This document shows positions 1-20,819 of a stretch of 20,819 nucleotides of DNA, one piece after another (within the stretch, counting starts at the first letter, position 1; the number at the start of each line of letters is the position of its first letter). The DNA lies in the IMG/VR virus record IMGVR_UViG_2526164688_000024. One strand, 5' to 3'. The position numbers were made by a program, and so were the translations under genes. Below the pieces are notes generated by a model. That model did no database searches. It saw nothing but the letters and a program-made list of their open reading frames with translations, and was not told the DNA's origin. This DNA is from a virus. Its lineage: Duplodnaviria > Heunggongvirae > Uroviricota > Caudoviricetes.

Positions 1-169
1 GGATCCCTTTCACCTGGTTATCTCCCGCAACGGTATTCCCGGCAACCTGCCGGGTGGCAACCGAGACCGCTTTCTGTGCCACACGGTTTATCGCCCATGC
101 GCTGGCCTGTGGCACCATACGGGTATCAAGGCTGTTCAGATTGCGGATGGCATTCTCAAGCCCCTTCAT
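1..169 (-). CDS. Tail completion protein, lambda gpZ-like (5' part only; gene continues beyond window start)
   Basis: Minus-strand ORF starting ATG at 169..167 (SD-like GAGGTG upstream) reads MKGLENAIRNLNSLDTRMVPQASAWAINRVAQKAVSVATRQVAG..., resembling recalled lambda gpZ N-terminus (MAIKGLEQAVENLS...AMAINRVAS...); position after FII-like gene matches lambda order. Confidence 0.55.
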   Translation of the reverse strand, partial: MKGLENAIRNLNSLDTRMVPQASAWAINRVAQKAVSVATRQVAGNTVAGDNQVKGI

Positions 170-180
170 CCCACACCTCT

Positions 181-456
181 TTACTCAATAAAGATCATTG
201 GCTTACCGTTAAAGCGTTCATGCCGTGTGACCGTCCATTGTTGTCCGTCATAAACAACGCGATCCCCGCGCCGTGGGCGGTATCCCGAAGAAAACACCAC
301 CAGAGAGACCGCAGGTCCGGACAGAGCATTCAGCTCTGCCAGTGTTTCTCCCGGGATCACAGTCATATCGACATCATTAATCGAGGCTGTCTTTCCCATC
401 TTTCTGACCGTGATCGCATCCATACGCGCTGCCAGCCGGGAAAAGGGATCAGACAT
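181..456 (-). CDS. Head-tail joining protein, lambda gpFII-like
   Basis: 91-aa ORF, ATG at 456..454, TAA at 183..181; pattern MSDPFSRLAARMDAI...RRGDRVVYDGQQWTV resembles recalled lambda FII (MADFDNLFDAAIARADE...RRGDTLTIGEENFWV); synteny between capsid-side gene and gpZ-like gene. Confidence 0.5.
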   Translation of the reverse strand: MSDPFSRLAARMDAITVRKMGKTASINDVDMTVIPGETLAELNALSGPAVSLVVFSSGYRPRRGDRVVYDGQQWTVTRHERFNGKPMIFIE

Positions 457-772
457 TGAGTTTTACCGGCACTTCTTCTGCACTGGTTCCGGCATCTGCC
501 CAGACAACCCCGACCAGCGGATCAGAGCCGCTGTTAGTCAGCTGAACTTTTCCGGACTTCAGATAAACCTTCTTACCCGTTTTCATGTCATCCGTTTTCA
601 GCTTAGGCAGCATAAACACACCTTCGGTCATGCCGTCGCCTGTTTCACCCTGTGGAATATCGGTCAGCGCCACCGCAAAAACATCGCCCACCTGCACCAG
701 ATCTCCGCTGCTGATGGCTGCACTGGCAACAATCGCCACCGTTTTTCCTTCTTCTACAAAATTCTTTGCCAT
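449..772 (-). CDS. DUF2190-like small head protein (putative decoration/cement protein)
   Basis: ORF track 449..817; likely start is the internal ATG at 772..770 preceded by GGAGACAG (gives MAKNFVEEGKTVAIV...). Gly/Val-rich ~107 aa protein immediately after the capsid gene; family assignment from memory of DUF2190 phage proteins. Confidence 0.45.
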   Translation of the reverse strand: MAKNFVEEGKTVAIVASAAISSGDLVQVGDVFAVALTDIPQGETGDGMTEGVFMLPKLKTDDMKTGKKVYLKSGKVQLTNSGSDPLVGVVWADAGTSAEEVPVKLNV

Positions 773-814
773 AACTGTCTCCGCACAGCCCCGTTCAGGG
801 GCTGATTTCAGGTA

Positions 815-835
815 CAAAAAAAGCCCTTACGGGCC
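815..835 (-). terminator. Rho-independent terminator-like hairpin after capsid gene (minus strand)
   Basis: GCCC-ttac-GGGC stem at 823..834 followed on the minus strand by a run of 7 U (A-run 815..821 on plus strand); a second 7-bp hairpin CAGCCCC-gttca-GGGGCTG at 786..804 lies just upstream of the next SD. Confidence 0.45.
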
Positions 836-858
836 ATCAGAGTTGTTGTCTGCGACGT

Positions 859-2817
859 TTACGCCGTACATTTCACCAGACCGCGGTGATCAACTGGCGC
901 GACACCGGCGTCAATACGCACTTTCGTTGTCACGCCATCCACACTGAAGCCCTCCATCTGATCAATATATGGCGTATCCACACCGTTGAGATAAGCCACT
1001 TCAATCGTATCGGAGCCTTTTGACGCAGCCAGGTAGAAGGTGGTCTGGCTGTTATCATCAAGACGAGGCTCTGCAATAACGGTCGCAAAATCTTTCACCG
1101 GGTTAATAATACCGGCGTTAATGTCAGCCCCCTTGACACTTGAGGAGCGAATGACCTGGTTAGCAACAGACTCCATCGCCGTCGGTACCAGTACGAACGC
1201 AGGACGAATATTCAGATGACGCTCCCCCTCTTTCTGAACGCGCATCAACTGGCGGGCTTTATCCAGCGATGCCACGTCCATTGCAGCGCTCTCCAGTACG
1301 TTTGCATGTTTCGCTTTATCGAACAGACTTACATTATCTGTGGAGATTTTCGGGTTAGACGTCAGAATGGCATAAACCAGATCGGCAATAGTGGATTTCG
1401 CCGCACGGCCCAGTTTCATCGGGACATCGGTCAGCATATTCAGATCATCATTGATAATGGCCTGACGGGTGATACTGAACAGCTCGCCATAGGTCGCCAG
1501 TGCAATAGTGGCCTGTTTATCTCCGGTGGTGACGTATTTATATTCCGCCCCTTCACGCACCTGACGCAGAGCACTGAAGCCCCCCATACCCACACGATGG
1601 GCAATTTTAAAATCAGACAACTGACCTTTCCGCGTCCACTGTTCATAGGTTTCAGGGGCATCTTCCCAGCCCTGCAGAATGGCTTTGTTCGCAACATCCA
1701 GCAGAATATTACCGAAGTCAGACGTACTGTGTGTGAACGCCGCACCGACCATCTGCATCGGGTTATAACTGGAAACCCCAATACCCCGTTCAGTTAGTGA
1801 CATACGGGCATATTCACGCAGGGTCATCCCGTTGTAGACATTATCACGTTCGGTTTTTTCAAATCCGGCACGCGCCATCAGCGCCTGGCGAATCCCGTCC
1901 CCCACAAAATTACCGTTACCGGCATAAATATGAGCCGGGGTATTTTTATTGGATGGCGTGGACTCGCGCCCCATCTCGCTCAACAGCTTTTCGCGGGCCT
2001 GCTCCAGCGAACATTCAGGATCGGCAAGACACTGAGCCTGCAGCGTCTGATAACGCCCGCCAAACATGGCAAACAGATCATTAATACCGTTTACACGCGC
2101 TTTTTGCTCTGCCAGTACCTGCGCACGGATGCTGTTTTCATCCACCACGGGTGCTGCTGCCTGCACTGGCGTCCAGGAGGCTTCAGATTCATTATCCTGT
2201 ACGCGTGGAGCACTGTTGCGTGGCGGAGTAATCATGTTTCGAATGGATTCCGGCATCTTTTTAAATTCCTCTGTACGTTTTGACTGAATACATGCCATTG
2301 CCTTAACGGCTGGCGTTACCTGATCAGCAAATCCATGTGCCAGACATTCGGCACCGGACATCCAGGTCTCATCCGCCAGCATGGCAGCAATTTCATCGGT
2401 GGTTTTCCCGGTTTTCTGTGCATAAGCGGGTAACAGAACCGCCTCAACTTTATCGAGCAGGTCGGCATAGGTGCGCATGTCCTCCGCATCACCGCCCGTA
2501 AAGCCAAATGGTTTATGAATCATCATGAAGGTGTTTTCCGGCATAATGACCGGGTTTCCTACCATCGCAATGACCGACGCCATTGATGCCGCCACACCGT
2601 CGACATAAACGGTAATGGACGCACCATGTGTTTTCAGCGCATTAAAAATGGCGATGCCTTCAAAGACATCGCCACCCGGTGAATTGATATGGAGATTAAT
2701 GTGGGTGATATCGCCCAGTGCATTCAGATCACTGATAAACTGCTTCGCTGTAACACCCCAGAAACCAATCTCGTCATAAATATAAATATCCGCGTCACTC
2801 TGGTGACCAGCCTGCAT
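859..2817 (-). CDS. Prohead protease (ClpP/S49-like) - scaffold - major capsid protein fusion
   Basis: ORF track 859..3078 (739 aa); N-terminal part carries ClpP signature motifs (INSPGGDVFEG, AASMASVIAM, MIHKP), central part is coiled-coil-like, C-terminal ~300 aa looks capsid-like. First in-frame ATG downstream of the portal stop is at 2817 (MQAGHQSDADIYIYDEIGF...); start uncertain, weak SD. Confidence 0.65.
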   Translation of the reverse strand: MQAGHQSDADIYIYDEIGFWGVTAKQFISDLNALGDITHINLHINSPGGDVFEGIAIFNALKTHGASITVYVDGVAASMASVIAMVGNPVIMPENTFMMIHKPFGFTGGDAEDMRTYADLLDKVEAVLLPAYAQKTGKTTDEIAAMLADETWMSGAECLAHGFADQVTPAVKAMACIQSKRTEEFKKMPESIRNMITPPRNSAPRVQDNESEASWTPVQAAAPVVDENSIRAQVLAEQKARVNGINDLFAMFGGRYQTLQAQCLADPECSLEQAREKLLSEMGRESTPSNKNTPAHIYAGNGNFVGDGIRQALMARAGFEKTERDNVYNGMTLREYARMSLTERGIGVSSYNPMQMVGAAFTHSTSDFGNILLDVANKAILQGWEDAPETYEQWTRKGQLSDFKIAHRVGMGGFSALRQVREGAEYKYVTTGDKQATIALATYGELFSITRQAIINDDLNMLTDVPMKLGRAAKSTIADLVYAILTSNPKISTDNVSLFDKAKHANVLESAAMDVASLDKARQLMRVQKEGERHLNIRPAFVLVPTAMESVANQVIRSSSVKGADINAGIINPVKDFATVIAEPRLDDNSQTTFYLAASKGSDTIEVAYLNGVDTPYIDQMEGFSVDGVTTKVRIDAGVAPVDHRGLVKCTA

Positions 2818-2863
2818 CCTGAACCAGGAATTATTCTTCGGACTGGTCGTCGGTGTGCTGCGG

Positions 2864-4339
2864 CTACTGTCGTTTCGTTGCGGCACTGCTGCCTCCTTTA
2901 TCACTGGCCGGATCGGTATCAAATACCAGGTCCAGCTTGCGGTTTTCATCAATTTCGGCCTTGCGCCGACGTTTGACATCATCCGGATTACGACCACCTG
3001 CACGTACCCAGTCTGATTCTGTCGCCGCTCCACCACGAATCTGGATTTTCCAGGCCTCAGCCTCCTTAACAGGATCAATCCACGGCATCACCGGTCCGGA
3101 ATACACCGCGGTATACAGTGAAGAACGGTCAAGATCGCGGGGTAGCCTGATAACACCGGATGCCACAGCCTGTTTCAGCCAGGCACGATACATCGGGCGG
3201 GTGACGGCACCAATAAACCAGTCCTGCAGGATCAGGTAGCCATCAGTGGATTCAACCAGCTCCTGACGCTGGGCGCTGTAAGTGCCGTTATAGTTGCGCG
3301 CTGTACTGGAAAAACTCAGACGACTGCCCGCCGCCACGGCACGCAACTGACCATTACGAAAAGTTTCAAGGTTAGGATTGGGGCGATCCGACTTCACCAT
3401 TCCGATTTCTTCGCCGGGTTTCAGATCGTCGTAAATAATGCCCGGCTGAATGGTAAGCTCACGTTCATTCTCCTTTCTGCCATTACCATCCGGTTCATAC
3501 GCTCTGCCCGTCGCCTTTCCGGATGTACATCCCCAGAGCAGCGGCGATCCTGCTGCAGTCAGCTCAGAATCTTCATATTCTTTCAGGGCACTGAGGCGGA
3601 TCAGCACACCGGACAACAAAGACGTCCCGCGCATCTGGTGCAGACGGCGAACAAATTTAAGATGCAGCATTCGCTCTGCATCCACTTCTTTGGTTTCCAT
3701 CTGCCGTCCGGATACGGGACGGCTTTTATACACCAGATATTTTTCGGGACGCCCCCAGTCATCAACAAACACGCCCTGATTCAGCCTGTTGCTCTCATCA
3801 CTGGTCATGGGAATAAAGTCCGGCTCGAGCGCCTCCAGCCAGAAATGAACACCGGCAGAAGGCGCCAGGCTGTTTATGCGCCCGGAAACCATCTGGGCAA
3901 ACACCTCACCATCGCGCAGCCAGGTACGAAGCATCAGACGTTCCAGCATCGGACGGGTAAACTGCCCGGTGACTTCCGGGCTGACAGACCATTCACTCCA
4001 TCGGGTGCGAATCTCCGCAGCCAGGTCACGGGCAATGGCCCCATTGCGTAATACCGGATGTGGCTCGACAATAATCCCGTTTTTCCCCACCACCCGTTCT
4101 TCCAGCTTGTCAAATACACCAATAACCAGATCGTGGTTGTTATCAAGGTAACGGGCCTGCTCACGTAACGACACGGCCCCGTACTGGCTTAACTGGTCGG
4201 CAGTTCGGTTCTCCCGTCGGGCTTTGTGTGTCCGCGTCGTTTTTACGGCCTCATAAGCCTGGATCACCGCACGGGAACGCAGCCTTGCCGCTTTCCATCC
4301 TGGTGAAAAAACGCCAATCACATCATCAAGAATTGCCAT
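2864..4339 (-). CDS. Portal protein (lambda gpB-like position)
   Basis: ORF track 2864..4411; probable start ATG 4339..4337 (MAILDDVIG...) overlapping the stop of the upstream W-like gene in a TGATG junction; ~491 aa, located between gpW-like and protease-capsid genes as in lambda. Confidence 0.65.
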   Translation of the reverse strand: MAILDDVIGVFSPGWKAARLRSRAVIQAYEAVKTTRTHKARRENRTADQLSQYGAVSLREQARYLDNNHDLVIGVFDKLEERVVGKNGIIVEPHPVLRNGAIARDLAAEIRTRWSEWSVSPEVTGQFTRPMLERLMLRTWLRDGEVFAQMVSGRINSLAPSAGVHFWLEALEPDFIPMTSDESNRLNQGVFVDDWGRPEKYLVYKSRPVSGRQMETKEVDAERMLHLKFVRRLHQMRGTSLLSGVLIRLSALKEYEDSELTAAGSPLLWGCTSGKATGRAYEPDGNGRKENERELTIQPGIIYDDLKPGEEIGMVKSDRPNPNLETFRNGQLRAVAAGSRLSFSSTARNYNGTYSAQRQELVESTDGYLILQDWFIGAVTRPMYRAWLKQAVASGVIRLPRDLDRSSLYTAVYSGPVMPWIDPVKEAEAWKIQIRGGAATESDWVRAGGRNPDDVKRRRKAEIDENRKLDLVFDTDPASDKGGSSAATKRQ

Positions 4340-4551
4340 CAGAACCTCGCCAGCCGGTACCCGGGATGCCCACGTCGTCGTGTAATCAGAGCCGCAAGGC
4401 GGCGCTCCCACTCCTGCCGCCCCTGCCGGATCTCAGATAAGTTTTCCATGGTCATCTGCTGACCATTAAAAGTGACGGATTTTCCGTCCAGCACCGCCAT
4501 TTCAGCTTCCGTATAACGCTGAATCATGGCTTCGATATCATTCTGGTTCAT
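4339..4551 (-). CDS. Head completion protein, lambda gpW-like
   Basis: 70-aa ORF; ATG at 4551..4549 overlaps terL stop (ATGA) with GGAGG 6 nt upstream; C-terminus ...RRRGHPGYRLARF resembles lambda gpW C-terminus (...RRRGPAGFYV). Confidence 0.55.
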   Translation of the reverse strand: MNQNDIEAMIQRYTEAEMAVLDGKSVTFNGQQMTMENLSEIRQGRQEWERRLAALITRRRGHPGYRLARF

Positions 4552-6650
4552 AACCATCCTCCGGAAGTCAGCCAGGGGTTAACATCGTCAGTTACTGTTT
4601 TCTTCCGTTTTTGTTTTTTAACAGGCGTGGATACCGGTTCCGGTGAGGGTGACGGTTCGGTACTGTCCGGGACACACTCCAGCCAGGTCTCCCGGCTCGC
4701 CCACTCCGGTGCATCCGGCCAGCGGATCTTTTCGTATCCATGCAGAATGACCAGAGCCTCGGCATACACCATCAGGTCAAAAGCTTCGTTGGCACCGCGA
4801 CCCGGCTTACTCCATTTCCCGTCACTGCTCCGCTCTTCATACGTCAGTTCGTCGTAAAACCAGCTCCCCAGCCAGTCAGGGAAATGCACATAGCCGGGAC
4901 CTGGCGAGTCACGCCATAACGCGTTATTCACCCGGTCTTTCAGGGCATCCGTCTGAAGAAGCCAGAGCGGCACATCACCTGCGGCCTGCGCCCGGCGGCC
5001 CGTTCGTCCGGTGTTATCAGGGAATGTACGGCTGATCAGTTTTGCGCGCCGGATGCTGTCGCCCTTAAACAGGTAAATACGTTTACCAAGGCCATCACGA
5101 CGGCAACGACGCCAGAATTTATAGGCATTATCAGTGACCCCGTCTTCACCGCCGGAGTCCACCGCCATTGCCATCAGTCGCATTTGTTGAGAAGGATCGG
5201 AGGCCAGCGGCCAGCTTTTATGAAAAACATCCGTCAGCAGGACATCCCAGTCTTCCGGATAGCTGGCCGGATCAATTCGCTGGCTCTCCCCGTCGCAGTC
5301 ACTGCGGCAATGACTGCGTGATGTTGTAACGATCAATAATCCAGCGTTCGCCACGACTGCCATAGCCCGTCACCTGAACCACAAAACGGCGATGACGTCC
5401 CGCCTGCACATCCACTGTCGCCACAAGGAAATTAACGCCATCCGGCACACCGCGGGAAGGAACTGGCTCTGCCCGCTGCTCAAGCAGTTCACTTTTTCGT
5501 TGCTCCATGCTGGCACGAGGAAGATAAGGCAATCCCCAGTCGGTGTTGATAACCGCCCTGAGTGTTTCTTCGCTTCCTGTCGCTTCATACTCCTGTTCTG
5601 CAGTCAGTAATTTGTAAACCAGTTGCGCCCAGGTCTGATACGCAGCAGCTGGCCCTTCCATCCAGAAACTGGCGATACGGGAGCGGCGCGGTTCACCGGA
5701 AACGTTGCCGTTACGATCAATGACCTGACCTTCACGCAACCAGACTCCTGCACTATTGAGCTCACGCTTTTTCTCCGCAGTGATAATGCCGCTGCAGTGC
5801 GGGCAAAGTAGATACGCCGCCTCACTGGCTTTAAAGGGATCCGGTTCATTACGGTAGCCGGTCATGGCATCCATGGCTGGCTGAAAATATTCACCGCAGT
5901 GCGGACATGACCAGTACCAGCGGCGGCGGTCACCACGATTGTAAAGGGAAAGAATACCAGTCGTCGGTGGCGCTTCATGAGGCGACTTACGTCGCCATTT
6001 GCTGTCGCAGATGTCACGTCCCGGCGAGCTCTCCACCAGAGTCATCCCGGCGGACATAAATGTGGTGGTACGTTTTAAGAGGCCAGGGAGAAACCATCAC
6101 CCTCGCTGTCGATATTCTCCGGAAAACGGTCGTAATCGGTTAAGGCGACAAACCGGTAATCCGACGACGACATAATGTTGACCGAGGGCCAACCAATTTT
6201 AAGGAACGAGCCATCCCTGAACGTCTTATCATGGACATTATTGTCGTTACGACGTGGACTCATTCTTTTCTTTACCGCCGCACTGCTTCTGAACGTTCTG
6301 TCGAGGCGCTTTTTAGAATGCTCGCGGGCCTTATCTTCGGTCATCTGCACAACGAGCATGTCCGAAGGATCGCAAACGATGGTATAGACAATCCATCCAT
6401 CGATCAGACCAATGGTCTTCCCTGTTCGCGCAGGACCAACAAAAATCACCGCATCGTATTCACGCGATGCCAGGCAGTTCATGGGCTCAATGATGTAGGG
6501 TGTCAGTTCAGGATCCCATGGCACCGAGTTACCAGCCCCCTTGGGAACACGCATGAATTTTTTAACAGCCTCCGAAATCGGCATGCGACGTGGTGGGGAA
6601 AATCCTGCCGATATGTCCCTTCCCAAATTTCGGGCTGATGAAAAACCCAT
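4548..6650 (-). pseudogene. Terminase large subunit (lambda gpA-like), split into three reading frames
   Basis: Three consecutive minus-strand ORFs (6075..6650, 5299..6057, 4548..5363) in three different frames. Piece 1 has a Walker-A-like VIFVGPARTGKT; piece 2 has WYWSCPHCGEYF (cf. lambda A ...VACPHCGEEQYL); piece 3 has NEAFDLMVYAEAL (cf. lambda A NEALDCFVYALAAL). Frame breaks near 6057-6077 and 5299-5363. Confidence 0.65.
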
Positions 6651-6658
6651 TATTCCTC

Positions 6659-7185
6659 CTAGAGACTCTCTCCTTCCTCATCAGGAATTAATTCAGCAGC
6701 ACAAGCCTCGTAGGATTTTTCCTGAAGAGTGTATCGCAGGTCATCAATGGCCTGCTGTACAACGCCGACGGCCTGAGGAGTCAGGGCGCAATCGCGTTCA
6801 AGAACATCCGGAATTGTCTCCAGAACCTGGACGACAGCCTTTCTCATGGACGAATAGACGATGACTACTTCATCAACGGGGATGAGTTTTCGCTGCTCCT
6901 TTTCCAGCTTGATCCTTTCATTTTCAGACTGGTACCAGTCCTTTCTCTCTTTCGGCTCCATACGGGATGGATCATGAACAGAGTCTGCTGCCTCATGCTT
7001 CACACTAAACAGGGCTGGCCCGACATGCTGCAGGGCGTAAACGGGGTTCCCCTGACAGTCGCAGCCACAGGAGTGTTAGCCGCGAGGTAGCCGTTTTTTA
7101 CTGTGTCCCGGTGAAGCCCAAAGGCCTCAGCGATTTTAAAAACACTCCAGTAATAAGCATCACCGATCCCGCTCACATTTGACAT
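6659..7185 (-). pseudogene. Terminase small subunit (Nu1/NohA-like), frameshifted
   Basis: N-terminal ORF (start ATG 7185..7183 after GGAG; MSNVSGIGDAYYWSVFKIAEAFGLHRDTVKNG = winged-HTH like lambda Nu1) terminates at 7000; the C-terminal part continues in another frame (ORF 6659..7003). Frame switch maps to the GGGG/CCCC runs at ~7043..7052. Confidence 0.55.
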
Positions 7186-7369
7186 AAGCAACTCCATCTG
7201 GCAGGTGAAAATCATGTTTATTTATATATTTCAATTAATTGCAAACTGGTCTAATGACAGGGAGAAAGAAATATTGTACAGGTGAAAAGAGAAATAACTT
7301 TTAATTATCAATAAATTACCAAACATGCTGCCGCCGCCATGGAAATGCAAAAACTAGCCTTTTTCCGCG

Positions 7370-7381
7370 ACGCTCCCGCCC
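7370..7381 (-). other. cosN-like cohesive-end site (lambda-type), with putative cosB/IHF site between it and terS
   Basis: Minus strand reads ACGGGGCGGGAGCGTCGCGG, versus recalled lambda cos ACGGGGCGGCGACCTCGCGG (8/12 identical in the 12-nt core, both flanks identical); lies 155 nt upstream of terS start; IHF-consensus match TATCAATAAATTA at 7306..7318; GC-rich island in AT-rich surroundings. Confidence 0.5.
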
Positions 7382-7569
7382 CGTGGCAGGGGCCCCCACC
7401 GGGAGGACCCGACAGCCTGACAGCCTGACAGCCGTGATGAGCATCTGATACAGCGCTTTACATAATGGCATAGGAATAATTCAGAAGGACATCACAGCAT
7501 GCCCACACAAATTAGTGTGAGTGTCCTGTTTCTTCCTACGCACAGGACTGACGAGCATGAGGGGAAAAT

Positions 7570-7737
7570 ATGCGAACCATAAATGCCTCATCTTCAGCAA
7601 TGCAACCGGCATCCGAACAGGACGATATTGTAAATTCACCTAATTACGAGGACATTGCAGTAGTTGAATTGCAGCTCTGTATTAGCCTGACAGTGACAGA
7701 ATGCGATATTGACTCTGTCACAGGTGAAATAGTTTGA
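7570..7737 (+). CDS. Hypothetical small acidic protein (55 aa)
   Basis: ATG at 7570 preceded by GAGGGG (5-nt spacer); MRTINASSSAMQPASEQDDIVNSPNYEDIAVVELQLCISLTVTECDIDSVTGEIV; below the ORF-track size cutoff; no recognised homologue. Confidence 0.35.
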   Translation: MRTINASSSAMQPASEQDDIVNSPNYEDIAVVELQLCISLTVTECDIDSVTGEIV

Positions 7738-7757
7738 ATGATTAGCAGTTATGGTGC

Positions 7758-7964
7758 TCAGTCAACCACCAGGGAATAATCCTTCGAATTCTTATCGTGC
7801 TTCACCAACGCTGCCTCAATTGCCCTGAATGCTTCCAGAGACACCTGATGTTCTATACATGCAATTACAACATCCGGGTAACTCATAGAAATGGTGCTAT
7901 TAAGCATATTTTTTACACGAATCAGATCCAACGAGACTTCATCAGCAGATTGTTCTTTATTCAT
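7758..7964 (-). CDS. Hypothetical protein (68 aa), possibly the Qin ynfO-position gene
   Basis: ATG 7964..7962 with GGAG 7 nt upstream; convergent with the 55-aa ORF; occupies the slot between terS/cos and ydfO where K-12 Qin carries ynfO (identity not verified). Confidence 0.4.
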
Positions 7965-8264
7965 TTTGTCGCTCCATGCGTTTGCTCGTCATCTAGCGGT
8001 TAAAATATTACTTCAAATCTTACTGCATAAAAGAGGAAAAGTATGAAAGTTTGAGTACATCGACCTTACATACATCTGTCGGTTGCATATCCCTCCTGGA
8101 TGCCAGCAAGGCTCAATTTTGTTACGCAATCAACACTATTCATTAAAAACAGGCTTAATATTTGACATAAATCATCAACAAAACACAAAGAGGTCAGACC
8201 AGATTGAAACAATAAACACGATAATGCTAACTACGCGCCATCGTATCACATGGAAGGTTTACCA

Positions 8265-8675
8265 ATGGCTCAGGCTGCCATTTTTAAAGAAATATTCGAT
8301 CAAGTGCGTAAAGATTTAAACTGTGAATTATTTTATTCTGAGCTAAAACGTCACAATGTCTCACTTTATATTTACTATTTAGCCACAGATAATATTCACA
8401 TTGTGTTAGAAAACGACAACATAGTGTTATTAAAAGGACTCAAAAAGGTTGTAAATGTTAAATTCTCCAGAAACAAACATCTTATAGAGACCTCCTATAA
8501 TAAGTTGAAATCAAAAGAAATCACATTTCAACAATACAGGGAAAATCTTGCTAAAGCAGGAGTTTTCCGATGGGTTACAAATATCCAGGAACACCAAAGA
8601 TATTACTATGCCTTTGATAACTCATTACTATTTACTGAAAGCATCCAGAAAACTACACAGATCTTACCACGCTAA
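8265..8675 (+). CDS. ydfO: DUF1398-family prophage protein YdfO-like
   Basis: ORF track 8250..8675; preferred start ATG 8265 ([18 protein letters not shown]...) after GGAAGG; sequence and neighbourhood (gnsB, ynfN, cspI) match my recollection of K-12 Qin ydfO. Confidence 0.65.
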
Positions 8676-8826
8676 ACCATAACGTCCGGCTTCTCTCACT
8701 CCTGAGCCGGACTGCATTGGTTTAATAAAAACCATCAACAATTGTGATTTAGATATTCGGAACCATTCAAATATAACAAAACCCCGTAAAAACGAGGTTT
8801 ATGGATAAATTTTATTATTGAATACA

Positions 8827-9000
8827 TCAGATTAAATTAATCTTGACATCATAGCTTTCAAGACCCGTCATTTTTTCCCGTGCGGTAAACTGAATACTGG
8901 TAACTTCTTTCCCGGTCTTTTTCTTAAGTTCAATAATTTTTTTTGTTATATATTCAGAAATATCTGCTTCTGCTTTTGTTTTTAAGTTTTCAATATTCAT
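8827..9000 (-). CDS. gnsB: GnsA/GnsB-family small protein (57 aa)
   Basis: Not in ORF track (<60 aa). Minus strand ATG 9000..8998 after AAGAGGAA; translation MNIENLKTKAEADISEYITKKIIELKKKTGKEVTSIQFTAREKMTGLESYDVKINLI closely resembles recalled GnsA/GnsB (MNIEELKKQAETEIADFIAQKIAELNKNTGKEVSEIRFTAREKMTGLESYDVKIKIM). Confidence 0.8.
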   Translation of the reverse strand: MNIENLKTKAEADISEYITKKIIELKKKTGKEVTSIQFTAREKMTGLESYDVKINLI

Positions 9001-9171
9001 CATTTCCTCTTTTAGTCTGTTATGACTTTCCAGTTACACAGTAAGTCGATTATATGGTGCAAACGTGTAAAAGATAAGATGAAACATCGCAATAATCAAC
9101 ATACGATAGTCTAAATTTTACACAAACAGACAAAGAGAATTTTCCTGAATTATCAATACAATAGCATCAAA

Positions 9172-9327
9172 TCAACTCAAGAGCCTTATTGCTGCTTCCA
9201 GAATTTCTTCTGAAGTAACATGTCGATCCGCGGCTACATAAATGACTTTATGATCTCCGGTCAGAGATGGAAACCCTGCGGCCATTACAGTAAGGTGTGT
9301 TTTTTCGCCATTTGGATATTCACGCAT
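9172..9327 (-). CDS. ynfN: YnfN-like small protein (51 aa from internal ATG)
   Basis: ORF track 9172..9363 (63 aa); internal ATG at 9327..9325 gives 51 aa (MREYPNGEKTHLTVMAAGF...), matching the size and position (between gnsB and cspI) of K-12 ynfN as I recall it. Confidence 0.5.
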   Translation of the reverse strand: MREYPNGEKTHLTVMAAGFPSLTGDHKVIYVAADRHVTSEEILEAAIRLLS

Positions 9328-9445
9328 GATGGTGTTAACTCCAGTCATCGCTGGCACTACCACTGCTGGTTCAGAGTTAAAAAAACTATGATTTTTTTCA
9401 TGATGTTACCGTAGTATGTGAGTATCCATCGAATAGATACCAAGC

Positions 9446-9465
9446 AAAAAAGCTCCCGAAGGAGC
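9446..9465 (-). terminator. Rho-independent terminator downstream of cspI (minus strand)
   Basis: GCTCC-cgaa-GGAGC stem (9452..9465) followed on the minus strand by UUUUUU (plus-strand A-run 9446..9451). Confidence 0.5.
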
Positions 9466-9673
9466 CTTCATTTTCACTTTTTTTAAATCCAACGACAGAC
9501 GGCTGGCATTTAAGTATTGTGAAATATTATCAAATGTAATCATCATTGATTTACAAAAGATACATTTTGCCCCGAAAGGATTCATGTCAGAAACATCAAA
9601 AGATGATGTTCTATACTGGGAACCATGACAACACGGGCATCTAAAGTGAATATGGTTTGTAATATTGTCTACC

Positions 9674-9886
9674 TCAAAGCGCCACTACATGAACAGCGGC
9701 AGGACCTTTAGGTCCGTTCTCAATACCAAATTCAACTTCCTGATTCTCAGTTAATGTTTTGAAATCGTTGCTCTGAATTGCTGAGAAATGGACAAACACA
9801 TCTTTGCTGCCATCTTTCGGCGTGATGAAACCAAAACCTTTTTCAGGGTTAAACCATTTCACTAAACCAGTCATTTTGTTAGACAT
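9674..9886 (-). CDS. cspI: Cold-shock protein CspI
   Basis: 70-aa [73 protein letters not shown], matches recalled CspI; RNP1/RNP2 cold-shock-domain motifs (KGFGFI, VFVHF); long AT-rich 5' leader upstream. Confidence 0.9.
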
Positions 9887-10248
9887 AATTATTACCTTTT
9901 GAAGAAATTAGCCCTTGGGCAGAATGGTCCGAAAAAAAATATCAGAGAGAAAAACCAACAAGGAAATCTCAAGAGGTACAAATAATAAAATTATAACAAT
10001 GACTGCTTCAGATAAATTTGTAACAAACCAGAACACCATTAACGCATGATTAACCACCCATAGCAAGGATTACTTTTGTAAAGAAAAACACAGCAATGAA
10101 AGAATAGCTTTATTTATTAATAAAACGTGTCATTCTGATTAAGACCTTTTATCTTACCCTTAAGATTTCAGGAATTTTGGCTCATGGAAGAGTCCTTTTT
10201 ATTTAAATTTTACATTCCGCGATGTAAATGTTCCGATTTAATATTACC

Positions 10249-11272
<1,024 letters not shown>

Positions 11273-11276
<4 letters not shown>

Positions 11277-11584
11277 ATATATTTATGATGAGGACGCTCG
11301 TGCTTATTGGCAGGATTTTCAATCTTAAAGGAGTACTGATGCTGCAGATAAGACTCAACTTTTTCTGACAATTTTTCTGCTACTTCCAGGAAGACTTGCC
11401 GGACGCTCCTTCTGGCTGCTGCCTCATAAAACTCCAGCGCAGCTCCTTCAACACGGTCCATGGCGACATCCAGGTCAAAAATTTCACCGTCAAAGCGTTC
11501 CTTGTCCTGTAAGGCTACAGTTACCGTAACTTTATTCTCAAAATTACGGACTCCTTTCACAACCAGTTCATAGTCTTGAGTCAT
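11273..11584 (-). CDS. ydfR: DUF1327-family protein between holin and endolysin (YdfR-like)
   Basis: 103-aa ORF with ATG 11584..11582; position and sequence match my recollection of K-12 Qin ydfR; function unknown. Confidence 0.55.
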
Positions 11585-11588
11585 TGGA

Positions 11589-11804
11589 TTACTCTCCTCT
11601 CGCAGCCTTACGCCTGTCTTCTTTAATCTTGAAATAAAGATTTGTCAGATACGTCAGCAGGCCAAAAACCAGGCTACCCAGCACACCGATTGCAGCCCAC
11701 TGTGACGGAGTTACTTTATCGAGTAACTGTAATGCCCAGAAACCAGCATTACCCGCCGATGTGCCATAGGCAACACCTGTTGTTAACTTATCCATTGATT
11801 TCAT
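11589..11804 (-). CDS. essQ: Class II pinholin (phage 21 S-like) with dual start MKSM
   Basis: ORF track 11589..11882; ATG at 11804 and second ATG at 11795 give [71 protein letters not shown], near-identical in pattern to recalled S21 holin ([71 protein letters not shown]). Confidence 0.85.
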
Positions 11805-12023
11805 ATCCTCACCCCGATGTACACGGATGGTGCAATATGTTTGAAAAAGATCGGAGTCTACGGGGTAGTTTTGACAGCACACGTTGTTCTCAACGGCGCT
11901 AAAGAAACATACACATTAAAAATGTGAGTAATTATTTTGAAAGAAAGTCATATATAAAATAATAATACGAGAAATGTTTTCATATTTAGTGTACTGTATA
12001 CGGCCATTATACAGGAAAAGCCT

Positions 12024-12194
12024 ATGTCAGAACGTAAAGACTCAAAATCACGCCGTAATTATCTCGTTAAATGTTCCTGCCCAAACTGCACCCAAGAGTC
12101 AGAACACAGTTTTTCAAGAGTACAAAAAGGTGCCCTTTTGATCTGCCCTCATTGCAACAAAGTATTCCAGACAAATCTTAAAGCTGTAGCCTGA
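12024..12194 (+). CDS. ynfU: Small zinc-ribbon protein (56 aa), YnfU-like
   Basis: ATG 12024 after AGGAAAAG; MSERKDSKSRRNYLVKCSCPNCTQESEHSFSRVQKGALLICPHCNKVFQTNLKAVA with two CxxC pairs; below ORF-track cutoff; matches my recollection of the Qin small protein YnfU. Confidence 0.65.
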   Translation: MSERKDSKSRRNYLVKCSCPNCTQESEHSFSRVQKGALLICPHCNKVFQTNLKAVA

Positions 12195-12251
12195 TTGATT
12201 TTATTAGTAACAAGTATTTTTTATATTTTAATAATATATTTAAAGCAGATA

Positions 12252-12276
12252 ATAAAAAACCCGCCTGAGCGGGTTT
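12252..12276 (-). terminator. Rho-independent terminator (strong on minus strand, weak on plus)
   Basis: ACCCGC-ctga-GCGGGT stem (12259..12274) followed on the minus strand by UUUUUUAU (plus-strand A-run 12254..12259). Confidence 0.55.
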
Positions 12277-12557
12277 GAGATTGTGGTGCTTTTTGTGGGA
12301 GTCATCCACTTACGCACTTTGTTTTGCGATGCCAGCAGTTAGCTTCTGCTGTGAAACTATTCATGCAGCAAACCTGCACTTCACCACAATGGTTAGCATA
12401 CTTTTCCTGATTAAGATTTTGCCAAATATGCTAGCCATTGTTTCATGTATTGGACCTCCTTACTTTTTATTAAAGAGATCCAATATTCACTACTCTGTCC
12501 GTATCTCTACTCAGGCATCAGCCTTCTTCGTTATCGTATACAGACGAGCGATGAATT

Positions 12558-12773
12558 TTAATCAGTAATGATGACATTTGCTGCTGCAGGACCTTTAGCA
12601 CCTCTCTCTATAGAGAAGGTAACCTTTTGACCTTCAAATAAGGTTCGATAATTATCATTCTGAATCGCAGAAAAATGCACAAACACATCTTTACTACCAT
12701 CAACAGGAGAAATAAAGCCGAAACCTTTATCAGCGTTAAACCATTTTACTAAACCAGTCATTTTATTTGACAT
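12558..12773 (-). CDS. cspB: Cold-shock protein CspB
   Basis: 71-aa [59 protein letters not shown]..., matches recalled CspB; 5' leader contains the csp 'upstream box' GCCGAAAGGC (minus strand, ~12790). Confidence 0.9.
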
Positions 12774-13071
12774 TCTACATTCCTTAACTTGAGCCTTTCG
12801 GCATAAATGGTTTGCATAACAGAAACGACTTCGTACTTAATTGGAGAGACTCAAAGAAGGAATAAGTGAATAACACCTGAAATGAGAACTGCTTTAGTAA
12901 ACTACTTCGTATATCGTCTGTTCTTCAAACCGACGCAGTCATTAACTCATAGTTGAACATATGAAGCAATGTTTATTTTAGACATCCAGCCACCTTCAAT
13001 CCTATCAAAAAAGTAGTTTTCTCCAGGAACGTGTGTATGGTGCACCAGGTTATCAGTATTAAGGAGTTTTT

Positions 13072-13312
13072 CTGTCCCCTAAAATGACAGGAATTGTCAA
13101 AAACTTTGACTACAAAAGCAGCAAAGGTCTTATATTCCCATCCGATGGCGTATCGATGCCCAGCTTCACGTTTCAGCTCTCAATCTTCGAGATGCAGAAG
13201 AAATTACCACAGGATTACGCGTGGAATTTTGCTGGATAAATGGTTCGCGTGGACCTTCAACTGCCAATGTTTATCCCGGGATGAGATTCAATATCTCTAT
13301 TGCCCCATTTAA
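13072..13312 (+). pseudogene. cspF: cspF remnant (start codon CTG, internal frameshift, no canonical stop)
   Basis: AAGGAG at 13061..13066 is followed 5 nt later by CTG TCC CCT AAA ATG ACA GGA ([26 protein letters not shown]; recalled CspF begins MSRKMTGIVK...); after ...SDG the CspF-like sequence continues in another frame ([42 protein letters not shown]) and runs on without the expected stop. Confidence 0.55.
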
Positions 13313-13313
13313 A

Positions 13314-13352
13314 GCACAAAAACCCGCTTATAAGCGGGTTTTCTACTTTTTT
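13314..13352. terminator. Bidirectional rho-independent terminator (candidate tR' of the late operon and cspF terminator)
   Basis: Perfect 20-bp palindrome AACCCGCTTA|TAAGCGGGTT (13321..13340) flanked by AAAAA upstream and TTCTACTTTTTTC downstream. Confidence 0.6.
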
Positions 13353-13374
13353 CTAAACGTCGGATACACAAAGC

Positions 13375-13417
13375 CCATCGTTGAGAAAATCTTATCCATA
13401 TTTTTTGAAAAATGCAA
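13375..13417 (-). promoter_or_regulatory. Candidate late promoter PR' with sigma70-dependent pause element, just downstream of Q
   Basis: Minus strand: -35 TTGCAT (13417..13412), 17-nt spacer, -10 TAAGAT (13394..13389), then AACGAT (13380..13375) at about +2..+7, the same -10-like pause-inducing hexamer I recall for lambda PR'; terminator hairpin follows within ~60 nt. Confidence 0.5.
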
Positions 13418-13448
13418 ACATCATGTCGCCATCTTCAGCAAAAATCAT

Positions 13449-14201
13449 TTATCTCGTCACCTTCCTCAATTGCGCTTCCGCGTATGCTTCTTCCTGCCAG
13501 CACTTTGTTACCAGTTTACCAATGACGTCCGCATACCCCTTATACCACTGATAATCGGTCAGGTCTGGTACCAGCTTCTGGACATGACGTCGTGCCAGCG
13601 TGGTCGGTAAACGACTAAACCGGTTTCCATTACAACGCCCACAAATCTTATATACCGGTACGCCATGAAACCGGGTTCTTTTTTCATCCAGAACAATCCC
13701 TTTACCCTTACACCCTCTGCACGCTGTGCTGACTTCGCCCTTACCATGGCAATGCTGACATAGTTCCTTCACCCATTCTTCCTTGATTACAGATTCCCCG
13801 CGTCTGTAGTGTTTCACCACTTCGCGCAATACATTATAAAATCCCGTACCTGAACAATGCTCACAGCGAGCCTTACTTGCCGCAGACCTGGAGTAATCAG
13901 CAAAGGCAAAATTCACGAGGTAAGGAATAATCTGTAACCGGATTTCTTCACTCAATTTGTTCAATGTCGGGTTATCCAGTGCCATCGCGTAATTTAGCAG
14001 GCCTTCAATCGCAAACTGAGCGTCCTGAACACCAACTTTTGCCAGAAATAAGGCCAACCCAAGTGGTGCTTTCGACTGCACCATCCCCTGCGCTGCCATT
14101 ACATCCGTAATTGTTAAACAACCGGTGCCTGTCGCTGGAGCGTCATCGCTCAATTTTGGAGATTTTGGGGAGTAATATTTTGGTAAGGCTTCAAGGTTCA
14201 T
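13449..14201 (-). CDS. quuQ: Late-gene antiterminator Q (phage 82/21-type, Zn-finger)
   Basis: ORF track 13449..14231; start ATG 14201..14199 after GGAGAA gives 250 aa ([16 protein letters not shown]...); multiple CxxC pairs ([30 protein letters not shown]); position immediately upstream of late promoter/lysis genes. Confidence 0.75.
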
Positions 14202-14214
14202 GCTCGTTCTCCAC

Positions 14215-15264
14215 TTACGCCAGTACGCCAATTGCCAGCGCGCGATCGATAAAACGAAATATCAGCTCCAGTTGGGAGCCATACTTCTCTTCAAATGCCA
14301 CTGTATCCGTATGCAGCTCGTTGTGATGCTTTCTGCACAAAGGCAACACAAAGAGATCATGTGCTTTTGTTCCCATTCCGCCCTGCCCGTGACCAATCAG
14401 ATGATGCGGATCGTCGGCTGGCATACCGCAGCAAGCACACGGCTGTGTCTTAACCCAACGTGTGTATTTCTCCTTAACCCAGCGGCGACGTTTAGGCAGC
14501 TTCATGAAAGATTCCGGAGACTCTGGATCAACGGTGATGCTTACCACCGCCTTTTCCTGTGGTGTTTTTTGTTGCTGGTGGGCGTAAGGCAACGGTGCAA
14601 GATTTTTTGTGCGTTGTTTCAATATGCTGGTGGCGGTCTGCTCTCCCGGTACGATGTCGCTTTCGCGGTACACCGAGCAGATTTTTTCCGCTGGTAATCC
14701 CAGCGAACGACGCGATACAGCCTCAGGTAGTGCATCCACCACCTGATTGCAGACCGCCCACCAGGATAATTCAGCCAAAGATAATTCCCGCTCCTGCGTA
14801 CCGCTTATTGCGTGACCGATGACGTCAATCATCCATGCTGTCAGATTTTGTTGAGCAAGCAGCTCCAGTGATTCCGATGTCTGGTCACGCAGTTGGTTGT
14901 CGCAGTGCCAACACAACACCATTGCGCCGGTACCATAACGGTGAATGACTGTTTCAGAGTGATGGTAATCGCCATTAGGCCACTGGCAGGATGTAACATG
15001 ACGTAATAGCCAGTCAGACAATGCGCCAACACCGCCAGCAGCACGAATCACCCGTTCGTTACTAAAAAACGGCAGCAATGTTTTGTCTTCCGCCAGCGAC
15101 TGGCGAACGGCAGGAACGACTCCGGATGGCAGATTACGCATGCTTTTTGGTTCCGGTTCCACCAGCACTCGAGGATTATGAAATATCTGTATGGATTCAC
15201 GGCCCGGCTTAAGGACCACCAGCCCAAGCTCAGGCACCAGAACAGGTCTAAGTAATACCCGCAC
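14215..15264 (-). CDS. ydfU: DUF968-family protein with C-terminal HNH-like Cys/His motif (YdfU-like)
   Basis: ORF track 14215..15303; probable GTG start at 15264..15262 with GGAGGT 4 nt upstream (349 aa); C-terminal CACCG...DDPHHLIGHG...CRKHHNELH resembles HNH/zinc-finger nuclease motifs. Confidence 0.6.
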   Translation of the reverse strand: MRVLLRPVLVPELGLVVLKPGRESIQIFHNPRVLVEPEPKSMRNLPSGVVPAVRQSLAEDKTLLPFFSNERVIRAAGGVGALSDWLLRHVTSCQWPNGDYHHSETVIHRYGTGAMVLCWHCDNQLRDQTSESLELLAQQNLTAWMIDVIGHAISGTQERELSLAELSWWAVCNQVVDALPEAVSRRSLGLPAEKICSVYRESDIVPGEQTATSILKQRTKNLAPLPYAHQQQKTPQEKAVVSITVDPESPESFMKLPKRRRWVKEKYTRWVKTQPCACCGMPADDPHHLIGHGQGGMGTKAHDLFVLPLCRKHHNELHTDTVAFEEKYGSQLELIFRFIDRALAIGVLA

Positions 15265-15265
15265 G

Positions 15266-15544
15266 TTACCTCCAGATCCGTTGCTGGAAAGTGCGGGACG
15301 CACGTGGTGGGCGTTCGGAGTAAGGCAATCTGACTGAGATTATCCAGTGACGGTAGTCGAGGCTAAGGGCTTTCTTAACCTCGTATCCGCGCCTGCGGTA
15401 ACACTGAATTATCCATTCAGCCTGCTCTTCAGTGCATGGAGGGTGTTGGAACCATTCAGACTTGAATGCGTGAGAATACCGCTCGTGCGTGCAGACAAGA
15501 ACGGGCGAATTATCAGAATTGTAATATTTTACGTTGCGTGCCAT
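15266..15544 (-). CDS. Hypothetical basic protein (92 aa), translationally adjacent to ydfU
   Basis: ATG 15544..15542 after GGAGAAAA; stop TAA at 15268..15266 is 1 nt from the ydfU GTG start; Cys/His-containing, Arg-rich C-terminus; no recognised homologue. Confidence 0.4.
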   Translation of the reverse strand: MARNVKYYNSDNSPVLVCTHERYSHAFKSEWFQHPPCTEEQAEWIIQCYRRRGYEVKKALSLDYRHWIISVRLPYSERPPRASRTFQQRIWR

Positions 15545-15610
15545 CGGTTTTCTCCGGTGGCACGGTGTTACTCAGCGGGAGTTCAGCCCCGCGCAAGATT
15601 GTAGATGAGT

Positions 15611-15862
15611 TTATTCTTCTGCAAAAGCTGAAAAGCCTGCTTTTATTCCGATCTCTTTCAGTGCCTGTAATGAAGTGACAAACTCACCTTCGCGCAAGAT
15701 AAATCCGTCTGTCACTCGACCATCCACAAAATTAATTAACGCAGCCCCATTCTTTCGCAAACACATAATGCGGTAATGACTAACAAAATTTCCATTTTCA
15801 ACGCACACAGCATAGAGGCCATCTTCACAAAAAATTTTACGCAGTTCTTCGATGTTCATCAT
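15611..15862 (-). CDS. rem: Rem-like small prophage protein (83 aa)
   Basis: 83-aa ORF MMNIEELRKIFCEDGLYAVCVENGNFVSHYRIMCLRKNGAALINFVDG...; size and position (between ydfU and hokD) match K-12 Qin rem as I recall it. Confidence 0.6.
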   Translation of the reverse strand: MMNIEELRKIFCEDGLYAVCVENGNFVSHYRIMCLRKNGAALINFVDGRVTDGFILREGEFVTSLQALKEIGIKAGFSAFAEE

Positions 15863-15980
15863 CAGAATCCTTCCGGATAATTAGCTCTCCCCTTTAAGGG
15901 ACCATCCCTCTTATCCCTGCGCGCTACTTAAGTATTTTTGATTCTATTCCGGCACCGTCCAGAACTTCAAACGCGTTGAA

Positions 15981-16010
15981 AATAAAAACAAAAACCCGCC
16001 GAAGCGGGTT
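15981..16010 (-). terminator. Rho-independent terminator after relB-relE-hokD operon (minus strand)
   Basis: AACCCGC-cgaa-GCGGGTT stem (15993..16010) followed on the minus strand by UUUUGUUUUUAUU (plus-strand A-rich 15981..15993). Confidence 0.55.
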
Positions 16011-16078
16011 AAGTGCGGGTGCGTTGAGGATGCCTGCCACATCAGAGGTGGCGAGGGATTTCTCCCTCGCCGGGTTTC

Positions 16079-16234
16079 TTACTCCTCAGGTTCGTAAGCT
16101 GTGAAGACAGCGACCTCCGTCTGGCCGGTTCGGATTCGTACCTCGCAGAGGTCTTTCCTCGTTACCAGTGCCGTCACTATGACGGTTAAACAGATGACGA
16201 TCAGGGCGATTAACATCGCCTTTTGCTGCTTCAT
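16079..16234 (-). CDS. hokD: Hok-family membrane toxin HokD (RelF), 51 aa
   Basis: Not in ORF track (<60 aa). Minus-strand ATG 16234..16232 to TAA 16081..16079 translates MKQQKAMLIALIVICLTVIVTALVTRKDLCEVRIRTGQTEVAVFTAYEPEE, matching recalled HokD; perfect 9-bp hairpin GGCGAGGGA-tttc-TCCCTCGCC (16051..16072) just 3' of the gene. Confidence 0.9.
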   Translation of the reverse strand: MKQQKAMLIALIVICLTVIVTALVTRKDLCEVRIRTGQTEVAVFTAYEPEE

Positions 16235-16305
16235 AGCCTGCTTCTCCTGTCAACGCAAAGCAGAAGTGTCACCTTCGGTGCGAAACAGAGATGTCATGCT
16301 TTGGT

Positions 16306-16593
16306 TCAGAGAATGCGTTTGACCGCCTCGCTATATACTTCCGAGCGTTCTCTTTTCCCAACAGAAATCACGAAAACGACAACTTTCTCGTCTATAACCT
16401 GGTATACAAGGCGATAGCCTGAAGACCGGAGCTTAATCTTGTAACAATCAGGCATACCACGGAGCTTGTTTGCTTCAATCCGGGGTGACTCAAGTACTTC
16501 AACCAGCTTCTTTTTCAACTGTTCACGTACCGTCGAGCCCAGCTTTCGCCATTCCTTTAGTGCCCGCTCGTCAAAATCCAGAAAATACGCCAT
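16306..16593 (-). CDS. relE: RelE mRNA interferase toxin
   Basis: 95-aa ORF MAYFLDFDERALKEWRKLGSTVREQLKKKLVEVLESPRIEANKLRGMPDCYKIKLRSSGYRLVYQVIDEKVVVFVISVGKRERSEVYSEAVKRIL, matches recalled E. coli RelE; start overlaps relB stop (TGATG). Confidence 0.95.
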   Translation of the reverse strand: MAYFLDFDERALKEWRKLGSTVREQLKKKLVEVLESPRIEANKLRGMPDCYKIKLRSSGYRLVYQVIDEKVVVFVISVGKRERSEVYSEAVKRIL

Positions 16594-16832
16594 CAGAGTT
16601 CATCCAGCGTCACACGTACTGGCTTAGGATTACGAAGCCGTTCTTTCACTATCTCCACAAGTTCAGCATCTTCATCACTCAGGAGTGTCTGTTTGAACGG
16701 CAAGCGTTCATTGTCAGCGATATACTCGAGCATGAGACGAAGCGCTTCAGAAGGAGTTACACCCATTTTTTCAAGCGCGGCGTAAGAACGCGCTTTAAGT
16801 TCATCGTCAATACGCAGGTTAATGCTACCCAT
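16593..16832 (-). CDS. relB: RelB antitoxin
   Basis: 79-aa ORF MGSINLRIDDELKARSYAALEKMGVTPSEALRLMLEYIADNERLPFKQTLLSDEDAELVEIVKERLRNPKPVRVTLDEL, matches recalled RelB (RHH antitoxin). Confidence 0.95.
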   Translation of the reverse strand: MGSINLRIDDELKARSYAALEKMGVTPSEALRLMLEYIADNERLPFKQTLLSDEDAELVEIVKERLRNPKPVRVTLDEL

Positions 16833-16842
16833 GTCTTACACC

Positions 16843-16894
16843 TCTTGTAATTACAAATGTCATTACAAGTATCGCACTACAACATGCTTAGGGC
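16843..16894 (-). promoter_or_regulatory. relBE promoter with relO operator
   Basis: Minus strand TTGCCC-N17-GATACT followed by CTTGTAATGACATTTGTAATTACAAG (hexad repeats of relO) immediately upstream of the relB SD/ATG. Confidence 0.7.
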
Positions 16895-17162
16895 AAGTCA
16901 CGAAGGAAGTCAGAAAGTAGTCGTAAGAACGGTGATCACTGTCCGCTTTGTGCCAGGAGCAGCCATTGCTAAGTCCATCCTGTATTGTGCAGGTCAGCTC
17001 GTTTTTAAAGAGTCCGGCCATCATCTTACTGGTACAGACACCATATACTTTGTGACGGTCAGGCTACATATGCACAACTCAACTTATTCATCTATTTTTT
17101 GCTTTAGCATGTCAGTGTTGCTTTCTCGTCGGCGGGTGAGCGGTGACCTGACCTGTCGATAA
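16857..17162 (+). CDS. ydfV: YdfV-position ORF (101 aa), doubtful
   Basis: ORF of the size annotated as ydfV in K-12 between relB and flxA, but it starts inside the relO operator, has no clear SD and the protein is low-complexity; kept at low confidence only because of the K-12 precedent. Confidence 0.2.
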   Translation: MSLQVSHYNMLRASHEGSQKVVVRTVITVRFVPGAAIAKSILYCAGQLVFKESGHHLTGTDTIYFVTVRLHMHNSTYSSIFCFSMSVLLSRRRVSGDLTCR

Positions 17163-17314
17163 AGGAACGTAGCACGTTTTATGCAACACCCGCATGCGGC
17201 AGAAAATTATTGCCGAACGTTTACCCCTGTCAACAAGCTTTACTTTCTGAGGCGCGCCAGCCCGCGAGGAAAACAATCTGAACATCAAACAATTAATGAC
17301 ACAAGAAATACGAT

Positions 17315-17341
17315 TAAAGATTTTTTTGTGCATGCCGATAG
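17315..17341 (+). promoter_or_regulatory. Sigma-28 (FliA) class 3 promoter of flxA
   Basis: TAAAGATT (17315..17322) - 11 nt - GCCGATAG (17334..17341), versus FliA consensus TAAAGTTT-N11-GCCGATAA; SD AAAAGGAGAA and ATG follow at 17351..17367. Confidence 0.65.
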
Positions 17342-17364
17342 TGCTTTTTTAAAAGGAGAAATCT

Positions 17365-17697
17365 ATGTCTGTCACAATTCAGGGAAATACCTCAACCGTT
17401 ATTTCAAACAACTCCGCCCCGGAAGGAACATCAGAAATAGCCAAAATCACAAGACAAATTCAGGTGCTGACTGAAAAGCTTGGGAAAATCTCATCGGAAG
17501 AGGGGATGACGACACAGCAGAAAAAAGAAATGGCTGCATTGGTACAGAAGCAAATTGAAAGCCTCTGGGCTCAACTGGAGCAGTTGTTAAGGCAGCAGGC
17601 AGAGAAAAAGAATGAAGACGCGACAGTTCAGCCTGATAAAAAAGAAGAGAAAAAAGACGATACAAATACCGCTGGCACCATTGATATTTACGTCTAA
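17365..17697 (+). CDS. flxA: FlxA (FliA-regulated protein), 110 aa
   Basis: ORF MSVTIQGNTSTVISNNSAPEGTSEIAKITRQIQVLTEKLGKISSEEGMTTQQKKEMAALVQKQIESLWAQLEQLLRQQAEKKNEDATVQPDKKEEKKDDTNTAGTIDIYV; matches recalled FlxA; preceded by a FliA-type promoter. Confidence 0.85.
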   Translation: MSVTIQGNTSTVISNNSAPEGTSEIAKITRQIQVLTEKLGKISSEEGMTTQQKKEMAALVQKQIESLWAQLEQLLRQQAEKKNEDATVQPDKKEEKKDDTNTAGTIDIYV

Positions 17698-17711
17698 GTG
17701 ACAGCCGTATT

Positions 17712-17737
17712 GTGGCCCTCATCGGGCCACTTTTCGC
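17712..17737 (+). terminator. Rho-independent terminator of flxA
   Basis: GTGGCCC-tcatc-GGGCCAC stem (17712..17730) followed by TTTT. Confidence 0.6.
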
Positions 17738-18059
17738 CATCAGCCTTTTCTTTAAAGACATATTATCTTTGTATCATTTCTGATAGTTAACATTACAAGA
17801 TATAAGTAATGGACGCACTCCCAATTAGTCTATTTAAATCGCCACGAGTTTAACTGACAACCCATGATCAATTATGAATTGCAACTATTTCTGTAGTCAC
17901 TTTTGTGGGGACAGTCCACAAAACTGCCAACTTCCGCTTCTTGCTCTTAGCGGACATTAGCATAGGCTATTTGCCATAACGCCTCATTACGCGCACCGCC
18001 CAGACTGACTCAGCGCGTTTCTGGCATATCCCCGGTAAAACAAGTAACAAACCACCCGA

Positions 18060-19560
18060 AAATGAACACCAGAAACGCGACTTAAGAATCTACCCTATGA
18101 ATGGATATGCACTCAACCGAATCGATCTTGGTTTCAATCTTTTTTATCGGGATCAGGCTTCTTTTTAGGTAACTTCGGGGGCTTAACTTGCTGATGACTT
18201 TGCGTTCGGCGCGTAAGCCAGGGATGGTCAGCTTTAGGTTTAACATAGTATTTTGAGCGTAAATCAATACGGGCATTATCCACTCGTTCATGGACACTCT
18301 TTTCATCATCCAGTGGTATAGGCTCCGGGCCATCAACATACTTTTCCCAGCCCAGCGCTTTCCCGTCATACAGAACGTTAATTTCACCGTCAAAGTTCTC
18401 GCATACAGTAACAACCGAATGCCTAAGTCGATATCCCCGGCCCTCACTGCGTACCTGAAACGCACTGCTTTTGTACTGGAAAGTGAGATTTTTAGACAGA
18501 ACGCGCTTCGCCTGTAGGCTGAAGATATAACCCAGTTCCTCTTCAGAATGGTGCACATCAAGATGAGCATTATCAGTAGTACGAGGCGACGTAGCGAACC
18601 GGTTGTTATAGGCTTCAATAAAGGTCGGCAACCATGCATTTGCTGTTTCAATATCACTGATATTCTGAAGCCGCATTTCTTTGACCAGCCTGTCCTGTAG
18701 TGTCTGATTGGCGCGCTCTACCCGCCCTTTTGCCTGCGGGCTGTTGGCATGGATTGGCTCGATGCCCAGTGTCTTTATCGCACGAGTGAACTGGGTCAGC
18801 TCACCTTCCCGCTCTGGGTTATTTACCCTGAATATACTGTGTCTATCAGAGTAGAGAGCGAGCGGTACGCCATGATCATTAAGGTAACCCCGGAGGGTTT
18901 CCATGTAAGCCCGGGTTGTTTCAGCAGGCACAAAACGCAACGCCATCAACGCACTGGTGGCATCATCAATGAAAACGATCAGTGTACATCTGGGGCCTCG
19001 ATTTTCAAACCAGTCATGAGGTGAGCCATCAATCTGGATCAGTTCACCGTAAGATGGTCGTCGCATGCGGCGTTGATATATACGGGCAATTTTACGACGG
19101 CGTTCACGCCATAACCCCTCTTCTATCATCCACTTTCTGAGAGTTTCAACGGATAAAGATAAACCGTGTATCTCACGCAATTTTTCGCACGCAAACGTAG
19201 GTCCAAAATCAGCGTAACGGCCTTTGAGGAGTGAAATTACTGTTGCTCTGAATTCAGTAGAAAAGGAATTATTAGGACGCTTTCCACGTCGGGGGGAAAC
19301 CAGACCAGAAGGCCCTTCATTTCTATACCGTTGCACCAGACGTTTAACCTGCCGAATAGAAATGCCAATGCGTGCCGCAGCTTGTTCCTGAGTAATATGT
19401 CGATTAATTGACTCCTGAATAATCTGAAGTCGGTGGAGTTCCTTATGACTCATCGTAACAGTCTCTTTGATCATGAAAAATCCCCCAGAGAATTGTCTGG
19501 GGACATTTTAGAATGGTTCAAAGGGGACATTACAGCTTGGTGTTAACAATAGCCTGCTTC
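18060..19560 (-). mobile_element. Insertion sequence carrying the IS481-like transposase (boundaries approximate)
   Basis: Single transposase ORF inserted ~400 bp after the flxA terminator where K-12 Qin has intK/dicCA; I could not identify terminal inverted repeats by eye, so ends are estimated only. Confidence 0.35.
18134..19474 (-). CDS. DDE transposase with N-terminal HTH and integrase-core (rve) domain, IS481-family-like
   Basis: 446-aa ORF; N-terminal HTH region (EQAAARIGISIRQVKRLVQRY), catalytic-core motifs IQIDGSPHDWF ... LYSDRHSIF ... SPQAKGRVERANQTLQDRL consistent with a D,D(35)E integrase fold. Family assignment is tentative. Confidence 0.75.
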   Translation of the reverse strand: MIKETVTMSHKELHRLQIIQESINRHITQEQAAARIGISIRQVKRLVQRYRNEGPSGLVSPRRGKRPNNSFSTEFRATVISLLKGRYADFGPTFACEKLREIHGLSLSVETLRKWMIEEGLWRERRRKIARIYQRRMRRPSYGELIQIDGSPHDWFENRGPRCTLIVFIDDATSALMALRFVPAETTRAYMETLRGYLNDHGVPLALYSDRHSIFRVNNPEREGELTQFTRAIKTLGIEPIHANSPQAKGRVERANQTLQDRLVKEMRLQNISDIETANAWLPTFIEAYNNRFATSPRTTDNAHLDVHHSEEELGYIFSLQAKRVLSKNLTFQYKSSAFQVRSEGRGYRLRHSVVTVCENFDGEINVLYDGKALGWEKYVDGPEPIPLDDEKSVHERVDNARIDLRSKYYVKPKADHPWLTRRTQSHQQVKPPKLPKKKPDPDKKD

Positions 19561-20224
19561 TCCTTGCCTTTCGGCACGTAAGAGGCTAACCTACATATGT
19601 CTAGCATGAAATTGGCCTCAGATTAATGTTAAGCGTCTTGCAGGACGCGTAATGTTAACTGGGGCTTTTCTCTATCTGCCGTTGGTGTTCATGCCCGAGG
19701 CAGATAGCCTCAAGCACCCGCAGCCATTCTACTTAACTACCGTTACCTCGCCAATGTGAAATCAGTCAGAAAGGCGATCCATAAGAACAATAGCAAGACA
19801 ATAAATCGCCATTACAGCCGTAATAGCCAGCGCACATTTGAGAACCAGCACCACAACCTCCTGTATTGGACGTAGACCAGTCCTGATGAATATGAGGCTG
19901 TCTCGTCAGTGATTCAATACAACTATTGGGTATAGTTTCTCTGATTTTTTCTGTGGAAATGGGGCACAACCACTAGTCACCACCAGCACTTCTTTTAATA
20001 CGCAAAGTCCGACACAAGCTAACCTTCTAGTCCGCTTTGAGCGAAAAACAGCCATAATTTAGTGCCACGTATATAATGATAGAGCTATTCAAGCTAGCAA
20101 TTCACATGTAAAAATTCAGAGGGTAGAAGCACATAGTTATAAATGTTGGCTCCATCGACAAATTGCGGTCTCAAGTACATTTATTAATGTTGCCCCCGCA
20201 TTAACAAATCATCAAGGTGACGAC

Positions 20225-20578
20225 ATGGACGATATTAATATCAGCCTCGACGAACTTAACACTATTGATTTATCCCCCTTAATCCAGAGTAAGCTGCCAG
20301 TTACCTGCTTTGATATCACAAAGTATCTTTCTAGCCTAGGTGATGGAAGAGCGGAGATAAGACTGCTAACCCATATTTGCGGTTTTCACTTTCGTCCCGA
20401 AAATCCACAGGTACCATTTGGTCCGTGCTTTCAAAGCAGCCAAGGTAGATCTGCAATTCCGGATGACATTAACGGGTTGTCGCTGGAGGTACTTTCTCAA
20501 TTTTGCCCGACGATAGAGCTACCCGAACTTCAAGCTCGTATTGCTGATACACTTTGGGTTCGTAGACTGGCCCCCTGA
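20225..20578 (+). pseudogene. N-terminal fragment (112 native codons) of an unrecognised gene, truncated by IS2 insertion
   Basis: ATG 20225 after AAGGTGA; MDDINISLDELNTIDLSPLIQSKLPVTCFDITKYLSSLGDGRAEIRLLTHICGFHFRPENPQVPF...; reading frame runs into the IS2 left end at 20563 and stops inside it (last residues RRLAP are IS-encoded). Confidence 0.45.
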
Positions 20579-20819
20579 ATCTCCAGACAACCAGTATCAC
20601 TTATTTAAGTGATAGTCTTAATACTAGTTTTTAGACTAGTCATTGGAGAGCAGATGATTGATGTCTTAGGACCGGAGAAACGCAGACGGCGTACCACACA
20701 GGAAAAGATCGCAATTGTTCAGCAGAGCTTTGAACCAGGGATGACGGTCTCCCTCGTTGCCCGGCAACATGGTGTAGCAGCCAGCCAGTTATTTCTCTGG
20801 CGTAAGCAATACCAGGAAG
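20563..20819 (+). mobile_element. IS2 (IS3 family), left end and start of insC; element continues beyond window
   Basis: TAGACTGGCCCCCTGAATCTCCAGACAACC... at 20563 matches recalled IS2 left terminal repeat; followed by insC start. Confidence 0.8.
20654..20819 (+). CDS. insC: IS2 transposase OrfA (InsC), N-terminal part
   Basis: ATG 20654 after GGAGAG; translation [55 protein letters not shown] matches recalled IS2 InsC; not in ORF track because it is cut by the window end. Confidence 0.85.

Follow-up and report, generated by a model that had tools for sequence, protein, structure and literature searches.

The frame breaks which interrupt the small and the large terminase subunit gene (terS and terL) and the portal gene of a Qin-like lambdoid prophage in the draft genome of E. 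coli O26:H11 DEC9A are very probably errors of assembly or consensus calling and not mutations in the DNA of this strain. The window, i.e. the whole stretch of 20,819 nucleotides analysed here, is the entire contig AIGK01000031.1 (GCA_000249895.2) of the DEC9A draft assembly from 2012. The strain is assigned to serotype O26:H11 and sequence type ST29, and the assembly is available under AIGK00000000 (PMC5592225). A previous sequence-only reading had described the packaging genes on the minus strand as fragmented at several places, which is borne out by tblastn and by alignment. It had left undecided whether a cryptic prophage or assembly errors account for the fragmentation. The private nature of the indels and the intact genes of the sister strain DEC9B now favour the latter and disfavour the former.

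Prophage context

The prophage is located on the minus strand and its late region within the window comprises Q, lysis genes, cold-shock genes, cos, terS, terL, W, the portal gene and a protease-capsid gene. The gene order is that of a Qin-type prophage, namely relBE-hokD-rem-ydfU-quuQ(ydfT)-cspF-cspB-ynfU-ess-ydfR-rrrQ-rzpQ-cspI-ynfQRN-gnsB, as annotated in RefSeq for the loci of 11368, GPEC1446, 14EC007 and DEC9B, which are 99% identical. The genes from rem to gnsB were placed on the window by tblastn, and the presence of relB and relE was deduced solely by aligning the nucleotide sequence with GPEC1446 and 14EC007. The Qin-like prophages of O26:H11 strain 11368 (NC_013361.1, 2133157-2154255) and of DEC9B (NZ_CP074760.1, 2700381-2730851) are 99.1-99.7% identical to the window and display the same order of genes (hokD-rem-ydfU-Q, cspF/B, essD-ydfR-rrrQ-rzpQ, cspI-ynfQRN-gnsB, terS-terL-W-portal-protease/capsid). 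In both, including the finished genome of DEC9B, which carries the same prophage, terS (175 aa), terL (699 aa) and the portal gene (502 aa) are intact single ORFs, whereas the window shows seven private indel events in this region. Compared with these two prophages, the window carries a mosaic allele from about position 5490 onward which includes the E492* stop of the portal gene.

One frameshift of the contig, that in cspF, is real, since DEC9B and more than 200 further genomes share it at 100% identity and the gene carries a pseudogene annotation. A divergent stretch at 12938-13391 with four indels relative to 11368 was considered as a further error and rejected. DEC9B and other finished genomes contain it at 100% identity, and hence it constitutes a natural cspF pseudogene allele.

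Lesions within the packaging genes

The coordinates of the packaging genes, of their fragments and of the indels are compiled in Table 1. The site directly upstream of terS, which we take to resemble lambda cos, is given there with an inferred extent of 12 nt. The records of phage Tritos, which is linear, and of phage cdtI both start exactly at window position 7381 with the same sequence.

Table 1. Packaging region of the DEC9A prophage as deposited (window coordinates).
Feature	Coordinates	Strand	Remarks
cosN-like site, probable cohesive end	7370..7381	(-)	adjoins terS on its upstream side; reads GGGCGGGAGCGT... on the minus strand from 7381
terS N-terminal fragment	7000..7185	(-)	matches the first 46 of 175 aa of the DUF1441 small terminase and then leaves the frame; stop at 7000
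terS compensating indel pair	7088..7093	(-)	A7 to A6 at 7093 (-A) and +A at 7088; KRL becomes NGY (aa 31-33)
terS uncompensated frameshift	7049..7052	(-)	G5 to G4 homopolymer; adjoins CCCC at 7043-7046
terS C-terminal fragment, second frame	6659..7051	(-)	aa 47-175; ORF as listed 6659-7003
terL fragment 1	6075..6650	(-)	aa 1-191, covering the beginning of the GpA ATPase domain with GPARTGKT; ends at TAA
terL 2-nt insertion	6077..6078	(-)	CCTC(TT)AAAACG versus CCTCAAAACG in all references
terL fragment 2, second frame	5308..6075	(-)	aa 192-447, end of ATPase domain and start of nuclease domain; ORF as listed 5299-6057
terL 1-nt insertion, C (C1 to C2)	5307	(-)	TTGCCGCAG versus TTGCGCAG; restores the frame of fragment 1
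terL fragment 3, same frame as fragment 1	4548..5306	(-)	aa 448-699, rest of GpA nuclease domain; ORF as listed 4548-5363
head-tail adaptor gene (gpW-like), 70 aa	4339..4551	(-)	intact; between terL and portal gene; 100% identical to WP_001072975.1
portal gene, 491 aa	2864..4339	(-)	aa 264-280 (17 residues) scrambled by the pair of -A at 3551 and +G at 3500

With the small subunit of O26:H11 11368 (WP_001389340.1) as query, intact homologues of which consist of 175 residues, tblastn places residues 1-48 of terS at 7185-7042 in one frame and residues 30-175 at 7099-6662 in another. By homology the gene starts at 7185 and does not extend to 7215 as had been supposed. The single frame switch at a G4/C4 run noted in the sequence-only reading corresponds to the uncompensated loss of one G beside CCCC, but the gene harbours three indels in all, including the -A/+A pair. 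Removal of these indels leads to a product which is 100% identical to WP_001389340.1, and in 14 other terS sequences no indel is present within the coding region. The C-terminal fragment matches the Pfam family DUF1441 (E=9e-33). Both the intact homologue and the fragments from the window match DUF1441 (PF07278, E=1.6e-44) and PHROG 141 “terminase small subunit” only, while the profile search yielded no match to Phage_Nu1 at E<=0.01, which does not sustain the earlier assignment of terS to a Nu1/nohA type. An exact look-up of the product of the 71-aa N-terminal ORF returned no record, which is uninformative since the gene caller had set other boundaries.

The three pieces of terL are 99.2-100% identical to the intact protein of 699 residues. 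Fragment 1 shows 100% identity over residues 1-191 (6650-6078) and matches PF05876 (E=2e-49), fragment 2 shows 99.6% identity and matches both PF05876 and PF20454, and fragment 3 (aligned over 5306-4551) shows 99.2% identity and matches PF20454 (E=9e-47). As deposited, the gpA ATPase and the gpA endonuclease domain are therefore both present but spread over three ORFs; we regarded as a TerL of the lambda gpA type a single polypeptide of about 640-700 residues in which an ATPase domain is followed by an endonuclease domain. The inserted TT creates the TAA codon which terminates fragment 1. Since the insertions of two and one nucleotides add up to three, the first and the third piece share one frame (tblastn frames -1, -3, -1; end coordinates modulo 3 of 2, 0, 2), so that terL is distributed over three ORFs but only two frames and not over three frames as initially described. 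Upon repair, terL becomes a single ORF of 699 codons with three amino acid changes; if the private substitution S400G is reverted as well, its product is exactly a 699-aa protein encoded on at least 13 other contigs. The exact 252-aa product of fragment 2 is on record for AIGK01000031.1 only. For the 191-aa fragment the look-up returned 16 contigs, which were considered as independent occurrences of the frameshift. This was rejected, as all ten loci retrieved end in ...GGCCTCA(AA) and do not contain the TT. By design the look-up selects intact sequences cut off at contig ends, and the shared end point therefore carries no inference.

The portal gene had been regarded as intact, yet it contains an indel pair which garbles an internal segment of its product (Table 1). 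An exact look-up of this scrambled product returns AIGK01000031.1 only. At least 24 other contigs encode the repaired 491-aa protein unaltered, with intact terS and terL as neighbours. The E492* stop (2864-2866) was likewise considered as a lesion and rejected, as it is a natural allele present on at least 24 contigs where it adjoins intact terminase genes.

Distribution of the indels among related sequences

Short queries centred on each indel were compared with complete E. coli genomes. The TT insertion at 6077-6078 is present in none of 754 matching complete genomes, the C insertion at 5307 in none of 1,949 matching complete-genome records, the trio of terS indels (7093, 7088, 7049-7052) in none of 761 and the portal pair 3551/3500 in none of 1,799 matching complete genomes; nor does the length of the G5 run in terS vary among the 761 genomes. 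None of the window indels occurs in 21 fetched reference loci of 94.8-99.4% identity, all of which show the same gap columns with respect to the window, the close ones having essentially none among themselves. Homologues from related strains with the frame structure of the window, which had been envisaged as a sign of functional split genes, are thus found neither in the complete genomes nor in the 21 loci.

Within positions 1-7400 the changes private to the window amount to seven indel events and six substitutions (among them 5451 and 5371); at a further 478 polymorphic sites, at least one reference carries the allele of the window. The seven indel events are unevenly spread, being clustered within 3.6 kb (3500-7093), and some of them compensate each other as -1/+1 pairs separated by 5 nt and 51 nt. 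Once repaired, the packaging genes contain no nonsense mutations or other decay. The excess of substitutions over indels expected from a true pseudogene in neutral decay is not seen in the window.

The comparison with DEC9B leads to the same picture. From 16248 to 5500 (10.7 kb) the window differs from this genome by four substitutions and six indel events, and from 7400 to 5500 (1.9 kb) by four indel events and not a single substitution. Indels reportedly made up about 10% of spontaneous mutations in the mutation-accumulation work of Lee et al. from 2012. If this share is adopted, at least six indels among the ten changes between the window and DEC9B correspond to a binomial p of about 1.5e-4.

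Further lesions in the DEC9A assembly

A second DEC9A contig, AIGK01000073.1, which ends within the portal gene, carries a copy of the module which is 98.9% identical to window positions 7411-3740. It contains three private frameshifts of its own at different sites, one in terS (-A) and two in terL (+T and +A). Elsewhere in the window an A6 to A7 change at 9484 and a T8 to T7 change at 9385 break small genes which are intact in DEC9B. Both changes together occur in no complete genome, and four of 2,139 matching records show one difference from the window there. Delannoy et al. (2017) reported cas3 and cse1 to be frameshifted in the DEC9A assembly and suspected sequencing or assembly error, which they could not determine (PMC5592225). 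These are lesions of the same kind in the same assembly, i.e. premature stops in genes which are intact in relatives. Compared with them, however, the window lesions are denser (seven in 3.6 kb) and are located within a module of which the genome contains at least two copies. The packaging lesions are limited to one draft assembly and absent from independent sister and related sequences, and their class recurs in this assembly on AIGK01000073.1, at 9484/9385 and in cas3/cse1.

Comparison with known packaging modules

The packaging modules of phages Tritos (OV696610.1) and cdtI (AB285204.1 / NC_009514.1) are, respectively, 99.1% and 98.8% identical to that of the window over 3.08 kb. Their terS, terL and portal genes are intact and free of the window indels, while their early and accessory regions differ. 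With the lambda terminase (gpNu1/gpA) the module shares the gpA ATPase (PF05876) and nuclease (PF20454) domains of the large subunit as well as the order cos-terS-terL-W-portal, the portal protein belonging to the B family (PF05136). In contrast to lambda, the small subunit is a DUF1441 protein (PF07278, PHROG 141) and not Phage_Nu1, and the capsid gene encodes a fusion of a ClpP-like protease with the major capsid protein in place of C/Nu3/D/E.

Origin of the frame breaks

If the breaks are artefacts, they would have arisen from base-calling errors, namely homopolymer miscounts and spurious single bases, and may have been aggravated where reads from at least two approximately 99%-identical prophage copies were co-assembled. 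The clustering of the indels in 3500-7093 could then be attributed to this intragenomic repeat. We would like to mention that simple miscounting of homopolymers does not account for three or four of the seven events (the +A at 7088, the +TT, the +G at 3500 and the C1 to C2 change at 5307). These events fit the classic error profile of flow chemistry less well, which counts against an artefact. The observation that the three insertions of a novel base agree with the 454 flow order TACG was set aside, as the probability of chance agreement is about 1/4.

Genuine pseudogenisation would render the DEC9A prophage, along with its paralogue on AIGK01000073.1, cryptic and packaging-defective while lysis genes, Q and toxin-antitoxin genes are retained. 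The fragmented ORFs are, after all, present in the deposited sequence, some of the indels are not of the homopolymer type, private substitutions accompany them and the cspF frameshift on the same contig is real. Besides, EHEC and EPEC genomes commonly harbour defective prophages whose morphogenesis genes are frameshifted, and defective lambdoid prophages are frequent in the pathotype of DEC9A. Nevertheless, we consider pseudogenisation unlikely, given that private indel events and private substitutions number seven and six in 7.4 kb, that the window differs from DEC9B by four indel events but no substitution across 1.9 kb, and that these indels are absent from every other isolate or assembly examined. 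The genes bear multiple independent lesions although one would be enough to inactivate each, no further decay accompanies them, and some of the shifts compensate each other. Private frameshifts of the same kind at other sites in AIGK01000073.1 and the chromosomal cas frameshifts reported for this assembly (PMC5592225) equally speak against it. Were the indels real, terS and terL of two approximately 99%-identical prophages in DEC9A would each have been hit independently by several indels with hardly any substitutions, which we regard as improbable. Such a situation in both copies would imply an indel-biased, locally targeted process or repeated selection for silencing packaging in co-resident prophages.

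A functional role of the frame structure, be it programmed ribosomal frameshifting joining the split terS and terL or G5 and A7 runs acting as phase-variable packaging switches, might be suggested by the location of two shifts in homopolymer runs (A7 and G5), where slippage can occur. The frame structure is, however, not conserved in any homologue, each gene being a single uninterrupted ORF in all 754-1,949 matching complete genomes and the 21 loci, and the length of the G5 run is constant among 761 genomes. Moreover, the +2 and +1 shifts of terL consist of novel bases at non-slippery sites: the TT gives rise to an immediate TAA, and TTGCCGCAG, the site of the C insertion, is not a slippery heptamer. 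Recoding and phase variation were therefore rejected, their probability being negligible.

Implications

The private indels, the intact genes of DEC9B, the small number of substitutions and the frameshifts on AIGK01000073.1 indicate that the claim of a biologically broken packaging machinery, and of an element unable to form phage, is probably wrong. True frameshifts would make the prophage a cryptic element incapable of packaging, which would be of relevance to prophage domestication and to the question of whether O26 strains can release it. Since the breaks are very likely indel errors of a draft, the finding is an ordinary one. The DEC9A draft (AIGK01) is unsuited to calling pseudogenes or prophage defects unless reads are checked, and is least reliable in regions duplicated among co-resident lambdoid prophages. 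With the breaks taken as artefacts, the real DEC9A prophage probably encodes an ordinary cos terminase of the lambda type, composed of a small subunit of the DUF1441 family and a large subunit resembling gpA, and the underlying module, which is about 99% identical to that of Tritos and cdtI, is probably intact.

Frame disruptions in the packaging genes

The packaging genes concerned are all encoded on the minus strand. They were compared, using tblastn as a frameshift-aware method, with the annotated proteins of E. coli O26:H11 11368, which is the closest finished genome (see table). Together with base-level alignment this verifies the points of frame switching which had been named from the sequence alone. 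The large terminase gene terL, which encodes a gpA-like protein carrying ATPase and nuclease domains, had been described as spread over three frames. It actually consists of three ORFs in two frames since the insertions of two and one nucleotides total +3, which returns piece 3 to the frame of piece 1. For terS a single frame switch had been proposed; the switch at the G run is confirmed, yet a compensated -1/+1 pair, changing KRL to NGY, is present besides. By its profile matches terS belongs to the DUF1441/PHROG 141 small terminases; no Phage_Nu1 match was found at E<=0.01. The portal gene, described as intact from the sequence alone, proved in the base-level alignment to contain a -A/+G pair, by which residues 264-280 are scrambled from RIAAALGMYIRKGDGQS to GSPLLWGCTSGKATGRA.

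Reading-frame segments and private indels of the window
Feature	Position	Extent or change	Strand	Basis
terS (175 aa)		aa 1-48 in one frame, aa 30-175 in another	minus	tblastn
terL (699 aa), piece 1	6650-6078	aa 1-191	minus	tblastn, 100% identity
terL (699 aa), piece 2	6075-5308	aa 192-447	minus	tblastn, 99.6% identity
terL (699 aa), piece 3	5306-4551	aa 448-699	minus	tblastn, 99.2% identity
terS indel	7093	A7 to A6		base-level alignment
terS indel	7088	extra A		base-level alignment
terS indel	7049-7052	G5 to G4		base-level alignment
terL indel	6077-6078	extra TT, giving TAA		base-level alignment
terL indel	5307	extra C		base-level alignment
portal indel pair	3551, 3500	-A, +G; 51 nt apart, compensating	minus	
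ynfQ indel	9484	A6 to A7; stop lost, ynfQ and ynfR in one frame		
ynfN indel	9385	T8 to T7; frame shifted past codon 6		

Upon removal of the indels, terS becomes identical (100%) to WP_001389340.1, and terL differs from the 11368 protein in three residues; if the private S400G exchange is reverted as well, it equals a 699-aa protein found on at least 13 other contigs. The portal protein is shortened by 11 codons by a stop, E492*, at 2864-2866. With this stop retained, the repaired portal is the exact 491-aa protein of at least 24 contigs, where it adjoins intact terS and terL as well as full head and tail modules, which identifies E492* as a natural allele. The base responsible for it also gives rise to R7S in the overlapping protease-capsid gene. 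Beyond the indels, these genes thus show no decay.

Occurrence of the indels in other sequences

An exact-product look-up of the scrambled portal and of the 252-aa middle ORF of terL returned AIGK01000031.1 (GCA_000249895.2) only, a contig of 20,819 nt which the window covers in full. For every lesion, a query of 80-96 nt with the lesion at its centre was searched against 5,426 complete E. coli genomes. No identical sequence occurred among the matches, of which the TT site had 754 (best identity 97.5%), the C site 1,949 (98.8%), the terS trio 761 (96.9%) and the portal pair 1,799 (97.9%). In 21 of 21 reference loci (finished genomes, the phages Tritos and cdtI, and NCBI, Logan and ENA contigs; 94.8-99.4% identity) the gap columns relative to the window are the same, and close references are essentially free of indels versus one another over these 7.4 kb of the window. 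Sixteen contigs from unrelated samples were found with the 191-aa terL fragment. All ten that were fetched end 0-2 nt from terL codon 191, the position of the TT insertion, which may be due to chance since an exact-product look-up selects such contigs; a recurrent branch point of assembly graphs would be a conceivable alternative.

In its finished genome (NZ_CP074760.1) the sister strain DEC9B harbours the same prophage with terS of 175, terL of 699 and portal of 502 aa. Between window positions 16248 and 5500 (10.7 kb) four substitutions set DEC9A apart from it, together with six indel events. Within 7400-5500, where terS and half of terL (its first) are encoded, there are four indel events and no substitution. 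Compared with 12 references, positions 1-7400 contain seven indel events and six substitutions private to the window, while at 478 other polymorphic sites its allele is common to a reference. Further downstream, 29 substitutions relative to DEC9B lie within 5487-415, 27 of them within 5487-1770, and many window alleles from about 5490 to about 1770 are common to other prophage types. The change at about 5490 reflects either natural mosaic recombination, with its breakpoint in terL, or a chimeric join of paralogous copies in the draft assembly.

The window indels are concentrated in the packaging module (seven events in 3.6 kb). Outside of it merely two private ones occur, both of them miscounts of long homopolymers, in ynfQ and ynfN. 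The A6/T8 state is present in DEC9B and about 2,100 genomes. No complete genome has both A7 and T7, and among 2,139 matching records four are a single change away from the window in this part. The cspF region (12938-13391) is about 10% divergent from 11368, with four indels and a frameshifted cspF; the block recurs at 100% identity in DEC9B and further finished genomes, whose annotation lists cspF as a pseudogene. The frameshift of cspF is real, in probable contrast to those of the terminase genes. A 446-aa ORF at 18134-19474 lies where the window aligns to a region of GPEC1446 and 14EC007 which contains truncated IS1202-like (ISEsa1)/ISNCY transposase pseudogenes upstream of ydfW-flxA-ydfV-relBE-hokD. 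At the corresponding position DEC9B carries IS2 as well as a DUF4209 gene, hence the left part of the prophage differs from one sister strain to the other.

Origin of the frame breaks

The terS cluster listing contains a further DEC9A protein, encoded on AIGK01000073.1. Positions 9434-13107 of this contig comprise another terS-terL-W-portal module, which shares 98.9% identity with window 7411-3740. It belongs to a second DEC9A prophage, of the KilA-N, N6_N4 methyltransferase type. This module bears three private frameshifting indels at sites unlike those of the window (-A in terS; +T, giving TAG, and +A in terL). The contig breaks off within the portal gene; read in the direction of that gene, its end falls about 190 nt upstream of where the window has the portal indel pair. 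A near-identical intragenomic repeat thus has frameshifts in both of its copies, none of them shared, and is a point at which the assembly breaks.

The sequence-only reading held the DNA packaging genes to be broken. The fragmentation is present in the sequence text, but as biology it is most likely not real: the frame breaks are very probably a sequencing or assembly artefact. A baseline base-calling error rate might underlie the indels, and errors may have worsened where reads of the paralogous prophage copies were merged. The main residual doubt arises from several insertions being unlike classic homopolymer errors. Real pseudogenisation of the packaging genes is improbable, as two prophages of a single strain would both need to have acquired indel-dominated, multi-hit, unshared mutations. 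In mutation-accumulation studies of E. coli, about one indel arises spontaneously per 10 substitutions; at this rate the binomial probability of at least six indels in 10 changes, the proportion seen between DEC9A and DEC9B, is about 1.5e-4. In a circulating phage, purifying selection would clear frameshifts entirely. Recoding or phase variation is hardly conceivable given that the arrangement lacks conservation and a stop arises at the shift. The source of the window is the draft of DEC9A (AIGK00000000; E. coli O26:H11, ST29, stx-negative, USA 1961), which is among the draft genomes published in 2012 by Hazen et al. For this assembly Delannoy et al. 2017 (PMC5592225) describe cas3 and cse1 with frameshifts and premature stops, in which they suspected a sequencing or assembly error.

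Relation to known phages and implications

The phages Tritos and cdtI possess a lambda-type cos packaging module about 99% identical to that of the window. Their genome records begin at window position 7381 (GGGCGGGAGCGT...), which is consistent with the site 7370-7381 (GGGCGGGAGCGTCGCGG...), about 185 nt upstream of terS, being a probable lambda-like cohesive end. Apart from the frame breaks, the element is a Qin-like lambdoid prophage of an ordinary kind, and there is nothing new in its packaging module. The practical use of the finding lies in caution over pseudogene calls made from the AIGK01 draft.

Follow-up and report, generated by a model that had tools for sequence, protein, structure and literature searches.

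A lambda-type cos ahead of the terminase genes in an Escherichia coli prophage

Ahead of the terminase genes of the prophage studied here lie about 570 bp without an annotated gene, which raises the question of whether this DNA holds the site at which the virion chromosome is cut and, if it does, of what type that site is. The stretch of DNA analysed, 20,819 nt in all and hereafter called the window, is 99.2–99.8% identical to a lambdoid prophage at the Qin position of E. coli O26:H11 and of many other strains, and it matches the right part of phage Tritos with 97.8% identity. Tritos (OV696610), which is prophage 3 of E. coli LF82, is a plaque-forming siphovirus induced from that strain (PMC9928086). 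All late genes of the window are carried on the minus strand, in the order lysis cassette, cold-shock and gnsB cargo, the gap of about 570 bp, and then terS, terL, a small head-tail gene, the portal gene, a fusion of ClpP-like prohead protease and major capsid protein, and the tail genes. The fusion ORF (859–3078, minus strand) was identified from the O26 annotation and is that of a Gifsy-2/mEp213-type head module. The prophage module is widespread: of 5,426 complete E. coli genomes, 754–768 (about 14%) contain it. Its relatives carry cargo genes, among them those for the Cdt and Stx toxins.

The original prediction, made from the letters of the window, had placed a lambda-type cos in this gap, upstream of terS. 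Our analysis upholds it: alignment to lambda returned both the sequence of cosQ and cosN and the spacing between them, and the genes that follow encode a large terminase subunit (TerL) of the gpA family and a small subunit (TerS) related to Nu1. We are highly confident that positions 7198–7410 on the minus strand form the cos of this prophage, a lambda-like one of the Tritos/cdtI type that occupies the Qin position in many E. coli.

Several RNA elements were also recorded in the window. Two cspA-type thermoregulator RNAs (Rfam RF01766, 113 and 162 bits) lie at 9647–10032 and 12542–12934 on the minus strand, both upstream of cold-shock genes of the prophage, which are annotated as cspI and cspB in O26. 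On the same strand, 19548–19719 matches the sok antitoxin RNA (Rfam RF01794, 107 bits), which presumably belongs to a prophage toxin locus of the hok/sok type (hokD). Around cos, scans for promoters, terminators and Rfam families returned nothing notable.

The terminase genes and the state of this copy

The small subunit gene terS (6659–7185, minus strand) encodes a protein of 175 aa when intact, for which DUF1441 (PF07278, E = 1.6e-44) is the sole Pfam match; Phage_Nu1 (PF07471) is not matched, and BLASTP of TerS against Nu1 gave no significant match (E = 4.6). Profile–profile comparison of 46 DUF1441 TerS proteins with 33 relatives of Nu1, both as shallow alignments (Neff 2–3), aligned residues 12–162 of TerS with residues 2–163 of Nu1 at a probability of 88.8% (E = 2.5e-6). 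The match is collinear and takes in the N-terminal helix-turn-helix. With DUF1441 as its only Pfam family and a collinear, remote match to Nu1, TerS appears to be a distant relative of Nu1 that has the same layout, Nu1-like in its working and outside that Pfam family. A search of the TerS sequence against solved structures returned only noise. The large subunit gene terL (4548–6650, minus strand; 699 aa when intact) is of the gpA family, and its intact O26 copy matches both GpA_ATPase (PF05876, E = 4.2e-80) and GpA_nuclease (PF20454, E = 1.8e-86).

The likely start of terS is the ATG at 7185, which is the start in RefSeq and in the Tritos record and has GGAG 6–7 nt upstream. Another ATG, at 7215, is not conserved and reads CTG in phage cdtI. 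Counted from the first base of the cohesive overhang, as are all positions given below with a plus sign, the terS start codon stands at +197, compared with +191 for Nu1 in lambda. A distance of 155 nt between cosN and terS had been proposed earlier; it was counted to the ATG at 7215 and is wrong for that reason.

Neither terS nor terL has, in the window, the intact frame that packaging by its own terminase would need. Relative to O26:H11 11368, terS has lost 1 nt near 7048, and terL has gained 1 nt at 5306 and 2 nt at 6077–6078. The portal gene has compensating indels at 3500 and 3550, so that a stretch of 50 nt is out of frame before the frame is restored. Further private indels of 1–2 nt relative to the same strain stand at 9378, 9478, 13012 and 13148. 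The terL insertion is absent from all 754 complete E. coli genomes with this segment, and the terS deletion from every full-length match in 768 complete genomes. Such indels point either to recent mutations that inactivated the genes or to errors in the sequence.

Because of the frameshifts in terS and terL, this copy may lack the means to package its own DNA, and unless the indels are sequence errors its cos could be used only by a terminase acting in trans. An alternative reading of the locus is therefore that it holds a relic, whose own terminase is dead and which is never cut, or is cut only with the terminase of a related phage. The three frame changes are what such a relic would leave, and two of them, the terL insertion and, in full-length matches, the terS deletion, have no counterpart in some 750 complete genomes with these segments; we regard the relic as possible, though unlikely. 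The cos DNA itself speaks for the other side, being identical from 7150 to 7600 to that of O26 11368, in which the terminase genes are intact, and the indels, private as they are and in some cases situated in homopolymer runs, may be errors of sequence. Moreover, a relic would alter the state of one copy and not the nature of the element. The implication is that packaging, which the original prediction had taken to follow from the site, holds for this type of element but not necessarily for this copy alone.

cosQ, cosN and the cohesive ends

The heptamer GGGTCCT, which we take from the work of Feiss to be lambda cosQ, lies at 7404–7410 on the minus strand and is identical to positions 48473–48479 of the lambda genome (NC_001416). 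From its start to the first overhang base there are 29 nt in the window and 30 nt in lambda. When the two are aligned on the nick (marked ^), lambda reads GGGTCCTTTCCGGTG...ACG^GGGCGG and the window GGGTCCTCCCGGTG...ACG^GGGCGG. When IMG/VR was scanned for exact matches to the 20-mer ACGGGGCGGGAGCGTCGCGG, which lies at 7384–7365 on the minus strand, at least 120 contigs were found, and 123 instances with the same cosN were analysed. Among these listed matches, GGGTCCT is present at 120 of the 123 sites and the 29-nt spacing at 116, and upstream sequences of at least six unrelated kinds merge into a common one exactly at the heptamer. Such convergence is to be expected at a functional left edge of cos, and the 7-bp cosQ is known to be highly conserved among lambda-like phages (PMC4669245).

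On its outer side cosQ is abutted by an 8-bp tandem repeat (7411–7434, plus strand), scored by Tandem Repeats Finder with a period of 8 and 2.9 copies. It consists of two units of GACAGCCT followed by an imperfect third, GACAGCCG, and ends at 7433/34. This repeat had been described as three tandem copies at 7412–7435, of which the repetition stands while the limits and the third copy need correction, and it had been suggested as a cosQ-like or terminase-recognition element, a suggestion we abandon since the true cosQ adjoins it and its copies vary. At the 123 same-cosN sites among the matches listed, GACAGCCT is absent from 31, single in 55, double in 26 and triple in 11; with a copy number ranging from 0 to 3 it is best seen as a variable repeat of the slippage type that belongs to one upstream family, rather than as a sub-site of cos. 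That it should be a functional sub-site all the same, be it cosQ-like or recognized by terminase or a host factor, strikes us as highly improbable. Its position directly beside cosQ, and the presence of one or two units at about two thirds of the listed sites, would fit such a role, but the 31 sites listed that have no copy share the same cosQ, cosN and I2 next to an unrelated upstream sequence, lambda and Gifsy-1 have nothing similar at that position, and the place of cosQ is taken by the real heptamer alongside. The 8-bp repeat is without evident role.

cosN (7368–7383, minus strand) was delimited by alignment to lambda, pattern scans and the starts of phage records, and consists of a 12-nt cohesive-end sequence, GGGCGGGAGCGT (7381–7370), with flanking CG dinucleotides. 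In the alignment to NC_001416 the flanks ACG and CGCGG are the same as in lambda and 8 of the 12 overhang positions match, the mismatches being positions 7, 8, 9 and 11. The left half is thus GGGCGG, and CG stands beside both nick positions, as in a lambda-type cosN. These results bear out the lambda-like cosN that had been predicted on this strand. Its core had been called divergent, and four mismatches are indeed present, but they are not unusual: as the Feiss laboratory has documented, positions 7–12 of cosN commonly vary without a measurable effect on cos cleavage, in contrast to the conserved cosQ and CG flanks (PMC4669245). The cosN of the window follows this published rule exactly, with its changes confined to positions 7–12. 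Rotational symmetry extends to 8 of 16 positions here compared with 10 of 16 in lambda. By analogy with lambda, the nicks would fall between 7382 and 7381 on the minus strand and between 7369 and 7370 on the plus strand. A 51-aa ORF (7316–7471, minus strand) spans both cosQ and cosN and has a counterpart among the hypothetical proteins annotated in phage HannyBb; in all likelihood the ORF is spurious.

The predicted left end coincides with the first base of two phage records. Those of cdtI (AB285204) and Tritos (OV696610, linear) both begin at window position 7381, and that of Tritos ends at 7382. These phages have a TerS identical to that of the window, and their records agree with the earlier proposal that the site marks the ends of the virion genome with an altered 12-nt 5' overhang; the record starts were either measured or set by analogy with lambda. 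In the literature searched we found no virion-end data for exactly this cos, and a full-text search for the 12-mer GGGCGGGAGCGT returned only one unrelated paper. In phage Cr-LKS3, 5' cohesive ends of the lambda-like kind have been determined experimentally (PMC9303873). Cr-LKS3 is a distant phage that also has a DUF1441 TerS.

We also weighed the possibility that the cosN match is a chance one, in a GC-rich patch of a phage that packages by the headful (pac) mechanism. This reading has only the four core mismatches in its favour. The pattern ACGGGGCGGNNNCNTCGCGG, made of the positions shared with lambda, has one match in the window and none in 100 shuffles, and the same is true of the composite pattern cosQ-N(19-25)-CG-GGGCGG-N6-CG (a single match, and 0 of 100 shuffles). 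Conservation of the surrounding block extends over at least 120 viral contigs and is bounded by cosQ on one side and +34 on the other; TerL is of the gpA family; and phage records begin at the site. Together these findings refute the pac reading in practice, and we give it next to no weight. An equally negligible chance attaches to a cos belonging to a phage-inducible chromosomal island (PICI), one that exploits the terminase of a helper phage, for although PICIs do bear a lambda-like cosQ and cosN followed at a similar position by the small gene rpp (PMC9026076), this reading is refuted by the gene context, in which the downstream gene encodes a full-length TerS homologue, the site stands ahead of terS, terL, portal, the gene for the protease-capsid fusion and the tail genes, and the prophage, a complete lambdoid one, has its lysis cassette before the site.

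The cosB region and its pairing with TerS

Among the 123 same-cosN sites listed, conservation begins at cosQ and runs to +34, beyond which the sequences fall into four types of cosB, A to D; the window has type A. The segment between cosN and cosB, CGCGGAAAAAGGCTAGTTTTTG (7348–7369, minus strand; +13 to +34), was delimited by its conservation and includes an A5/T5 inverted repeat. It is nearly invariant in all four cosB types with the same cosN among the matches listed, and is kept, with small changes, in other cosN alleles tied to DUF1441 TerS. We call it I2-like because its role would correspond to that of lambda I2 (PMC4669245). From +35 to about +184 follows type-specific sequence (7198–7347, minus strand), the putative terminase recognition region. 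As in a lambda-type cos, cosB adjoins cosN, lies upstream of terS and contains an IHF site.

This site, TATCAATAAATTA, occupies 7306–7318 on the plus strand (+64 to +76, on the bottom strand of the phage map) and corresponds to lambda I1. It is the sole match to WATCAANNNNTTR in the 20.8-kb window. Because 1.23 such matches are expected window-wide, the presence of one is not significant in itself, but its position is. Among the matches listed, the consensus stands at +64 in all 23 unique type A left ends and at +62 in 40 of the 41 type B left ends, and five other cosN alleles have it between +61 and +63; when cosB segments are shuffled, a match begins within the conserved interval in 0.14% of cases. 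An IHF-consensus match between cosN and terS had been reported at precisely these positions, and it proved exact in position, to lie on the plus strand and to be the only full match in the window. The assignment of the match to cosB is strengthened by the recurrence of the consensus at the same distance in independent cosB types. Even the proven I1 site of lambda falls short of the strict consensus, so that the lack of a consensus in cosB type C says little.

The cosB types are matched by types of TerS. Across all of them the terS start codon lies at +185 to +197 in the matches listed. TerS proteins of types B, C and D are 97–99% identical after residue 60 and 68–77% identical in residues 1–60, and each TerS type is paired with its own cosB (loci L008–L127, IMG/VR). 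Divergence of the TerS N-terminus together with a cosB peculiar to each type indicates that cosB and the N-terminal domain of TerS form one exchangeable module, which appears to be bounded by the conserved I2-like segment on one side and the C-terminal part of TerS on the other. The type-specific pairing supports +35 to about +185 as the probable region of TerS recognition, and resembles the pattern of packaging specificity that separates lambda from 21.

Within type A there are candidates for the elements that TerS would bind. A candidate for the primary binding site, GGCGGCGGCAGCATGTTTGG (7319–7338, minus strand; +44 to +63), is proposed on its position, which is that of R3 in lambda and in N15 (bp 50–65 and bp 48–60, respectively; PMC9026076). 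From +44 to +59 there is hardly any variation within type A, the types differ from one another, and no repeat of GGCGGCGGCAGCATGTTTGG was found when looked for in cosB. An exact 10-mer direct repeat, TTTTCACCTG, emerged from the repeat scan. Its first copy (7279–7288, minus strand; +94 to +103) is a weak candidate for an R site and has variants in some relatives; its second copy (7202–7211, minus strand; +171 to +180) immediately precedes the ribosome-binding site of terS and does not vary within type A. Neither of two repeat scans yielded a convincing lambda-style R-site repeat in cosB type A, the best repeat being this 10-mer pair, which in the 12-mer test is not above shuffles; the same 12-mer pair scan recovers R2 and R1 of lambda at 12 of 12 positions. 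In N15, a single R site can suffice (PMC9026076).

Reading of the sequence also gave a second, speculative IHF-like site, TTTCAATTAATTG (7229–7241, plus strand), which has one mismatch and forms a direct-repeat pair at +63/+140. The two IHF-like sites are 77 bp apart, which is the spacing of the TTTTCACCTG pair. A degenerate direct duplication with a period of 77 bp can be discerned in cosB in this way, with 7229–7241 and 7202–7211 on one side and 7306–7318 and 7279–7288 on the other. Type A may accordingly consist of two tandem modules 77 bp apart, each an IHF-type site with TTTTCACCTG some 18 bp further on (+64/+94 and +141/+171), instead of the R3-I1-R2-R1 order; if true, this would mean a distinct mode of DNA recognition for DUF1441 small terminases. 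Independently of this, the variable 8-bp repeat might tune the efficiency of packaging termination. We consider both proposals improbable.

For the cos as a whole, the most likely mechanism is one modelled on that of lambda. TerS, with its Nu1-like layout, would bind the type-specific segment of cosB through its N-terminal DNA-binding domain, and IHF would bend the DNA at 7306–7318 and so aid this binding. Bound TerS would then place the gpA-family large subunit on cosN, where two nicks 12 bp apart would leave the left chromosome end with the 5' overhang GGGCGGGAGCGT. Packaging would run from cosB towards terS, terL and the head genes and stop at the next cos on the concatemer, a step for which, as in lambda, cosQ would be needed together with cosN and the I2-like segment.

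Comparison with known systems

The cos described here is genuine, of lambda type and already on record, and it conforms throughout to the rules published for such sites in lambda-like phages. As such sites, and this exact one, are on record, we regard it as an ordinary feature. It sets the ends of the virion chromosome and hence the correct linear map of the prophage module, so that its value lies mainly in annotation, and no new question arises from it. Two features agree with what has been published: the right half of cosN varies while its left half is conserved along with cosQ and the CG flanks, and cosB is swapped as a unit with the N-terminal domain of TerS.

A survey of alleles, made with a degenerate scan of IMG/VR for cosQ followed by cosN, returned many alleles, GGGCGGCGCGCT and GGGCGGCAGCGT among them. 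The allele of the window is tied only to DUF1441 TerS (110 of 110), and that of lambda, with 65 instances, is always accompanied by TerS of the Nu1 type (50 of 50 linked). The survey also included hybrid cos sites, in which a right-end side of the DUF1441 type, GGGTCCTTCCGGTGGGGTGGCCTGCCACG, is joined to a left-end side of the lambda type, CGCGGGTTTTCGCTATTTATG..., with GGGCGGAAGGCG or GGGCGGCAGCGG as the cosN allele. On sequence grounds, these hybrids suggest an exchange within cosN between two terminase lineages.

Among the closest known systems are phages cdtI and Tritos, which have the same element as the window, with TerS 100% identical and the left end 98–99% identical. cdtI differs on the right-end side and by a few substitutions in cosB, and in both phages the terminase genes are intact whereas those of the window are frameshifted. 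Likeness to lambda itself comprises the cosQ heptamer, the CG flanks, overhang positions 1–6, which are identical, the IHF site in the first third of cosB, and TerL of the gpA family. In contrast, the I2 and cosB sequences of lambda are unrelated to those of the window, which is without a clear set of R3, R2 and R1, and whose DUF1441 TerS is only remotely similar to Phage_Nu1.

Gifsy-1 of Salmonella is nearer to the window in cosN. Its cosN, GGGCGGCAGCGT, is one base off, at position 7, and its cosQ and flanks are the same. It is a natural variant at positions 8, 9 and 11 with respect to lambda (PMC4669245), and for this reason the window differs from it only at position 7. However, Gifsy-1 has a TerS of the Nu1 family, a lambda-like I2 and a lambda-like layout of R sites (PMC9026076).

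Phages of the mEp213/LLS/Gifsy-2 type share with the window the families of TerS and TerL, the head module with its protease-capsid fusion, and the DUF1441-type backbone of cos, namely GGGTCCTCCCGG...CCACG on one side of the overhang and CGCGG(G/A)AAA(A/C)GGCTAGTTTTT on the other. Here it is the right half of cosN that differs, being CGCGCT instead of GAGCGT; cosB differs as well, and TerS is about 41% identical. For mEp213 and LLS, which have a DUF1441 TerS, cosN has been assigned as GGGCGGCGCGCT, the cos there being likewise deduced from sequence (PMC12315714).

Lastly, N15 and the PICIs combine a lambda-like cosQ and cosN with a cosB that is without the three-repeat layout of lambda (PMC4669245, PMC9026076), and in this they resemble the window. 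PICIs differ in having rpp where the window has terS. In N15, terS starts at +89, there is no IHF site and cosB is simple, whereas the window has a strong IHF site and a long cosB of about 185 bp.

What the first reader, a model, noticed from the sequence alone, without database searches (positions are those of the whole stretch)
7570..7964. Two convergent small ORFs of unknown function in the moron slot next to cos
A 55-aa acidic ORF (plus strand, strong GAGGGG SD) and a 68-aa ORF (minus strand, GGAG SD) face each other immediately next to cos. In lambdoid phages this slot between the lysis genes and the genome end typically carries accessory cargo. I recognise neither protein, and the pair is small enough to be a toxin-antitoxin-like or anti-defence module. 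TGACAG-containing repeats occur in and around the 55-aa ORF (7417-7436, 7687-7720).
Basis: inference. Interest (0 to 1): 0.45.

Follow-up and report, generated by a model that had tools for sequence, protein, structure and literature searches.

The report
ybcW gene plus a chance ORF
One of the two small ORFs is the already catalogued, uncharacterised lambdoid-phage gene ybcW, and the other is most likely a chance reading frame over ybcW's downstream spacer, so the pair is not a toxin-antitoxin or anti-defence module.

Summary

**68-aa ORF (7758-7964, minus strand).** This is YbcW: 91% identical to K-12 DLP12 YbcW and to lambda lambdap79, with a full-length match to phrog_657. It is not YnfO. 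It is intact in every lineage examined, and its core survives in homologues of 40-54% identity.

**55-aa ORF (7570-7737, plus strand).** This shows no sign of being a gene.
- It straddles a mosaic joint at 7611/7612.
- Its ATG is ACG in other lineages.
- Relatives carry 1-nt and 7-nt indels.
- Substitutions fit neutral drift: 5 synonymous and 12 nonsynonymous in one comparison, 4 and 12 in the other.
- The conserved TGACAG DNA is read in a different frame in lambda.
- PGAP does not annotate it, and an ORF of this length is expected by chance.

**TGACAG motifs.** These are two unrelated things:
- an 8-bp variable-number repeat next to cosQ;
- an inverted repeat with invariant arms (GTGACAGA-N13-TCTGTCAC) in the ybcW 3' spacer.

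In lambda and DLP12 the convergent partner of ybcW is ylcI (DUF3950), which is absent here.

Verdict: an ordinary, already known accessory gene plus a spurious ORF. Interest is low.

The parts
7758..7964 (-). ybcW-family gene (68 aa). It lies on the same strand as the late operon and is the last ORF before cosQ.
   Evidence: It matches phrog_657 over its full length, E 6.8e-47, and is 91% identical to K-12 YbcW. It corresponds to lambda lambdap79. PGAP annotates it as WP_001031435.1. It is intact without indels in all lineages, and distant homologues keep the core.
7570..7737 (+). 55-aa acidic ORF, most likely a chance reading frame and not a gene.
   Evidence: It matches only phrog_4035 and 41 near-identical clusters. 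PGAP and the Tritos record leave it unannotated. Relatives lose the start codon, carry frameshifts and switch frame. Substitutions are neutral. No plus-strand promoter is found. The AF2 model has pLDDT 60 and pTM 0.16. An ORF of this length is expected by chance.
7612..7757 (.). Spacer downstream of ybcW that is shared with lambda and DLP12. The mosaic joint with the cos/terminase module lies at 7611/7612.
   Evidence: Matches to lambda and DLP12 start at query position 313, which is window 7612. In DLP12 this stretch is the intergenic space between the stops of ylcI and ybcW.
7693..7721 (.). Inverted repeat GTGACAGA-N13-TCTGTCAC, 37-65 nt past the ybcW stop.
   Evidence: It is unique in the window. 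Both arms are invariant in all lineages, while the loop and flanks vary and the loop is 12 or 13 nt. The RNA hairpin has an energy of -14.6 kcal/mol, z = -3.9, on the ybcW strand. No U-tract follows it.
7410..7433 (.). 8-bp tandem repeat GACAGCCT, three copies here, abutting cosQ.
   Evidence: Found as a tandem repeat in the window. The copy number is 1 to 5 among related loci.
7404..7410 (-). cosQ-like heptamer GGGTCCT.
   Evidence: It is the only occurrence in the window. It lies 23-29 nt from cosN, against 24-30 nt in lambda. The same pattern lies downstream of ybcW in nearly all loci that extend far enough. That this heptamer is cosQ is from memory.
7370..7381 (-). cosN cohesive-end sequence (reverse complement GGGCGGGAGCGT).
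   Evidence: It coincides with the two termini of the linear genome record of phage Tritos. It lies about 190-200 bp upstream of the terS start, as in lambda.
6659..7215 (-). DUF1441 small terminase subunit gene, frameshifted in this window.
   Evidence: Pfam DUF1441, E 9e-33. The window has indels at 7049, 7088 and 7094 relative to the intact gene of O26:H11 11368.
8188..8204 (-). PdhR box in the divergent ybcW / DUF1398 promoter region.
   Evidence: It is an exact match to the K-12 ybcV-ybcW PdhR site ATCTGGTCTGACCTCTT (PMC7660256).
8250..8675 (+). ydfO/ybcV homologue (DUF1398), transcribed divergently from ybcW.
   Evidence: Pfam DUF1398, E 2e-43. This is the same neighbour as in lambda, DLP12 and Tritos.

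Best explanation
The interval is the right-end accessory segment of a Qin-like lambdoid prophage of E. coli.

**ybcW.** The 68-aa ORF is a real gene of the YbcW family. The protein is predicted to be a small three-helix bundle of unknown function.
- Shown in K-12: ybcW shares a PdhR-activated divergent promoter region with the DUF1398 gene. The identical PdhR box is present in this window.
- Inferred: in the lytic cycle ybcW is also read as the last gene of the late transcript before cos.

**The spacer.** Downstream of ybcW lies a roughly 150-bp spacer shared with lambda and DLP12. It holds an inverted repeat with invariant arms. Most likely (inferred) this forms a 3' stem-loop on the ybcW mRNA, and on the opposing ylcI mRNA in lambda and DLP12. 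This fits the convergent overlapping transcription reported for ybcW-ylcI in K-12.

**The 55-aa ORF.** In this lineage the lambda-type ylcI/cos/Nu1 module has been replaced by a cos/DUF1441-terminase module, with the joint at 7611/7612. The 55-aa ORF is a chance reading frame: 14 codons of the new module are fused to an open frame that runs across the old spacer and its hairpin. It is not a conserved gene, and the two ORFs are not a functional pair.
For: **Identity of the 68-aa ORF**
- Family and homology.
- It is intact, with conserved start and stop and no indels, in three lineages that differ by 10-25 nt. dN/dS is about 0.4 against the most distant lineage.
- The core YPDVVxACIxxxVSxExFxAIEAxL is kept at 40-54% identity.
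- The AF2 model has pLDDT 73 and is helical.
- The PdhR box is identical. In K-12 a pdhR deletion lowers ybcW and ybcV mRNA 9- to 10-fold (PMC7660256).
- ybcW-ylcI is listed as a convergent excludon, a pair with overlapping transcription (PMC12288877).

**The 55-aa ORF is not a gene**
- Homology with lambda and DLP12 starts at 7612, inside the ORF.
- ATG 7570 is ACG in the HannyBb / mEp460 / E. ruysiae lineage and in the variant seen on 838 contigs. That variant uses another ATG and another frame for its first 17 residues.
- Single-base indels occur at 7579 and 7652, at 7679 and 7706, and at 7690. A 7-nt deletion spans 7605-7612.
- The frame is cut to 34 aa in the phages HannyBb and mEp460 and has no ATG in lambda or DLP12.
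- Between the two lambda indels the conserved CCTGACAGTGACAGA is translated in a different frame.
- Substitutions by codon position are 3/7/7. Counts are 5 synonymous to 12 nonsynonymous in one comparison and 4 to 12 in the other, against about 23% synonymous sites.
- Only 41 related protein clusters, almost all near-identical, turned up in a search of a 5.8-billion-sequence database.
- No plus-strand promoter-like site was found.
- The length is within chance expectation.
- The AF2 model has pLDDT 60 and pTM 0.16.

**Inverted repeat**.
Against: - The exact 55-aa sequence is intact on at least 1,000 contigs. It has a reasonable SD and ATG, and non-PGAP pipelines and PHROGs list it as a protein.
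- Two different variants both keep an ORF through the C-terminal 38 residues.
- There is no expression data for this strain, so translation is not excluded.
- The selection signal on ybcW itself is modest: dN/dS is 0.7-1.0 between the two closest lineages, on only 10-11 changes.
- The inverted-repeat arms never vary, so there is no covariation to show an RNA structure over a DNA site. No U-tract follows the hairpin, and no 3' ends near ybcW or ylcI appear in the one Term-seq supplement I could search.
Confidence: 0.8

Rival explanations
1. The 55-aa ORF is a young, lineage-restricted gene born at the mosaic joint. It would encode an acidic micro-protein translated from a plus-strand transcript antisense to the late operon, for example a DNA mimic or anti-defence factor.
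For: - It has an SD-like GAGGGG with good spacing and an ATG.
- The product is strongly acidic.
- It is intact on at least 1,000 contigs of one common prophage type.
- A second variant restores an ORF over the same C-terminal part through a different start.
- PHROGs has a full-length family for it.
Against: - Intactness among near-identical copies carries no information.
- As soon as sequences diverge by about 10%, the start is lost and the frame is broken.
- Substitutions are neutral.
- The part of the sequence that is conserved is conserved as DNA and read in different frames.
- No promoter was found, and there is no match in Pfam, NCBIfam or PADLOC.
- The structure prediction has low confidence.
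Confidence: 0.1
2. The two convergent ORFs are a toxin-antitoxin-like or anti-defence pair.
For: Both are small and adjacent in a moron slot. In lambda and DLP12 the convergent partner of ybcW is YlcI, whose sequence looks to me like a ribbon-helix-helix protein, a fold common among antitoxins. That reading is my own and was not tested.
Against: - The genes are convergent and do not form an operon.
- The partner is not conserved: it is ylcI in lambda and DLP12, a chance ORF here, and absent in the satellite-like loci.
- ybcW occurs without any partner.
- There are no toxin, antitoxin or defence model matches.
Confidence: 0.03
3. The invariant inverted repeat is a DNA site for a dimeric protein, either a host or phage regulator or a packaging-related factor, and is not an RNA stem-loop.
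For: The two 8-bp arms are invariant across lineages while the 12-13-nt spacer varies in sequence. No terminator-type U-tract follows. The site lies a few hundred bp from cos.
Against: - It matched none of the regulator consensus sequences I know (CRP, LexA, Fur), compared by eye.
- The spacer length changes between 12 and 13 nt, which is awkward for a rigid dimer site.
- The satellite-like locus has a different, ordinary hairpin at the same place after its ybcW homologue. That favours a transcript 3' structure.
Confidence: 0.1

Closest known systems
YbcW of E. coli K-12 prophage DLP12, and lambda ORF lambdap79 (47738-47944); phrog_657
   Same: The protein is 91% identical over all 68 residues. 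It sits in the same position between the DUF1398 gene and cos, has the same orientation relative to the late operon, and has the same PdhR box upstream.
   Different: Six residues differ, at the N-terminus and near the C-terminus. The module downstream is a DUF1441-terminase cos region instead of ylcI-cos-Nu1. The function is unknown in all of them.
YlcI/YnfO (DUF3950), the small ORF convergent with ybcW in lambda and DLP12 and next to nohA in K-12 Qin
   Same: It occupies the same place and strand as the 55-aa ORF, between ybcW (or ydfO) and cos.
   Different: It has no sequence similarity to either ORF of the window. The ylcI segment is replaced here by unrelated DNA to the left of 7612.
Lambda cos (cosQ-cosN-cosB upstream of the small terminase gene)
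   Same: The 12-nt GC-rich cohesive-end sequence is similar to lambda's. GGGTCCT lies about 23-30 nt upstream of the cut, and the terS start lies about 190-200 bp beyond it.
   Different: Three of the 12 cohesive-end positions differ. The small subunit is of DUF1441 type, not Nu1. An 8-bp variable-number repeat abuts cosQ.
phrog_4035 (unknown function)
   Same: The 55-aa ORF matches this profile over its full length, E 1.2e-41.
   Different: The family rests on gene predictions from near-identical prophage copies. The comparative evidence here argues that it is not a gene.

Membership tests
YbcW family (phrog_657; K-12 b0559-type) | Full-length sequence match to the family profile and to K-12 YbcW | tested here: met
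   phrog_657 matches residues 1-68 of 68, E 6.8e-47. BLASTP gives 62/68 identical, E 2e-45.
YbcW family (phrog_657; K-12 b0559-type) | Position in lambdoid genomes: after the lysis and accessory genes, on the late strand, as the last ORF before cosQ/cosN | tested here: met
   This arrangement is seen in lambda, DLP12, Tritos, HannyBb, mEp460 and 80 IMG/VR loci. The GGGTCCT...GGG pattern lies downstream of ybcW in nearly all loci that extend far enough.
YbcW family (phrog_657; K-12 b0559-type) | Reading frame kept under divergence | tested here: met
   There are no indels and the start and stop are kept. dN/dS is about 0.4 against the H lineage. The core is kept at 40-54% identity.
YlcI/YnfO (Pfam DUF3950) | Match to DUF3950 or to K-12 YnfO | tested here: not met
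   Neither ORF hits DUF3950 at E <= 1. BLASTP against YnfO gives no alignment.
Type II toxin-antitoxin module | Two co-directional, co-transcribed genes | tested here: not met
   The ORFs are convergent, with stops 20 bp apart.
Type II toxin-antitoxin module | Conserved co-occurrence of the two partners | tested here: not met
   The 55-aa ORF is broken or lacks a start in the H and lambda lineages, whereas ybcW is intact. ybcW has other partners or none.
Type II toxin-antitoxin module | Recognisable toxin or antitoxin domain | tested here: not met
   Pfam, NCBIfam and PADLOC give only sub-threshold noise. PDB sequence and fold searches are uninformative.
Type II toxin-antitoxin module | Toxicity of one product, rescued by the other | not testable with these tools
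   This needs cloning and induction.
Anti-phage defence or anti-defence protein | Match to a known defence model (PADLOC); anti-defence function | tested here: not met
   PADLOC gives no hit for the 55-aa ORF, and E 0.023 (12 bits) for the 68-aa ORF. No anti-defence library was available, and function was not testable.
Protein-coding gene (55-aa ORF, phrog_4035) | Frame, start and stop conserved; excess of synonymous change | tested here: not met
   The start is lost and frameshifts and frame switching occur. Counts are 5 synonymous to 12 nonsynonymous and 4 to 12. Substitutions by codon position are 3/7/7.
Intrinsic (Rho-independent) terminator | GC-rich hairpin followed by a U-tract | tested here: not met
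   The hairpin is present, but no T-run follows it on either strand. The scan finds 0 terminators in 7200-8300.
Known RNA family (Rfam) | Covariance-model match in 7200-8300 | tested here: not met
   There is no hit at gathering score. The only hit is a chance-level one, E 2.3.
Lambda-type cos site | 12-nt cohesive-end sequence at mature genome termini, a cosQ heptamer about 25 nt upstream, and terS about 190 bp downstream | tested here: met
   The Tritos record termini map to 7381/7382. GGGTCCT lies at 7404-7410. The lambda sequences of cosN and cosQ are recalled from memory.

The most novel reading that the evidence does not exclude
YbcW is a cos-proximal factor and not a random moron. It is the last late-strand ORF before cosQ in Nu1-type and DUF1441-type lambdoid phages. 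A 40%-identical homologue sits in the same place in a satellite-like element that carries capsid E, decoration protein D and Nu1 genes but little else (L126, L127). YbcW, perhaps together with the invariant inverted repeat after it, might therefore act in packaging or in competition for packaging. Alternatively, the 55-aa ORF could be a newborn acidic micro-protein gene.
Probability: 0.08. Interest if true: 0.5.

Novelty: already known. Interest (0 to 1): 0.13.

Why it matters
It matters little. The result removes a candidate toxin-antitoxin or anti-defence pair. It shows that one member is the long-annotated but uncharacterised ybcW, and that the other is probably an annotation artefact that some pipelines and PHROGs carry as a protein.

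Three points are of modest use:
- It is a clear example of a spurious ORF made by a mosaic joint laid over a conserved hairpin.
- It maps cosN and cosQ, and an 8-bp variable repeat, for the DUF1441-terminase phage type.
- It notes that ybcW keeps its place just before cos even in a satellite-like element, which gives a starting point for anyone who wants to find its function.

Tried and rejected
Rejected. ynfO is DUF3950, lies on the other strand and has no similarity.
- **Breadth of the YbcW family.**
  - The 2,205 clusters and 164 representatives are mostly error-laden copies of lambda control DNA on roughly 3.5-kb contigs.
  - Only P0200 and P0305 looked like real distant homologues.
  - A scan of viral contigs with those two found nothing.
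  - The genome scan mostly returned lambda contamination in unrelated 'genomes'.
- **Small RNA.** Rfam found nothing in the interval.
- **Terminator or promoter.** None was found on the plus strand. One weak promoter-like site lies on the minus strand at 7765-7738, fewer than the shuffles give on average.
- **Overall RNA structure of the spacer.** It is not unusual, z = -0.4 and -1.3. Only the local hairpin stands out.
- **Link between the TGACAG tandem at 7410-7433 and the inverted repeat at 7693-7721.** Rejected as a repeat family. The two lie in different mosaic modules, and the shared 10-mer is within chance.
- **Within-lineage polymorphism test.** It gave too few sites to use.
- **Literature.** The Term-seq supplement has no ybcW or ylcI entry. 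The lambda ribosome-profiling paper is not held. A search for lambda Ribo-seq found nothing useful.

Full report
**Where the window comes from.** Positions 7300-8250 are 100% identical to a Qin-like lambdoid prophage of E. coli O26:H11 str. 11368 and of many other strains.
- The RefSeq annotation of that prophage shows the late operon running on the minus strand of the window. It contains the holin, lysozyme and Rz-like genes, then cspI, ynfQ/R/N and gnsB.
- Next comes a DUF1398 gene (ydfO/ybcV type) on the opposite strand, then a 68-aa 'hypothetical protein' (WP_001031435.1).
- After an unannotated gap come a DUF1441 small terminase, the large terminase, the portal and the remaining head genes.
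The 55-aa ORF is not annotated by PGAP.

**Check of the observation.**
- Both ORFs, their SD-like motifs and their convergent layout are as described.
- The 55-aa product has 10 acidic and 1 basic residue.
- The motif AGCCTGACAG occurs twice in tandem at 7414-7431 and once at 7684. GTGACAGA/TCTGTCAC forms an inverted repeat at 7693-7721.
- cos is nearby.
  - The linear genome record of phage Tritos, 99.3% identical over this region, ends at window 7382 and begins at 7381.
  - The 12 bases at 7370-7381 read GGGCGGGAGCGT on the late strand. From memory, this is close to lambda's cohesive end GGGCGGCGACCT.
  - GGGTCCT, lambda's cosQ heptamer as I recall it, occurs once in the window at 7404-7410. 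That is 23-29 nt from the cut, against 24-30 nt in lambda.
  - The terS start is about 190-200 bp further on, as in lambda.
- A 55-aa ATG-ORF is not unusual. Shuffles of the 1,034-bp stretch between terS and ydfO contain at least one in 57% of trials.

**The 68-aa ORF is YbcW.**
- It matches phrog_657 end to end, E 6.8e-47.
- It is 62/68 identical to YbcW of the K-12 prophage DLP12.
- It has the same relation to lambda ORF lambdap79, 47738-47944. Tritos annotates it as YbcW.
- It has no similarity to K-12 YnfO, which is a DUF3950 protein on the other strand.
- Among 127 fetched loci the gene falls into three lineages: window type, lambda/DLP12 type, and the HannyBb / mEp460 / E. ruysiae type. 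It is intact in all real copies, with no indels.
- dN/dS is about 0.4 against the most distant lineage and 0.7-1.0 between the two closest, on 10-11 changes only.
- Two real distant homologues, of 54% and 40% identity, keep the core YPDVVxACIxxxVSxExFxAIEAxL.
- The large hit counts are inflated by error-laden copies of lambda control DNA.
- AlphaFold gives a small helical bundle with pLDDT 73. Fold searches return only generic three-helix bundles, and the PDB sequence search returns nothing. The function stays unknown.
- In K-12 a PdhR site lies between ybcV and ybcW, and a pdhR deletion lowers both mRNAs 9- to 10-fold (PMC7660256). The identical 17-mer is at window 8188-8204.
- ybcW-ylcI is listed among convergent pairs with overlapping transcription (PMC12288877).

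**The 55-aa ORF is most likely not a gene.**
- A search of a 5.8-billion-sequence database found only 41 related clusters, almost all above 90% identical. It does match a PHROG, phrog_4035, which shows only that gene callers have predicted it before.
- Homology with lambda and DLP12 starts at window 7612, which is codon 15 of the ORF.
  - To the left, lambda and DLP12 carry ylcI (DUF3950), whose stop lies 19 bp before the joint.
  - The window instead carries unrelated DNA that travels with the DUF1441-terminase cos module.
  - The ORF therefore straddles a mosaic joint. Its last 42 codons lie over what is intergenic spacer in DLP12.
- In relatives the frame does not hold.
  - The ATG is ACG in the HannyBb / mEp460 / E. 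ruysiae lineage.
  - It is also ACG in a common E. coli variant (838 contigs). That variant uses a different ATG and a different frame for its first 17 residues, then rejoins the frame through a 7-nt deletion.
  - Single-base indels lie at 7579 and 7652 (H lineage), at 7679 and 7706 (lambda lineage) and at 7690 (L038).
  - The result is a 34-aa stump in the phages HannyBb and mEp460, 43 aa in L038, and an open frame with no ATG in lambda and DLP12.
- Between the two lambda indels, the conserved DNA CCTGACAGTGACAGA is read as P-D-S-D-R in lambda and as S-L-T-V-T-E in the window. What is conserved is the nucleic acid, not the protein.
- Substitutions fall 3/7/7 on codon positions.
  - Window against the H lineage gives 5 synonymous and 12 nonsynonymous changes, including loss of the start and of the stop.
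  - Window against lambda gives 4 and 12. About 23% of sites are synonymous, so this is neutral.
- No plus-strand promoter-like site is found upstream.
- A single-sequence AlphaFold model has low confidence, pLDDT 60 and pTM 0.16.
- Against this stand the SD and ATG and the intact state on at least 1,000 near-identical contigs. The latter carries no information about selection.

**The TGACAG motifs are two different things.**
- The first is an 8-bp tandem repeat, GACAGCCT, directly abutting cosQ. It has three copies here and 1 to 5 copies among related loci. It is a variable-number repeat.
- The second is the inverted repeat GTGACAGA-N13-TCTGTCAC at 7693-7721.
  - Its two arms are identical in every lineage, while the loop (12 or 13 nt, five sequence variants) and the flanks change.
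  - As RNA on the ybcW strand it folds at -14.6 kcal/mol, z = -3.9.
  - No U-tract follows it and no terminator is called. The wider spacer is not unusually structured. Rfam has nothing here.
  - Because the arms never vary, there is no covariation, and an RNA stem-loop cannot be told from a DNA palindrome.
  - I favour a transcript 3' stem-loop, for two reasons. The repeat sits between two convergent genes in lambda and DLP12. The satellite-like locus has an ordinary hairpin at the same place after its ybcW homologue.
- The 10-mer shared by the two motifs lies in different mosaic modules and is within chance.

**The pair as a module.**
- The ancestral convergent partner of ybcW in lambda and DLP12 is ylcI, not the 55-aa ORF.
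- In the H lineage the DUF1398 neighbour is missing as well.
- In the satellite-like loci ybcW is followed directly by cos and Nu1.
- Neither product matches any toxin, antitoxin or defence model.
- The toxin-antitoxin or anti-defence reading therefore has no support.

**What stays constant.** ybcW is always the last late-strand ORF before cosQ. The distance from its stop is about 350 nt in the window type, about 530 nt in the lambda type and 47 nt in the satellite-like type. This is the only lead to its function, and it is weak.

**Verdict.** The 68-aa ORF is a known, uncharacterised gene family, present in K-12 and in lambda itself. The 55-aa ORF is best explained as a spurious frame over a mosaic joint and a conserved hairpin. 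Nothing here is new in kind, and interest is low.

Noticed in passing
window 3500-7094: Relative to the intact prophage of O26:H11 11368, the window carries frame-breaking indels. They lie in the small terminase (7049, 7088, 7094), the large terminase (5306, 6077-6078) and the portal region (3500, 3551). The terminase genes appear as several short ORFs. The prophage in the source strain looks defective for packaging, unless the assembly has indel errors.
   Followed up: partly
window 7410-7433: The 8-bp tandem repeat GACAGCCT directly next to the cosQ heptamer varies from 1 to 5 copies among related prophages and phages. Whether copy number affects packaging termination is unknown.
   Followed up: partly
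L003 200-394 (lambda 48109-48303, complement): Phage lambda carries an intact 64-aa ORF identical to K-12 YlcI (DUF3950). It lies between lambdap79 and cos and is not annotated in NC_001416. Its sequence looks to me like a ribbon-helix-helix protein; this was not tested.
   Followed up: partly
L126 and L127, 1-3860: A 40%-identical YbcW homologue lies in a compact element. The gene order is DUF927 primase-like, PerC, a 68-aa ORF, capsid protein E, decoration protein D, the YbcW-like gene, a hairpin, GGGTCCT plus a cosN-like sequence, then Nu1. It looks like a phage satellite that brings its own lambda-type capsid and small terminase genes.
   Followed up: partly
L088-L123 (genome-contig hits) and P0068-P0161: Lambda DNA turns up as contamination in assemblies labelled Veillonella, Pseudomonas, Streptomyces-like, Cohnella, Flavobacterium and others. 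Thousands of roughly 3.5-kb ENA contigs carry error-laden copies of the lambda right end, probably sequencing control DNA. These inflate the apparent size and diversity of the YbcW family.
   Followed up: partly
window 8188-8204: An exact copy of the PdhR box reported between ybcV and ybcW in K-12 lies between the ybcW homologue and ydfO. This suggests pyruvate-responsive expression of both in the lysogen (PMC7660256).
   Followed up: partly
window 9647-10032, 12542-12934, 19548-19719: Rfam finds two cspA-type thermoregulator leaders (upstream of cspI and cspB) and a Sok antitoxin RNA next to hokD.
   Followed up: no
window 13000-13500 and about 13273: This stretch holds 46 of the differences from O26 11368. 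The O26 prophage also has about 258 bp more than the window at window position 13273.
   Followed up: no
L124 and L125, 240-464: The other distant YbcW homologue (P0200, 54% identity) sits in a different setting, near genes with DUF7828/Zn-ribbon and REP_ORF2-G2P hits. No GGGTCCT...GGG (cosQ-type) pattern was found in either locus.
   Followed up: no

Follow-up and report, generated by a model that had tools for sequence, protein, structure and literature searches.

A probable lambda-type late-gene switch downstream of the Q gene in a Qin-like prophage

The short region that follows the Q gene in the stretch of DNA analyzed here (20,819 nucleotides, called the window) is very probably (roughly 0.88) a PR'-qut-tR' late-gene switch, belonging to a Qin-like lambdoid prophage and following the plan of lambda, P22, and phi80. 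As such the feature is ordinary, a lambda-type cassette of Q, PR', pause element and terminator, and the RNA of its ortholog in Escherichia coli K-12 is already catalogued. An earlier note on this DNA had recognized in the region the architecture expected for Q antitermination, with a sigma70 pause element and a near terminator, and this proposal is borne out by the family of the Q protein, the lambda spacing, the recurrence of the layout in the family, and the published K-12 data. The elements of the switch and the late genes that it would serve, all on the minus strand, are the following (coordinates of the window).

13449..14201, minus strand: Q antiterminator gene of the ydfT/quuQ type, 250 aa, intact; Pfam PF03589 Antiterm (E=3.1e-54) plus DnaJ_CXXCXGXG.
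13412..13417, minus strand: -35 hexamer of PR', TTGCAT, from sequence reading; the same in all 20 distinct variants taken from close relatives of Q.
13395..13411, minus strand: 17-nt spacer TTTTCAAAAAATATGGA, candidate Q-binding element, in which TTTTCAAAAAA and TGG are almost invariant.
13389..13394, minus strand: -10 hexamer of PR', TAAGAT; positions 1, 2, 5, and 6 invariant among the variants.
13382, minus strand: predicted +1 (A13382), at the same offset from the -10 as the lambda +1 and the annotated 5' end of the P22 late RNA.
13374..13382, minus strand: predicted sigma70-dependent pause element AACGAT (13382..13377, +1..+6) with a discriminator-like GGG (13376..13374, +7..+9), from identity to lambda pR'.
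13314..13382, minus strand: short terminated leader RNA of ~65-69 nt, ortholog of the K-12 sRNA ECS025, from the K-12 ends and the fold.
13318..13342, minus strand: intrinsic terminator tR', a 24-nt perfect palindrome, AAAACCCGCTTA followed by TAAGCGGGTTTT, at 13342..13319 plus the T at 13318.
12257..12276, minus strand: second intrinsic terminator, after cspB, with 8 pairs (5 of them G-C) and a T-rich tail, from the terminator listing.
11589..11804, minus strand: holin of the essD/essQ type, the first late gene reached; Pfam Phage_holin_2_1, DEC9B annotation mapped to the window.
10743..11276, minus strand: endolysin; Pfam Phage_lysozyme, DEC9B annotation mapped to the window.
10249..10746, minus strand: Rz, from the DEC9B annotation mapped to the window.

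A Q-lambda-type cassette is defined by a Q gene, PR', QBE, SDPE, a terminator and the late genes (PMC9388147), and the gene immediately upstream of the promoter is of PF03589. Among solved structures the protein matched the Q-lambda entry PDB 7UBM (E=6.9e-36) as well as chains of 4MO1 and 7UBJ, and the annotation of E. coli DEC9B names the gene ydfT. PF03589 is the Q-lambda family, PF06530 that of Q21 and PF06323 that of Q82, and the three have no mutual sequence similarity (PMC9388147). The Pfam search of the window protein returned PF03589 and the DnaJ zinc motif only, with no match to PF06323 or PF06530. The earlier note had named phages 82 and 21 as comparators for the Q site; these belong to unrelated families, and the right ones are lambda, P22, and phi80. 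Residues ~110-200 of Q contain four CXXCXGXG motifs, with ~43 residues more than lambda Q, in which a single zinc ribbon forms the arm contacting DNA and sigma. Most of the Q-lambda-family members that we found are of this long type (250-273 aa, phi80 included), lambda and P22 having the short one (207 aa). The additional ~43-aa zinc repeat falls in the region of lambda's DNA-contacting arm, so that the details of Q docking may differ.

The stop codon of Q (TAA, 13451..13449 on the minus strand) lies 31 nt before the -35 hexamer, and the sequence TTGCAT-N17-TAAGAT, which had been described as directly following the Q stop on the minus strand, is indeed read at 13417..13389. The position of TTGCAT matches that of TTGACT in lambda and P22 and of TTGCAT in phi80. 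The spacer agrees with the lambda spacer in 11 of 17 bases, the phi80 record annotates its Q site at the equivalent place, and the conserved TGG could double as an extended -10-like G at -14. Positions 3 and 4 of the -10 hexamer vary, with TAAAAT in K-12 and TAGGAT elsewhere, and the TAAGAT of the window is weaker than the K-12 version. By consensus the hexamers are weak, since the -35 matches at 3/6 positions and the pair at 7/12. With only three of six positions matching in the -35, the site was passed over by a consensus promoter scanner applied to the window, and it is homology that carries the argument, not the consensus score. The two hexamers with their 17-nt spacing and conserved key bases are nonetheless those of a sigma70 promoter, whose activity is seen through the K-12 ortholog only.

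Between the -10 and AACGAT there are six bases, TTTCTC (13388..13383 on the minus strand). The order in lambda is TTGACT-N17-TAAATT-TGACTC-AACGATGGG and that in the window is TTGCAT-N17-TAAGAT-TTTCTC-AACGATGGG, with identical spacings. In lambda, AACGAT occupies +1..+6 and GGG +7..+9, and the binding of sigma70 there causes the pause at +16/+17 that is needed by Q. Being identical to the lambda element and equally distant from the -10, the window sequence is expected to act as a sigma-dependent pause element of the Q-lambda type. The earlier note had called it a lambda-like pause hexamer, which stands, and had placed it at +2..+7, which is off by one, as it covers +1..+6 by lambda numbering. 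The elemental-pause consensus (G at -10, a pyrimidine at the RNA end, then G) is matched less exactly than in lambda.

AACGATGGG occurs once in the window, where 0.14 occurrences are expected, and the composite TTG-N20-TAnnnT-N6-AACGAT also occurs once, against 0.01 expected, a count that was reached in 1 of 100 shuffles. The composite motif is not a product of chance. These figures bear on a different account of the region, in which the hairpin simply ends transcription of cspF, a convergent gene, and the promoter-like hexamers and AACGAT have arisen by chance. The weakness of the hexamers is in keeping with that account, and the perfect palindrome does read as a plus-strand terminator just after cspF, but the same promoter, pause element and terminator follow Q in phages that have no cspF (SfV, P22, phi80, SPN3UB, and others), and in K-12 the end of cspF is ~290 bp from the hairpin with ynfS in between. 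Moreover, a minus-strand transcription start site and a 3' end are mapped at the K-12 locus. We consider a cspF terminator next to a chance promoter scarcely credible; it is ruled out by the cspF-less cassettes, the mapped K-12 ends and the statistics of the composite motif.

In the PR'-qut-tR' reading, the hairpin terminates the short leader. It has a 10-bp stem and a 4-nt loop (-13.9 kcal/mol), and its GCGGG is followed by five T (13322..13318), the last of them outside the palindrome, and then by GTGC (13317..13314). The palindrome was described in the earlier note as perfect, bidirectional, and 20 bp long; the first two properties hold, while the length is 24 nt. The plus-strand reading of the hairpin is listed as a terminator by the scanner, and the terminator is therefore bidirectional. 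Counting from A13382, the hairpin begins at +41, the U-run ends at +65, and the base equivalent to the K-12 3' end, C13314, is +69, which fits the claim of a terminator ~60 nt downstream. In the predicted fold of the 69-nt leader, at -19.3 kcal/mol (z = -2.3), the terminator hairpin is formed. The hairpin and U-run found here, together with the Term-seq 3' end and the ~65-nt northern band of K-12, are those of an intrinsic terminator. At Rfam gathering thresholds the leader had no match, the hits being two cspA thermoregulators and sok only. RNAalifold found no consensus among 16 terminator hairpins, and covariation statistics are inapplicable because unrelated hairpins have replaced one another at a constant place, and none are covarying copies. 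They were assessed by per-sequence folds.

Published data exist for the orthologous locus in the cryptic prophage Qin of K-12, which is 94.7% identical to the window over 245 nt and has the same elements. It differs in the -10 (TAAAAT), in the hairpin loop (GATG), in a 4-U run, and in ~250 bp more past the terminator, with ynfS and an intact cspF. A class I dRNA-seq start site was reported at 1640444-1640447 on the reverse strand of NC_000913.2, together with an sRNA listed as 'ECS025, cspF-ydfT' at 1640375-1640447 (Romero et al., 2014). With the offset of 1,976 between NC_000913.2 and NC_000913.3, which was checked through the cspB start only and is accurate to ~1 nt, this start cluster maps to C-1..C+3 of the orthologous AACGAT site, that is, on or next to the first A, in agreement with the predicted start. 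An 'orphan' Term-seq 3' end was mapped at 1,642,356 (minus), in ...GCGGGUUUUGUGC, with average reads of 103,591 (LB, OD 0.4) and 55,368 (LB, OD 2.0; Adams et al., 2021). This 3' end is +67 in K-12, and its equivalent in the window, C13314 (+69), coincides with the lower coordinate of the earlier note. By northern blot, ECS025 gave a band of ~65 nt under all conditions that increased 2-3-fold on cold shock, and the RNAs found lowered in an hfq mutant did not include it (Shinhara et al., 2011). The start-site mapping and the search for a short terminated transcript, both proposed earlier as checks, thus already have a positive answer in the K-12 ortholog. In the literature that we found, ECS025 is an sRNA with a predicted sigma70 promoter only and not a late-promoter leader. 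A literature search linking late promoters with ydfT, quuQ or Qin turned up no paper describing the promoter, and in the searchable literature we found none that names ECS025 as the Qin late-promoter leader.

The conservation of the elements was followed in a set of 20 distinct versions from close relatives (Q identity ~94-100%). The -35, the spacer core TTTTCAAAAAA, the TGG before the -10, positions 1, 2, 5, and 6 of the -10, and AACGATGGGCTTT are invariant or nearly so, and variation is found in the bases between the elements, in the leader beyond +14 and at synonymous sites in Q. Among the close relatives the terminator hairpin has been swapped for unrelated stems (CCCGC/GCGGG, CCTCGC/GCGGGG, and others) with its position kept, and in 13 other cassettes, too, an unrelated hairpin stands at that position. 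Such a pattern is to be expected where what counts is the DNA elements and the existence of a hairpin, and not the RNA sequence. The homology of the relatives stops right after the terminator, at a mosaic junction; the Q module has a recombination boundary at this terminator. In contigs L004-L083, whose Q is 95-100% identical, the similarity extends over promoter and leader and ends a few bases past the terminator (~13310 in the window), with at least six different cargoes beyond.

It is possible to regard the locus as a stand-alone sRNA gene, the ~65-nt RNA being a trans-acting regulator like StxS and the likeness to a late promoter being secondary, a view that is compatible with the late-gene switch. 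ECS025 is abundant and constitutive in K-12, where Qin is cryptic, and responds to cold shock by 2-3-fold; besides, StxS is itself a PR' leader turned regulator, and its authors suggest the same for the lambda 6S RNA. The conserved bases are, on the contrary, those of promoter, Q-site and pause elements acting at the DNA level, the leader from +14 to the hairpin varies freely in close relatives, and the hairpin itself is exchanged for unrelated ones. No conserved seed region or single-stranded segment such as expected for an StxS-like sRNA is visible among the close relatives, and the absence of ECS025 from the list of RNAs reduced in the hfq mutant does not point to an Hfq-dependent sRNA. We judge the regulatory RNA view quite unlikely.

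Another observation concerns the leader. The window carries CGTT at 13356..13359 on the minus strand (+24..+27), complementary to the AACG at +1..+4, and CGTT is present at +14..+28 in all the leaders starting with AACG, which are 10 of the 13 lineage representatives of the Q-lambda family (for example, contigs L001, L084, L090-L093, and L127). The motif is strongly enriched, as it occurs in ten of these ten leaders, whereas shuffles averaged 1.3 and never exceeded 7. The motif is also found in vB_EcoS-813R8 and YeP1, lineages with the pause hexamer AATAAT or AAGGAT, and as it persists where its 5' partner has changed, an AACG/CGUU RNA stem is not clearly the reason for it. We regard it as unlikely, if worth recording, that either the CGTT at +14..+28 is an unrecognized signal for Q loading or pause escape, or a 5' stem of AACG with CGUU, or else the cold-induced 65-nt leader of the Qin type is an StxS-like trans-regulator.

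The genomic setting agrees with a late-gene switch. The phage genes of the window lie on the minus strand, in the order ydfU, Q, cspF (opposite strand), cspB, ynfU (opposite strand), holin, ydfR, lysozyme, Rz, and cspI, and according to the annotation of DEC9B, which is 100% identical to the window across 271 bases around the promoter region, the terminase, portal and capsid genes come next. Lysis and morphogenesis genes are thus downstream on the strand of the promoter, as in a Q-lambda-type cassette, although tR' and the holin are set ~1.6 kb apart by an insertion that comprises the cspF pseudogene, cspB and ynfU. The route given in the earlier note, through the antisense of cspF, then cspB and a second terminator to the holin, fits the order of these elements; the second terminator is present, at 12276..12257, and K-12 Qin has it after cspB in the same arrangement. 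Sequence related to the locus is present in 2,156 of 5,426 complete E. coli genomes.

Several details of this neighborhood were recorded. The cspF of the window (13072..13274, plus strand) is a pseudogene, with a frameshift and its C-terminal codons missing; in K-12 an intact cspF and ~250 bp extra that include the small gene ynfS are found between cspF and the terminator, and in viral contig L015 the two layouts are combined in a hybrid. The late transcription unit includes the cspA-type thermoregulator 5' UTRs of cspB (12542..12934) and cspI (9647..10032), both on the minus strand, and upstream of the Q region lies sok, the antitoxin RNA belonging to a hok/sok module (19548..19719, minus strand), all three matching at the Rfam gathering level. 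In K-12, a very abundant Term-seq 3' end lies downstream of cspB (1,641,226 and 1,641,224, minus, NC_000913.3; ~0.6 and 1.2 million average reads). It is not located at a hairpin but coincides with the first codon of a short ORF (11 codons, MKQWLAYLAKS), ahead of which stands a strong AAGGAGG, and the same sequence is also in the window at ~12411..12460 (minus strand). Upstream of hok/sok, at 18134..20100, the 595-aa DUF4209 ORF of DEC9B is absent from the corresponding place in the window, where a 446-aa minus-strand ORF is found instead (18134..19474); the window and DEC9B therefore differ in the early region, which in the DEC9B prophage contains an IS2.

That IS2 and the adjacent cspF pseudogene are what one would cite for a decayed relic, in which promoter and terminator still work and Q antitermination has been lost, by drift of Q or its site or because Q is never expressed. 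K-12 Qin, being cryptic and yet still making the short RNA, would provide a precedent. The window Q is, against this, full length and 100% identical to the copies in many viral contigs, and isolated phages with a Q 94-99% identical (Tritos, PhiR42_1, SfV, Stx2c phages, mEp460) have the same promoter region. In addition, the functional bases are visibly constrained in the 20 variants, and the late lysis genes are intact, with terminase, portal and capsid next in DEC9B. A relic appears rather improbable to us.

In the absence of Q, the sigma70 RNA polymerase of the host would initiate constitutively at about A13382. Region 2 of sigma would then bind again at the -10-like AACGAT (+1..+6), assisted by GGG (+7..+9), and hold the polymerase in a promoter-proximal pause at ~+15..+17, from which it would escape to terminate at the hairpin and U-run (+41 to ~+65-69), releasing an RNA of 65-69 nt. 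[quoted passage not shown] The modified polymerase would pass tR', the antisense of the cspF pseudogene, cspB with its terminator and the antisense of ynfU, and continue into the holin, endolysin, Rz and structural genes. The position of the pause, the binding of Q to the spacer and the Q-dependent read-through are those that we infer by analogy; read-through and pause are extrapolated from lambda, since no experiments on this strain or on any Qin-type Q were found. The stem of the terminator begins 24 nt past the expected pause. For lambda, the prediction is that the 5' end of the RNA enters the nozzle and passes through it while the RNA lengthens from 12 to 15-16 nt, so that the short distance from pause to terminator would be no problem.

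Identification of the switch gives a late promoter, a pause element and a tR' to the Qin-type prophages, present in ~2,150 of 5,426 complete E. coli genomes, and gives the orphan K-12 sRNA ECS025, as well as a Term-seq 3' end listed as 'orphan', a place in a textbook mechanism. It also offers a natural set of variant promoter/Q pairs for work on Q-site specificity and indicates that the long-armed Q proteins, with two zinc repeats, share the promoter geometry. Beyond annotation, its importance is small.

The DNA after Q was compared among 15 phage and prophage cassettes. Ten of them (the window, K-12 Qin, SfV, P22, phi80, SPN3UB, a Proteus phage, YeP1, vB_EcoS-813R8, and a Klebsiella phage) share a layout of -35, a spacer of ~15-17 nt, -10, 6-7 bases, and AAyGaTGG(G/A), with a terminator close by. 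In lambda and Salmonella phage SF6 the leader is long and of the 6S type, Edwardsiella phage Edno5 has AACGCTGGA with the terminator much farther downstream, and in the DNA after Q of Erwinia phage vB_EhrS_49 and Yersinia phage YP3 no element of the AACGAT type was found. The U-run ends at +55..+74 in 14 cassettes, the ten above and four close-relative variants, the window being at +65. The short terminated leader, which had been presented in the earlier note as a peculiarity, is then the norm: a leader of ~55-75 nt is the usual state in the Q-lambda family, and the 194-nt 6S RNA of lambda is the exception. In the P22 record the 5' end of the late RNA is the first A of AACGAT, with t late/tR' at +31..+59; for phi80, pR' and the Q site are marked in the record together with a terminator that ends at ~+75.

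Lambda PR'/qut/tR' resembles the window in the family of its Q protein and in an intrinsic terminator followed by the lysis genes; CTCAACGATGGG matches at 12 of 12 positions, and 21 of 30 bases agree over -17..+13. It differs in the length of the leader (194 nt, against ~65-69 nt in the window), in the upstream half of the spacer (ATTGAAT, against TTTCAAA), and in the -35-like TTGACT beside the pause element, which is degenerate in the window (TTTTCT). The window has, further, a Q of 250 aa with an extra CXXCXGXG zinc repeat and ~1.6 kb of genes between tR' and the holin. P22 (gene 23/t late) and phi80 (gene 17) share with the window the Q family, the layout of promoter and pause element and the short leader, and phi80 has in addition the TTGCAT -35 and a long Q (~269 aa). 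Their hairpin sequences are unrelated to that of the window and their spacer, the presumed Q site, is different, and phi80 has AACGCT instead of AACGAT. Guo and Roberts are said to have found in 2004 that each Q recognizes its own site, and differences in the spacer are to be expected if that is so. The StxS RNA of Shiga-toxin phages is likewise a constitutive short RNA of lysogeny that results from termination at tR' downstream of PR'. It is, unlike the window leader, a 74-nt fragment processed from a 258-nt transcript and has demonstrated regulatory targets, a role that the conservation of the window leader does not suggest.

Follow-up and report, generated by a model that had tools for sequence, protein, structure and literature searches.

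The window analysed in this study is an entire draft contig of 20,819 bp (AIGK01000031.1), the end of which falls within an IS2 element. The locus sits in the interior of a defective Qin-like lambdoid prophage of E. coli, with the Q/rem/hokD region on one side and the replication/immunity genes on the other, and not at the prophage edge where a preliminary description of this DNA had placed it. The terminase gene of this prophage is fragmented. Positions 10234-16248 of the window align with positions 1-6016 of the ATCC 25922 sequence (L001), annotated hokD included. The interval 19549-20564 is 100% identical to the interval between hokD and a gene for a HEPN-domain protein in E. coli ATCC 25922, and the match ends there; the same interval was also matched at 100% in about 148 other complete genomes.

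As had been proposed, the segment is trapped between two mobile elements, an ISEsa1-bearing transposon on the left and IS2 on the right. It had further been regarded as a low-coding stretch with a single ORF and as the least explained part of the window. The ORF is real, but the stretch also holds an RNA gene region (hokD leader/sok). The small ORFs in 19650-20060 were rejected as genes, since none is annotated in related genomes and the interval is partly RNA leader. The stretch from 19561 to 20578 is in fact ordinary and can be explained as a cut-off hokD leader followed by the IS2-inactivated start of a catalogued candidate anti-phage RNase gene. We suggest that it would represent two broken pieces of a Qin-like prophage, one for each mobile-element insertion (the transposon and IS2).

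The relBE-ISEsa1 transposon and the orphaned hokD leader

The left element is a 3,301-bp transposon (16248-19548, minus strand) that carries relE, relB, ydfV, flxA and an ISEsa1 (IS1202-family) transposase gene (18134-19474, minus strand; RefSeq/PLSDB annotation). It was delimited by its matching ends, TGTCAACGCAAAGCAGAAGTGTCACC... at 16248 and ...GGTGTTAACA at 19548, whose inverted repeats match at 21 of 28 positions; no site in the window other than 16248 reaches 20 matches in 32 positions with the other transposon end. The termini read TGTCAAC... (from 16248) and ...GTTAACA (to 19548), and the inner repeat GGGGACAT is present twice at the transposase end, so that the TGT...ACA ends, imperfect inverted repeats, inner repeats and target duplication of the IS1202 family were all found. 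The element had earlier been called IS481-like, but the LZ_Tnp_IS481 match (17.7 bits) falls below its cut-off of 22.2, and both RefSeq and PLSDB assign it to IS1202-like ISEsa1. We considered the 1.6 kb homologous to ISEsa1 as the mobile unit and rejected it, as its inner boundary has no inverted-repeat match (best 14/26).

The transposon is bracketed by an exact 15-bp direct repeat, the target-site duplication ATAGCCTGCTTCTCC (left copy 16233-16247, right copy 19549-19563), which spans the hokD Shine-Dalgarno sequence through the first two bases of its ATG. In ATCC 25922, where the site is empty, the sequence is present once (L001 6001-6016).

Immediately to the right lies the complete but orphaned 5' leader of the hokD mRNA (19549-19719, minus strand), with a truncated mok start and the sok target region. 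It matched the Rfam family RF01794 (sok/hok-leader) over model positions 1-157 of 157 (about 19548-19719, minus strand) with 106.9 bits (E = 2.3e-24), the gathering score being 59 bits, and its RNA fold gave a z-score of -3.65. The 9-bp-stem hairpin reported previously, CTATCTGCC-N18-GGCAGATAG at 19672-19707, is present as described and is moreover the first (5') stem of this match on the minus strand. A promoter scan of 19540-20300 returned a sole promoter-like site, TTGGCG-17-TAGAAT (19726-19754, minus strand; a consensus match only), which would start the hok leader near 19719. On the opposite strand, a putative Sok antisense RNA (19599-19669, plus strand) is suggested by a hairpin (19614-19665) followed by UUUU, with a fold z-score of -4.3 for the hairpin and U-run. 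Its putative promoter, TTGCCT (19564-19569), 17 nt, TAACCT (19587-19592), is weak, was read by eye and lies below the scan threshold.

The hokD ORF itself is intact (16079-16234, minus strand; 51 aa, translation MKQQKAMLIAL...EPEE; identified from the ATCC 25922 alignment) and is the last gene of a relB-relE-hokD operon. Rather than being contiguous with the RF01794 leader, it lies behind relBE, about 3.3 kb away from its own leader, which stops at the transposon end at 19548. Since hokD and the leader are contiguous in ATCC 25922, the idea that the two never formed a contiguous pair is contradicted. We propose that transposon entry at the hokD ribosome-binding site split the leader from the ORF; hokD would now end the relBE operon, while the old hok promoter and leader would face into the transposase gene. 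Co-transcription of relBE and hokD is known from K-12, in which this leader has been lost entirely by deletion.

The relBE-ISEsa1 unit was also observed in other hok loci, each with a different 15-bp duplication, and 15-bp duplications of differing sequence were present in the window and in two plasmids. At hok starts the target duplications ranged from 13 to 15 bp, with 15 bp in most copies. In its layout the ISEsa1 transposase and the relBE operon form the two opposite ends and enclose variable cargo (ydfV-flxA in the window; nickel and chromate resistance elsewhere). In many replicons the hok Shine-Dalgarno/start site is the specific target of the relBE/ISEsa1 transposon, an observation more novel than the cargo gene itself.

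We consider it reasonably probable that 19549-19719 is the scar of a site-specific, hok-targeting relBE-ISEsa1 transposon family, of which we found no description, and that the truncated gene separately represents a real candidate single-protein HEPN defence family. Since the window keeps both junctions of the insertion that placed relBE before hokD, relBE would travel on an ISEsa1-type transposon aimed at hok loci. If true, the insertion would have made the classic relB-relE-hokD (relBEF) operon of E. coli and would account for ISEsa1 being reported without a target duplication, and transposase expression after insertion may come under the control of the hok promoter, leader and Sok. The question bears on the spread of toxin-antitoxin modules, on the frequent inactivation of chromosomal hok loci and on the delimiting of ISEsa1.

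The truncated cargo gene and its junction with IS2

ATCC 25922 and CFSAN064036 are homologous up to L001 6191 (window 19739) and again from L001 8679, which lies beside a DUF977 gene. The region 19740-20224 (plus strand) contains, by this homology break, the left boundary of a 2.49-kb variable cargo module and the upstream region of its HEPN gene. The ORF that follows (20225-20578, 117 aa) is well initiated, as had been described: AAGGTGA (20214-20220) and 4 nt precede the ATG at 20225. Its codons 1-113 (20225-20563, plus strand) are those of the 595-aa DUF7380/TPR-like/HEPN (DUF4209) protein WP_000340969.1 and are 100% identical to those in ATCC 25922. The match to the intact gene ends at 20564 and IS2 begins at 20563, which bears out the earlier view of a real gene truncated by IS2, although the exact number of surviving codons is 113 and not about 112. 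Four IS2-encoded codons follow, and then a stop at 20576-20578. From 20563 the sequence is the left end of IS2 (20563-20819, plus strand; TAGACTGGCCCCC...), and it shares 98% identity with the IS2 annotated in strain DEC9B. It comprises the terminal repeat of this IS3-family element and, at 20654, the beginning of its first transposase ORF, where the called gene matches HTH_Tnp_1. IS2 would thus have inserted after codon 113 of the cargo gene.

An exact search for the gene/IS2 junction found it absent from species-representative genomes, and it is in none of 5,426 complete E. coli genomes. Together with the fact that the draft contig stops 257 bp into IS2, this raises the alternative that the junction is an assembly artefact at a contig end and that the gene is intact in the strain. 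We regard this as very improbable, since the gene passes into IS2 exactly at base 1 of the terminal repeat, as a real insertion would give, draft contigs normally break within IS copies, and IS2 or IS3-family insertions were found in or beside the HEPN gene in other strains.

In the earlier description the gene could not be matched to any protein family. It is recognisable: the fragment matched Pfam DUF7380 (PF24098) with 83.8 bits (E = 1.7e-23; model positions 4-121 of 177), above the gathering cut-off of 27 bits, and the full-length protein also contains DUF4209, which has been known as a HEPN family since 2013. Of the N-terminal domain, only some two thirds are left in the window copy. Since the IS2 insertion removed the repeats and the nuclease domain, the window copy is a pseudogene, and any function for it is moot with only 113 codons left. 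The opposite proposal, that the 117-aa ORF is a functional small protein derived by neo-functionalisation of a DUF7380 fragment, could appeal to the retained Shine-Dalgarno sequence, start codon and upstream region, and to the exact product having been called on three contigs in public assemblies, namely the source contig and two similar short contigs, the only ones found. However, the product spans no more than 4-121 of the 177 positions in the DUF7380 model, has its last four codons from IS2 and is broken directly after the conserved ELxARxADxLW motif of a family otherwise fixed at about 600 aa, and the junction occurs in no complete E. coli genome. We therefore find this proposal scarcely credible, and treat the ORF as the remnant of an inactivated gene.

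As a dead copy beside a known RNA element, the truncated gene matters little. The gene is also already known, being annotated by RefSeq in about 150 complete E. coli genomes and catalogued by Pfam and PADLOC. The intact gene, on the other hand, is a good and cheap candidate for a phage-defence assay, since only one gene is involved, its DUF7380/TPR/HEPN architecture is fixed and its family ranks within the top 15 systems of the P2 hotspot by abundance (Rousset et al. 2022).

Architecture, distribution and predicted role of the intact protein

In WP_000340969.1 (595 aa), Pfam places an N-terminal alpha/beta DUF7380 domain (residues 4-166), which is followed by TPR-like repeats and a C-terminal DUF4209 HEPN domain (484-573). 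The full-length allele scored 118.6 bits against DUF7380 and matched both PADLOC PDC-S39 models over residues 43-581 (E = 2.1e-102 and 7.3e-102), a match that the window fragment overlaps only at residues 43-113. The architecture of DUF7380 with DUF4209 is represented by 2,444 cluster representatives, and both domains were present in all nine of the full-length members sampled, at about 600 aa; in view of this fixed architecture, the idea of DUF7380 as a swappable sensor joined to other effectors was dropped. The AlphaFold model of the intact protein (pLDDT 89.9) has no membrane-spanning region or signal peptide. No NCBIfam model matched the full protein and PHROGs gave only families of unknown function, while profile searches of solved structures gave weak TPR-like matches for the whole protein and none for the HEPN domain.

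The DUF4209 domain has the all-alpha HEPN fold, and the HEPN Rx4-6H motif is found in the intact allele as the invariant R546-N-Q-L-A-H551 (RNxxxH, Rx4H), a region that the window copy, ending at residue 113, no longer has. Across 41 homologues, the most distant at 24% identity, neither R546 nor H551 varies, nor does any residue of a second polar cluster formed by Q482, E484, S486 and R488. Such invariance is expected of an active site and argues against the domain being a non-catalytic HEPN-like module, as in MtlR regulators, within a TPR-binding scaffold or regulator, which we consider improbable. It is consistent with the work of Anantharaman et al. (2013, PMC3710099), who placed DUF4209 in the HEPN superfamily and predicted it to be an active RNase.

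The genomic setting of the family agrees with the earlier suggestion that the gene is accessory or defence cargo, as judged from its variable Qin slot, its PDC-S39 match and its relatives in the P2 old/tin hotspot. In Qin-like prophages the HEPN gene is the occupant of a variable slot for one gene, bounded by the hok leader and the DUF977 gene; other strains have degraded methyltransferase genes or an Sll1717-family P-loop ATPase there instead. Homologues were observed between the Q antiterminator and the holin of an Enterobacter prophage, at a prophage end in Citrobacter, and flanked by IS elements about 6 kb from Cap15/CD-NTase genes in Oleispira. Several members, in V. cholerae, Aeromonas and Pseudomonas, lie in small islets surrounded by housekeeping genes, where no known defence genes adjoin them, which counts against a defence role. 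Members of PDC-S39 also lie in the gpA-gpQ (old/tin) hotspot of P2-like phages, where the proteins match the models at E values of 1e-84 and 2e-67; in abundance 'DUF4209' ranks 13th among the systems listed for this hotspot, with 193 occurrences (Rousset et al. 2022, supplement).

This distribution bears on whether the intact DUF7380-TPR-HEPN protein instead serves the prophage, as a lytic RNase (host mRNA shut-off, RNA processing) or as a lysogenic-conversion or regulatory factor. Positions between Q and holin or next to the early region are classic for morons, and HEPN domains also act in RNA processing, for example in Las1 and Ire1/RNase L (PMC3710099). Against this, the family is found outside prophages as well, in solitary islets and as IS-flanked cargo; the reference-phage genes old and tin and several cloned systems of the P2 gpA-gpQ hotspot exclude other phages; and the relative of the E. 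coli host prophages present in the window has a fragmented terminase gene. Moreover, the gene alternates with unrelated single genes in the Qin slot, and is therefore dispensable for the phage. We consider a prophage-serving role unlikely.

Most likely, the intact protein is a candidate single-chain HEPN RNase in phage defence. It would be an auto-inhibited RNase whose N-terminal and TPR parts sense a phage cue and release RNA cleavage by the HEPN domain, probably as a dimer; cleavage would halt the infected cell, whereby the lysogen population would be shielded from other phages. HEPN RNases characteristically cleave without a metal, usually at a composite site built by a dimer. The two-piece origin of the segment and this predicted auto-inhibited defence RNase, taken jointly, form the account that we favour with some confidence. 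PDC-S39 is a computational candidate only: full-text literature on DUF4209, DUF7380 and PDC-S39 yielded a domain survey and PADLOC output lists, with no experiment found, and no DUF4209 system is among those validated by Rousset et al. (2022).

Comparison with known systems

The hokD region resembles a hok/sok locus in that the whole Rfam sok/hok-leader model is matched, including its 5' stem, and the cognate hokD ORF is intact. It differs in that the leader and toxin ORF are 3.3 kb apart and hokD is transcribed with relBE instead. Like the ISEsa1/IS1202 elements of Harmer and Hall (2023, PMC10132070), the transposon has TGT...ACA ends, imperfect inverted repeats and a second internal copy of the inner part of the repeat near each end. 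Their entry for ISEsa1 gives a length of 1,609 bp and neither a detectable target duplication nor a known target, whereas the mobile unit described here is larger (2.6-12.8 kb), always has relBE at its far end, and has a 15-bp duplication in most copies checked, its usual site being the hok start.

With regard to PDC-S39, the 113 codons in the window are 100% identical to an intact allele that matches the models end to end, but the window copy lacks residues 114-595, the HEPN domain included. The HEPN RNases of toxin and abortive-infection systems (HEPN/MNT toxins, Csm6, RnlA/LsoA and the C-terminal HEPN of AbiA) differ from the E. coli protein, which has no adjacent antitoxin gene (MNT or Dmd-like) and no CARF, RT or kinase domain. 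Ahead of its HEPN domain, whose RNase activity is a prediction, it has a unique DUF7380 domain and TPR-like repeats, and it is only 6-19% identical in sequence to any of the solved HEPN proteins. Bacterial members of the DUF4209 HEPN family have been described as fused to TPR and located in R-M-related operons (Anantharaman et al. 2013, PMC3710099). The eukaryotic C6orf70/ERMARD, to which DUF4209 was originally assigned, shares the Pfam DUF4209 (PF13910) region; it has a single transmembrane region and a predicted ER localisation (PMC3710099), whereas the bacterial proteins are encoded on mobile elements and the protein modelled here has neither a membrane span nor a signal peptide.

Truncation of a HEPN gene by IS2

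The 117-aa open reading frame at 20225-20578, which starts behind AAGGTGA-N4 as reported in the preliminary description, belongs to a larger gene that is intact elsewhere. Window positions 19549-20564 were 100% identical to E. coli ATCC 25922 and to ~148 further complete genomes, and the matching stretch in ATCC 25922 begins at the hokD start codon and extends into a gene for a 595-aa protein annotated as 'DUF4209 domain-containing protein' (WP_000340969.1; hereafter the HEPN gene). Identity breaks off at 20564, and from 20563 on the sequence is IS2 (98% identity to an annotated copy), beginning with its terminal repeat, so that 113 native codons are left, followed by 4 IS2 codons and a stop. 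Truncation by IS2 had been proposed earlier and is borne out, the count of surviving codons moving from ~112 to 113. The window is the complete draft contig AIGK01000031.1 (GCA_000249895.2; 20,819 bp), whose last 257 bp are IS2, and the gene/IS2 junction was not found in any complete E. coli genome or any species-representative genome. Both observations bear on a rival explanation, that the junction is an assembly artefact; in other strains an IS3-family insertion lies inside the HEPN gene, or IS2 just upstream of it.

No protein family had been recognised for the fragment, yet its 113 codons matched Pfam DUF7380 (E 1.7e-23). In the intact protein DUF7380 covers residues 4-166 and DUF4209 residues 484-573, and an AlphaFold model (pLDDT 89.9) comprises an N-terminal alpha/beta domain (~1-115), helical repeats and a C-terminal helical domain. 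The window copy keeps two thirds of the N-terminal domain, to just past a conserved ELxARxADxLW motif; the repeats and the nuclease domain are wholly missing, and this copy is dead. A profile of the N-terminal domain, run against 1.84 billion cluster representatives, picked out 2,444, nearly all of ~590-650 aa with the domain N-terminal, and DUF4209 was also present in 9/9 sampled full-length members, so the architecture is fixed and not modular. This architecture speaks against the rival reading, a very unlikely one, in which the 117-aa ORF with its start signal in place is a functional fragment.

Anantharaman et al. 2013 (PMC3710099) counted DUF4209 among the HEPN families, predicted it to be an active RNase family and described bacterial members fused to TPR. 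Across 41 aligned homologues, with identities down to 24%, R546 and H551 of the HEPN Rx4H motif (RNQLAH) were invariant, as was a second cluster formed by Q482, E484, S486 and R488. These invariant residues look like an active site and so speak against the rival reading of the C-terminal domain as a non-catalytic HEPN-like scaffold. Homologues of ~600 aa occur in Enterobacterales, Vibrio, Aeromonas, Shewanella, Pseudomonas, Oleispira and many cyanobacteria.

The hokD leader and the transposon that displaced it

The adjoining DNA had been described as a low-coding stretch, a view revised by a full match to RF01794, the Rfam model of the sok/hok leader, at 19548-19719 of the minus strand (106.9 bits, gathering score 59, E 2.3e-24). 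The 9-bp hairpin noted earlier at 19672-19707 is present and is the long 5' stem of this model. A promoter-like site, TTGGCG-17-TAGAAT (19754-19726, minus strand), is positioned to start the hok leader RNA. A strong plus-strand hairpin followed by UUUU (19614-19665; fold z -4.3) fits a Sok terminator, and a putative Sok promoter was matched by eye only. The last position of the model is the hok AUG, which in the window lies right against the left mobile element, and the hokD ORF is intact at 16079-16234 (minus strand), ~3.3 kb from its leader. Between rem and hokD, a sub-threshold Rfam isrK match with a terminator-like hairpin (15989-16076, minus strand; 25.7 bits against 50) is probably just the hokD/relBEF terminator.

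The window aligned with ATCC 25922 in two blocks, 10234-16248 and 19549-20564, whose 16-bp overlap on the reference corresponds to ATAGCCTGCTTCTCCT at 16233-16248 and again at 19549-19564. Between these copies lie relE, relB, ydfV, flxA and the gene for a 446-aa transposase (18134-19474, minus strand). This left element had been called IS481-like; the IS481 leucine-zipper model stayed under threshold, and RefSeq and PLSDB assign the transposase to the IS1202-like ISEsa1. TGTCAACGCAAAGCAGAAGTGTCACC, starting at 16248, matched the reverse complement of the opposite element end, TGTTAACACCAAGCTGTAATGTCCCC, at 21/28 positions, and 16248 was the sole site on either strand of the window to match that end at 20 or more of 32 positions. 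Based on the matching ends and the flanking direct repeat, 16248-19548 is a single transposon, bounded by TGT...ACA and flanked by a 15-bp target duplication; its empty site is represented by ATCC 25922. The flanking repeat is identical over 16 bp and counted as 15, since the final T may be the transposon's own end. The duplication takes in the Shine-Dalgarno sequence of hokD together with the AT of its start codon.

The flxA-ISEsa1-leader arrangement was present in 773 complete E. coli genomes. In K-12 MG1655 a deletion runs from inside the ISEsa1-type transposase gene to ydfX/dicC, and ydfW (locus L018, 1647174-1647850) is the C-terminal fragment of that transposase. This deletion took away sok and the hokD leader, the transposon end beside the transposase gene, the cargo slot and the DUF977/replication genes still present in related Qin-like prophages.

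The relBE-ISEsa1 transposon at other hok loci

Copies of this transposon were located in the window (16233-19563), in comparison loci L011 (2043-5349) and L015 (1016-13858), and in L023-L038. In the Enterobacter asburiae plasmid pEnt261 it occupies the same position in a different hok locus, with another 15-bp duplication, ATGGCCTTCTTCTCC. The Phytobacter plasmid pMRY16-398_1 carries a 12,843-bp version with the same ends at a third hok locus, flanked by GGAGAAGTCAGCTAT, with ncrABCY, chrBA and other cargo between the relBE and transposase ends. A scan of species-representative genomes found the exact 26-nt transposase-side end at 16 loci, 15 of them informative. In six of the informative loci it directly adjoined the final model position of an Rfam-scoring hok leader, in five more a hok-leader-like sequence (judged by eye), in one, inversely oriented, the ORF side of hok, and in three unrelated sequence. 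In Kluyvera sp. STS39-E (L038, 6628-6743) this end overlaps a match to the Rfam small RNA isrO (58.8 bits) in place of a hok leader.

Units with both ends measured 2,575, 3,301, 4,487, 6,093 and 12,843 bp. A relBE end of ~713 bp was common to all, and an intact ~1.6-kb ISEsa1 end to all except the degraded 2,575-bp copy. Flanking repeats were 15 bp, apart from L026 (13-14 bp) and L023 (an imperfect 15 bp), and the duplication was locus-specific wherever both ends were read. The transposon was found at the Shine-Dalgarno/start codon of hok in no fewer than four distinct loci, with one copy inverse. By these sequence comparisons, relE-relB, a variable cargo and the ISEsa1 transposase make up a single transposon that is bounded by TGT...ACA and duplicates 13-15 bp (mostly 15 bp). 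The 1.6-kb ISEsa1-homologous part was considered as the mobile unit and rejected, having no inverted repeat at its inner edge.

The hok promoter-like site and leader, mok start included (19549-19754, minus strand), aim into the transposon end and the same-strand transposase gene. The transposase end faces the hok leader in 11 of the 12 hok-associated copies, and hok read-through or Sok-dependent control over the transposase is possible.

ISEsa1 has been described as 1,609 bp long, with an undetectable target duplication and a target not known (Harmer and Hall 2023, PMC10132070). The unit found here differs in its relBE end and its 13-15-bp duplication; if true, a relBE-bearing full unit would explain why ISEsa1 was reported without one. 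A passage in PMC6379469, citing Ramisetty and Santhosh 2016, has relBE of plasmid origin integrated upstream of hokD. Transposition of the unit into a hok site would account for how the relB-relE-hokD operon arose. No description of the transposon or its hok specificity was found in the limited literature set searched.

The prophage slot and the predicted role of the HEPN protein

The locus had been placed at a prophage edge, but it lies in the interior of a Qin-like prophage, with phage genes on both sides: capsid/protease and portal genes, a three-ORF terminase gene, lysis genes, Q, rem and hokD upstream in the window, and DUF977, YdaT, cro/cI-type genes and dicB downstream in related genomes. 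The prophage is defective, since its lambda-type terminase large subunit (4548-6650, minus strand) is spread over three successive ORFs that hold pieces of the GpA ATPase and nuclease. Between ATCC 25922 and CFSAN064036 homology stops 191 bp past the hokD start (window 19739) and restarts beside the DUF977 gene, which marks out a 2.49-kb cargo module holding the HEPN gene only. Other strains have a degraded methyltransferase and hypothetical genes in this slot; in ETEC1738 a 495-aa Sll1717-family P-loop ATPase (L016, 7674-9161), with a weak PADLOC match to PDC-M28C (E 4e-5), replaces the HEPN gene. The HEPN gene was found in 152/5,426 complete E. coli genomes, always chromosomal and at ≥99% identity, and in 147 of them its DNA was full length.

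Elsewhere, homologues lie between the Q antiterminator and holin genes of an Enterobacter kobei prophage, at a prophage end in Citrobacter, between IS elements ~6 kb from Cap15/CD-NTase genes in Oleispira, and in two-gene islets in Vibrio cholerae and Aeromonas. In V. cholerae and Aeromonas media a conserved gene for ~160 aa with no Pfam match follows the HEPN gene (L005 9958-10440, L020 10912-11391), and in the cyanobacterium Trichocoleus (L022 10926-11348) the homologue overlaps a PIN-domain gene by 4 bp. Both products are possible HEPN partners without an E. coli counterpart.

The intact protein matched the phage-defence candidate PDC-S39 of PADLOC-DB end to end (E 2e-102); it has no NCBIfam model, and in PHROGs it matched solely families without assigned function. 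In P2-like phages, distant members (22-24% identity; PDC-S39 at E 1e-84 and 2e-67) lie in the gpA-gpQ hotspot, which in P2 holds old and tin. In the supplement of Rousset et al. 2022 'DUF4209' is the 13th most abundant entry of the P2 hotspot (193 occurrences) and appears again at rank 55; it is not among the systems that they report as validated. No published experimental test of the DUF7380/DUF4209 family was found in the literature searched.

The gene, truncated here by IS2, thus encodes in its intact form a protein with a HEPN motif and fold, and it is distributed as a single mobile gene associated with hotspots. We hold the identity of the parts to be almost certain, and lean slightly towards phage defence as the role of the intact protein. 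It would be an auto-inhibited HEPN RNase in which the DUF7380 and TPR parts sense a phage cue and unlock RNA cleavage, probably via dimerisation by analogy with other HEPN enzymes, and this cleavage would abort infection. In the rival reading the RNase serves the phage, for which its place among prophage genes might speak; the PDC-S39 match and the P2 hotspot point to defence. All that lies within 19561-20578 falls in catalogued families, namely the hok/sok leader (Rfam), DUF7380/DUF4209 (Pfam), PDC-S39 (PADLOC) and IS2, so that the finding is already known in its parts, and DUF4209 itself was already included in the 2013 HEPN survey (PMC3710099).
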